A DNA stretch of 53,797 bases from Fibrobacterota bacterium. Its GTDB lineage: Bacteria > Fibrobacterota > Fibrobacteria > UBA5070. Under the pieces are notes generated by a model that ran no database searches, was not told where the DNA came from, and saw only the letters and a list, made by a program, of their open reading frames with translations. Where the stretch lies: positions 1 to 53,797 of the forward strand of contig JBDKGS010000003.1 in the NCBI GenBank assembly GCA_039798065.1, in the 5' to 3' direction. The stretch's first letter is position 1, and every line of letters begins with the position of its first letter. This document shows positions 1 through 53,797 of the stretch, one piece after another. Made by a program: the position numbers and the translations under genes.

Positions 1-903
1 GGCGTGTCGTCTTGGCGTGTATCGCCCTTCAGCACGAACGGAGTCTTGAGATCAGCCATCAAACGAGGCGCGACCTTGCGGTAGAAGTCGTAGAGGTTTC
101 CGCTCCAGGTGCCATCGGGGATGATGCGGTCGATCCATCGCGTTTCGCCATCGTCGAAGGCGGGCAATTCCTGGTAGTCCAGAAACAAGAGAGGAGCCGC
201 TTCCAGAATCGCCTGGCCTTCGCCGAACATGAGCAACGCGGCCAGCGTAGGGCCATCGTCGCCGGCCTCGCGATCCATACGCCAGCAACCGTTCACGCGC
301 AGGAAGTCGCGATCATCCAGCAGCGTCCATGGGTGATCGGGTTTGAGGTTCGTGAAGTGTCGCCGGTAGGCCTGCAACGAATCGAGCGCGAGGTCGTTTA
401 GATCGAAACCTTTGAGAACGCGCAAATCGCGGCTGTCATGGACCTGTTCGGCGATCAGGCGACGGACCGTTTCGTCGTCGCACCGACGATCGCCGTCGTG
501 CAAGCGGCGGTAGGTGTTCCCAAAGGGATTGCCGTGCAGGTGCACCGGCATTGTTCTTGCGCCCTGCGGCAGGAATTGTCACCTGCAAGATGGACTTGCC
601 GTCGAGTTCGATCTCGAGCACATCCTCGTCGCTCAGCAGGTTCACGCTGATCTTGTCGCGGCTGTTCAGCAGATTGAAGAGATCGGTGCGCATCTTCCCA
701 ATGTCGGGAACACCTTCGACAGAAAACGACCCACGCGATTCCCGCACGCCCAGCAGAATCACGCCGCCATGGGTGTTGGCGAACGCGCTGTAGGTGGGCC
801 AGAAGTCGCGTGGAATCGCCCCTTTGCCATCGGGACCCAGCGCGAGTTTGGCTTCCAATTCAACGGATTCGCGCAAATGGAGACGCCCAGCGAGAGAGGT
901 CAT
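1..903 (-). pseudogene. Schlafen/AlbA_2-domain protein (often annotated as RecG-like); frameshifted near 551-580 and running off the window edge
   Basis: ATG at 903 overlaps the upstream TGA (ATGA). The first frame has ESVELEAK and SAFANTHGG. The family-like sequence continues in a shifted frame from 551 (MPVHLHGNPFGNTYRRLHDGDRRCDDETVRRLIAEQ...LLMFG...GNLYDFY), which stays open to base 1. Confidence 0.8.
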
Positions 904-2414
904 GAGACAACCTCCCAATAGCCACCCTTGTCCGGGCCGATGCGGCGCAATCGGCCTGCCGCCTTGAGGCGTGCAATGTTGCGGCGAATCGTCGAGCGAT
1001 CCTTCCCGGCAAGAGCCGCAAGTACATCATAAGAGATCTTTGGATCGCCCCCAATCCATTCCATCAGAAGTTTTTCGAGCGATGGACGGACCTGTTTTTC
1101 AGAGGCATTTACAGGGGCGTTTTCAGGGGCATTTACAGGGGCATCGGTTTTCACCGAACTTTTCACCGAACCTGGTTCGAAATCCTCAGTCCCCGGAATC
1201 CGAGACTCCGCCAGATCGCTTTGTTTTTGGGTAGCAACGGATTCCGTCAAAACATCCACTGCGTCGTCGTCTCGCCGCACCGTGGCGACGAACAGGCAGC
1301 CGTCGTGGTCGTTACGAAACTCGATGCGCGGCCAAGCCGCTAGGGCGCGCTGAATGCCCGAACCAATACCGTGGTAGGGCATGAGCCCTTTGGCCACGTA
1401 CGAGACCAAAATGGGATTACGGATGTTCGAGTTGCCCGCGCGGATCTTTTCGACAGTGAGGTTGTTGGGCAGGTAACCCGGACTCACGATCTCGATGCGG
1501 TTGTCGAACACGAACAGACGGATGGGAGCGCTGACCATGTAATCGCGGTGCACCAGAGCGTTGACCAGCAGCTCCTCGAACACCGACGGTGGGATCTCGG
1601 GCTTGCCGGGGGCATTGACGCCACGGCCCGCCTGGACCTTGTGGAGATTGCGCATCACGAAGGCAAGGGAGTTCTCGAAAAGCTTGGGGAGCGGTCCCTC
1701 GAAGTCCTCGGTATCCATGTATTCGGTCACGTGGATGCTGTTGCCGGGGTACCGGATCGCCTTGACGACAAATTGCGGCACGATCCGTTCGGGCCGTTCG
1801 CCAAAGAGCAGCACGCCTGCCAGATTCAGTTTTCCGGAATCGGTGGCGAGGTTCAGGTTCTGGAGCAGGCGCAATCTGTCGGTTTCGGCATCAGGATACT
1901 CGACACCGTGGACATCGCGCAGAAAGTCGCGCAGACGCAATTTGTCGAGCCTGTCGATTCCGGCCTTGGTGGGCAGCTCGTCGGCGTGGAACTGAGCCGA
2001 AATCTGGAACAACCGCCGCAGCTCTTCCTTGCTGTTCACGCGACGTTTGTCGGAGCCCACCTTGAGCCAGATGACGCCGTTCTTGTCGAAGTACGGCTTG
2101 TCGATGCCTTTAGGCACGATCACTTCCACGACCACGCGCCCTTTGCGCAACGGCACATTGCGAGTTTGCACCAAAAGCGGACTGCGCACCAGTTGGCTGG
2201 CCGCATTGCTGATCAGCTGGTTGATGCGCGCCACGTCGGATTTTGCCAACCCTGGCGTTGAGCCGTCGTCGGCCACCCCGATGTAGAGGATTCCCCCATC
2301 GCAATTGGCGAACGCCGCCATCTCGGACGCCAGCGACTCGGCATTGCGGACATCGACCTTGAATTGACGGGAACTGTCTTCGCCCAACGCGAGGAGCTTT
2401 TCCAATGGGGTCAT
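900..2414 (-). CDS. AlbA_2 + HATPase_c_4 + C-terminal HTH protein
   Basis: Motifs AAFANCDGG, ELLVNALVHRDY, IEIVSPG, SNIRNP and GSGI; ends RIGPDKGGYWEV. GAGGGGG RBS precedes the ATG at 2414. Confidence 0.85.
   Translation of the reverse strand: MTPLEKLLALGEDSSRQFKVDVRNAESLASEMAAFANCDGGILYIGVADDGSTPGLAKSDVARINQLISNAASQLVRSPLLVQTRNVPLRKGRVVVEVIVPKGIDKPYFDKNGVIWLKVGSDKRRVNSKEELRRLFQISAQFHADELPTKAGIDRLDKLRLRDFLRDVHGVEYPDAETDRLRLLQNLNLATDSGKLNLAGVLLFGERPERIVPQFVVKAIRYPGNSIHVTEYMDTEDFEGPLPKLFENSLAFVMRNLHKVQAGRGVNAPGKPEIPPSVFEELLVNALVHRDYMVSAPIRLFVFDNRIEIVSPGYLPNNLTVEKIRAGNSNIRNPILVSYVAKGLMPYHGIGSGIQRALAAWPRIEFRNDHDGCLFVATVRRDDDAVDVLTESVATQKQSDLAESRIPGTEDFEPGSVKSSVKTDAPVNAPENAPVNASEKQVRPSLEKLLMEWIGGDPKISYDVLAALAGKDRSTIRRNIARLKAAGRLRRIGPDKGGYWEVVS
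1104..1171. repeat. 12-bp tandem repeats encoding a tetrapeptide linker (SVKS/APVN)
   Basis: GGCATTTACAGG / GGCGTTTTCAGG / GGCATTTACAGG, then TTTTCACCGAAC twice. Confidence 0.8.
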
Positions 2415-2881
2415 GGCATCCCCCTCACTACAACCCACAAGTTGTTCTTGTGAGTTGCAATCGGATTAACCGAGAATCGAACCGTTAAAGATTCCTGAAC
2501 AGTTCGACAGTTTTTGTGAAGCGATTCGCACGGCGTTTCGTACAAATCGACGGAATCGCGAATTCGCTTCGTTCTTGTTCTTGGCATTATTGCTCCCCGG
2601 CGAGATTCATGTGGTGTCCATGGTCTCTCCGGGGTGGGTCGGAGGCAGCAGATCTCGGGCGCGGCCCGGTACTCTCACCCTGATGTCAGGAATTTAGAAA
2701 TCGATTCCTTGGGCGCGGGCGCCTCCCCGCCGACAAATTCTGTCGTGCAAGTAGGACCGATTCGTCGGCGGGGCCGGGCTGCCTGCCAAGCCTCGGCTGC
2801 GCCGGGGTCTTGGCCCTCTCGGACGGCATCCCTGGCGCGGAGAAAACAAGCATCCTTGCGAATTACCTTTTCCTCGCAAGG

Positions 2882-4204
2882 ATGTTGTCTCGCAAATTAT
2901 CCCTACTGTTGGACGACCTCGGTGCCTTCAAGGCTCTGCTTTTCGAACGCCGCAAACACCGGTTTCCGCGCTTCACGGAAATCGAACAGCAGCAGCTACG
3001 CAGCAAGGAGCCCTTGGAGATCGTGCTTGCCCAAAATCCGTCGCGACCGGTTTGGATGTCGGATAACGAACCCTTGCTGCGGGTCGTGGACGGCTGGGAA
3101 CACTCTGTCAAAAACGGCAAGGTGGTCTGGGGCGTTGTCGTACAGGCCAATCGGCAGCTTTGGTCATCCGGAACCGAGGATTGCCCTGCCATGGTGGCAT
3201 GGTCCCCCGATGACGAATTCGAGAGTGATCCCGCCACCCTGAACGCCGTCGTTGCCAAGTTGCACGTCGTTCAAGCAGGGTCGAAACATCCAGCCGAATT
3301 CGAGGAGCTCCACCAATTCCTCAACAACGACTTGCGCCGAGAATCTTTCCAGTTGGTACCCAAACGACTCACCAATGACAGGAACGTGGTCCTCTCCACC
3401 ATCATGGTGTTTCGCAACCACCTTCCCCAAGGGTACCTGGCGAAAACCACCTTACCTATTTGTGTTGGAGAGCAGTGGGATTTTCCCGTGCTTCTCCCAT
3501 CGGTGGCATGGACCAAGAATCTGATCGAATGGTGGAACACCGAAGACAAATCCCAGCTGTTCCGTTCGAGGATCTCCATGATCGGTGGCAGAGGGGATCG
3601 CGAATCCTCTCTGCCACCGGTGATCCGACACCATCTGACAGCGAGCCTCCTGCTCCACCCTTGGATCGCCACGATTCCCATCCTCCTGCTTTCATTTGGT
3701 GGAGTTGGAGTCAATACCTTCGGCCATCGCGCCCCCATCTCCGAACTCCAGATTTTGGTCCTGCTCGGCTCCGCCCTGGCCTTGCTTTTTGGATTCATCT
3801 GGCTGATTGCCTACACGCTGAGCCTGTTCAAAACCTGGATTTGGCACCAAGACCTGATCGATCTCTACGAAGAGCTCTGGAAGATCGGCGGAGTTCCCTG
3901 GACACGCTTCTACCTCATGCCGCAACCGAGTTATGGAATCCATTCCTACGGATTGGTGATCAAGGTCCTGGGGCACTGGTTCGCCTTCGTGCCAACGGGC
4001 AGCGGACACTTTTTGGCAACCGTGTCGGAAGCCACCCCCGACGCCCCCGACGGGAAAGGCCCGGTGCGACTTCACCGGAGCATCAAGATTCCTTCCAACG
4101 CGACGGAAAGGAATCGCACCGTATCCGACCTCAAAGCGCAATTCCGTGAATTCGGGGAAACCCTGCGGGCCGGTGGTGCGACAGAAAATGACGAAATGGA
4201 ATAG
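2882..4204 (+). CDS. Hypothetical protein with about two transmembrane helices in the C-terminal half
   Basis: Long ORF. Start is uncertain (TTG 2810 or ATG 2882). Hydrophobic segments WIATIPILLLSFGG and ILVLLGSALALLFGFIWLIAY. Confidence 0.7.
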   Translation: MLSRKLSLLLDDLGAFKALLFERRKHRFPRFTEIEQQQLRSKEPLEIVLAQNPSRPVWMSDNEPLLRVVDGWEHSVKNGKVVWGVVVQANRQLWSSGTEDCPAMVAWSPDDEFESDPATLNAVVAKLHVVQAGSKHPAEFEELHQFLNNDLRRESFQLVPKRLTNDRNVVLSTIMVFRNHLPQGYLAKTTLPICVGEQWDFPVLLPSVAWTKNLIEWWNTEDKSQLFRSRISMIGGRGDRESSLPPVIRHHLTASLLLHPWIATIPILLLSFGGVGVNTFGHRAPISELQILVLLGSALALLFGFIWLIAYTLSLFKTWIWHQDLIDLYEELWKIGGVPWTRFYLMPQPSYGIHSYGLVIKVLGHWFAFVPTGSGHFLATVSEATPDAPDGKGPVRLHRSIKIPSNATERNRTVSDLKAQFREFGETLRAGGATENDEME

Positions 4205-4247
4205 GTTGGAGCTTCGCTCCCCTCCCTCCCAGAGGGCATGATCCTTC

Positions 4248-5231
4248 TCAGCGCAACACGGCCTTTCCCGCCGCCGTGGCGCTGTATTTCTGGAGACGGC
4301 TGTTGGGTGCATCGGGCAGCGTGAACTCCACCAACCCCTGCTCCATGGCTGGCGCGAGGTACAAGGCCCGGAAGCTCTTGCGGTCGGAAAGCCCCAGCTT
4401 TTCCTGCAAGTGAGCGCGATCCAATTCACGGGAACCCAACGCTTTGAGCAAGGCCGCGACTTGGGGGGTGACTTGAGGGGCGACTTGGGGGGTGAGCGTT
4501 TGAACGATGGCCCCAAGCAGGAATTCGATGAATGGTGCGCAATCGGCTGCTTTGTCCGATGCTCCAAGGCTCGCGTAGTACGACTCCTGGTGGTCGCGAA
4601 TCACCGACTCCAACGAAAGATCGGCGAACACAGGCTTCCATTTCGACAAGGCCAGCGTCTGCCAGAGGCGCCCCAGGCGGCCGTTGCCGTCGGCGAAGGG
4701 ATGGATGAACTCCAGCTCGTAATGGAGCACGCAGGAGGCCACCAGAGGATGCTCCTTTGTCTTCTTCGACCATTCAAGAAGATCGTCGACCAGCGCAGGC
4801 ACCCTCATCGCTGGAGGTGCCATGTGGACCACCTTGGAGCCCTGAACAACACCTACACCCTTAGATCGAAACCGGCCGGGATGTTCGACCAGGCCTTCCA
4901 TCAGCACCCGATGCGCTTCGAGCAGATCTTTCCTCGAAGCAGGATTCCAGCCGGACAGTTTCTGATAGGCGTTCGAGGCGTTCTTGACCTCGAGGATCTC
5001 GCGCTGACTGCCTCGTACCCGCTTCCCTTCCAGGATCGCTGTGACCTGCTCCAGCGAAAAGGTGTTCTGCTCGATCTGGAGCGTGGCCTGAATGGTGCGG
5101 ATGCGATTTTCCTTGCGCAGCCTTGGTGCGACCCGATCCTGCTCCCCCATCAAACGGCCGACCGCTTCGGCCGCATCGGCAAGAAGGCGCACGATCGTTG
5201 GCGTCAAGGTGTAGGGAGGAGTGTAGCCCAT
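4248..5231 (-). CDS. Fic family protein (class II) with C-terminal HTH
   Basis: HPFADGNGRLGR active-site motif, N-terminal TLQIEQN inhibitory-helix-like motif, C-terminal PNSRLQKY. Confidence 0.9.
   Translation of the reverse strand: MGYTPPYTLTPTIVRLLADAAEAVGRLMGEQDRVAPRLRKENRIRTIQATLQIEQNTFSLEQVTAILEGKRVRGSQREILEVKNASNAYQKLSGWNPASRKDLLEAHRVLMEGLVEHPGRFRSKGVGVVQGSKVVHMAPPAMRVPALVDDLLEWSKKTKEHPLVASCVLHYELEFIHPFADGNGRLGRLWQTLALSKWKPVFADLSLESVIRDHQESYYASLGASDKAADCAPFIEFLLGAIVQTLTPQVAPQVTPQVAALLKALGSRELDRAHLQEKLGLSDRKSFRALYLAPAMEQGLVEFTLPDAPNSRLQKYSATAAGKAVLR
4458..4493. repeat. Three 12-bp repeats (GACTTGGGGGGT consensus) encoding a TPQV linker
   Basis: Read directly from the sequence; further copies lie at 5291-5312. 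Confidence 0.85.
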
Positions 5232-5337
5232 GGAGCGACTCGCAAGGTTGAAGGATCGACTCGAAATCGAATCTACAACAATTGGCACATCTTGGGGGGT
5301 GACTTGGGGGGTACGAGAATTTTGGCGACCTTACCCT

Positions 5338-5387
5338 GGTGTCCAAATCATCATCATTTGTCAATAAATGGTGAGGATTTGGACACC
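5338..5387. promoter_or_regulatory. Long inverted repeat (operator or hairpin) between the Mrr-like and Fic genes
   Basis: GGTGTCCAAATC-atcatcattt-gtcaat-aaatggtgag-GATTTGGACACC: 12-bp perfect outer arms and 8/10 inner arms. Confidence 0.5.
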
Positions 5388-5411
5388 TCTCCGAAGCAAT
5401 GAACTTCTTCC

Positions 5412-6308
5412 TTATCCGTCGATCGAGCGCCAATTCAGCATGGATTGGCAACCGCGCGGATAATTGCTGCAACCCCAGAATTTCCCGGACTTGCCGGAGC
5501 GAGGAACCAATTTGATCTCGCATTTTGGGCAGCTCGGAACGTCGTAATCGGGAAGCAGAAATTTCAATTCCAGACCTGCTCGCGTTGGAGGAGGAAGCCT
5601 TTCCAGTTGCTTCTGGATCCAATCCAAGTCACCCAGCATCAGACCTTGGGCCTGTTTGGTAAAAGCACGTGCATCTTCCGTGTAACCCGTATTCGAGATC
5701 AGGATACCACGTGACACTTTTTGGGCCGATACGACTCCGTAGAGTTCGCGAACCTTGTCCACCCCCACCATCGAGTTGCTCCGTGCCTTGCATTGCACAA
5801 GCGCCTTGGGGCTTACGTGGTCGGCGTCGGTCAATCCGCGTAGTTCGATATCCACTCCGCCATCAGCTCCTGCACCGGTCTTCTTCGCCTTGAAACCCAA
5901 CTCTCCGAACAACCCGACAACGAAGTGCTCGAACACAAGCCAGTCCATCCGACGGAAAACGTCATCGGTGAATCCGGATGGCCTTGTACGCGGCTTCTCG
6001 ACCTTCATCGCTTCATCGATCGCGGCGCTGAGTGCCGGAGATGGGCTGATTTCGGAATTGGTGGACTTGAGTCTTCGCAATGGAGACTTGGGCAAATCTT
6101 GCGTCGCTGAAGGCGTATTCCCGGACCTCCGGAGGAATACCAAAATTCCGGCAAAGACAACCAATCCAATCATCGGCAAAGCGACGGCTTTCAAGAAGCC
6201 CCCTAAAGCTCCTGGTGCGAATTTACCGATGACGAAGGCTCCTATCGCCATCACTAGCGCGACCTTCACCAAACCTTCTACCGGATCTTGTTTGCGCTTC
6301 CTTGCCAT
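5412..6308 (-). CDS. Mrr-family restriction endonuclease with N-terminal membrane segments and C-terminal topoisomerase-type C4 zinc finger
   Basis: FEHFV...GADGGVDI...LVQCK; CPKC...FWGCSNYPRGC; hydrophobic N-terminus. Confidence 0.85.
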   Translation of the reverse strand: MARKRKQDPVEGLVKVALVMAIGAFVIGKFAPGALGGFLKAVALPMIGLVVFAGILVFLRRSGNTPSATQDLPKSPLRRLKSTNSEISPSPALSAAIDEAMKVEKPRTRPSGFTDDVFRRMDWLVFEHFVVGLFGELGFKAKKTGAGADGGVDIELRGLTDADHVSPKALVQCKARSNSMVGVDKVRELYGVVSAQKVSRGILISNTGYTEDARAFTKQAQGLMLGDLDWIQKQLERLPPPTRAGLELKFLLPDYDVPSCPKCEIKLVPRSGKSGKFWGCSNYPRGCQSMLNWRSIDG

Positions 6309-6429
6309 CTAGCGTGCCTTGTCGATGCCACGACCAATAGCGGCCGGAATTTGTCAGATATTAGAAATCGCTTCGTCGACTATAGCCTTCAAATCCCAAC
6401 CGCTCGACGACCATCCACCAGCTTGGCAA

Positions 6430-7380
6430 TCAGGCCGCTTCAATGATTTGGGCTGTTTCGCGAAATTCCCCGAGATAACTCTCGAAGGAGAAATCTCGAT
6501 CTTCGATCGCTTCGATGAAACTCTCCATCCAATTCCCCGCCTTGTGCTGGTGGCTATGGACGGCCAGCTCCGGAGCCAAGCCCCCTTTCGGTCGTGTGGC
6601 AAAATCCGTCAACACGTTGAGCGCGGCATAAGCATGTGGTCCAGATTCCGAGAAATATCTGTCTGTAAGATCGCGGACGTGCGTACCAATCTCGACATGC
6701 TTGATCCTACGTTTTGAATTTTCCAGGTCTCCTCGATGCGCTTTGATATCAAAAACCTTACAAACAAGCGCAAGCATTTCGGAGGCAGGCACGTGGTACC
6801 GACGAAGCTGCTGTAGGCTTTTTGTCAACTGCATTTCGAGTGCTCGAATGTCTCCGATATTGTCTTCGAAGTCTTCGATCGTTTCCTTCCCACCTCGGGT
6901 ATGGGCACGGCTGTACTTGATGCTTTTGCTACCGAAAATCAACCCATTCATGCAAATGCTTCGACAAAACCCCAATTCGAATTTCAATGGACGAGTTCGG
7001 TTGTAGCTGTTTGTAACCCGAAGGAATGCCGTCCAAGGATCCTTTTCCCACGGAAGAAAATCGGTTCCCAACTGAATCAGATCCATATGACAGAATGAAC
7101 GCGTTTTGGGCATGAGAATGTTCAAACATGCCAAGTCTTCCATACGTAACGTATGAAACACCCGCTGCATCACGATAGCGCCCATGTCCCAAGCCTGTTT
7201 GTTTGTCACCAAATCGTATTCGTCTGTGACAACGGAAAAGGCGCGCTCCATCTTGACATCCATCAAGACCATGAATCGGGGCAATTTCTTGTAGCCTTGT
7301 GACGAGCGATAGACATCCTCCAAAGCCACCGGAAAGAATGCAGGAGAAGGATCTACTGGTGTCCATCTAGGCGAACTCAT
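6430..7380 (-). CDS. DUF932-like protein
   Basis: VVTDEYDLVTN, TNSYNRT...GFCRSICMNGL and YAALNVLTDF match the DUF932/DUF945 pattern. Confidence 0.7.
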   Translation of the reverse strand: MSSPRWTPVDPSPAFFPVALEDVYRSSQGYKKLPRFMVLMDVKMERAFSVVTDEYDLVTNKQAWDMGAIVMQRVFHTLRMEDLACLNILMPKTRSFCHMDLIQLGTDFLPWEKDPWTAFLRVTNSYNRTRPLKFELGFCRSICMNGLIFGSKSIKYSRAHTRGGKETIEDFEDNIGDIRALEMQLTKSLQQLRRYHVPASEMLALVCKVFDIKAHRGDLENSKRRIKHVEIGTHVRDLTDRYFSESGPHAYAALNVLTDFATRPKGGLAPELAVHSHQHKAGNWMESFIEAIEDRDFSFESYLGEFRETAQIIEAA

Positions 7381-7451
7381 GGATGAATCCTTTGCGAATG
7401 AAACGTCTAATCTTCAATGACAAAATGCGGCAGAAAATCCAATCGACCGCA

Positions 7452-8201
7452 TCAAACTCGACCAAAAACCTTCTCCCGGTGCCACGTCAGGTACCGTTCA
7501 TGCTCGTCGGCGACCCACCGCAACCGAGTACTTCTGCTCACACCCAGGGCAGCCGCAGCATCGTCTCCCAGCTGTTCTGAGACCAGACAATTTCCGTCTG
7601 GATCGAAACTGATCAGCCCTCGATCGAACAGCGCGTCGAGATTCGCTACCAGTAAGAATCCGTTGAAAACATCCAACCGTTCGGCATCCGACGCGCACTC
7701 GGCCCAAGGCTTGGCATGACTGGCGCGCAGCACTTCCGGCACAGCCACACTCGTAACGGCACAGCGCCCCTGCCAGTATCGCATCAGCCCTTTGCGGAAC
7801 AGATCCTGCCCCACTCTCTGCCGCACCAGCCGTTCAACCTCGGTCTTCTCCGGACCTTCCCCAATCCCCTGCTGTTTCAGGGTCTCGACAAATTCTTGCA
7901 ACGGATGCGAAGGCAATGCCATCGCCAACTCGGCGGCAACACGCAGGATTGCGTCGATCTCTTCGCTCCGTGCAACCAGAAAACGTTCATCCACCTTCGC
8001 GCCCAGGCGCCGTGACAATTCCTGTCTCATTGTAAAATCGCTGAAACTCAAGATCCAGCCTTCGTCCGATTCCTGGATTTCCAGCTCCTGCGCGTGGCGT
8101 GCCGATCCCAGAACCAGATGCTCAGAAGTCGAGTCCAACAGGGATTCCCAACCGTTCTCGTAACCTGACTTCTTCAACAGCGTGACGTCGAAGGCGTTCA
8201 T
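7452..8201 (-). CDS. HNH endonuclease (HNH_2 type)
   Basis: RQRVGQDLFR...CAVT...LRASHAKPW...RLDVFNGFLL...LDALFDRGLISF. ATGA overlap with the mcrC stop. Confidence 0.88.
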   Translation of the reverse strand: MNAFDVTLLKKSGYENGWESLLDSTSEHLVLGSARHAQELEIQESDEGWILSFSDFTMRQELSRRLGAKVDERFLVARSEEIDAILRVAAELAMALPSHPLQEFVETLKQQGIGEGPEKTEVERLVRQRVGQDLFRKGLMRYWQGRCAVTSVAVPEVLRASHAKPWAECASDAERLDVFNGFLLVANLDALFDRGLISFDPDGNCLVSEQLGDDAAAALGVSRSTRLRWVADEHERYLTWHREKVFGRV

Positions 8202-9454
8202 GTCGGCCTCTTCACAGCTTTTGGTTTGGGCAAATCCACGAAGGCGATCCCGCAATGGGTTCCATCATCCACAAAGGTCCCCCGGGTGGGAGACAGATTG
8301 TGGACGTTGGGGTACACGAGCCAGCTATGCTCGGCCTTCCACCGTTTGTTGTACACGTACATCTGTTTGAGGTCTGCATCTGATGGACTGACCTGGGACA
8401 AGACCTTCCACTTCGTATCCAAAACTGTGATGGCCTTCAACGGCTCAATTCCCAGCAGATGTTCCAGAGGAAGCGCATCGTCGTCACGGGGCTCCAGAAC
8501 CAGGTCAGGACGTACCGTCTTCCGACAGCCTTTGGCATGCCAGAAATGCCTCGCGGATTGGGTTTTCAACGTCCAGGACTTTCCCTTCAAGCTCTTGCGA
8601 ACCTCCTGGGCCACCCATGCTTCCCAGAGATCATTCATGTCGAACAACAGGGCGAACACATCCTCGCGCCCTGCGCACAAGTCCGGATTCTGTCGAAGCA
8701 ACAGCAGCTTGGCCAAGTCCATGGCGTTTCGATATCGTTCGGTTCGACGATCGTAACGAAGGCGCTCGAAATCTTCCGAGCGCACCGCACCCGTCACCCA
8801 TTCCTGGTACGGAAGCAGAAGCGACTTCGCACGGGAGCGCAATAGGCCGCTTTCGGCGCGCATTGCCACCAACCGCAGTCCGATCACAAGAATCCGGTTC
8901 CAGACATTGTGGATATCGTACTCGATGGCCTCGGTGTATACCCGTTCCTGATGCGTCAAATTCCGTCGAAGGTTTTCGCCGACCACGAATCGACCACGCC
9001 AGGCGGTGCGATTCTTTGCCACATGCCGGTAAGTCTTGGCCAATCCTTCGTGCAACAGGGATTGGGCCTCTTCCACGTAGGCGGAGAAGAAGATGTCCAG
9101 GAGGGTATGGCTCTGCAAGTGAAGCTGGGCACGGCTGGAAGCATGGAGATCGAACCCTTTCAGAGCCGCCAACATGTCCAACAAGACGAATTTCCAGTGC
9201 TGCACCAACTGCCTGCGATCCAGGTTTTCCTGGCCGCGCCGGGCGTCGGCCTTGGGAAGGATTTCGATGGTGGTCCGCCCCACTTGAAGGACGCCCACCC
9301 ATTGCGAGGTCCGGATCGAATGATGCCCAATCTCCAAACCAGGGTGATTCGTTCTCTCCTTCCACCGCGCGATCGCGTCGAACTGTCGCTGCGTCAATTC
9401 CTGTCCATCGACATCCTGCCCAACCCGGATTCGCTCGTGTTCGAAGACGACCAC
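8198..9454 (-). CDS. mcrC: McrC-family restriction endonuclease subunit
   Basis: WVGVL...IEILPK, LFDMNDLWE, RPDL...LDTKWK, DLKQMYVY. Lies directly downstream of mcrB. Confidence 0.9.
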   Translation of the reverse strand: MVVFEHERIRVGQDVDGQELTQRQFDAIARWKERTNHPGLEIGHHSIRTSQWVGVLQVGRTTIEILPKADARRGQENLDRRQLVQHWKFVLLDMLAALKGFDLHASSRAQLHLQSHTLLDIFFSAYVEEAQSLLHEGLAKTYRHVAKNRTAWRGRFVVGENLRRNLTHQERVYTEAIEYDIHNVWNRILVIGLRLVAMRAESGLLRSRAKSLLLPYQEWVTGAVRSEDFERLRYDRRTERYRNAMDLAKLLLLRQNPDLCAGREDVFALLFDMNDLWEAWVAQEVRKSLKGKSWTLKTQSARHFWHAKGCRKTVRPDLVLEPRDDDALPLEHLLGIEPLKAITVLDTKWKVLSQVSPSDADLKQMYVYNKRWKAEHSWLVYPNVHNLSPTRGTFVDDGTHCGIAFVDLPKPKAVKRPT

Positions 9455-9458
9455 CTGG

Positions 9459-11306
9459 TTACTCCGCCAAGATCATCTTGAAGGAATCGGCCTTCCAATC
9501 ACCAGAAGGAACCATGGAATAGACGGCCTCCGCATCGACGACTTCATCGTCAAAGCCCTTGGCGAATTTCACCGGTTCACGGTTCGGCTTCTTCACGAAT
9601 CCCTCGCCAAGGACTAATCCGACCTTGTTCCACTCTCCGTAGAAGAACTCCTGAAGCAATGGAATGATCTTGTTGGCGAAGACTTGCTTGAGATCCTCCA
9701 AGGTCTTCACTTTGATCAGGAATGCATGCCCAATGGTGTGATCCCGATCAATCAACACTTCGAGCCGTTGGTTGATGGTACGCAAGATCGCTGCGAGATT
9801 CACACCCTCGACTTCACGTTGGAGCTCGGGCAATGTGGAATCGGGCATCATTTCCACGAACTCGAACCGACGGCGTAAAGCCGTATCCAAGGCCTCAACA
9901 CTGCGGTCGGCTGTGTTCATGGTGCCAAGGATGTGGAGATTGGAGGGAATCCCGAATTCCTTCCGACTTCCAGGAAGGATCACCGTTAGATCCTCAGATG
10001 CTCCCAATCGTTTGTCTGGCTCCAACAGCGTGATGAGTTCGCCAAAGATCGCGGGAATGTTGCCGCGATTAATTTCATCGATGATCAAAACAAAATCTGT
10101 CTTCATTTCGATAGGATTCGATGAAACCGGGAACCGACGGCCGATCTCCTCGGCAATTGGTTTGACATACGCCCGATTGTAGGCTTCGGCTACTTCACCC
10201 GAATCAAACGCCTTTCGAACATCGTCGATGCTCACCGGATAAGGTTTCAATGCGTCCGAACTTTCAGGCATCACCGAGAACGTCGTATTCCCTTGGTACG
10301 AAACCTTGAATGGTTTCCCCCTCAGCGTCCTTAGTTGAACTGGTGATTCCGCAATCTCCGACAGAAATTGCCCGATGGAATCCCGAGTTTCTTTCGCTGA
10401 GGATTTTGAGGAAGCATCTTCGCAAATCTCACGCAAGATCCCTGACTTCATTTCGTAAGCGACATCTCCATCCACCAGAGTCGGCTTTAGACCTTCTACA
10501 AAATCCTCGTAGGTCATCGCCGGGTGGAAGGTCACGAACCGAATCCGTTGTTGCCGTACCAGTTCATCCCATCGTGGACGCAATACGTCTTCACGATCCC
10601 ATCCACGAACGGTATTAAGCGATTCATTGTCTGCCAGCGCCACCGCGTGGATCATCGTGCTCCAGGTCTTGCCCGTACCGGGAGGCCCAAAGAGAATTCG
10701 ATTGACCGCTTCAGGTTGGGTTGATGGATTCGTCATATCGATCTCCGCCTCTTCCATATCAGACGCTGCCAACGGGACATTTCCCGTCAAGGAAAGTCCA
10801 AGCCCAAGTGCAACGGCTTCGTAGCTGGGAGCGAAAGATTGGATCTTCGCGATGGACCAATCGACAAGTTCGTCCATCGACATCTCACAGCCCGATTCGG
10901 CAGGCATCAAGGCTACCAGAGGCGAGTTGTTGGAAAACTCCTTCTGAAAACCTGACAGAAAACGTCTCCTCATGTCGCCTTCGGTCGTGACATCCAGTTT
11001 TACGACAAAACCATGACTCGCATCTGTCCCGACTGTATACGCCAACTCCTTGGGCGAGGTCTTGGTTGGATAGACCTTCCCCCAGGTGTATCCGAGGAAT
11101 TTCTGCCCTTGGTTGATTGGACGTCGCCGAACATCTGTCCAGCCATCAGGGAACAACTTTTCCTGAAGAGTGGCCGCCCATTCCAAGGTCACATCGTAAT
11201 CGGCCTTCAGCAAACCGTAACCGGCAACATGGCCAGGATTGTTCGGATCCCGCCACTTTCCGCCAAGGTCTGCGAGTCTCTGGAAGTGTTCAAGAGAGAA
11301 CTGCAT
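9459..11306 (-). CDS. mcrB: McrB-family AAA+ GTPase
   Basis: GPPGTGKT, TFHP..YEDFVEG, IIDEINRG, MNTADRS, DTALRRRF, IGHAF. Confidence 0.93.
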   Translation of the reverse strand: MQFSLEHFQRLADLGGKWRDPNNPGHVAGYGLLKADYDVTLEWAATLQEKLFPDGWTDVRRRPINQGQKFLGYTWGKVYPTKTSPKELAYTVGTDASHGFVVKLDVTTEGDMRRRFLSGFQKEFSNNSPLVALMPAESGCEMSMDELVDWSIAKIQSFAPSYEAVALGLGLSLTGNVPLAASDMEEAEIDMTNPSTQPEAVNRILFGPPGTGKTWSTMIHAVALADNESLNTVRGWDREDVLRPRWDELVRQQRIRFVTFHPAMTYEDFVEGLKPTLVDGDVAYEMKSGILREICEDASSKSSAKETRDSIGQFLSEIAESPVQLRTLRGKPFKVSYQGNTTFSVMPESSDALKPYPVSIDDVRKAFDSGEVAEAYNRAYVKPIAEEIGRRFPVSSNPIEMKTDFVLIIDEINRGNIPAIFGELITLLEPDKRLGASEDLTVILPGSRKEFGIPSNLHILGTMNTADRSVEALDTALRRRFEFVEMMPDSTLPELQREVEGVNLAAILRTINQRLEVLIDRDHTIGHAFLIKVKTLEDLKQVFANKIIPLLQEFFYGEWNKVGLVLGEGFVKKPNREPVKFAKGFDDEVVDAEAVYSMVPSGDWKADSFKMILAE

Positions 11307-11503
11307 CGGTCATCTTTCAGGGAAGGTAAGACAAGTCAATATCTGTCTGCAGGATGAACCCGGCCGATTGCCGAGTACGTGCCACACTTTGATCGCCATG
11401 ATTCGAAACGCGAACAGCATGACAATTTCTGTACAACGGGGAAAAGGTCACAGCCGCTAAACCTTTCGACTTGTATCAAACGAAGTGATCGACCCGATCC
11501 CCA

Positions 11504-12103
11504 TTACAGCATTTCCTGTCGATCCGCTTCATACCAGACGAACGGGGCGTATTTCTTGAGGCAGCCCGAAGTTCTATCCTGTTTGACATACTCCGAGAAA
11601 AATCGCGCACGCATTGACATCGTCTCGGGATCATTGAGCTTCAGTCGATCGATTGTTCTCTGAGCATCGTTTTGAATTTGGGTACCAAGGCTTGGATTCG
11701 GCCGAATATGCCCTGTCAGAAGATTCAGGTGAAATGTTTCTGGGGCAAGGCCAATTGGATCGAGAACATCATCGAATTTGTTCTTGCTGCGATTGGCACC
11801 CAGGCAGGCAAGACGATAGTTACTCCATTCGTAGGCTGCCCCTGCATTGCTCGACTTTGCAATGAAGTGGTCCGTTGAACTTGCACCTGTTGACCATTCG
11901 AAAAAGATCGACAGATAGGCACAGGTTCCACCATAAGCATCCCACAATGGCTTGTTCATACTTTGCCAATAAGCAGGCAGGGCGGAAGCCATTGGTGGTG
12001 GAGCATCGAGCGCGACACCTTCGTTCGCAAGCCAGTTAAGCCCCCTCTGACGGACTCGTTGATCGAAATTGCGCGGCTCTTGCTGAAGTTCAACCGGAAT
12101 CAC
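11504..12103 (-). CDS. HNH-like nuclease (PtuB-like partner of the ATPase)
   Basis: CAY...DHFIAKS...AYEWSNYRLAC..AN..K...LDP. GTGA overlap with the ATPase stop. Confidence 0.8.
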   Translation of the reverse strand: MIPVELQQEPRNFDQRVRQRGLNWLANEGVALDAPPPMASALPAYWQSMNKPLWDAYGGTCAYLSIFFEWSTGASSTDHFIAKSSNAGAAYEWSNYRLACLGANRSKNKFDDVLDPIGLAPETFHLNLLTGHIRPNPSLGTQIQNDAQRTIDRLKLNDPETMSMRARFFSEYVKQDRTSGCLKKYAPFVWYEADRQEML

Positions 12104-13503
12104 GCTCCCAACTCCAATCCAACTTCCGGCTCGTCAGGCCTATCGCGCTTCTTCTGGCTACGCAGATCCACCTTTTTCAAGGCCGTGGCGAGTCCGGAAA
12201 GAAGTTGCTGTTGTCGATTTTTGTCACGCAGAAATCGCCAACTGATGAGATACGGATCTTGGGGATTCAATGCCGTGATCAGCTTCTGATTCATCTCCTC
12301 GATCGATTCGGGAGATGGAGCTGCCTGGTCTAGCAAGCGTCCCGCCTCTTCGATCAGGCATTCGTACTCAACAGCACGCCCACTCTTCAGATCGAATGCA
12401 TCGCTTGTGACCCAATTCTCGATGCTTCCGTGGTGCTCGAATTCACGCTTGGCGAGAACCACATTCCCTTGCTCCAGATCCAGGTCAAACCATGAATCCT
12501 GTTTCGCGTCGAACAGAGGCTCCACCGAGGCCATGATCATGGGCGAATGGGTGACTGCCAGAATCTGTGCACGGACATCGGCGTTGACGTTGTTTCTGTT
12601 GGAGATGCCGTCCACAGCCCCCAACAGCGCAGGAATGATCTTGCGCTGCCATTTTGGATGAAGGTGCGCTTCGATCTCGTCGACAAGAAACACGATCTGG
12701 TGGGTCGGCGATTCGCCGATCATGGCGGCGGCTCTCAGGTGCTCTTCCCACGCCCACACAAGCAAGTAGGCCAAGGCAATGATCCGTCGCACACCCGATG
12801 ATGCATGAACAACGGCCACATTTTGTCCGTAGGGCATTCTCAATGTGGGAATGTCGCGTACGTCATCCAGGGAAATCCGCGTGAATTCGCCCGGCACCAA
12901 CGGCTCATCTTTTGAAGGAGAAAGGACTGCCAGCACATCCTTCAGACGCTGGAAAGCTTTGCCGTTTTCCTTTTGCCAAGATGCCCAATCCTGGATCAAT
13001 CCGTTGCACAACATTCCGGCCTTTTCGCCAGGAAGTCCGTCCCAGATTTGCCGCGGATCAAATACATAGGCAGAAGGCCGCACCTGAAGCTCGTTATTGG
13101 AATCTTCGTTCCAATAGTTGCGTGCTGGGTCCCAAAGGGCAAAGCTCCCATCGGCCATCGCGTACAAGACCAAACCAGGATTGGCGGGCCGACCCGGGCG
13201 AGCTTTCCATTTCTGGTTTTTCCGATCGAAGGAACTTGCATAGGAGTTTTCCTTCGACTTCCCCGAAAAACGAAATTCGATGGTTGCTTCCCCACTTTCG
13301 CGTGGCAAGGCAATCTTCCCTGAGACCAACTTCTCGTTGATTTCAGCAGGCCATTTGCGGGTGAGCGCCCACCAAGCGGCATCCAGCAAGAAGCTCTTTC
13401 CAAGGCCATTGTCGCCCGAAATCAAATTCAAACGTTCACCAAGATCGTTCAGTTCCAGAGTGGGAGCCGGACCAACATTTGTCAGTTTGAGTGACTTGAT
13501 CAT
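12100..13503 (-). CDS. ABC-class (AAA_21-like, PtuA-like) ATPase
   Basis: Walker A GDNGLGKS, signature ASSG, Walker B LVDEIEAHLHPKWQR, H-loop THSP. ATG at 13503. Confidence 0.9.
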   Translation of the reverse strand: MIKSLKLTNVGPAPTLELNDLGERLNLISGDNGLGKSFLLDAAWWALTRKWPAEINEKLVSGKIALPRESGEATIEFRFSGKSKENSYASSFDRKNQKWKARPGRPANPGLVLYAMADGSFALWDPARNYWNEDSNNELQVRPSAYVFDPRQIWDGLPGEKAGMLCNGLIQDWASWQKENGKAFQRLKDVLAVLSPSKDEPLVPGEFTRISLDDVRDIPTLRMPYGQNVAVVHASSGVRRIIALAYLLVWAWEEHLRAAAMIGESPTHQIVFLVDEIEAHLHPKWQRKIIPALLGAVDGISNRNNVNADVRAQILAVTHSPMIMASVEPLFDAKQDSWFDLDLEQGNVVLAKREFEHHGSIENWVTSDAFDLKSGRAVEYECLIEEAGRLLDQAAPSPESIEEMNQKLITALNPQDPYLISWRFLRDKNRQQQLLSGLATALKKVDLRSQKKRDRPDEPEVGLELGA

Positions 13504-13567
13504 AGGGAGAAAACTCCTCGGAAAAGCAGTCTGTTGACTTCGACAATAACGGTAGGTTTTCGAGCCT

Positions 13568-16500
13568 TCATCCGTTACCCTCCTCCCGATCCCACGCTTC
13601 CAGCACCAGGCGGCGGGTGCGGTATTCGCCAAATTCCGACATCTCGCGATTCTTGAGCACGCGGAAGGTTTCTGTCGGGTACTCGGGACCCATCACGTCG
13701 GAAGGATCCAGAATGTAGCGCAGCTCGTCGCGGGTGAGGCCGTACAGGCGGGCATAGCGGGCATCGAGCTCGGCACGCAGCACGGCGCGGCGATCAGGGT
13801 CGAAGCGGAACGGAGCACCGGTGAAGCCCAGATCCTCGGCCCATCCTTTGAGATCCCAGGCCGTGTAGGTCAGCTCCAAAACGCGTGGGACAATGTACGC
13901 GAGATCGGCTTCGCTGTAGGCGGTGGGGGGAAGAATTGGAAGCTGTTTCACAATGAAGAAGTTGAGATGAGTCCCACCAACTTTATTCCTTACAACAAAG
14001 TCGAGAACTAGCGCACATAAATTCCCTAAAAATGCTGCGCATTTCGTGGCCGGGATATCATCACCAAACCGAATCAAGGGCATATTATTGCCAACTGCAG
14101 CATATTGAACAACAGATGCAATAAGTGTGCGCTCGTTGGTCGCATTAGCAATATCGCGCCACCCCATAAGCCATCGAGGAACACGGTGCAAAAGAATAGA
14201 ACGCACTATATCTGTAATCGAGGCTACAGATTTAAGCATTTCAAGTTCAGCGTTTGTGAGCGGCTCGAAGATTCGAGCCTCAGTTAGGTCTTTTACGCCC
14301 AGCCAATCCTCATCACCTATCGGAAGCGCAACAAATCGCCCCCCTCCTGCCGCAATGACTCTCTTTCTAATTGATTCCTCGCCACCACCTGAGATAGATA
14401 TATCAGGACAACTCGCGGCAACCCAAACAGCAATCGCACAAAGTAGGCCATGCTCATCGTTTGAGTTCCAAGCTCGAGAAAGAAAATTTGGAACCTTCGC
14501 ACTTTTACCGAATACATTCCGTTCATTCACCCAATAGCGAGGCGTAACCGAAAAGTCAGGGCTGTATTTTTGTGAATCAAAAACATCTTCCGTTTCGACA
14601 ATCCATTTTTGATCTTCAAATTGTCCTCGGTGCGTAGCCCAACGATGATCAAATTGATGCATCATTTTCGCTTCAAGAAGAGGAAAACTATCACTTTCAG
14701 GATGATCACGAAAATGCCTTGAATCAGTATTCATCATAAACATCAATTGGAAGGAAATTCCCCAAGGATTTTCTAAATCTCCCACTTCATCGGCTTCACG
14801 TATCAAAACTGGTACATTACCATATATTTGCTTAGCTAGGTTCGCATCTACTTGCGACCTAAAAATTGGACACGTAAGTGTATTTGGGTTCACTAAACGG
14901 AAATCATCATTACTTAGCGAGTAGCGGCGGCGCGGATCAAGCAACTCTTCAACACTAAGGATATAATTGCAAAGCTGGATTGGGCCATTATTTTCGCCCA
15001 TAGTGAGCAAAACGAATGGCGTATCGGGATGGACTGCTGGAAAAATGCGCTTCTGGTTATCGAACCCGGTTAAACTAATCAACCTTCCATTAGCTATATA
15101 ACCCCAGAGATGTTGCGTGAATGAATCCGTTGATATTCCAGCAGGAGTAATAATCCCTGCTCGCCCGGTTTTTGATAGAATATTTAGACAAGTTTCAGCA
15201 AAGAGCGAGGAAAGATTTATTCGCCCTCGACCAGATAAACGAAAACGTTCAGATGCATGTACAAATGACTGAACAGCTTCAGTAAGACGAATTTCGGACG
15301 AGTATTCATTAAAGAGTACGACATTCGTTGACTTAAGTTCTTCTATCGCTTTTTCACGCGATGCCATATTTTTTATGGCCGAAATATCAGGAGCCTTAGT
15401 TGAAAAAAACTCCTGTGGATCAAGTTGAAGCATATCCCACGGCGGATTGCCCAACACCACGTCGAACCCGCCTTTGGACAGCACGCCCGGAAAAGCCAAA
15501 GGCCAGTGGAGAACTCGAGCCTTGAGACATGCGAGCTGTGCCGCTTGCAAAGCTCGGTGGGTTTCGTGCCGAGAGCTTCCCATGTAACGCACGTCCACCA
15601 GCGTGCGGGTGGTAGGCGTGACCTCGCGATTTTCCTCGGTCTTGGGTATCAGGAAAGCTCCAACCCAGGCGTCGGCCATCCGAGCCACGGTGCTGCGGCG
15701 TGCTTGGTGCAACGCTTCTTCGTAGGCACGGAATTTGGCAGCAACCTGGTCCAAGGTGTTGTCGGGAAGTTCATCGACCTTCCCCAAGGATTCAAGCGGA
15801 TCAGGTCCACCCAAGTCCATCGACAACAAGCTCGAATCCTGTTGCTGGATCAGAACCTTGGCCGCATCCTTGTTCTGTTTGGACAAATCTTTGCACACCA
15901 GCTTGTCGTCGCCGCTCAGGGCCACGAAAGCTTTGTCAGGAATTGGAAGCTCCAGGACTTTTAGGTCCATGAGACCCAGCAATGCATCGCCGCACACCAA
16001 GTGGTGATCCAAGAAGCTCAAGGGTCGCTCGGCCTCGAACGACTCCAGCCACAGCGCCGTGCGAGCCAGCTCTACGGCCATGGGATTGCGGTCCACGCCA
16101 AAGATGCAGTGGCTGATGACGTCGCGCAGGGCATGGCGGTAGTCGGCGGGGCTGACGGCTCCGTCGGGATGCTGTGCCTGCGCCAAACGCTCGGCCACGC
16201 GCCGCGCCGCGGCCAACAAAAAATGTCCCGATCCGCACGAGGTGTCGATGATCCGAAGCCCCAACAACGCACCAATCGGATCAGCCGGGTTCTGGGCCAA
16301 CCGGTCGGCAATCACCGGATCCAACGATGTTTTGAGCAGCTCCTGCACCAAGCTGTCTGGCGTGTAGTAAGAACCGCTAGTCTTGCGGGCGTTGCCTTTG
16401 GTGGAACCTTCGGTGTCACCGATTCCCACAAACCCAAAGGAACGGATTTCCAGATCCACACGCGGCACCAGCTCCAATAGGCTTTCGTACACCGACCCCA

Positions 16501-17776
16501 ATTCTTCGGGCCCCATGTTCCGGTAATCCACGCTGGCAAACGATCCCGTCTTCCCCGACCAGCGCAAGGCGCGCAAAGCCGAAAGCAACGCGGCGTTGCT
16601 CAGACATGAATTGTCCAAGTGCGGGCACTGGGAAGAGGCGAACAACCCACCCAACGCGGGCAAGCCCAAAGCTGCCTCACCAGCCTCCAAGGCCTTCCAG
16701 ACGATCCGCTGGCCTTCCCACAGATCGTGGTGGGTGCTCGATGCCCCCGGTCGCAAACAGCGATCGCGAAGGCGTTTTTGGGAATAGCCTTCCAGGTACA
16801 GCTTCTGCGCGTCCGCCGATCCATTTTCAGGGTGCAGAAGTTCACGTTCTTCCACCGCGAAGATGAACAGAAAACGGTAGATCAAATGCAACAGCTCGTC
16901 GAAGTACGCCTTCTCGCTCAACTCGTTGGAGAGGATCGCTTGGCGTAATGCACCATTTTCTGTCGCTTGTAAAAACCCTGTCCCCAAGGCCAGAAGTGCC
17001 TCCTGCACACCTTGCCGCAGCGAGTCGCGCACGCGCAGACCGGTCTCCTGACCCATCTTGCGCCAGCGCTCCCAAATACAGTCGTCAGGGGCGGCATCGG
17101 CCTTGCCTGCTCGGCTGCCGTGGAACAATCTCCAACACGCGGTGAAGGCCGCCCAATCTCGGGCGGTCAGAATCTGCTCCAGGTCCACTTCCAGCCACAC
17201 AGGGCGTGTTAGGGCAGCCGAATCGCGCAGGAGGCGCAACTGCCGTCCGTTGGTCACCACGGCCCACAGATGACCTTCACTGGCGTTCAGGAACTCTTGA
17301 GCTAGTTGGAACGGGCTCTTGCGGCGCGTACCGGTCCCTGCAATGGCAAAGCGGGCATCGGGCTCGTCCAGTTCCTGGTTGTGTGGGGCGATCACCACAG
17401 CCACACGACCGCGAGCCATGTGCCCTACGGGGAAGGAACGGTCCCCTATCGTCACCGGGACAATTCGTTCTATCGGGCCGAATCCAAACGCGTGCCCCAA
17501 GAGGTCGCGCACAAACTCTTCGGTGGCGCGCATCGGGTCGTGATCATCGCGCTTGCGACGTGCATCGAACAAGCCCCATTGTCCTTGTGCGATCTGGAAA
17601 AAACGACTGATCTCTTCGCCAAGCTTGAGACCAGGAAGGATCTCGTAGTCGTCAGCCTTCTGGAAATCCAGTTCGCTCGCCACGGCCTTCGCCAGGTGGT
17701 CGGGCACGAAGAGCCCGCCTTCCAGTTGCAGGTACGAAAAACCCAAGTGGGCCGATTTACGGATGGCGCGGCTCAT
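13568..17776 (-). CDS. Large N6-adenine DNA methyltransferase (Eco57I / DrmMI-like)
   Basis: LGSVYESLL, RKTSGSYYTP, IIDTSCGSGHFL (motif I), GVDRNPMAVELA, GNPPW (motif IV). 1402 aa. Confidence 0.92.
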   Translation of the reverse strand: MSRAIRKSAHLGFSYLQLEGGLFVPDHLAKAVASELDFQKADDYEILPGLKLGEEISRFFQIAQGQWGLFDARRKRDDHDPMRATEEFVRDLLGHAFGFGPIERIVPVTIGDRSFPVGHMARGRVAVVIAPHNQELDEPDARFAIAGTGTRRKSPFQLAQEFLNASEGHLWAVVTNGRQLRLLRDSAALTRPVWLEVDLEQILTARDWAAFTACWRLFHGSRAGKADAAPDDCIWERWRKMGQETGLRVRDSLRQGVQEALLALGTGFLQATENGALRQAILSNELSEKAYFDELLHLIYRFLFIFAVEERELLHPENGSADAQKLYLEGYSQKRLRDRCLRPGASSTHHDLWEGQRIVWKALEAGEAALGLPALGGLFASSQCPHLDNSCLSNAALLSALRALRWSGKTGSFASVDYRNMGPEELGSVYESLLELVPRVDLEIRSFGFVGIGDTEGSTKGNARKTSGSYYTPDSLVQELLKTSLDPVIADRLAQNPADPIGALLGLRIIDTSCGSGHFLLAAARRVAERLAQAQHPDGAVSPADYRHALRDVISHCIFGVDRNPMAVELARTALWLESFEAERPLSFLDHHLVCGDALLGLMDLKVLELPIPDKAFVALSGDDKLVCKDLSKQNKDAAKVLIQQQDSSLLSMDLGGPDPLESLGKVDELPDNTLDQVAAKFRAYEEALHQARRSTVARMADAWVGAFLIPKTEENREVTPTTRTLVDVRYMGSSRHETHRALQAAQLACLKARVLHWPLAFPGVLSKGGFDVVLGNPPWDMLQLDPQEFFSTKAPDISAIKNMASREKAIEELKSTNVVLFNEYSSEIRLTEAVQSFVHASERFRLSGRGRINLSSLFAETCLNILSKTGRAGIITPAGISTDSFTQHLWGYIANGRLISLTGFDNQKRIFPAVHPDTPFVLLTMGENNGPIQLCNYILSVEELLDPRRRYSLSNDDFRLVNPNTLTCPIFRSQVDANLAKQIYGNVPVLIREADEVGDLENPWGISFQLMFMMNTDSRHFRDHPESDSFPLLEAKMMHQFDHRWATHRGQFEDQKWIVETEDVFDSQKYSPDFSVTPRYWVNERNVFGKSAKVPNFLSRAWNSNDEHGLLCAIAVWVAASCPDISISGGGEESIRKRVIAAGGGRFVALPIGDEDWLGVKDLTEARIFEPLTNAELEMLKSVASITDIVRSILLHRVPRWLMGWRDIANATNERTLIASVVQYAAVGNNMPLIRFGDDIPATKCAAFLGNLCALVLDFVVRNKVGGTHLNFFIVKQLPILPPTAYSEADLAYIVPRVLELTYTAWDLKGWAEDLGFTGAPFRFDPDRRAVLRAELDARYARLYGLTRDELRYILDPSDVMGPEYPTETFRVLKNREMSEFGEYRTRRLVLEAWDREEGNG

Positions 17777-20547
17777 AGCTCCTCCGGAAGCAGCACGTAC
17801 ACACCCATCACATCAACCGGTAAGCTTGGGGTCACGCTGTAATCGCCCACATCGCGCGACGCCTCGCGCACACGACGGTGGTCGGTCAATAATTGTGTGG
17901 CCCGTTCGCGTGCCACCTCTTCCAGGCGCGGCGTCTGGGTTTGCAGGAACTCCAAGGCCGATCGCACTTGGTTGGCGGCTTGATCGGGCGAAAGATTCGA
18001 GGTCGCCACTACATCCAGTAATTTCGAGGCAGCCTCTTCAGGAAGCCAAACCGCGTTGGCGCGGCCTTCCACGGCCACCGCCACAGCCTCTTCAGCCAGT
18101 AGGTTGCGCGATTGATTGCGCCGTCTCACCCCCAGACAATGACGCAGCCGCAGCAGGAATATGGTTGTCACCTTCTGAACAGAATTTGTTACCACCGCCG
18201 CCGATCGGCTCGCCAGCGTGTGGGTGCCCGCGAGAGCGCCCTCCAGCAGATGATCCGACAAAAGGGCAATCAACGGATCAGTACGGTGCAGAAAGCGGGC
18301 GCTGGGGTGCGGCGGAAAAACAGCGTCCACGGTTTGGACTCCAACCAATCCTTCGAGCTCCAGGCGTTCTTTCAACACCTGGGGGAACCCCGACAAATCC
18401 AGTCGTCGCGCCGTAACCGAGCCGTCGACAGATTCCGGATGCACCTGCAGGCGACGACAAGAACTGTCTAGGAATCGCAATACATCGGATGGATCACCCA
18501 AAACCTTCCGCTCGCGATTCCATTCGGGAAGGACTTCTTCGGGCTTGAGTCGGCGCTGGGCGAACACGGTGCGGTTGGCCTTGGCTTTTTCCATGGCGTC
18601 GTCCCAACGCGTTTGAATGGGCGCGAGATCCATTTCCAAGCCAAAGTCTAGACTGGTCTGGAGCGTGGCCGCGTGGGAGCGTTTCATGAGCGCCGACTGG
18701 AGCATGGCCGTTCGCAAACGAGATTCGTCTTCAGGCATGGGGACCATCACGCCCAGCTTGTCCTGGATCTCCTTGGCCTTGCGCAGAATCACCTTGAGAA
18801 TGAATCCATCCACCGGATTGTCCTGGCCGTACAACAGCGCGCACTTCACTTCTTTGCTGCGCTGACCAAATCGGTCCACGCGACCTTCGCGTTGTTCGTG
18901 GCGGGTTGGGTTCCAAGCCAGATCGTAATGGACCACGGCAGTGAATCCGTGCTGTAAATTGATGCCTTCCGATAAGCAGTCGGTGGCCACCAAAATCCGA
19001 TTTTTGTCACCCGATGAAATCAACGCCTGGATCCGCTCCTCGCGTTCGTCGCTGGAGTAACGGCCGCTCACGGCATCGATCGCCACACCCCTGAAGCTCT
19101 TGCGCAGTTCGTCGGCGACATATTCTGCCGTGGCCACATACCGGCAGAACACCACCGGATGGAAGCCTTCTTTCACCAAGCCCTTGAGCTCCTTCACCAG
19201 GCAAGCCAGCTTGGGGTCGCCAGCCACCCCTTGCAGAGCGCGAGCTTCGCCAATCAATCCCCGCAGGAACTCTTCGTTCTCGATCTGCCCGGCAGGCTCG
19301 ACGTCATTTTCTTGCAGCTCTTCGGCCACGCCGTCCAGCAGCAATTCTTCTTCGGCCTCGGGCTGAGCTTCCGCCTCCACACCCAACCGCGTCTCCAACG
19401 CGCGGATCGCCGCAGCCGGAGACGACGACACGCAGCGCAACAGGGCCAAGGTGGCATACCAAGCCAGGTGCGTGGAGCTGCGTTCGGCCAAGCCTCGGCA
19501 ATACTCCTGCACATGATCGAAGAATTCACCCCATTTGCCCGTTAGCGAGTACGTGCATTCGGCAACGAACCGCTTGGGGAAGACGGGATTATCCTGCCAC
19601 TCGTCGATGTCCTTGCGTCGGCGTTGGACAAAGTGTCGGGCCAATTCGTCGCGCAAGGGTTTGCGAGCGTTGGCATCCAATCCTTGCAACTCGGCAAATT
19701 CTGGTGCAAGCAGCGAGAGCAAGTTGTGGAACGCTTCGTCGTCGCCGGAATGCGGCGTGGCGGTGAGCAGCACGAGGTGCCGCTCCTTGTTTTCAGAAAG
19801 CTTGCGCAACAGGTCGAACCGCAATTGTCGCCCGGCCCCAATCCGCGTGCAGGTATGGGCTTCATCGACGATCAAGAATCCCGGTGCCGTGTTCAGGAAA
19901 TGATCTCGGTGGCGCTCGCTCTTGATGTAGTCCAAGCTCACGACCACGAACGGATTCTCGTCAAAAATCGACTTCCCTTGTGGCAACAAACGTTCCAATT
20001 TCGCCGCACTGGAAGCTGTGAGTCCAATAGCCGGAAAGTGGAATCGATTAGACAATTCCTGACACCATTGATCCACCAGATGCGGCGGACACAAAACGGC
20101 AACACTATCGATCTCGGCGCGATCGAACAATTCGCGGGCGATGAGGCCCGCTTCGATGGTCTTTCCGATACCCACATCGTCGGCGATCAGAAGACGCACC
20201 ACGCTTTGGCGCAACGCCATGAGCAACGGCACCAACTGGTAGGCCCGCGGTTCGACGGCGATGTTGCCAAAACTCCGGAACGGACCAGCACCCGCACGCA
20301 ACTTGAGCTGCAGGCTATCGCGCAACAACCTTGCCGCGTCGTGGCTGCCCGCCTTGGATGGATCGGGCCAATCGAAGGTGGCGGCGCGTGGCACTTCGCG
20401 TTCCAGGGCCGGCAGGATAACAGCCACATCCTGATCGGACCCACCCAGCGGACGAAGCCTCAAAACCGAGGTATTGGGAGACGGCTCGACCACCCATTCG
20501 CGACCGCGGGCATGCACCAGAGAGCCAGGAACAAAGGTGGCGGTCAT
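17773..20547 (-). CDS. SNF2-family helicase (DrmD-like)
   Basis: [52 protein letters not shown] overlaps at both ends. Confidence 0.92.
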
Positions 20548-23500
20548 GCGGTCACTCCAGGGCCGAACACCTCGGGGGTGCTGACAAATTTTGCGTGCCA
20601 TGCGGCAGAATCGTTCCCGAACACCACAACTTGAATCCCCTTGTCCGACGCCACAGCCAACATTTCGGGAGTTGGAGCATCGAGAAGCACCACGGCACGT
20701 TCGGTGCCGTAGAAGGCAAGGGCCACACCGGCATCACCTAGCGCGACATTCCATTTGCTGGGCGGGCGGAATCCACCGGACTCCATGGCTTCCTTCCATT
20801 TTCCGCCCAAGGAGTTCGCATCCACCGTTGCGGACTTTGTCGCATCGGCAGAACGTACCTGCGACCGAGCCAAGGCGAGCAACAATGCCTGGACATCTGC
20901 ATCACGCCGATCGATGCGTTCGTGGTCGGGCTGGTTGTAATACGACAACACGCAGCGATAGCATCCTGCTTGACAGGAATCGTCTTTCTGTGCCAGGACA
21001 CCACCCGCTTCGGGTATCTCGTAGTGCAGGATCTCCAGCGCCTTGCGCGCCACCTGGGCCATGGTTTCGGGATCCTTGGCCAACCGGGTCAAAACACCCG
21101 CGCCACCTTCGGCCGCTTCGTAGAACAGGATGGACAGCCGCGTGTCGCCCTTGGGCAACGGCTCAGCTACAAGCTCCGATTCCTCGATCTGAAAGGTCTG
21201 CTCGATGCCCCGTTTGAGCGCCGCCTGCAAGGTGGCCATGCAACTTTCTGTCAATGGCGTGGCCGGAGTGAGAATCAGGATGTTCCGATGATCTTCCACG
21301 TAGGGAACGATCCTCTGCGGAGGAACCTTGGTCTTTTCTTCGGGAGAGTCGTCGTGGTCTTGATCGTCGTCCTGCTTGCTCCAATGGCCTGTCAGGGGGT
21401 TGATGTAGAAGCCTTTCTCGTCCTTGTTCTTGCGACGACGCCACCCCAGGTTCACGCGCCAAATCCGTGCTGCAGGCGAATAGACCAGCTTGGCCAAGGG
21501 CTCTCCCTTGGCGTCCAGGACTTGCGCCTCCTGCTTCTGGATGGCCCCATCCGGACCGGGAAGGAAACGGTACGAGGTCTGCAACTCGAATCCTTGTCGT
21601 TGGCGTTCCTCGTCGTTCACCGAGATCCGTTCGACAGCTTTTGTCTCGACGGTCTCGATGCGGTACAATCCGCCCACACGATTTCCGTCCAACAAACGCT
21701 CGCCGCAATGATCGCAGACATTGGCCGTTGGATCGGGCAATTTTTCCGTCCCCAAGTGTCCATATCCGCAAACCGGACACACGCGCATGTCGATGGTAGG
21801 CAGCTGCGAAGTCGCCCCAATCGCCGCGACACCCGCCACGTTGAGCTTGACCCGATCGACACGGAACATGCGTCCTTCGTGGTAGATGAGGCTGCGCGGA
21901 CCAAATTCCGACAAGGCCAGGAACCGAGGCCGACTGACCATGTTCCCTTCGCGACCTTTGGCTTTGGCGCCGTTGCCCTTGTCGCCGGGAATCCAGGCCA
22001 TTAAGGGAAGGCGCGGGAAGTTGTAGCCTGGCAAAAAACCTTGCGAAGCCAAATAGCGGAACAGACCAAAATCTGAATTCTGGGTGTCGGCTTCACTCAT
22101 CAACAATCCATACTGGCGCACGGCATCGTGGTAACGCATCTGGGCGTTCTTGCGCTCGGTAGGCGGCGTCGCGTGACTTTCGATGAGGGCGTTGGCCATT
22201 TTCATCTGGACGCGAGTGGCTTCCACCAAGGTGCGCCAGCGTTCCAAGGATTGATCGAGATGCTGCGTGCAGCGCGACAATGTTTTGTCCAACCAATTTT
22301 CGTCATACCAGCTCACACCTTGCGAGGCGAACTCCTTCTCCAAGGCGGAAAGGATGGCGCTAGCCTGCACACGTGCTTTGGTCTTGACTGCTGGTCTCTC
22401 GAGTTGAGCACGCAAATCGGGCAGCAGAGGCTTTTCCGGAGCTTCCATGTCCAGAAGCGCCTTGATGCTCGACCCAAGGTTGATTTCCTGGCAACCAACC
22501 CAAATCGCATGAACATGGCTCTGGATCAGTTCGGCATTCGACAGATCCAACGTGGGCGCCTTCACCACACCATGCACCATCTCGGCGGGATTGTGGAAGA
22601 ACCACTGGTCGTGCGGGCTCATAGCCGCGCAATAAGTGACCACCAGCGCAGGCTGTCCCGAACGTCCCGCGCGACCGCTTCGCTGTGCGTAGTTGGCCGG
22701 TGTTGGCGGCACATTGCGCAGGTACACCGTGTTCAACGACGAGATATCCACGCCTAATTCCATGGTGGGCGAACAGAACAATACCGGCAGCCGTTCCAAC
22801 GGTTTTCCGTTTTCGCTGCGCCACCGTTTTTTGTCATCGGTGGTGAAACGGAACCGGCTTTCCAATTCCAACCGGCGGCTGCTTTCCACCTGGGCCGTAT
22901 GCTCGTGGGCTTCCAGCTCGAACAGCGGATGCGAGTCCTGCGAAAGCAAACCCGACATGGTCCCATACAGGAGCCGGAAGAACCGGTTGGTGGAATCGCG
23001 AGTCGGCGCAACGTCGAACGGCGTCAACTGCCAAACCAAGCGCGATGCCTTGAACAGCCACCCCTTCGACTCCCGGTCCAAAACCTCTTCGGAAAGGAAT
23101 CCCCATCCCTTGGCCGCTTCCAAGAAACTCAGCACAATCTCAGCGACCCGATCTCGCTTCCAACGCTGCACTTGCCCCTCGAAGGGGGTGCCTTGCCAGA
23201 AAGTGGCGCGCATGATGAGCGTCACCAGTTTCGAGCGCGGACCAGCACTGATAAACTCAGTCTTCCTCAGCTTCTTGTCGCCCGGCATGTTGCCGGTGAC
23301 CAGGTAGCTGGAGGTCTTCAGGATTTCGTCGGCGGCGAATCCCCACGGATCCTTGATGGTATTGAACGTTTTGGTCTTCGCCTGGTCCTGGTGTGCCGGA
23401 TCGAGGTAGATGGAATCGAGGCACAATCCGGTCCGCATTTCATCGAAGACCATTCGCGCCAATTTTTGGCGTGTCTCGGGAGAGAGTTCGGAGAGTACAG

Positions 23501-25781
23501 GACGATTGTGGAAACTCGCTTCGTGCGCACAGAATTCGTCAAGCGTGTCGTAGTCGATGCTCAACAACTCTAGCTGATCCAGATTGGGATTGTTGAACCG
23601 CCAACCTTTGCGCAGGTCGCGCAACAAGCGGTAACCCAACACGAATTTGATGGCCGACTGGGCGTCCTTGCGCTCCAACCCGATGGCTTCGGGATTGACC
23701 ATGTACTCGCCCAGAGCGCCGGGATCGTTGGAGCCAAATCCCAAGGCCTGGAAGACTTCTTCGGACAGATTCTGTTCGGTCAGAATTCCGCCCTTGCGTT
23801 GCAATCCACCGATCAATCCGGAACGCATGGTCACCAAGAAGATGAAGTCGTTGAAGTGTCCCGCTTGCAGGGCCGCATCCTGCCGGTTGTCCGAAAACCC
23901 GAGGATCTTGCGCAGATCGGGGGCACCTTCGGGAACATCCTGTTCGAACAACTGGAGCAAGGCGCTGAGCACCAGCATGGTCGTGGCCGACGAGCGACCT
24001 TCGCCCGACAGGCTCAGAAGACGATTTGTGTCTTTGCCTCTGGCCTCATGTGCGATGGCGCAATTCACGCAAAACTGGAATTTTCCCGGTACATACCAGT
24101 ACGACTGGTTGCCACCCTCGCTCCCCTTGTCGTCCAAGCGAACCACGGTGGGGACCGCGTGGGCATAACCAGGTTTGAGCCGCCACTCGCCCTTCTTGAA
24201 TTCCAACCAGTGATCGGGAAGGTTCTGGATGTCTCCGTCGAATTCCTGCCCACCGCGAAGAGGGACCAAGAAGCCTGGAACCGATCCGTTCGGATTTTGT
24301 CCTTGGTCATCGATGCTTCGCGGCACATAGGAATGGGACGATGGATCGTTCCAGACAGGCAGATGCTCTTGACCGCATTCCCGACAAAAATGGGCAGCGA
24401 ACAATGGCGTGTCGAACGGCCGGTTGGCGGCGAAGCGCTGGGCATCCAAAGTGACTTCGCGGGTTCCCTCGGCATCGAGGGTCACCATCACCTTGCCGGG
24501 ACCGCTCACAAACTGGTGCAGCTTGAATGCGAAGGGTTTGCGGCCATCAGGAGACGTCTGGTCATGCGCCTGTAGAAGAAAATCGGCCAACACGCTTTTC
24601 GCAACGGCCTGATCCACTCCGGAATCGGCCGCCAATTTCTCGGCCGCTTGCTCAAGGCTCAATGGAGTTGCCCGCTCGGGCCGTCCAACACCCTTCATGT
24701 GGATGCCCAAGGTCAGTTCGATCCAGATCGCCAACGGATCCCGACAAAATTCGTCGTAACTGGCCCAACGAGTCGATTCCGCTTCGACTCGTTCGCGAAG
24801 ACGATTTTTGACCGAAGCGATGTCCGATTTCTTGTCGGTCACGCGCTCCAGTGTTTCCTGGATCACGTTCGCGCTTTTGATCTCGGTTCCAAACAAACGG
24901 CTGGCGACTTCGGCAACCACCCGTTGCTTTTCGTGCTGCGTGCCAGTGCTCGACATGGTCGCCGAGGTTCCGATGCACACCAAGCTCCTGGCCTGCAAGC
25001 GCTCGCGCAAGCGTCGCACCAGCATGGCGACATCAGCTCCCTGTCGGCCGCGGTAGGTGTGAAGCTCGTCCAGCACGAGAAACTCCAGCCCGTGGCAATG
25101 TTCGATGACGCGCTGGTCCTTGTCGTTGAAGCGAGTCAACAACAGTTCCAACATCATGAAGTTGGTGAGAAGGATATCGGGAGGATCGTTCGCCAACCTC
25201 TCCTTTTCTTCCTGGTTCTCCTGTCCCGTATAACGCCCCACCGTGAACGGCAGAGGGTTCATCCCATGCTGGAACTTCTTGAGTTCCTCCAACTGGCTGT
25301 TCGCCAATGCGTTCATAGGGTAGATGACGATCGCACGCGTCCTGGGAGCTGGATCCAACTCCTTGGCCTTGAGGATGCTATTCACAATCGGCAAGAAGAA
25401 GGTCATGGATTTGCCCGACCCAGTACCGGTGGTGACGACGTAGCTCTCGCCCCTGGCCGCCAAGGCCAAAGCTTCGGTCTGGTGCGTGTAGAGCCGCAGA
25501 TCCTTGGGATTCCCATCGGGCTTGTCGCGACGGAAAATGTCGGCACACAGCGGGTGCAACGCACCCTCACCAGACAATTCCTGTACGGTCTTGTCCTGCT
25601 GGTAGAACGGATTGATCTGGAGCAGGGGATCGGGCCAGAACCGTTTTTTGTCGTATTCGGCGTCGACCTTGGCGCGGATATCGGGTGCGGCGATGCGCAC
25701 GAAGCTTCGCGAGAAGCTCGCGTACTCGTTCACCAGCCGGTCGCGGAAGTCGAAAATCGGGGTATTGGCGCTAGGCTTCAT
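20544..25781 (-). CDS. YprA/DruE-like SF2 helicase with C-terminal DUF1998 zinc site
   Basis: [53 protein letters not shown]...CQAGCYRC. 1745 aa. Confidence 0.92.
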
Positions 25782-25957
25782 GCTTCATTGGCTCCACCGG
25801 CTCGCACCCATGAATCGACGTCGTCACGCTTGAACTTCCAGAACCGTCCCACCTTGTGCCCGGGCATGCCTTTGGCATTGACCCAGGTGTAGATGGTGTC
25901 CTTTGCGACACCCAAATATTCGGCGATTTCGTCCACGGAGAGCCAACGATCGGTCAT
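25778..25957 (-). CDS. Excisionase-family (HTH_17) DNA-binding protein
   Basis: [22 protein letters not shown]...[16 protein letters not shown] overlap with the helicase start. Confidence 0.9.
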
Positions 25958-25971
25958 AGGGTTCAAACCTA

Positions 25972-26030
25972 GTTATTGCGGGTTTGGTTGGGTTTGGCTG
26001 GAACCGCGTTTGTTGGATTGGATCGTCGCT
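25972..26030. promoter_or_regulatory. 10-bp-period direct repeats upstream of the HTH gene (candidate autoregulatory site)
   Basis: GGTTTGGTTG GGTTTGGCTG at 25981-26000, with degenerate flanking copies. Confidence 0.45.
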
Positions 26031-26047
26031 CAAGTTCATCCTGTTGC

Positions 26048-26509
26048 TCAAAACCCCACCTCCTTCCACCCCACCTCGTACACCAACCTCGCCGCGTCGC
26101 GCCTGCCCTCCACACCTTCCGGCAGCGCCCAACACCACGATGTTTGCTGTCCTGGCAGCAGGATCACATCCGTCTCACCCTGTCTATTGCCCGTGGCCAG
26201 ATCGGTGCTGTGACCGGATTCCGTCACTTTGGTCCACCACTCCACCTTCCGAACAGTCTGGTCGCTCCCGTTGCGCACCAGGACCAATAGTGAGTTTCGT
26301 CGTTTCTTGTCACCGCACAACAGCGTGTCGTACCGAACAGAAACCGTCACCGCCGCCTCGCGCCGCGCGTGTTCGTCCTGCGGAGCCTTGATGGCGAAGT
26401 ACCAGATCCCCACAGCCACCAACGCCACCAATCCGACCAAGGCCAGAGCGCACCCTGGCTCGTGCAAAAAGAAGACCACCGTGGCAACGAGAACGATCAC
26501 CCAGATCAC
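26048..26509 (-). CDS. Hypothetical membrane-anchored protein
   Basis: Two hydrophobic N-terminal segments. GTGA overlap with the vWA gene. Confidence 0.7.
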   Translation of the reverse strand: MIWVIVLVATVVFFLHEPGCALALVGLVALVAVGIWYFAIKAPQDEHARREAAVTVSVRYDTLLCGDKKRRNSLLVLVRNGSDQTVRKVEWWTKVTESGHSTDLATGNRQGETDVILLPGQQTSWCWALPEGVEGRRDAARLVYEVGWKEVGF

Positions 26510-27102
26510 GACCTCCCCCTACCCCGCGTGCGCGTCACCCGCTCCTCCATTTCGCACATCGCCAACGCCAAGCCATCCGGCGACGGATCGAACGCCGTGG
26601 CATCGGCCGCCTGGATGCCCATCTCCTTGGCCTGCTCCAGCCAGCTCGGCGAGGCCCCCAGGAACAGGAATTCCCATCCGTAAGAATCTGTCTGGTGCCG
26701 AATCCGCTTGGCCACGTCCTGGGCGGCAAAACGACGGCTGGAATTCTCCTCGCCGTCGGTGAGGATGGCGAACACCACCTTGCCCGGTCGTTGCGCTTCC
26801 GGAAGGCTTGCCAATTTCCGTCCCACCCGGTCAATGGTGCTTCCCACCGCGTCGTACAAGGCCGTGTTGCCGCCCGGCGTGTAGGCATGCAGGTCCAGCA
26901 CCGCTTCCGAGACCGGCAGGTTCTCCCACGTGGTCCAGACCTCGTCCGAGAACTGGACCAGCGTCGCGGTGGCCTTGCCGGGCAGGGCGCGTTGCTGCGA
27001 CAAGAATTGGTTGAAGCCGTCCACGGCCATGCGGCGCAAGGGCTCCATGGAACCGGACCGATCGAGGACGAAGACGATGTGGGTGAGTTCGAGGTCGGGC
27101 AC
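26506..27102 (-). CDS. Stand-alone vWA domain protein
   Basis: MIDAS motif DRSGS, TALYDA, ILTDGEENSS, WEFLFLGA. AGGAG RBS before the GTG at 27102. Confidence 0.88.
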   Translation of the reverse strand: MPDLELTHIVFVLDRSGSMEPLRRMAVDGFNQFLSQQRALPGKATATLVQFSDEVWTTWENLPVSEAVLDLHAYTPGGNTALYDAVGSTIDRVGRKLASLPEAQRPGKVVFAILTDGEENSSRRFAAQDVAKRIRHQTDSYGWEFLFLGASPSWLEQAKEMGIQAADATAFDPSPDGLALAMCEMEERVTRTRGRGRS

Positions 27103-27195
27103 GGGAGGTCTCCTGGGAGGTTGTTGGGAGGAATCGGCGCAAACCACGCCGCTGCTGGATCCAACCTATCCCGCACTCCCCTCTCTCCCCAAAGC

Positions 27196-27216
27196 GTGTC
27201 TCCCAATGAAGGACAC
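27196..27216. promoter_or_regulatory. GTGTC-N11-GACAC motif, copy 1
   Basis: GTGTC tcccaatgaag GACAC. Confidence 0.6.
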
Positions 27217-27282
27217 CCCACCTGCACACGCGTACACAGGCGCACCTCCACGGACACCGACAAACGCACATTTTCTGCGAGG

Positions 27283-27303
27283 GTGTCACCAAATGCGGGA
27301 CAC
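27283..27303. promoter_or_regulatory. GTGTC-N11-GACAC motif, copy 2
   Basis: GTGTC accaaatgcgg GACAC; arms extend to GGGTGTC/GACACCC. Confidence 0.65.
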
Positions 27304-27431
27304 CCCCAATTTTCAGAGATTCGCCCCCCCCGGAACCATTGCCTTGCGATGGCCAGGCTATTACAGGCGCAGAAAACCGCTCCATGCGATCGTCAGCCTA
27401 TAACACGGTTCTCCCCATTCAACTCAGCCGG

Positions 27432-27902
27432 TCACATCCACTCGCAGCCATGGTCCCCCACCACCGAATCGATTTCCTGGAAGCTGAACTTCTTCCCATC
27501 GGCCCGCTTGTACTCCATCCGGTACACCACCGCGCCCTGCGTGTCCATCTCGTAGCGTCCGCCTTTTCCTCCCGGAACCGATTCCTGCCACACCGTGCGG
27601 ATCAAGGAGGGTCGCCCTTCCGGACCGCCCTCGATTTCCTGTTCGGACACCTGCTTGACCTCGATCGTGCCGCTTCCTTTGCGATAGGCCACCGATGCCG
27701 ATTTCTGTCCGTCGCCGGGAAAGTTGAACTGGAGCTGGATGGGTGCTTTCCGGCCTTGACTCTCGAAACAACGAAATGTCTGCGCGAATGCGCCACAACA
27801 AAGAACCAGGATTCCCATAGCGCTTTTTGACGCAATCGTTTGGGCAGATCTTGTCACGACGCTCGATGAGACCCGAATGGGTTTGATGCAGGAAATCGGC
27901 AT
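27432..27902 (-). CDS. Hypothetical secreted protein
   Basis: GGAGG RBS before ATG 27902 (alternative start 27818); signal-like GILVLCCGAFA; one Cys near each end of the mature part. Confidence 0.7.
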   Translation of the reverse strand: MPISCIKPIRVSSSVVTRSAQTIASKSAMGILVLCCGAFAQTFRCFESQGRKAPIQLQFNFPGDGQKSASVAYRKGSGTIEVKQVSEQEIEGGPEGRPSLIRTVWQESVPGGKGGRYEMDTQGAVVYRMEYKRADGKKFSFQEIDSVVGDHGCEWM

Positions 27903-28029
27903 TCGATCCTCCATTGTGATTGAAGCGTTAAGGAGACTTACAAAGCATAGCCAAACTTGGAGATTCGCTTGCACGAGGCTCGAACCTTGATCTGCGTCAT
28001 GTTTGCCCAAAGACACTTGGAACTCGAAG

Positions 28030-28050
28030 GCGTTTCCAAATGCGGGACAC
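28030..28050. promoter_or_regulatory. GTGTC-N11-GACAC motif, copy 3 (left arm degenerate)
   Basis: GCGTT tccaaatgcgg GACAC. Confidence 0.55.
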
Positions 28051-28195
28051 CTGCAAATTTTTGTCCTCTCAGGCCAATTGCTCCATTCTGCCAACAGAAC
28101 CGGATATTTACCTTGATATTCATTGCCCGTTCGGCTAAGCCAGCCTCTCCCCCTACCCTTGCCGCCTCCCCTAAAAATTTCGGATTCATCCCCCA

Positions 28196-29794
28196 ATGAC
28201 CTCACATGCGTTCCGCTCCAGCAAAGCTCACTCCGGCCCCAAGCTCCTGGATCAATCGAATGCCCACCCAGGAAACGTCGACCTTTCCATTTTCGAACGA
28301 CGAGCGGCGAACACGAACTCCTCGTCCAGTGGACAAGGCACCGTCAACAGTCAATATCTGACCGAATGCAGACAGGACAACCCGGATCCACCCGCCACCA
28401 CCGCAACGGCAGGTCGTGCCACGCTTTCCGGGTGCCGCGTGACGACACCTGTGGAAGAGTTGCGGCTCAACGAGGACTTCGAAGTCGCTGTCGATGTCGC
28501 CTTCGAAGGCGAAGGCGATGCCAGCCAGACATCGTTTACCCTGTTCTACCACCGCACCAAGGACGGCCAGCCCACGCGAGACAAAATCTGGACGGTCGTG
28601 GGAAAGGTGGAACCCGCGAGCTCGTCGACGATCGTCGTCAAGGCCCGGAACAAACTGATGCAAGAAGTCGACTTCAAACCGGGCGACACGTTGTCGTTCG
28701 AGGTGGAAGCGACGCATCCGTCGGCCTCGGCCCCTGCCCCGTCTCCACGCACCGATGTCGCGTGCAGGACGTTGGTCCGCTGGTTCGGCGGCGACGAACT
28801 GCATTTCCGAAACGATGGCGAATTTCCGCTTCTTGGCGACAAGGGTGCACTCGTCCAGATTCTGGCCAAAGCGGTCCACCGCCTGTCCCACCCCGAGAAC
28901 GGCAGCCGCGAAACGCTGATCTGCTTCGGGTACGCGAGCAGTTCGGGAAACCCCGCCCACAACCGGAAATTGTCGTTGCGCCGTGCCCAGGCCGTGAAGG
29001 CCTTGCTGGATCGCAACCAGACCGCCTGGGCGGATCTGGCCAAAGCGAATTTCGAGACCATCGACATCCAGCAATTTTTGTCCGACCTCCACAAGTCGTG
29101 CGGCTGGTTCTGCGACCCCAAGATGGTCGACGGTATCGATGGCTACAAGACAAAGCGGGCGATCGAAGCCTTCCAACGCGAATGCAACGCGCGATACAAA
29201 CTGGGGCTTGTTGAAGACGGAATCTGCGGGCCCAAAACCTGGGCTGCGGCGATGCGTGCGATCCATGGCGAAGTGATGGATGCGCTCGGCGAGGATCCGG
29301 CAAAGGAACCATCGTGGCCCAAACCCGACTGGGGCAACGGCGGCAAAGGGGTGTACGCCAACGGCGAGGACTTCGCGACGGGTGGCGACAAACCCGATGA
29401 GCGCAGTGTCCAGATCGCGTTCTTCGCTCCCGGAAGCGAACCCAGGCTGGTCGACAAGCTCGATTCCTCTGTGACAATTTCCGACAACCCGATCCACGAC
29501 GAAGCCAAGATCGAGCGACTGAAATTGGCGCAGGACGAGAAGGTCGTGGAGGTCTTCTTCCGCGACTCCACCGGACAGAAAGTGACATCTGCCAAACCGG
29601 GCACCACGCTTTCCCTTGTCGTCCAATCCAAAGGTCTCTCCGGCACCAAGATCGACGTCAACCTGCGCTCGTCGCCGCTGGGATTCAGCTACCAGGATCG
29701 GGTTCTGACCGATGGATTTCTTCGACAAATTCCGGTAACCGGCGACGAAATGATCGTCCCTCTCAAGGTCGTCAAGAAGGCGGGCCAAGCATGA
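28196..29794 (+). CDS. OmpA-like + peptidoglycan-binding domain protein without an obvious signal peptide
   Basis: GYASSSGNPAHNRKLSLRRAQAV (OmpA_C-like); VDGIDGYKTKRAIEAFQ...LVEDGICGPKTW (PG_binding_1). Confidence 0.8.
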   Translation: MTSHAFRSSKAHSGPKLLDQSNAHPGNVDLSIFERRAANTNSSSSGQGTVNSQYLTECRQDNPDPPATTATAGRATLSGCRVTTPVEELRLNEDFEVAVDVAFEGEGDASQTSFTLFYHRTKDGQPTRDKIWTVVGKVEPASSSTIVVKARNKLMQEVDFKPGDTLSFEVEATHPSASAPAPSPRTDVACRTLVRWFGGDELHFRNDGEFPLLGDKGALVQILAKAVHRLSHPENGSRETLICFGYASSSGNPAHNRKLSLRRAQAVKALLDRNQTAWADLAKANFETIDIQQFLSDLHKSCGWFCDPKMVDGIDGYKTKRAIEAFQRECNARYKLGLVEDGICGPKTWAAAMRAIHGEVMDALGEDPAKEPSWPKPDWGNGGKGVYANGEDFATGGDKPDERSVQIAFFAPGSEPRLVDKLDSSVTISDNPIHDEAKIERLKLAQDEKVVEVFFRDSTGQKVTSAKPGTTLSLVVQSKGLSGTKIDVNLRSSPLGFSYQDRVLTDGFLRQIPVTGDEMIVPLKVVKKAGQA

Positions 29795-31017
29795 GCAACA
29801 TTGCATCCACGATATCATCGAAGCCGCTTCTGTCTTTCCTGAATCTTGAATGTGACGAATTTCTGCCCGTGGTCAGTTTGGATCTCGAGCACTTCAAGTC
29901 ACCCACCGTGACCAAGCGCAACGACAAGAACTACAACATGACCATCGCGCAATCTTTGCTGCCGGATCGTTATCCAAAAGTGGCGCGCCAATTTCAACGG
30001 CCGCGATCAACCCGAATCGTTTTGAAAAATCGAGAAGTTCAGTTCGATTCACGAATTCCGATCGGCGCCAGAGTGGCACAAATCCCCCTCGTCATCACCG
30101 ATCCAGGTCGATTCCGATACAGATTTCTCGTCGAAAGTTCAGGCTCATCTCTGGATAAGGACGGAATTCTCATCGCGAAGCTCTCTCCAAACTCCCAGGA
30201 CCTCGCGGTTCGCATCACCTCCGAAACTCGCGTTCTGACAAAAATTGGTGAAATACTCGAATTGGAGCTGCAGATCGACGGGATGCACCCGAGAGATTTC
30301 CGAATTGATTTCTTCGCGAGTGATGATCAGGACGATTTCAACGTTGGAGAACACGCCGACGTACACTGTGGCAGCCTAGACTTCCGTGTACGCCAGGTAA
30401 CCAAGGTCGGGCTCGAGCTCGTCCAGCTTCTATCTGCACTTGGTAAAGCACCCCCAGGCTACGACATTGGCTTCAACCACAAATCAGAAACAAAAGCGGA
30501 CGTAGAGAAGAGTCAAACCGAAGCCCTGCGCTACGTGGACTGCGGCGGCATCTGCTATGCCACTGCTCGAGCCCGAGCCAATGAAGCCTTTCGACGGATC
30601 CTCGGCAAGCCGGTTTTGGACCTGACGTTTTCGAACAAAAACCTGGATCACGCGATTTCATCCGCGCAAAACGGAAGTCATCCATTGTCGATCTATGGGG
30701 TCGGAGGAGCGGTCGCCCGCAATGGCTATGGAGTAACCTTATCAGAGGACCAGTGCTGGGCAGGATTGCTCCAACCAGGCGCCCTTCTTCAGATCTGGTA
30801 CGATTTCAAAAACCTGGCAAGCCCCTATAAAACAGAGCGCTACCACAAATACGCGTTTGGGCACTCCTACATTTTCATCGAGTACATCTTCGACGATCTC
30901 GGCGATGTGATCGGCATCGTTTATATCGACAACCACGGATCCCATTACTTGTACAAACCTGTAGATTTGGCAGAGAACCTCCTGCTTGGAACGAACATTC
31001 TGGATACCCACAAGTGA
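29791..31017 (+). CDS. Hypothetical protein with a candidate C-terminal papain-like/NlpC-P60 Cys-His-Asp domain
   Basis: VDCGGICY, LQPGALLQIW, GHSYIF, YIDNHG. ATGA overlap with the upstream gene. Lower GC than its neighbours by eye. Confidence 0.6.
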   Translation: MSNIASTISSKPLLSFLNLECDEFLPVVSLDLEHFKSPTVTKRNDKNYNMTIAQSLLPDRYPKVARQFQRPRSTRIVLKNREVQFDSRIPIGARVAQIPLVITDPGRFRYRFLVESSGSSLDKDGILIAKLSPNSQDLAVRITSETRVLTKIGEILELELQIDGMHPRDFRIDFFASDDQDDFNVGEHADVHCGSLDFRVRQVTKVGLELVQLLSALGKAPPGYDIGFNHKSETKADVEKSQTEALRYVDCGGICYATARARANEAFRRILGKPVLDLTFSNKNLDHAISSAQNGSHPLSIYGVGGAVARNGYGVTLSEDQCWAGLLQPGALLQIWYDFKNLASPYKTERYHKYAFGHSYIFIEYIFDDLGDVIGIVYIDNHGSHYLYKPVDLAENLLLGTNILDTHK

Positions 31018-31589
31018 CCCGACACATCAAACCATCAACCTACCTGTTCGGATGTATTTGGGCGATTACCCTGATGTCCGCATCCGGGTGCCTTTCTTCT
31101 CAATCGACGCCGAACGCAATGCTCCGGCGCGCAGCTGAATCGGATTCGATGCCAATTATTGACAGCCTCGCGATGCGGCATGCTATTCTTGGTCGGTGGC
31201 AGAAAGACGCACCTCCCATCGACGATAGCGTGCTTCATTGGGCCTCCTATCCCGTATCGCAGGTCCTGATCGAACCCTTCGACGACCGCAAGGATCCAAC
31301 GGTTCTCAAGACCGAGCGAGCCCTTGCTTCCTGGGGTCACAAGAACGCCCGGTTCCGATCCCCCACCAGTATCATGGCGAACATCCGCGTCCGCTTCCAA
31401 CGTGCCGACAGCGTGGACATCGACACGTTGCTCGTCAGCGGCGACTTCTATCCGAACGAGCGTTCGATTGAAGGCGAGACCATGGGAGCACGGGTGAAGG
31501 GCCAAATCTCTTTCCAACTCGTCGGCCCGGATCGGTTGCTGGTCAACAGCTTTCCCTACCTTCGGATAAAGAACCCCGCTTCTCCGTAG
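31014..31589 (+). CDS. Putative lipoprotein (candidate immunity protein)
   Basis: Signal peptide with lipobox-like ASGC. GTGA overlap with the upstream stop. Confidence 0.6.
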   Translation: MTRHIKPSTYLFGCIWAITLMSASGCLSSQSTPNAMLRRAAESDSMPIIDSLAMRHAILGRWQKDAPPIDDSVLHWASYPVSQVLIEPFDDRKDPTVLKTERALASWGHKNARFRSPTSIMANIRVRFQRADSVDIDTLLVSGDFYPNERSIEGETMGARVKGQISFQLVGPDRLLVNSFPYLRIKNPASP

Positions 31590-31666
31590 CGACAAAAATC
31601 GTCAGGATTCGAACCGGCGCGATATCCCGGCATACGCCAACTCGCCTGCTTAAACTTGGAATTGGA

Positions 31667-31687
31667 GTGTCCCCCAATGCGGGACAC
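31667..31687. promoter_or_regulatory. GTGTC-N11-GACAC motif, copy 4
   Basis: GTGTC ccccaatgcgg GACAC. Confidence 0.6.
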
Positions 31688-31864
31688 CCTGACCGATTTT
31701 CGCGAAAATTCGAAAACGCGATACCACGCGGACAATTACTTGTCCGATTGCTTCGGTCGGCCCCCGAAGTTGCCTTCCTGGATCATGGATGATACAGTCT
31801 GCAAAGATCGTTGTGCATTGAATTCGGTAAATGGGCAGACAAGCCATAATGCCCGGAGAAGCGC

Positions 31865-35671
<3,807 letters not shown>

Positions 35672-35723
35672 CATTCAGAATTCTACGGTCACTTTCACTC
35701 GCAGCCCTTTTCTCCCACCATAG

Positions 35724-35771
35724 AATCGATCCGGTCCCTTTGCGATAGGTCACCGAAGCCAGATTTTGACC
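35724..35771 (-). pseudogene. Short remnant paralogous to the secreted protein at 27432-27902
   Basis: GQNLASVTYRKGTGSI versus GQKSASVAYRKGSGTI. Confidence 0.55.
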
Positions 35772-36562
35772 TATCCTGCTTCCTCGACCAATTTGGACAA
35801 TTTCTGTGCGCTCGCCAGAACGTATCCGGCGATCAACTTGTGGAATTCTTCGCGAGCGCCGCCCAGATTGCAGGTTTCCAAGGCGTCGTAGTAGGACAGG
35901 CGCGAAGCGGTGTCGCCAGGTATGTTCGCAAGCGGATAGCCGGCGCGGAGCAACAACAAATTCATGCACAACCGAGCTGTCCGTCCGTTCCCATCCACGA
36001 AAGGATGGATGGTCGCGATCCGTTCATGGACTTCGGCAGCAAGAACCACCGGATGCAGGGATTTTTCCCAGCTCGCAAAACCCTTAATCATCCCTTCCAC
36101 CAACGGAGACACCTGCAGCGCATCGGGTGGAACATGACGGGAGCCGGAAATCAGGACGGAAACCGTCCGGTAGCGTCCCGCGTTCTCGTGGTCGATTCCG
36201 TGCAGGACCAAGGCATGGATCTGCTTGAGGATCCGCTCCGAAAATGGCTCCTGTCGCCGCACCAGGTCCAACAACAGAAGCGAGGCCTCGTGGTGGTTGA
36301 TGGCCTCCAGGTGTTCCCGCATGGATTTGCCGCCAACCGTCAAACCCTTGTGGATGACAAGATCCGTCTCGCGCAGCGTGAGGGTGTTCCCCTCGATCCG
36401 GTTACTCTCGTAGGCGTATTCCACCAGCAGGGCATCGCGTACCGAGTCGCGTTCCAGCAACCGCACCATGTCCAACCGCCCGCGCAGACGATCGATCTCG
36501 GCCAATTGTTCCCTCAACGGCTTCATTTGGTTCGCAGTGCGGCTCTGGTCCGAGTCCGTCAT
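35771..36562 (-). CDS. Fic family protein (class II)
   Basis: HPFVDGNGRTAR and inhibitory SNRIEGN. Start is 36562 or 36526. Confidence 0.9.
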   Translation of the reverse strand: MTDSDQSRTANQMKPLREQLAEIDRLRGRLDMVRLLERDSVRDALLVEYAYESNRIEGNTLTLRETDLVIHKGLTVGGKSMREHLEAINHHEASLLLLDLVRRQEPFSERILKQIHALVLHGIDHENAGRYRTVSVLISGSRHVPPDALQVSPLVEGMIKGFASWEKSLHPVVLAAEVHERIATIHPFVDGNGRTARLCMNLLLLRAGYPLANIPGDTASRLSYYDALETCNLGGAREEFHKLIAGYVLASAQKLSKLVEEAG

Positions 36563-36889
36563 CTCCTCGATTCCTTGGTCATGGATGGCGCAACGGGCGT
36601 TGTTCATGAAATGGTAAGTCGTTCCAGCTCTTTGCATTGCCGGAGCACCTCCAGGTCGGTGGCTATGTAAAAATTCGGACCTGGCATCGAATCCACCTTC
36701 GCTCCCCAATCCGTGTCCCCCATCGCCCTGGTGACCGCCTGGCGCAACGCCCTGGCGAAGCTGGTCAAGAACTGACGTCGGCTCGTCGACGCTGATGTTT
36801 GATGGCCACCGAGCCGGCAGCTCCCAAGCGGGAAAGGCCTGCGAAGGTATCTTCTTGACGATTTTCAGAACGACAAATTCTGACTTTCG

Positions 36890-37204
36890 CTAGGCTTCCT
36901 GCGCGAGCTCTTTCAAAACTTCGGGATGTCTGGCGGAAATCCGCAGCACCGTGCGAGCGGCGCCGGTGGGTTGTCTGCGGCCTTGTTCCCACTGTTGCAA
37001 TGTTCTGGCCGAAACACCGAGGAGACGGGCGAAACTTGCCTGCGACAAACCCGAGCGCGATCGAATCTCGGCAGGAGCGGGGAGCGATACATTGGTCTCC
37101 CTCGCCGACTTGCCTTCGCACATTTCTGCAACCGACTGGAGAAGTTCCGCCGCCAGATCGCGGCCAGCTTCCCATTTGGCCAGGCTATTTTTGGAACGAG
37201 GCAT
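36890..37204 (-). CDS. higA: HigA-type HTH antitoxin
   Basis: LSQASFARLLGVSARTLQQWEQGRRQPTGAA; AGGAG RBS; overlaps the end of the toxin gene. Confidence 0.88.
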   Translation of the reverse strand: MPRSKNSLAKWEAGRDLAAELLQSVAEMCEGKSARETNVSLPAPAEIRSRSGLSQASFARLLGVSARTLQQWEQGRRQPTGAARTVLRISARHPEVLKELAQEA

Positions 37205-37508
37205 GGATCTTCTCCTGAACGATTTTGAGGGTTGAACCGGAGATGTTTTCGGTAACGTTCTTCCCATAGACCAACAACAGCACAAGTCGCCCGTCGGCCA
37301 ACATGTTGTAATAGATCACCCTCAAGCCGCCACTCTTGCCGCGATCCTTGATGCCCCAGCGGACTTTGCGACAGCCGCCGGATCCGGGAATGACATCACC
37401 GGAATCATGATTCTTCGCGATCCAGTCAATGAATTCTTCCCGTTCGCTGGTCTCCCAGTAAACATCGGCTTGTTTGGCGAATGTCGGGGTTTCTACCACA
37501 GTCAGCAC
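37185..37508 (-). CDS. higB: HigB-type (RelE superfamily) toxin
   Basis: VETPTF...GDVIPGSGGCRKVRW...GKSGGLRVIYY. Toxin-first gene order. Start is GTG 37508 or ATG 37526. Confidence 0.88.
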   Translation of the reverse strand: MLTVVETPTFAKQADVYWETSEREEFIDWIAKNHDSGDVIPGSGGCRKVRWGIKDRGKSGGLRVIYYNMLADGRLVLLLVYGKNVTENISGSTLKIVQEKIHASFQK

Positions 37509-37514
37509 GTCAAC

Positions 37515-37543
37515 AATATACGCCATTGGCGTATGGTACGCAA
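37515..37543 (-). promoter_or_regulatory. higBA promoter (TTGCGT-N17-TATATT) with palindromic operator
   Basis: ATACGCCA-T-TGGCGTAT at 37518-37534 lies in the spacer and overlaps the -10. Confidence 0.75.
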
Positions 37544-37734
37544 CAGTTTTCGGCGACAGGTGTGTCATGAATCTCACCAGGAAGCAGCTTCCACATTATG
37601 ACGTTTATGAAAAACCGGCGTTTCTAGACATGTCCGAATCGACGTGTATAGAAAATGGCGATTTCTATACACGTCCCCCCCCCTTTCACTGTGCGATTGA
37701 ACCCCATCCCGTCAGAAAACGACAAATCCCACCT

Positions 37735-38691
37735 ATGCAATACAGACGCCTCGGCAACACCGGACTCAAGATCAGCGAAATCACCTACGGCTCCTGGCTC
37801 ACCTTCGGGACCCAGGTCGAATTGGACTCGGCCAAGGAAATCGTCGAAAAAGCCTTCGCGCTGGGCATCAACTCCTTCGACACCGCCGACGTCTACAAGG
37901 GCGGCGAGGCCGAGCGCCTGTTGGGACAGATTCTGCCCAAGCGCCGCCGCAGCGAGTACATCCTGGCCACCAAGGCCTTCTGGCCCATGTCCGACCACCC
38001 CACCGACCGGGGCCTTTCCCGCAAGCACCTGTTCGACTCCGTCGATTCGAGTCTCGATCGCCTCAACCTCAAGTACGTCGACCTCTTCTACAGCCACCGT
38101 TTCGACCCCGAAACCCCGCTGGCCGAGACGTGCGAGGCCTTCGACGACCTCATCCGCCTTGGCAAGATCCTGTACTGGGGCACCAGCGAATGGAGCGCCT
38201 CCCAGATCCGCGAAGCCCAAGTCCTTTGCCGTGCCAAAAACTGGCACGCGCCGGTGGTGAACCAGCCCTACTACAACCTGCTGGGCCGCGACATCGAAGC
38301 CGAAATCTTGCCTACCTGCGTGGAATTCGGAATGGGCACAGCCAACTTCTCGCCATTGGCGCAAGGCGTGCTCAGCGGCAAGTACTCGGGCGGCAAGGTT
38401 CCGGCAGGCAGCCGCTACAGCAACACCAGCCTCAACACATGGATGCACGACCACGTGGGCAACACCGAGTTGCTCGCGAACGTCGATCGCATCGCCGAGA
38501 TCGCCGCCCGACACAATTTGACATCGTCGCAGGTGGCCCTGGCCTGGGTGCTCAAGAATCCCGGCATTTCCAGCGTGATCGTGGGAGCCTCCACCGTGGC
38601 TCAGCTGGAAGAGAACGCAGGCGCGTCGGGAGCAAAGCTGACAGAATCCGACATCGCGCAATTGGAAACCTGGTTCCCGCGCAAATCCTGA
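37735..38691 (+). CDS. Aldo/keto reductase (Kv-beta/Tas-like)
   Basis: MQYRRLG, FDTADVY, LATK, YWGTSEW, FSPLAQG. Confidence 0.95.
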   Translation: MQYRRLGNTGLKISEITYGSWLTFGTQVELDSAKEIVEKAFALGINSFDTADVYKGGEAERLLGQILPKRRRSEYILATKAFWPMSDHPTDRGLSRKHLFDSVDSSLDRLNLKYVDLFYSHRFDPETPLAETCEAFDDLIRLGKILYWGTSEWSASQIREAQVLCRAKNWHAPVVNQPYYNLLGRDIEAEILPTCVEFGMGTANFSPLAQGVLSGKYSGGKVPAGSRYSNTSLNTWMHDHVGNTELLANVDRIAEIAARHNLTSSQVALAWVLKNPGISSVIVGASTVAQLEENAGASGAKLTESDIAQLETWFPRKS

Positions 38692-38758
38692 CACGTCCAC
38701 CAGGCACCTGTTCCGGACGAACGAAAATCGTCCGGAACAATATCTGGTCGCTTCAGTT

Positions 38759-39988
38759 CTAGCGGGTCGGCTTGGTGGAAAGATTTAGCTTCGCGCCGGT
38801 TCCGTCCAGCCTTCCGCCATGCGCCTGTCCACGGCTCGGTCGTCCCAAGGCATCGCTGCCCGCCGCCGCACGCACGATCCGCAGGCGTCGAGCGGGAGAC
38901 ACCGACGCGGATGACATGTAGACATTTCTTGTCATCGCGTCGGCCCACATGCGCAGGATGATCTGGGCCGCCGCGGGAGACGGATGGACGCCGTCCGCGT
39001 TGAGCAGTTCGGGGTGGGCGCGAAACATGGAATCCAGATTGGGGCCCATGATCAACTTGTTCTTCTTGGCCAAGGAATCGATGGCCTTGGGGTATCCGGG
39101 ATGGACCTGCCATTTCCCTGAGGTGCGGGTGGAATCGGTCGAGAGCACCCTGGCCAAAATGGGCTCCATGCCCCGTGCCTTGGCCGAATCGATGATCGCC
39201 TGCATGTTGCGCACATATTTGGCGAGGTTCCCGTCGCCGCCTCCCCAGGCATCGTTGGTGCCCATCTCGATGGCCAGGAAGTGGATGCCCGCCATGGCGT
39301 CCAGATAGGTGGTGATGGAGGACAAAACCTGACTTGAGTTGATGCAGGGCACGCCTCCGCGTACGAAGGACGGCGAGTTCGATGGAACGCGGGCATGGAC
39401 CAGGTCGGAAAAATTCGAATCGGGAACCGGCGACTTGAACGTCATTTGGCTGATGCTTGTCCCCATGAAGAACCACGAGTCGGAAGCGCCGTTGGAGGCG
39501 TCGTACACTTCGAGCTCGTCCATTCGCCCCGAACCGGAGACGACCAGCATCTTCAACCAGCTTGCACCCGCGAACTCGATCACATGGGATCGGCCAGCCA
39601 CGACATTTCCTGTCACGCGCACCAAGGTGTCCCAGGTTCCGTCCGAACCGTTGGTGGAATTGGACGAAGTCAGGATGCGGTAGGCGGAAGGATAGGTGGT
39701 TCCGTTGTTGCAGGCGCCGCTGGAAGGAACGACATCGGACCAATTGACGCTGGCATCGTTCCAGTTCACCAGGACTTTGGTGGGACCTGCGCCCAACTTC
39801 ACCGCGGCCCAAGACCCTGCCGAATAGTTCCATGCGCTCCCGAATTTTCCGTCGTTCAAAAACGCCGCGTTGGAGGTTGGATTGGCCTGGAGCGTTTTGC
39901 CCGCGGAAACCCGTGGAGTGGGAGGCACGCTCGCCAAGGCGTTCAACGAAAACAGCAATGGAACGGATAGGCGGAAGGTTCGGTTCAT
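38759..39988 (-). CDS. Secreted SGNH/GDSL hydrolase with an N-terminal discoidin-like domain
   Basis: Signal peptide; FMGTSIS, MGTND and DGVHP blocks; short C-terminal DALGR tail. Confidence 0.82.
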   Translation of the reverse strand: MNRTFRLSVPLLFSLNALASVPPTPRVSAGKTLQANPTSNAAFLNDGKFGSAWNYSAGSWAAVKLGAGPTKVLVNWNDASVNWSDVVPSSGACNNGTTYPSAYRILTSSNSTNGSDGTWDTLVRVTGNVVAGRSHVIEFAGASWLKMLVVSGSGRMDELEVYDASNGASDSWFFMGTSISQMTFKSPVPDSNFSDLVHARVPSNSPSFVRGGVPCINSSQVLSSITTYLDAMAGIHFLAIEMGTNDAWGGGDGNLAKYVRNMQAIIDSAKARGMEPILARVLSTDSTRTSGKWQVHPGYPKAIDSLAKKNKLIMGPNLDSMFRAHPELLNADGVHPSPAAAQIILRMWADAMTRNVYMSSASVSPARRLRIVRAAAGSDALGRPSRGQAHGGRLDGTGAKLNLSTKPTR

Positions 39989-40218
39989 AGAAGACATATA
40001 CTGCAGGCACCCCGATGGGATCCCCCCGATTGCGCCTTTCGAACCGATTTTCCGTTCAGTGGACAGTACGGAAGTCGAGCCGGTCCAATCCAAGATCATG
40101 ACAATTTTTGGGGAAGCCGCGGCTTCCTTGATCCCCTCACCCCCCCGTTCGGGTGGGCCCCCATCCAGGACATTTTGCGTCCATTGATTTGCCTACCCGT
40201 GGGACTAGATTGCGGGAC

Positions 40219-41103
40219 ATGGCAACCAAAGAGATCTCCAGCTCGGCACTTTCCGTCATTCGTCGCATGCAGCAGGGCGAAGTCGACAGCCATTCCATCT
40301 ACCTCAAGGTCGCCTGCGGCGTGAAGGGTCCCAACCGGGCCATTCTGGAGCGCATCGCCTCCGAGGAGTTGGGGCATTCGCGCATCTGGGAGACCTACAC
40401 CAAAACCGCATGCAAGCCCAACCGATTGCGCGTGTGGACGTACGGACTCGTCGCGCGTTTGCTGGGTTTCACCTTCACGGTGAAGTTGCTGGAAGGGGGC
40501 GAGGTCGCCGACCAGAGCGTGTATGCCAAGCTGGAGTCCGAGGTTCCCGAGATCGCCAAGGTCCGCGCCGAGGAAGCCGCGCACGAGCAGGAGCTCATCG
40601 CCATGTTGGACGAGGAGCGCCTCAAGTTCGTGGGCTCCATGGTGCTGGGCATGAACGACGCGTTGGTGGAACTCACCGGTGCGCTGGCAGGCTTCACCTT
40701 CGCCCTCAAGGACACGCGCCTGGTGGCGCTGGCGGGGCTCATCACGGGCATCTCGGCCACCTTGTCCATGACCTCGTCGTCGTACCTGTCGGCCAAGGCC
40801 GACGAGGACCCCGACGCGCTCAAGTCTTCGCTGTACACCGGCACCATGTATCTGGTCACGGTGGCGCTCATGGTGTTGCCATTTCTTGTCTTCCCCAACA
40901 CCATGGTGTACTGGGCGTTGGGCTGCATGTTCGCGGTGGTGGTGGCCATCATCGCCGGATTCAACTTCTACATCTCGGTGGCCAAGGAGCTCGACTTCAA
41001 GAAACGCTTCCTGGAAATGTTCGTGTTGTGCATCATCGTCACGGCCGTCTCGTTCGGAATCGGACTTCTTGTCAAAAGTTGGCTGGGGATCGATCTGGGC
41101 TGA
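40219..41103 (+). CDS. Rubrerythrin-VIT1/CCC1 family membrane protein
   Basis: EELGH and EEAAH ferritin-like motifs; VLGMNDALVELTGALAG. Confidence 0.92.
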   Translation: MATKEISSSALSVIRRMQQGEVDSHSIYLKVACGVKGPNRAILERIASEELGHSRIWETYTKTACKPNRLRVWTYGLVARLLGFTFTVKLLEGGEVADQSVYAKLESEVPEIAKVRAEEAAHEQELIAMLDEERLKFVGSMVLGMNDALVELTGALAGFTFALKDTRLVALAGLITGISATLSMTSSSYLSAKADEDPDALKSSLYTGTMYLVTVALMVLPFLVFPNTMVYWALGCMFAVVVAIIAGFNFYISVAKELDFKKRFLEMFVLCIIVTAVSFGIGLLVKSWLGIDLG

Positions 41104-41216
41104 GATCAGGATCGGCCCATCCACTTCCAACTTGCGCATGCTAGGTTTTCAGGCCAGAAACACTCCCCGCAGCGATGCCGCGGGGTATCGGACCCGATGA
41201 GAATGGAGACACTCGG

Positions 41217-41738
41217 TTGAACACGCCATCGCCCATCTCGCATGCCGCATCCCAGTTCGTGGAGTCCTGGGGTTCGCTTGGCGTCTTGTGGGGACTGAAC
41301 CGATCCATGGCGCGCATCCACGCGCTCTTTCTGGTGACCGACGATCCCATCGAGCTCGACCAGGTGGCCAAGGTCCTGAACATCAGTCGCGGCAACGCCA
41401 GCATGTGCTTGAAGGAATTGCGCAACTGGGGCGTCATCCAGCGCGTCCACAAGCCTACCGATCGCCAGGATTACTACGTGGCCGAGCCCGATGTGTGGGC
41501 CACCTTCTTCCGCATCGCCGTCGAGCGCAAGAAGCGTGAATTCGATCCCGCCCTGCACAATCTCAGGCACCTGCTTTCGGAAGAAGACTTCAGCGATTCG
41601 CCCAAAACCCAAAAGCGCCTGGAAGAGATGGAAGAGCTGTTCTCCACCGCCAACTCCATTCTGGGAGCGCTGTTGGCCAACGAAGCGACAGGACGCAAAG
41701 CCGTTGGGCTGCTGAAGAAGATCCTGCCCAAAAACTGA
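41217..41738 (+). CDS. GbsR/MarR family transcriptional regulator
   Basis: FVESWGSLGVLWGLNRSMARIHA...ISRGNASMCLKELRNWG. Start is TTG 41217 or ATG 41175. Confidence 0.88.
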   Translation: MNTPSPISHAASQFVESWGSLGVLWGLNRSMARIHALFLVTDDPIELDQVAKVLNISRGNASMCLKELRNWGVIQRVHKPTDRQDYYVAEPDVWATFFRIAVERKKREFDPALHNLRHLLSEEDFSDSPKTQKRLEEMEELFSTANSILGALLANEATGRKAVGLLKKILPKN

Positions 41739-41824
41739 CACGCGCCCCCTGCGCACCCTAAACCCCGTCATCCCCCAAGATTCGAGTTTTTTCGCGGACC
41801 CTATTGCTTTTTGCGCCTCAATGT

Positions 41825-41840
41825 TTCAGTTTATTCTGAA
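41825..41840. promoter_or_regulatory. Candidate operator TTCAG-N6-CTGAA
   Basis: Palindrome in an AT-rich patch 26 bp before the ATG at 41867, next to the GbsR-type gene. Confidence 0.5.
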
Positions 41841-41866
41841 CGTTCAACCTGTTCAAAGGACTGCAA

Positions 41867-42337
41867 ATGCAATCGCGGAACGCTCGCCAACACAAAGCAG
41901 CCTGGATCCTTCTAGGCTTGGGCCTCTTCTACATCCCCTTGCTGGCACTGCACTTCGCCTTTCCCCTGTTGTTCGATTGGAACACCCAGACCACGGCGCT
42001 CTCGCGCGACAACGCGGGGCTGTTGTGGTGCCTGCACGCATGCGCCATTTTCTGGCTCGCCAGCATGGGAATCGCAACGTGCGTGGAGGGCTGGCAACTT
42101 CTTCGCAACCAAAAAACCAGCTTTGGACGGGGACTCTGGCTTTGGATGGCGGCGTTCTACCTGTTTCGGTTGCTTGCCGAAATCCCCTGTTTTGGATGGG
42201 CTTGGGACACTCCCTACATGCTGGTGATCCTGGCCGCAATCGCGTGCCTGTACGCCGCCGCATGGGCGCTCCTCGCCCCTGCACGCGCGCTTCCCACCCA
42301 CCACCGCAACGACGCCATCGCGCTGTTGCTGCACTGA
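41867..42337 (+). CDS. Hypothetical membrane protein (about four TM)
   Basis: Hydrophobic ORF; AAGGA RBS. Confidence 0.75.
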   Translation: MQSRNARQHKAAWILLGLGLFYIPLLALHFAFPLLFDWNTQTTALSRDNAGLLWCLHACAIFWLASMGIATCVEGWQLLRNQKTSFGRGLWLWMAAFYLFRLLAEIPCFGWAWDTPYMLVILAAIACLYAAAWALLAPARALPTHHRNDAIALLLH

Positions 42338-42348
42338 GGAACACCTCT

Positions 42349-43173
42349 GTGAACACGAAATTTCATTTGCTTCCAACCCTCGCATTGGTTGGATTGAACC
42401 TGGCCACCGCCCTGTGGGGGATCTGCTTTCCCGATGTCTACCACGATCCCATCGTCAGCGTCGATGGCTGGAATCGCGCCACCCTGTTCGCTGTGGACCT
42501 TGTCTCGCTGGCCGCCTTCTCGGGAATGGCGACCCACCACATGGTGCGCAACCGGGGGCAGGTGTGGAGCGCTCTGTGGCTTGGCTTGTGGTTCTTCTCG
42601 ACCTACGCGCATTCCTTCCAGGTCTTCACCACCGGCCTCAACGCCAAGTTCCCGCTGCACTTGGCAGGATTTGTCATCGGTGCCTGGGGATCTGTAAGCG
42701 CCGTGTGGGAGCTCGTACCTTCGGCACGCCAAATCGGCAAAGGCAAGTCCAAGGCGATCGCCATCTGGATGATCCTGGTCGCGTTGTGCCTGGTAGGAGC
42801 CTGGAGCGCGGCATGGATCGAACAGCTTTCTTCGGGATTCGCGAACGCCCGGCAAAACGATCTGGTCCGTTCGATCGCGGCGTTGGATTTCCTCATGGCG
42901 CTGCCCGCGTTCGTTTGGGTGGGTGTCGGGCTCTGGCGCGGCGGGCTCCGCGACTCTCCTCTCCCCATCGCCTTGAACCTGGCCTTCGGGATCTACATGG
43001 CCGCGTTGGCGGTTTCCTGCCTGACCCAGCACGCAGCGGGAATTCCCGTCGCACTTCGCGAGCTTCCCCTATGGACAATTCTTGCCCTCGGCAGCCTGGC
43101 CTGCGTCCTGCTCGCCTTCCCTGGCAAGGAGCCTGTGACGGAATTCGTCAATCGACCGTCGCTTCCGTCCTGA
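42349..43173 (+). CDS. Hypothetical multi-pass membrane protein
   Basis: GAGGA RBS before GTG; seven to eight hydrophobic segments. Confidence 0.75.
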   Translation: MNTKFHLLPTLALVGLNLATALWGICFPDVYHDPIVSVDGWNRATLFAVDLVSLAAFSGMATHHMVRNRGQVWSALWLGLWFFSTYAHSFQVFTTGLNAKFPLHLAGFVIGAWGSVSAVWELVPSARQIGKGKSKAIAIWMILVALCLVGAWSAAWIEQLSSGFANARQNDLVRSIAALDFLMALPAFVWVGVGLWRGGLRDSPLPIALNLAFGIYMAALAVSCLTQHAAGIPVALRELPLWTILALGSLACVLLAFPGKEPVTEFVNRPSLPS

Positions 43174-43199
43174 CCGCACCGGGATTCTATGCTTATCCG

Positions 43200-43850
43200 A
43201 TGACGCTTTCGTTCCTGTTGTTCGCACTCCATGGATTGCTTCCATCGCTGAACCGTCAAACCAGTTGCAAAAACGTGTCCATCGACTCCTTGCGCGATGA
43301 AATCGTGCTCCGACTGGAGAGACAGGATTCGTCCTTCTTTCGATCCAGCATGGAACCGGGAGCGGAAATCACCTGGTGGAAGGATTCGATCTGCGGCAGA
43401 CGCGAACGTTACGCCGCGAGAATGGATTGCCACCGGACGACGGACAGCATCGCCTACCTCCATTCCCGAGGCAGCCTCCGGTATCGGCTCAGGAACCAGC
43501 CTTCCGGCTGGGTTCTCGACCGCGCCTTCGCATGCGTTCCGACCGAGGTCAAAGCCATCATCGACGATCTCATGCGGCACGTCGACGATCTGGACGAAGG
43601 ATATGTGGCCTCGTTCCTGGATTCCAGTCTGGCCGGACAAAAACCGTTCAAAACCCTCGGTTTCGTGTTGCACAGCGGGATCGGTTCGAACGCCCGAACC
43701 ATGTGCTCCATGTCCGACGAGTCGCATATCCGCATCACCGCGCCGCAATGCGACGCACCCCATTGGGTCCACCATCCAGTCTTCGATTTCTCGAAACGGG
43801 ATGGCCATTGGCATCTGGACAGGATCTGGGTGGAACCCTCCTGCCGCTGA
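43200..43850 (+). CDS. Hypothetical, probably exported Cys-rich protein
   Basis: ATG at 43200 with a hydrophobic N-terminus; fills the gap between neighbouring genes. Confidence 0.55.
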   Translation: MTLSFLLFALHGLLPSLNRQTSCKNVSIDSLRDEIVLRLERQDSSFFRSSMEPGAEITWWKDSICGRRERYAARMDCHRTTDSIAYLHSRGSLRYRLRNQPSGWVLDRAFACVPTEVKAIIDDLMRHVDDLDEGYVASFLDSSLAGQKPFKTLGFVLHSGIGSNARTMCSMSDESHIRITAPQCDAPHWVHHPVFDFSKRDGHWHLDRIWVEPSCR

Positions 43851-43914
43851 AGGCCGGGTCCCGATCGCAGCGGCCTCGTCGGCCGGCACAACCAGGGCTC
43901 CAGCGCCTCCCGAC

Positions 43915-45363
43915 CTAGCGCGCGACGGTCCTGCGCAGTTTGCGTCCGGCGCACTCGACTTCCAGAACCAGGAACCCGTGGGCCTCGACCGGCAGAACCA
44001 GCTCCGAAGCCGTCGATTCGACACTCAACAGAATCCGTCCCGAAGGGTCGCGCAGAAGTGCTGACAACTTCTGTCCGGCCGGAAGACCGGTCGACACCCG
44101 GATCCCGTTCGCGAGCGTTGCGATCCGCAGATTCGACAAGACACCGCGATTCGTCACTCCCGTACCCGCCTCCAGGTCGGACACCGCCACCCTCATGCAC
44201 TCGCCCTGGATGGTGTCGTTCACGATCTTCCAGGCGCGCAGACGCCCGGCGCAGGCGCGCGGAAAGAACGTGCTGGTCAAGCGCCCACTCCGCACTTCCG
44301 ACGAATCGGGAAGGATCAGCCAATCGTTGGACAATTCCTGCGCCATGCCGGGATCGTAGGCGCTCGACCATCCGCAGCGGAACGTCGAATCGTTCGAGAC
44401 GTCCACCAGTGAGCCACCCGACGAGATTCCCAGGGTCCTGGAGTCGGTCTGACATAAAGTGTCGCACCCTTCGCAGCAGACCACGCCGTTTCGCCAGCGG
44501 TAGAAGTTCCTGCCGGTGGCGGCCCGCCATTCCGACGGCCCTGGGGTGCCCCAAGAGGCGACCGTGCGGATGGACAGATCTTCCTTCCATGCCAGATTTC
44601 CCGCGTTCCATTTCGTGAGCGGCCCCAGACCCCCCACCCTGGCGGTATCCCAGATCGAAATTTCCAAGCGTTCGTCGGCGTGGCCCCTTCCGATGCGCAC
44701 AACCGGCAAGCCTTTGGCGATCTGCTCCTGAAGGGCGCTCATGAAATCGGTTCGGGACGCGGTACCGTCCGACGAACACGATCGCCACATGCATTCGTAC
44801 AAAGGACAGGCTCTCGGAAACGAATTGCCGGCCTGGTTCACCAGATAGGTGTACTCCCGATCGATGCGAGCACCAGGCCCCACCGACTGGACTTCGCCGG
44901 GAATCCAGGATGTGATGACAGAATCCGTCCCCGCATGCTTGGGGGCGGGCGGGAGTTCGACCATGTAGCGGGAGGCCGTCACGCGGGAGCAACCGGTTAT
45001 TTGCGGATCCTGGAACAAACTCCACCACACCCGGACATCCCGTCGAGGCACGTCACCCAGGTACCAGATGTCGCGGCCTAGGTTGGGCAGCAAGGTATCG
45101 AGCACCTTCACGGAATCGACTGTCAGTTTCTGACAAGCGCCGATCGAATCGATCTGCACCTGCAACCAGTTGCGGTTGTTGGTGTGCAGCGCGGTGAAAC
45201 TCACCTTCGCGCTGTCGGGCGCATCGATTCTTCGCGAGGGTTCCGGTGGGTACAGAACTCCGGGATCGGAGATGGGCGGAACCGAAATCACCTCGGTGGC
45301 GCCCACACCTGGCACGAGAGCCAGAGCCGAGGAAATGGCGAGGATTGCGGCGAGGCGGGTCAA
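43915..45363 (-). CDS. Secreted protein with a Fibrobacterota-like C-terminal domain
   Basis: Signal peptide; ends LRDPSGRILL...GFLVLEVE...RRTVAR. Confidence 0.75.
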   Translation of the reverse strand: MTRLAAILAISSALALVPGVGATEVISVPPISDPGVLYPPEPSRRIDAPDSAKVSFTALHTNNRNWLQVQIDSIGACQKLTVDSVKVLDTLLPNLGRDIWYLGDVPRRDVRVWWSLFQDPQITGCSRVTASRYMVELPPAPKHAGTDSVITSWIPGEVQSVGPGARIDREYTYLVNQAGNSFPRACPLYECMWRSCSSDGTASRTDFMSALQEQIAKGLPVVRIGRGHADERLEISIWDTARVGGLGPLTKWNAGNLAWKEDLSIRTVASWGTPGPSEWRAATGRNFYRWRNGVVCCEGCDTLCQTDSRTLGISSGGSLVDVSNDSTFRCGWSSAYDPGMAQELSNDWLILPDSSEVRSGRLTSTFFPRACAGRLRAWKIVNDTIQGECMRVAVSDLEAGTGVTNRGVLSNLRIATLANGIRVSTGLPAGQKLSALLRDPSGRILLSVESTASELVLPVEAHGFLVLEVECAGRKLRRTVAR

Positions 45364-45556
45364 ATGGAACTCCCTTGGGACGAACCTTCCAAGAATACCA
45401 CGAAACGTTCCCGATCACATCCGGCTCAAAACCCGACTGGGGAGGAATCGTACTCGCAAGGAGAACGACGGAACAGGCATCACCGATGCGGCGCCGGATC
45501 CGATCGATCCGGTCACCGCGTCGTACGAAGTCAATTTCTGTCGAGTCTGGAAAACC

Positions 45557-48500
45557 TCATTCCGCCTTGCGGTAGAATCCCAGCTTCCAGATCTGGTTGT
45601 TCAGTTGCAGGTTGCCTTCGCCGTCATCGAAGCGCGTGACCACGCGAACCAGATACACTCCCGAAGACACGAACTTGTGGTCGGCTCCGGTGGCGTTCCA
45701 TTGGATGCGGATCGTGCGCTCCTGGTCCTTCTTGGCGCTCCAGAGTTCGTTCAGACGCGAGTAGTTCTCGCTGGCCACCACGTTCCCCAGATTGTCGTAG
45801 ATGATCACGCGCGCATCGATGGGTCGGTTCACGCGGATCTCGATGCCCAGGCATAGCGCGGTGTCGTTCAGCACCGTTCCGCTGGCGACGGCACCCGATT
45901 CGGTCAGTTTGGCGAACCCGCCGCCGGGAAGCCGTTCGAGCAGCTCCATGCGAGGGTTCGTGGCGGGAGGCGCATCCCACAAGATGGCGCCAGGAATTGT
46001 CGCGGAATTCACCAGCATGGGGCGGTACGGCCCCACCGAGAACAACGGCGGACGCAAGCCGAACTCCACCTCCACCCACGGCGACAGCGCGCCCACGCGG
46101 TTGCCCCATACGTCGGAGATGCGCGAACCGGTGGCCAGCCAGGCCAGACGCGCCGAGTCGCCGGTGTGGATGCTTCCCGAGACATCGCTTCCAATCACGA
46201 GTCGCAGCGTTGTCGGATCGGTCAGCACCCACGAACGCACCGGCAACAATTCGCGAACATTGGAGCGCGAACCCACCCAAGCCAGCGCATCGGCGATCCG
46301 GGTCGGTTCGTCGCCCACCCAGGCCTCGGAGAGATTCAGCACCAAGGTATCCTGCGCGATCTCGGCCGAAGCGTAGCGAAGCCGCGCACGCACAGCCACC
46401 GGCGCGATGCTGTCCTGCAGCGCGGCGTATCCGCGACCGCCGGTTGCCGAGATTCCCTCGGCGGTGCACGTGCCCACGCAGCCGGTGCGCCCTTGCGCGA
46501 ACGGCGCGACCAGATCGCCCGTCCAGCTGGAAACGCCGTCCCAGACAAGATTTGTCGCAGCCACGGACTGGACATCCAGGCCCGAACCGTCGACCGATGT
46601 CCAACTTAGACGGAAACTGTCAAGCGCCGCGATCGCGGCCTTGGGGACCGAACGCGTCAAGGAGAACCGCGCGTGGGTTCCGCGGCCTTGGCCCATTGGG
46701 TCCAGCAGCCACGCCTGGAACGGTGCGACACCGTAGTGGATGGGTGCCCAGGGCGACTTGGCTCCTACGGTCTTTCCGTTGGCATCGACCACGTTCCCTG
46801 CGCGCACACCGGCTGCCAACCGCAGCGAGTCCCAGCCGTCCACCGCGCCGTTGGCAGGGCTCAGCAGGAAGCTCGCGTTCGAACCGGTGGGGACAACATT
46901 TGTCTGCGCAATCGCTCCGCCCAACACAGCATTGCCCCACTCCAGCCAGGTTGCCGTGGTCGACGCTCCCGCAACCGGCTCGCTGAACACCACCGACAAC
47001 GTGTCCTGCAAGGCTCCGAATCGGTAGGTCGCGTCCAACGCGACAGGTGCCACCGAGTCGGCCAGGGGCCACTCGACGATTTTTGTCCCAGCGGCGTCCT
47101 GCAGCACCACCGTGCAACCCGTGCACGAAGTGGCTCCGAACGCGAACGCCTGCGCGATGGTTGGCGCCTTGACGCCGAACGATCCGTTGGACGGTGCGAT
47201 GTTCCAGGAGCGCACGTCGGCGGCGCCCGTGGCGGTCTTCCAGTTCAGCACGGCCTGGGACCCCGCCATCGCACCGCGCACGAACACGTGCAGCGAATCG
47301 GCACGTCCGTCGCCGTCGGCGTCGTACAGGGCCGCGCGACCGCTGGGGCGCACGCTCAGGCGCACCCAGCGCGACGAGGCTCCCACCGCGTTGCCATTGG
47401 CGTCCGAAACCGCGCCGCCCAGGCGCACCCACGCCATGGCGTCGATGCCGCTGCCCGATGGCACCACCAATTGCAATTCACCACTGACAGATATTGTCTT
47501 ATCCGCGTTGATCGCGGAAAGAAGCGTCGACGTGGTCGACCCGCTGTCCATGGCCAATTGCGCCCAGGTTCCGGCGGCGGCCGCCGCGATGGCTTCCGAA
47601 GGCTTGATCCGCAAGGTGTCGGGGTCGCCCGCAGCAAGTCCGAACACCAACGAACCTTCCACCGCCACCGGCGCCACCGAATCCTGCAACGCGAAGCGCC
47701 GCACGGTTCCCATGGTCACTTCCAGACGGCACCCGGTGCATGAAGTCGCGTTGGGCAGGATACCTGCGGGCAGCCGGAAGCCGTTGACAATTCCCGACGC
47801 CAGCGGAACGGTGATGGCCGTGTCCAATCCAGCTGCGGTCTTCCAGTTCACCACGGCCACTGTAGCCGCCGAAAGGCTTCCCTTCGAGGCCACGCCCACC
47901 GAATCGGGCGAGCCGTCGCCGTCGCGATCCAGCATCCAGGAACGCGCCACGGCGTCGGCATGCAACGGGACCCATTTCGAACGCGCTCCGGGCGAGTTGC
48001 CCACAGCGTCGCCCGCGAATCCGCCCAAGCGGATGGAATCGCCGCTCTGGACAGGATTTGTCGCAGGATCGATCGCGAGCGCCAACAGGTTCCCCGCGAT
48101 CGCGACTGTTCCCGCCACCAGCGAAGAGGCGCCGGTCCGGCCGGTGATCGCGTGGGCCGCAGTGCCTGCGGGCACGGTGCCGGAAAACGCCACCAACGGT
48201 TCCGAGGCGCGGACGTACAGGATGTCCTTGCCGGTTCCTGTCGTGTCGTAGACCATCCAGGCGCTGTCGGCCACCGGAGCGATCCCGTCGGCCAGTTCCA
48301 CAAGACGATTCTTGACCGTGTCGCCGTTGGAGGCGATTCCCCACACACGGCCCATCGCCCCGGTGCATCCTTCGGGCGGGCAGCTGGTGCGTGCGGTCGT
48401 CAGCGGGGCGAAGACGATGGCCACGGCCGAATCACCGGGAACCGTCGTCATCTGCGCGGCAACTGCCGAAGCCGTATCGGCGACTCCCAAAACGTCGGCC

Positions 48501-51016
48501 CAGCGCAGCTTGGCCAACGCGGGATTCTTGAACGCGGGCGAGATTCCGTCGCCGTGCACGAAGGCGCTGTCGGCGCGACCATCGCCGTCGCGATCGAACA
48601 TGGTTCCGCGCGCGTCGACATTTTCCGTCACCATGGTGAAGTCGGTTCGGATCTCCTCGGTCCCGATCGAGATCAGGATGGTGTAGGTGCCGCTCTGCGT
48701 GAACAGACCCGACTTCTTGAGCTTGGCGGTGTCGATGGTGATGTGCGAGAACATCTCGGTGACTTTCAGTCCCACCGAGGCGTACTGCAGCGTATCCACC
48801 TCGTCCTGGGTTCCGTCGGGACGCAGCAGGTAGATGTTCGACCGGCCCGGCAATTCCTTGCGCTGCGAAGTCGAGCCTTCCTCGGCGCATTTGGATGGAT
48901 CCAGCGTGGTCTCGATGGTCTTCACCTTCACATCGCGGGCACCGCCCGTCGATGCGGCGGTGTCGAACAGGACTTCCACGGTGGGCACCAGATTCATGGT
49001 GGTCTGGATCCCGATGTTCGAGCCCGTCTGATGGCGCTCCGAATAGAACATGTCGAACTGGTACGATTTGCCTTCCACCAATCCCAGCTTGTCCAGATCG
49101 ATTTCACCGGGCATCTCGCCGTGCTGTCCGCCCAGGTCCAATGCCAGTTTGCGGTCGATGAAGATCCACACGTCGTCGTCGCCCTTGAACTTGAACGTCA
49201 GGCCGCGCACGTACTCGAACGACGCCTTGGCGTGCATGGCGAAGTGGTAGTTGGTGCCGTTTGCCGGGCCGTACGGCGCCGGGGTGGCGTTGTTGAGCGG
49301 AAAGAACGCCCCGTTCGAATACTTGTAGTAGCCGTCGGAAGGATCGAGCGTGAGCGTGATGGGGACGCACTTGAACGCGTTGATGCGCGTCCCTGCGATG
49401 GTCAGTGGATCGAACCAGTATTGCGGTCCGTCCTGTTCCTTGCCGATGTCGCAATCGATCTTGCCGCTCCACACCGGGCGTCCGTTGGCATCCAGGTTGG
49501 GAAGCACCAGGCCCTTGGTGGCGCCGCCACCCGCATCGGGGCAGTTGTCGGTGGTCTTGCCCTTGTTCTGGCCGGCCGGATAGTTCACGCCGGAATTTGT
49601 CTCGGCGAAAGGGGCGTAGAAATACGGCGAAGTGGAGGACAACCCTTCGGCGTAGTCGTAGGCCGAAAAAGCCAGGATCTTGGTGTTGCAGGTGGTGAGC
49701 TGGCTCGCGGGCCGCGCCACGATGGACGCACCCGACACGTTGGGCGCGATCAGCCAGGTGGTGTCGCCCACCTTGACATTTCCTGTCAGGGCGATCCAAC
49801 CCTTGAACGACGAGATGGGCGACGGGGTCTGCACCTGGTTGCCCGTTCCGTACAGAGTATCGGCTAGCGGATGCTGCAGCACGATGCTGTCGGGAACCGC
49901 CCCTTCGTACAGCGGAAGCGAATACCATTCGCAGTACTGCGTGCTTCCCGCGATGTACCGCGCGTCGCTACCCTTCCAGAGGATGCGTACACCCGACGCT
50001 CCCCAATGGGGACGCTGGACCATCAGGACCGTGCGCACCGCAGGCGCCTTCGCGACCGCTGCCGGGGCCAATCCCGCGGCCGTGGGAGGCATGATCCAAC
50101 GCTCGCCTCCGGGCGTCGCGCTGAAGTCGAAGACAGGACCTGTCGCCACGCCCGAGAAGCCTTGGGCATCCATGTACTGGACGCCCGACGAGGAGGGCTT
50201 GCCGCTGGCGATGCGGACCTTGAACGAGGTGTCGGCGGTGGGAGGAGCCCACAGGGTGGTGCTCTGCCAGCCCAACCGTCCGCGTTCCGGATACAGCGGA
50301 TACCAGGTGTTCCCCTGCTGCACGTACAGGCTCTTGCCCGGCCATGGGTTGTAGACATGAATTGTCCCCACCTTCACGAAGAAGGGGTTGTGGTCGGTGC
50401 AGACCAGCTTGTCGCCGGTGTAGCCAGGATTGATGACGGTATCGGCCGCCGGCATCCGGATCCAGATGGTGTCGGCGTTGATGGAACTCACGCAATTGTC
50501 CAGGAACCCGGGAGTGCTGGATGAGCTCTGGTTGAGCTGGCCGGTCTGTCCGGTTCCCTTCCCGATGTCCATCTGCACCTTGGGCGGCGGCCCCGCCTGG
50601 TAGCGGTGGTTGAACGAATTGAAGTTCACCATCACGTTGACCATGCCACCGCGGAAATTCCCGGTGTTGAAACCGGGCTGCGCGTACCAGAATCTGTCCA
50701 TGGTCTTGGGCAGACGCAAACTGTCGGGCTTGCCCGTGTTGTCGTAGCTGGTGTTCACGCGGATGGGCGGTGCGTACGCCTTGGTCCGGGTCAGGATCAG
50801 GTCGGTCTTCCCGAAATAGAAGCCTTGCGCCGCCTTGCCGGTGTCGCCGTAGTGCGGAATGCTCACCTGCGTGATGGACACGCTGTCCAGATTCCCCTGG
50901 TACCAATCGGTGAGCCACATCAGTGTCTTGTCGGCGCGGGCCGGAGCGGCCACGGCGGCAACAATGGCCAATATCGCGAAAAGGGCAGATTTCTGAGTGA
51001 CGGTTCGAGTCCGCAT
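45557..51016 (-). CDS. Large secreted fibro-slime (PA14-related) domain protein with four internal repeats and a FlgD-like C-terminal domain
   Basis: FFPL...NYHFAM...FKGDDDVWIFIDRKLALDLGGQH...FYSERHQTGSN; C-terminal IYDNLG...WN...SSGVY. Confidence 0.9.
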   Translation of the reverse strand: MRTRTVTQKSALFAILAIVAAVAAPARADKTLMWLTDWYQGNLDSVSITQVSIPHYGDTGKAAQGFYFGKTDLILTRTKAYAPPIRVNTSYDNTGKPDSLRLPKTMDRFWYAQPGFNTGNFRGGMVNVMVNFNSFNHRYQAGPPPKVQMDIGKGTGQTGQLNQSSSSTPGFLDNCVSSINADTIWIRMPAADTVINPGYTGDKLVCTDHNPFFVKVGTIHVYNPWPGKSLYVQQGNTWYPLYPERGRLGWQSTTLWAPPTADTSFKVRIASGKPSSSGVQYMDAQGFSGVATGPVFDFSATPGGERWIMPPTAAGLAPAAVAKAPAVRTVLMVQRPHWGASGVRILWKGSDARYIAGSTQYCEWYSLPLYEGAVPDSIVLQHPLADTLYGTGNQVQTPSPISSFKGWIALTGNVKVGDTTWLIAPNVSGASIVARPASQLTTCNTKILAFSAYDYAEGLSSTSPYFYAPFAETNSGVNYPAGQNKGKTTDNCPDAGGGATKGLVLPNLDANGRPVWSGKIDCDIGKEQDGPQYWFDPLTIAGTRINAFKCVPITLTLDPSDGYYKYSNGAFFPLNNATPAPYGPANGTNYHFAMHAKASFEYVRGLTFKFKGDDDVWIFIDRKLALDLGGQHGEMPGEIDLDKLGLVEGKSYQFDMFYSERHQTGSNIGIQTTMNLVPTVEVLFDTAASTGGARDVKVKTIETTLDPSKCAEEGSTSQRKELPGRSNIYLLRPDGTQDEVDTLQYASVGLKVTEMFSHITIDTAKLKKSGLFTQSGTYTILISIGTEEIRTDFTMVTENVDARGTMFDRDGDGRADSAFVHGDGISPAFKNPALAKLRWADVLGVADTASAVAAQMTTVPGDSAVAIVFAPLTTARTSCPPEGCTGAMGRVWGIASNGDTVKNRLVELADGIAPVADSAWMVYDTTGTGKDILYVRASEPLVAFSGTVPAGTAAHAITGRTGASSLVAGTVAIAGNLLALAIDPATNPVQSGDSIRLGGFAGDAVGNSPGARSKWVPLHADAVARSWMLDRDGDGSPDSVGVASKGSLSAATVAVVNWKTAAGLDTAITVPLASGIVNGFRLPAGILPNATSCTGCRLEVTMGTVRRFALQDSVAPVAVEGSLVFGLAAGDPDTLRIKPSEAIAAAAAGTWAQLAMDSGSTTSTLLSAINADKTISVSGELQLVVPSGSGIDAMAWVRLGGAVSDANGNAVGASSRWVRLSVRPSGRAALYDADGDGRADSLHVFVRGAMAGSQAVLNWKTATGAADVRSWNIAPSNGSFGVKAPTIAQAFAFGATSCTGCTVVLQDAAGTKIVEWPLADSVAPVALDATYRFGALQDTLSVVFSEPVAGASTTATWLEWGNAVLGGAIAQTNVVPTGSNASFLLSPANGAVDGWDSLRLAAGVRAGNVVDANGKTVGAKSPWAPIHYGVAPFQAWLLDPMGQGRGTHARFSLTRSVPKAAIAALDSFRLSWTSVDGSGLDVQSVAATNLVWDGVSSWTGDLVAPFAQGRTGCVGTCTAEGISATGGRGYAALQDSIAPVAVRARLRYASAEIAQDTLVLNLSEAWVGDEPTRIADALAWVGSRSNVRELLPVRSWVLTDPTTLRLVIGSDVSGSIHTGDSARLAWLATGSRISDVWGNRVGALSPWVEVEFGLRPPLFSVGPYRPMLVNSATIPGAILWDAPPATNPRMELLERLPGGGFAKLTESGAVASGTVLNDTALCLGIEIRVNRPIDARVIIYDNLGNVVASENYSRLNELWSAKKDQERTIRIQWNATGADHKFVSSGVYLVRVVTRFDDGEGNLQLNNQIWKLGFYRKAE

Positions 51017-51233
51017 GGGTCGATTCCCCGGCTTTGGAGAGGGACAGATTCGCAACGAATGGAATCCGGAATGAACCACGAACCTACCGTCCCCAGCGCT
51101 CCATTTCCGCCCGATCGGAAAGATTCCGGACAGTGCACGCAACGCCTGCGTTCATTTCACACAACGTGGCGCAAAACACCCATCACGAATGTTCCGGAAA
51201 ATTGTATGCTCGCGGCGCTTCGCTGCCGCCGCG

Positions 51234-51713
51234 TCAGATGAGCTTTTCGATCTCGGGGCCGATTTTGTCGGGCTTGGTGTTCGGGGAAAAACGCTTCACG
51301 ACGTTCCCTTTGCGATCGACCAGGAACTTGGTGAAGTTCCACTTGATGGCTTTGCGCCAAAGGAATCCGCGCTTTTCCTCCTTGAGATGCTTCCAAAGGG
51401 GATGCGCGAAACTTCCGTTCACCTCGATCTTCTGCGAGAGCGGAAAGGTCACACCGTAGTTCTTCTGACAGAAATTGGCGATCACGTCGCTGTTGCCGGG
51501 CTCCTGGTGACCGAACTGGTTGCAAGGGAATCCAATGACGACAAGTCCCTTCGACGCGTAGCGCTTGTGCAGCGCCTCCAACCCCTCGTACTGCGGGGTG
51601 AGCCCGCATTCGCTGGCGGTGTTCACGAGAAGCAGCACCTTGCCGACATGGTCGGCCAATCGGATTTCGCCTTTGCCCAGGGCAGGCACGGTGAACTCGT
51701 GGATCTTCGACAT
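51234..51713 (-). CDS. Glutathione peroxidase (Cys type)
   Basis: NTASECGLTPQY, GFPCNQF, WNFTKFLV. Confidence 0.95.
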   Translation of the reverse strand: MSKIHEFTVPALGKGEIRLADHVGKVLLLVNTASECGLTPQYEGLEALHKRYASKGLVVIGFPCNQFGHQEPGNSDVIANFCQKNYGVTFPLSQKIEVNGSFAHPLWKHLKEEKRGFLWRKAIKWNFTKFLVDRKGNVVKRFSPNTKPDKIGPEIEKLI

Positions 51714-51805
51714 CGTAGGCTCCTGGAATGGTTCGCGATCGAGCTTAGTGTACATGGTTCGTTCGGATGCACCCACGACTCTACGGCTCCGCCTCCCGGA
51801 TTCGG

Positions 51806-52210
51806 CTATCGATGGAAAAAACTGTTCGGTGCGCGTTTGGCCAGCTGGATGCAGTTCCCCCATGGGTCGCGCAAGGCCACGGTCTGGTCGCCGTTGCTGG
51901 CGAGCGCCGAAAGCTCGTAGAGCGTGGCCCCCGCCTCCAGCAGGTACTTGGTGTCTTCGTTGGGGTTCTCGCTCGTGAAGGCCACGTGGAGCTGAAGCGG
52001 ATCCGAAAGTTCGTCGGCGGTCGAGATCCGGTCGTGCGAGCGCCAGAATTCGAGCACTGTGCCGTTTTCGTTGCGCACGAAGGCGTTCGCCGCATCCCGG
52101 TTTTCGGCCACGTGAAGAATCTCGAAACCGAGGACGCGCCGATACCACTCGGCCGCCGCCTTGGGGTCGGACACCGCAAAGCCGATGTGCTCGAGTCGAA
52201 ACTTCTTCAT
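51806..52210 (-). CDS. VOC/glyoxalase family protein
   Basis: EHIGFAVSD...WYRRVLGF, HVAF, RDPWGN.IQL. Confidence 0.9.
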   Translation of the reverse strand: MKKFRLEHIGFAVSDPKAAAEWYRRVLGFEILHVAENRDAANAFVRNENGTVLEFWRSHDRISTADELSDPLQLHVAFTSENPNEDTKYLLEAGATLYELSALASNGDQTVALRDPWGNCIQLAKRAPNSFFHR

Positions 52211-52342
52211 GGTGGTCTTCCGTGAACAGGTCGGATCGCACGGCTTCGTGAGCCGTAGCAGGAAAGCTAGCGCATCGAGACCGTTCCACCGAAGGTTCCG
52301 CCCATCCCCTCCATTCGCCGAATTGTGCTAACGTATCCGTCC

Positions 52343-53086
52343 ATGTGCGGCAGGATGATCGTCAAGATCCAAGGGAAGGCGTACTTCCACCAGTTGTCGA
52401 GCCAGGACAACGCCTGGGAATACGTGCCCGCCCCGGCCAAATACGACGATCTTCCGACGGAATCCGTCGAACGCGAGGTGGCTCCGACGCAACAGGTGCT
52501 CGTGCATCGGGTCGACGGGACGGAAATCGTCCCCGATTGGGCATTCTGGACCCTGGTCCCCCCGTGGACCGAAACGCTCACCGGCCTGTCGCGTGCGTTC
52601 GACGGGTCGCCGCGCCTGCTTGCGCCGCCACGCACCCATTTCAATTCGCGCAAGGACACCCTGTTGCGTTCCAAGGGTTGGCGGAATCTGCTGCGGACCA
52701 ATCGCTGCGTCCTGTTCCTGGAAGGCTTCCTGGAATGGTCCGACGACGAAATGCTCGGTTCGGGACAGAAATTGGTCGGTCGCTACAAGCTTGCCGATTC
52801 GTCTCCCATGCCGGTGGCGGGGATCTGGTCGAACGCGAAGACGGAAAATGGAAACCTGCTCACCTGCTCGGTGATCACCTGCGAACCCAACGAGCTTTTG
52901 CGCCGACTTCCCCACCATCGCATGCCGGCCATCCTGGAGGGCGACCAGCTGCGACGATGGCTCGATCCACGCACTCCGGAGCCGGAAACCTTGCTTCGCC
53001 CACTGGCGGAAGCAAGGATGCACGCGACCGTGAAGCCCCTCCGACCGGCACCTCCGCCTCCGCTCCAACAATCGCTGGGACTTTAG
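52343..53086 (+). CDS. SOS response-associated peptidase (SRAP, YedK/HMCES family)
   Basis: N-terminal MCGR, RC...GFLEW, AGIW, HHRMPAIL. Confidence 0.92.
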   Translation: MCGRMIVKIQGKAYFHQLSSQDNAWEYVPAPAKYDDLPTESVEREVAPTQQVLVHRVDGTEIVPDWAFWTLVPPWTETLTGLSRAFDGSPRLLAPPRTHFNSRKDTLLRSKGWRNLLRTNRCVLFLEGFLEWSDDEMLGSGQKLVGRYKLADSSPMPVAGIWSNAKTENGNLLTCSVITCEPNELLRRLPHHRMPAILEGDQLRRWLDPRTPEPETLLRPLAEARMHATVKPLRPAPPPPLQQSLGL

Positions 53087-53197
53087 ACCAGACTCCCCAC
53101 TTTCGTGATTGTCGCTCCAGAAACCGCTTGCTGCCTATACTCCAATTCGGTATACTCCAAATTAGAGTATCGAGTTCTTCACGCAAGAGGTGCCATC

Positions 53198-53797
53198 ATG
53201 GATGTCTACTGCTTCGGTCATGTCAGCACCGGCCGCATCCTGCGGATCAAGGATTCGTTCCCTGCTCCCGACGGCTACGGTGAAGTGGTGGCCGATCTGG
53301 AAAACCATGCCGGAGAAGCCACCGGAAGCGCGCTGGTCCTGGCCAAACTGGGGATGTCGGTGCGGCTGGACGGAAATTGGATCGGCGACAACGAGCCATG
53401 CCGACGCACCGTGGCCTTCCTGGCCTCGCGGGGCATCGAGGTTTCGGGGCTGCGCGTGGAACCCGGATACGCGGGCGTCCAGGAGATCGTGATCACCGAC
53501 GGCGCGACAAGAACCGTCTTCGGTCGCTATTGCGACCTGCTGTTCACTTCGCGGCAATGGGATCTCCCCGACATCGAGCGGATGCGCGGCGCCAAGCTGG
53601 CCATCGTAGATCCCGCCTTTGGCGAAACCACCCTGGCCGTGGCGCGGATGGCTCGCGAACTTGGAATCCCGCTGGCCACTTGCGACACCGGCCCCGACGG
53701 CGAGCTCGCCGGAACGGCCGACATCCTGGTGGTCTCCAACGAATTCCTGCACCGCGAATTCCCCGACGCGGTGGCGCACGGAGCCGCCCGCGAAGCG
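53198..53797 (+). CDS. PfkB-family carbohydrate kinase-like protein (partial; runs off the window)
   Basis: Not in the ORF track because it has no stop. Translates MDVYCFGHVSTG...AGEATGSALVLAKLG...WIGD. GAGG RBS. Confidence 0.75.
   Translation, partial: MDVYCFGHVSTGRILRIKDSFPAPDGYGEVVADLENHAGEATGSALVLAKLGMSVRLDGNWIGDNEPCRRTVAFLASRGIEVSGLRVEPGYAGVQEIVITDGATRTVFGRYCDLLFTSRQWDLPDIERMRGAKLAIVDPAFGETTLAVARMARELGIPLATCDTGPDGELAGTADILVVSNEFLHREFPDAVAHGAAREA

Follow-up and report, generated by a model that had tools for sequence, protein, structure and literature searches.

A four-gene operon in a Fibrobacterota contig raises the question of whether it is a new methylation-based defence system, a variant of DISARM, or a member of a class that is already known. 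The genes lie on the minus strand at 25957..13568 of the window, by which we mean the whole 53,797-nucleotide stretch of DNA analysed, and encode a small HTH protein, a giant helicase, an SNF2 helicase and an adenine methyltransferase (Table 1). We conclude that the locus is very probably an intact ARMADA Type I anti-phage operon (armC-armA-armB) with an accessory MAD1-type HTH gene in front, lying within a defence island. The system is already catalogued (Bell et al. 2025, PMC12458937); the small regulator gene is unusual, but the kind of system is not new. Statements credited to this and the other cited papers refer to the parts of those texts that were available.

A translationally coupled operon

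The ORF listing and translations place ATGA start/stop overlaps at the HTH–armC (GCATGAAG, 25781-25778), armC–armA (CGCATGACC, 20547-20544) and armA–armB (CTATGAGC, 17776-17773) junctions. These three overlaps, together with the junction sequences, bear out the four-gene chain claimed in the preliminary description. For armA the start used is the ATG at position 20547; the ORF called mechanically extends 18 codons more, to 20601. The four ORFs are real genes and not chance, because all have strong Pfam and PADLOC matches and full-length relatives of ArmC run into the thousands (of 8000 candidates scored, 7996 have E <= 1e-3).

Table 1. Features of the operon and its neighbour
Feature	Position	Strand	Basis
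Leader, 38 nt	25959..25996	-	just 5' of HTH start; L001 alignment border
MAD1-type HTH_17 / excisionase-family DNA-binding protein, 59 aa	25778..25957	-	Pfam, PADLOC, NCBIfam
armC, YprA-family DExH helicase with fused DUF1998/MZB, 1745 aa	20544..25781	-	Pfam, PADLOC, alignment
ArmC C-terminal Vsr-like (PD-(D/E)xK superfamily) domain, predicted, residues ~1652-1740	20562..20828	-	AF2 model, VIA-align
armA, BrxHII/RapA-like SNF2 helicase, 924 aa	17773..20547	-	Pfam, PDB, PADLOC
armB, PglX/DrmMI-like N6-adenine methyltransferase, 1402 aa	13568..17776	-	Pfam, PADLOC, motifs
armB central cassette, mosaic, low-GC	14173..15858	-	DNA/protein comparison with L001
Septu: PtuA 13503..12100, PtuB 12103..11504	11504..13503	-	PADLOC

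Pfam finds DEAD (99-278), Helicase_C (995-1042) and MZB/DUF1998 (1518-1611) fused in the single 1745-residue ArmC, with ~700 residues between the first two. In a 12-sequence alignment (A1) the Walker A motif (G119-S125), D238-E239-L240-H241 and motif VI (Q1033-R1040) are invariant, as are two CxxC pairs in the RecA1-RecA2 insert (C466/C469 and C571/C574) and one CxxC..CxxC cluster in the OB region (C1335, C1338, C1356, C1359). The CxxC pairs and the cluster agree with the Type I description by Bell et al. 2025. In that description the insert between RecA1 and RecA2 is made up of a BrxA-like domain, a beta-barrel Zn module and a MarR-like domain (PMC12458937). The closest PADLOC profiles are DruE3 (6e-97) and DruE1 (2.4e-95), followed by DpdJ (2e-29) and DrmA (3e-14), and the best matches among PDB sequences are the 2108-residue 9tu7_Y (2.1e-41) and the 1970-residue 9wae_A, both of which we infer to be DruE.

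ArmA carries SNF2-rel_dom and Helicase_C (Pfam) and matches RapA among PDB sequences at 2.8e-20. PADLOC gives a full-length match to its 'DpdE' profile PDLC02853 (4.9e-206) and a weaker one to DrmD (1e-76). ArmB combines Eco57I and N6_Mtase (Pfam), matches DrmMI at 9.8e-62 (PADLOC), and has both the SAM-binding motif I SCG515SG517 and N777PPW. The ATPase and methyltransferase motifs of the operon are thus intact.

Assignment to ARMADA Type I

Bell et al. 2025 give the Type I order as YprA, then a BrxHII-like SNF2 protein, then a PglX-like methyltransferase (PMC12458937), and this is the gene content and order found here. The linkage is conserved: among related loci an SNF2 gene follows armC in 51/51 with at least 1 kb downstream, and a methyltransferase gene comes next in 40/41. 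L006 is among the 51; its absence from an automatic count of 50 is an artefact of the filter. Table S1 of Bell et al. 2025 gives the name 'ARMADA Type I helicase' to P0007 (MCB9495960.1), a full-length helicase 67% identical to ArmC, and also to OKY73994.1, a member of the P0013 cluster, where P0013 is 56% identical to ArmC (PMC12458937). Placement in the Type I clade is therefore indirect, through identity to these named helicases. As PADLOC 2.0.0 and NCBIfam have no ARMADA models, the ARMADA name depends on the classification of a single preprint (Bell et al. 2025).

The likeness to Type I extends to all three proteins, their order and the helicase architecture: a long RecA1-RecA2 insert with CxxC pairs, an OB-region Zn cluster, DUF1998 and a C-terminal Vsr-like fold. 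The locus differs in its additional, translationally coupled HTH gene, and at every junction its genes overlap by ATGA, where most relatives leave gaps of 20-40 nt. The Vsr-like domain of ArmC lacks the catalytic signature, while the actinobacterial representative of Type I was judged possibly to retain it (PMC12458937). The preliminary description tentatively linked the three-gene core to ARMADA, and in this it was right (Bell et al. 2025). Its ranking of the locus as the window's leading candidate for a new or variant system fails: it had taken a full match to a defined system to refute novelty, and the Type I gene content and order, with the 67%-identical helicase of Table S1, are such a match.

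Experimental proof of ARMADA, as far as the available text goes, concerns Type II alone, which gives broad, non-abortive anti-phage defence (PMC12458937; mBio 2026, PMC13463889); in the literature searched we found no experimental test of Type I. Type II (armABCD, in E. coli NCTC 12900, ATCC 8739 and EDL933) has homologous ArmA, ArmB and ArmC, but in the order armA-armB-armC-armD, with an ArmC extended by EEP, by a second Vsr domain and by two Zn inserts in the OB region, and with ArmD, a RelE-like domain fused to a GajB/UvrD-like helicase (PMC12458937, PMC13463889). Here armD is absent, PtuA follows armB and the gene order is different, so the locus is not Type II.

Other related systems

PADLOC's best names, DruE for the helicase, DpdE or DrmD for the SNF2 protein and DrmMI for the methyltransferase, could be read as pointing to a variant of class 1 DISARM, Druantia or Dpd rather than to ARMADA. 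We regard this as extremely improbable. The NCBIfam equivalogs fall far below their cutoffs: DrmD 298 bits (cutoff 610) and DpdE 198 (500) for ArmA, with DrmA 22 (950) and DpdJ 91 (800). The 20 flanking proteins scanned gave no PLD, DruA-D/H/M or Dpd match, and the DpdE and DpdJ scores, with no Dpd match in flanking ORFs, rule against a Dpd (7-deazaguanine) system. Class 1 DISARM also has an SNF2 helicase, a large N6-adenine methyltransferase, a YprA-family helicase with DUF1998 and presumed methylation-dependent defence. However, its DrmA and DrmB are separate genes and it has the PLD nuclease DrmC, whereas here DUF1998 is fused to the helicase, there is no separate DrmB and Pfam found no PLD-family match among the 40 window ORFs scanned. 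The preliminary view of the locus as related to DISARM, yet not DISARM, thus holds, and ArmC is closer to DruE than to DrmA. Bell et al. 2025 set apart exactly such an architecture as ARMADA (PMC12458937).

DruE of Druantia type III is the closest characterised helicase, with inserts in the RecA core, OB/Zn and MZB; its nuclease tail is dispensable for defence (bioRxiv 10.64898/2026.05.13.724758). DruE differs in that it pairs with DruH, ends in PLD rather than Vsr-like tails and, in the available text, is accompanied by neither a methyltransferase nor an SNF2 protein. MADS (mad1-mad8, Pseudomonas aeruginosa; NAR 2026, PMC13662399) begins with the same kind of small HTH gene and, like ARMADA, is an m6A-based self-marking system. 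Only the HTH passes as a MADS protein: MAD2 reaches 27 bits (cutoff 720) and the other MADS proteins are absent, which rules against membership.

The HTH gene and its leader

The preliminary description had given the operon its own Xis-like regulator. The family assignment was confirmed: the protein matches Pfam HTH_17 (1.6e-17), PADLOC mad1 (4.9e-15 across 1-56 of 60), the NCBIfam equivalog NF047737 antiphage_MADS1 (96.1 bits, cutoff 80) and TIGR01764, 'excisionase family DNA-binding protein' (67.9 bits). A regulatory role is plausible, but it is a guess, because an HTH_17 gene lies 5' of the operon in only 2/52 related loci and HTH_17 proteins include excisionases too. Such a gene does not belong to the conserved parts of ARMADA.

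The leader carries CAAACC..N13..GGTTTG and a CAAACCC direct repeat, and occurs once in the window; no sigma-70-like promoter was found in a search of its region. L001, an 85%-identical sister locus, is near-identical from the leader onward and unrelated upstream. The leader thus marks the upstream border of a cassette common to both loci, and it is a candidate operator. As the homology begins 39 nt before the HTH ATG, the HTH gene travels with the cassette.

This border, the TIGR01764 match and the AlpA-like excisionases of elements that carry ARMADA II (Bell et al. 2025, PMC12458937) would also fit a first gene that is an AlpA/Xis-like excisionase, a remnant of the mobile element that brought the island, and not an operon regulator. 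We think this rather doubtful, as there is no integrase in the 40 window ORFs scanned and no tRNA in the window, and a search for an att-like direct repeat found none. The HTH stop overlaps the armC start (ATGA) both here and in L001. The protein also passes the cutoff of the MAD1 equivalog, and MAD1 opens a different defence operon that is likewise based on methylation. A 60% homologue in locus L008 also lies directly 5' of armC, and beyond it are glycosyltransferase and dehydrogenase genes, not an integrase.

A mosaic methyltransferase

ArmB differs from its L001 counterpart by a swap of its central region. DNA identity is ~85% on either side of the central cassette and lost inside it; protein identity is 86-100% over residues 1-600, 12-58% over 650-1250 and 78-96% over 1251-1400. 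The GC content of armB is 0.38-0.49 at residues 800-1300. Across 59 loci, residues 800-1250 show at most 42% identity over alignments of at least 400 residues, while the core reaches 93%. We take the cassette to hold the target-recognition region.

The N-terminal 330 residues, modelled at pLDDT 87, resemble a restriction-endonuclease-like domain (BpuSI 3s1s_A Z 8.5, DrdV Z 8.6, HsdR fragment Z 8.4), with a family-wide motif, YP[VI]..V[VI]APH, in place of PD..ExK.

The Vsr-like tail and the neighbouring Septu

Residues 1603-1745 of ArmC gave an AF2 model of pLDDT 83, with middling matches in VIA-align to 3r3p_B (Z 7.8, rmsd 2.8, 81 aa), 3hrl_A (Z 7.5) and Vsr 1cw0_A (Z 6.5). The domain has no Pfam match at E <= 10, but is homologous to a domain in locus L058 that matches Pfam DUF559 at 3.2e-5. 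The first Asp and the His of the loop are what we take to be the Vsr/DUF559 catalytic residues; in ArmC, Leu1688 takes the place of the first Asp, and the loop of 10 residues that carries the His is missing. By the model the tail keeps the Vsr-like fold, but the catalytic signature is absent. The substitution and deletion, with the missing Pfam match, rule against a catalytically competent Vsr-type domain, and DNA cutting by ArmC itself is thus unlikely. The signature is likewise missing in 48/49 related loci and 63/70 cluster representatives, L058 being the only sampled locus that has it in full. The top structural entries are those given by Bell et al. 2025 for Type I, whose Vsr domain is 'predicted active' in the text and 'active?' in Table S2 (PMC12458937).

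Downstream, on the armB strand and across a gap of 64 nt, lies a complete Septu pair: the ABC ATPase PtuA (PDLC00307, 3.2e-173, profile 1-422 of 424) and the HNH nuclease PtuB (PDLC00348, 1.3e-66, profile 1-192 of 198). No terminator-like site was found between armB and ptuA; the first lies just past ptuB. It could be argued that the six genes from the HTH to ptuB are one unit, with the Septu ATPase/HNH pair providing the cutting step lost by the degenerate ArmC domain, in parallel to MADS, which joins the MAD1 HTH to a methyltransferase and ATPase-nuclease modules. The short gap and the terminator position fit this, the L001 block runs on into PtuA, the HTH is a MAD1 equivalog, and locus L005 has a mad3/mad4-like pair between armC and armA. 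In a hand tally of related loci with enough downstream DNA, an ABC/SMC-type ATPase directly followed armB in 17/33; 11 of these modules are LmuB-like (conserved, 650-aa) and the rest HEC-03, PD-T4-4, HEC-01 and Septu.

We consider such a unit quite improbable, however. Septu, HEC-03 and PD-T4-4 are stand-alone systems, and modules nested in or beside BREX, DISARM, RM and Hma have been described with dependence not shown in the available text (Payne et al. preprint). The 67% relative, L002, has a different module and 16/33 loci have none. In L058 the Vsr signature is complete, and there too an ABC ATPase (HEC-01A) follows armB, so that presence of the module does not go with loss of the nuclease. 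DruE, moreover, functions without nuclease domains. Septu is a neighbour and lies outside ARMADA. It also seems unlikely that in a large Type I branch (this locus, 48/49 loci and 63/70 representatives) the Vsr-like tail is a dead nuclease and exclusion proceeds without cutting, by BREX- or DruE-like helicase-driven clearance, or relies on the variable ABC-ATPase(+nuclease) module after armB, the six genes here, with the MAD1-type HTH, forming a MADS-like composite.

A possible mechanism

For the three-gene ARMADA Type I core we infer methylation-marked self and helicase-driven clearance. ArmB would methylate adenines in host DNA, its exchangeable central region choosing the motif, and so mark that DNA as self. 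Invader DNA that lacks the mark would be attacked and cleared by ArmC, a 3'-5' helicase of the DruE kind that has Zn modules, and by ArmA, a RapA-like translocase, and the cell would survive; defence may be helicase-driven or work through nucleases encoded elsewhere. The small HTH protein may bind the 38-nt leader and set operon expression, like a C-protein or BrxR. In ARMADA Type II, where defence is non-abortive, protection is lost in mutants of the Walker and NPPW motifs (PMC12458937).

The compact, fully coupled Fibrobacterota operon, with its intact motifs, is a clean candidate for experimental work on Type I, and L001, which differs almost only in the ArmB central cassette, is a natural counterpart against which the encoding of specificity could be mapped. 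The loss of the Vsr signature in most sampled relatives speaks against a simple cut-the-invader model for the family and agrees with the dispensable nuclease domains of DruE.

Assignment of the operon to ARMADA Type I

The locus is a clean ARMADA specimen with modest peculiarities. The definition of ARMADA given by Bell et al. (bioRxiv September 2025, PMC12458937) combines a YprA-like helicase, a BrxHII/RapA-like helicase and a PglX-like methyltransferase. The preliminary description had given the three-gene core this name, correctly, as the published definition fits; the novelty it proposed for the system is not borne out, the kind having been catalogued in 2025. Table S1 of the same work lists as 'ARMADA Type I helicase' both MCB9495960.1, a protein from a Fibrobacteria MAG that is 67% identical to ArmC, and OKY73994.1, in the cluster of a 56% relative. 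ArmC belongs to a very large family, with full-length relatives of ~1760 aa.

A survey of gene neighbourhoods, suggested earlier as a check, found the linkage of the three genes conserved. Among 59 related loci around ArmC homologues (numbered L001 to L059), the SNF2 gene came next after the helicase in all 51 with at least 1 kb downstream, and the methyltransferase followed in 40 of 41, the exception being L055. In an alignment of 12 ArmC sequences, the long RecA1-RecA2 insert carries two invariant CxxC pairs, and the OB region has one CxxC..CxxC cluster; the Type I helicases described by Bell et al. share with ArmC these pairs in the insert and the single OB-region cluster. ArmD, the hallmark of ARMADA Type II, is absent at the locus. 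The operon is present in a single copy in the genome. Our literature search on ARMADA and YprA helicases found no experimental test of ARMADA Type I; a Druantia preprint discusses ARMADA II and names ARMADA among the YprA-helicase systems. Hma was ruled out as the identity of the locus, being a DUF499-ATPase system, with only a partial match between ArmA and HmaA.

Two kinds of oddity were seen in related loci. The ArmC homologue of L003 is probably a truncated remnant, as only its first ~360 residues are present and no armA or armB lies in the 10 kb downstream. In L020 and L046 armB seems split into two ORFs, and these methyltransferase genes may be broken or carry a frameshift.

Operon layout and gene identities

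The ORF listing and translations give four co-directional minus-strand genes, and the ATGA overlaps reported for all three junctions (25778-25781, 20544-20547 and 17773-17776) are seen in the sequence. The mechanical ORF of armA extends to 20601; the ATG overlapping the upstream stop is at 20547. PADLOC 2.0.0 is without ARMADA models and so scattered the operon over DruE, DpdE, DrmMI and mad1. ArmC matched DruE3 (6e-97) and DruE1 (2.4e-95), with DpdJ (2e-29) and DrmA (3e-14) well behind; ArmA matched DrmD (1e-76) and, over its full length, the 'DpdE' model PDLC02853 (4.9e-206); ArmB matched DrmMI (9.8e-62). Scores against the NCBIfam equivalogs DrmD, DrmA, DpdE, DpdJ and PglX were far under the cutoffs. 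Since the match of ArmA to PDLC02853 runs end to end while the NCBIfam DpdE equivalog misses its cutoff, this model, labelled DpdE in PADLOC-DB 2.0.0, evidently picks up ArmA proteins of ARMADA, so that loci of this kind would receive a wrong label.

The motifs of all three proteins are intact: Walker A (G119-S125), D238-E-L-H241 and motif VI in ArmC, all invariant in the 12-sequence alignment; GIGKT and DEAH in ArmA; and SCG515SG517 and N777PPW in ArmB.

Features of the window and of related loci
Feature	Locus	Coordinates	Strand	Description
HTH	window	25957..25778	-	59 aa; Pfam HTH_17; PADLOC mad1
armC, helicase	window	25781..20544	-	1745 aa; Pfam DEAD, Helicase_C, MZB (DUF1998)
armA, SNF2 protein	window	20547..17773	-	924 aa; Pfam SNF2-rel_dom, Helicase_C
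armB, methyltransferase	window	17776..13568	-	1402 aa; Pfam Eco57I/N6_Mtase
PtuA	window	13503..12100	same as armB	
PtuB	window	12103..11504	same as armB	
McrB-like	window	11306..9459		AAA_5
McrC	window	9454..8198		
HNH_2 protein	window	8255..7452		
DUF932	window	7380..6430		
Mrr_cat	window	6308..5412		with Top1 zinc ribbon
Fic	window	5288..4248		
Schlafen, ATPase	window	2438..900		AlbA_2/HATPase_c_4
Hybrid histidine kinase	window	31865-35671		1268 aa; multiple PAS, two receiver domains, Hpt
Second Fic	window	35771-36709		
1861-aa ORF	window	45557-51142		
GHGVGKT protein	L008	22477-24462		~650 aa
GHGVGKT protein	L013	22612-24606		~650 aa
GHGVGKT protein	L043	22971-25028		~650 aa
GHGVGKT protein	8 further loci			~650 aa
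Schlafen	L027	18061-19488		between armA and armB
Schlafen	L028	18051-19418		between armA and armB
Schlafen	L046	18079-19458		between armA and armB
Schlafen	L059	16659-18107		between armA and armB
Schlafen	L049	12176-13864		between armA and armB
SoFic-like Fic	L026, L027, L029-L031, L033, L035, L044, L045, L047, L048, L056, L057			upstream of armC; ORFs end just before armC
HEC-03	L002, L054			after armB
PD-T4-4	L014			after armB
HEC-01	L045, L058			after armB
Septu	window, L001			after armB
Partial armC	L003	10001-11095		
Split armB	L020	18062-21016 + 22091-23518		
Split armB	L046	19355-22063 + 21799-24366		

The C-terminal tail of ArmC

The C-terminal domain of Type I is called a 'predicted active Vsr' nuclease in the text of Bell et al., and 'active? 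Vsr' in their Table S2, from an actinobacterial representative. In our structure model of the ArmC tail (residues 1603-1745, pLDDT 83) a Vsr-like fold is kept, with VIA-align matches of middling Z to I-Bth0305I (3r3p_B, Z 7.8), a DUF559-like protein (3hrl_A, Z 7.5) and Vsr (1cw0_A, Z 6.5); 3hrl and 3r3p are the entries reported for the ARMADA Type I domain (PMC12458937). Foldseek found no match of the model in the PDB at E <= 0.001, and Pfam none on the tail even at E <= 10.

The homologous tail of L058 matches DUF559 at 3.2e-5, with a chance match only when that domain was compared with the PDB by sequence. Against its signature (..ADF..IFIDGPHH..), which holds what we take to be the catalytic residues of Vsr and DUF559, ArmC is missing the 10-residue His loop, and the place of the first Asp is occupied by Leu1688. 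The full signature was found in L058 alone out of 49 related loci whose tail is complete; the first-Asp position in the other 48 is Ala in 32, Asp in nine and another residue in seven. Searching the whole library with residues 1380-1745 of ArmC gave 1582 proteins at E <= 1e-3; the best 150 included 77 with the DUF1998 motif and 70 with complete tails. The full signature is kept in seven of these 70 and the first Asp in 33, in a sample that was ordered by likeness to ArmC and is therefore biased towards its own branch.

The methyltransferase ArmB

The model of the first 330 residues of ArmB (pLDDT 87) resembles the nuclease domains of type IIG/IIL enzymes and HsdR, matching BpuSI (Z 8.5), 3h1t (Z 8.4) and, loosely, DrdV (Z 8.6, rmsd 15). 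Where a PD..ExK motif would presumably be expected, the family has YP[VI]...V[VI]APH throughout, and the N-terminus thus shows no obvious canonical nuclease site.

Identity to the ArmB of L001, a ~85%-identical sister locus, is 86-100% over residues 1-600, 12-58% over 650-1250 and 78-96% over 1251-1400. GC is 0.38-0.49 over residues 800-1300 against ~0.6 elsewhere, and the best identity over residues 800-1250 in all 59 loci is 42% for alignments of at least 400 residues. ArmB is a mosaic relative to the sister locus, a pattern that fits exchange of a putative target-recognition region.

The leading HTH gene

With 96.1 bits, the HTH protein clears the cutoff of 80 for NF047737, the MAD1 model of the methylation-associated defence system and the sole NCBIfam equivalog passed in the operon. 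It was ruled out as a conserved ARMADA component: tblastn found homologues in two of the 59 loci, L001 (98%) and L008 (60%), and when 112 same-strand ORFs lying upstream in 52 loci were scanned with Pfam, HTH_17 turned up in these two alone. Elsewhere the slot upstream of armC holds other small genes of a DNA-binding or regulator-like kind, namely HTH_26 (L010, L054), HTH_73 (L023), WYL (L028) or RHH (L043), and directly upstream of armC 13 of the 52 loci have a SoFic-like Fic/DOC protein (320-404 aa). The window's own two Fic genes lie elsewhere.

DNA identity of ~85% with the sister locus starts 39 nt before the HTH ATG, the flanks farther upstream being unrelated, and a 38-nt leader at this border (25959-25996) contains CAAACC-N13-GGTTTG. 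The gene accompanies the cassette, and we infer that it is an accessory regulator. It is less likely to be the remnant of an excisionase, because no integrase (40 window ORFs scanned), tRNA (whole window) or att-like direct repeat (positions 1-27000) was found. A promoter scan of 25700-26300 gave no match.

Downstream modules and the defence island

Septu (PtuA and PtuB) starts 64 nt downstream of armB on the same strand. No terminator-like site was found from armB until just after ptuB, a weak result as the scan gave fewer sites than shuffles, and the RNA fold of the armB-ptuA spacer was no better than shuffles (z 0.41). It is improbable that ARMADA and Septu form one composite unit. The nesting of Septu and ABC-ATPase modules within Hma, BREX, DISARM and RM systems, or next to them, has been described (Payne et al., bioRxiv 2024), and L058, whose Vsr signature is intact, carries such a module too; we therefore take Septu to be an independent neighbour.

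PtuAB was ruled out as a conserved partner, with PtuA in L001 only and a weak PtuA-like match in L005 among the 59 loci, as was McrBC, since the window's McrB and McrC had no matches there. By hand tally, 33 loci extend far enough past armB to be judged, and in 17 of them the very next gene is an ABC/SMC-type ATPase. In eleven related loci this position is taken by a ~650-aa ATPase that bears a GHGVGKT P-loop at its N-terminus and a weak likeness to LmuB/DUF2326; the eleven proteins are mutually homologous (23-78% identity). This ATPase is a candidate for a recurrent, as yet undescribed fourth gene of ARMADA I loci; we saw no reference to it in Bell et al.'s main text, where the words Septu, PtuA, ABC, SMC, OLD, Fic, Lamassu and LmuB do not occur either. 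The window has no copy of it. Between armC and armA, L005 carries a mad3/mad4-like pair.

In several loci, Schlafen genes coding for AlbA_2 and HATPase_c_4, some also for a wHTH, separate armA from armB, with shorter forms in L030, L031 and L035; the window's Schlafen gene, of homologous type, is 11 kb away.

The defence island spans roughly 900-25996. Short G-rich direct repeats with a 12-nt period, TTTTCAGGGGCA-like and CTTGGGGGGTGA-like, sit inside or beside its Schlafen-like and Fic genes (1096-1142, and 4460-4493 / 5291-5312). Outside the island are a hybrid histidine kinase and an ORF with PA14 as its sole Pfam match.

Proposed mechanism

At this locus the linkage is conserved, the central region of ArmB is variable, and the helicase, translocase and methyltransferase motifs are intact. 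ARMADA II is reported to give broad, non-abortive protection that requires the Walker motifs and NPPW (PMC12458937), and in EHEC all four Type II genes are required (PMC12458937 / PMC13463889). DruE is described as a 3'-5' helicase that senses ssDNA, requiring its MZB zinc site, with the nuclease domains dispensable (bioRxiv 10.64898/2026.05.13.724758).

In the mechanism we propose, ArmB would mark self DNA with m6A and unmarked invader DNA would be loaded by ArmC and ArmA. These would clear or block the invader by ATP-driven unwinding and translocation, probably with no cutting of DNA by ArmC itself, while the HTH protein may tune expression of the operon.
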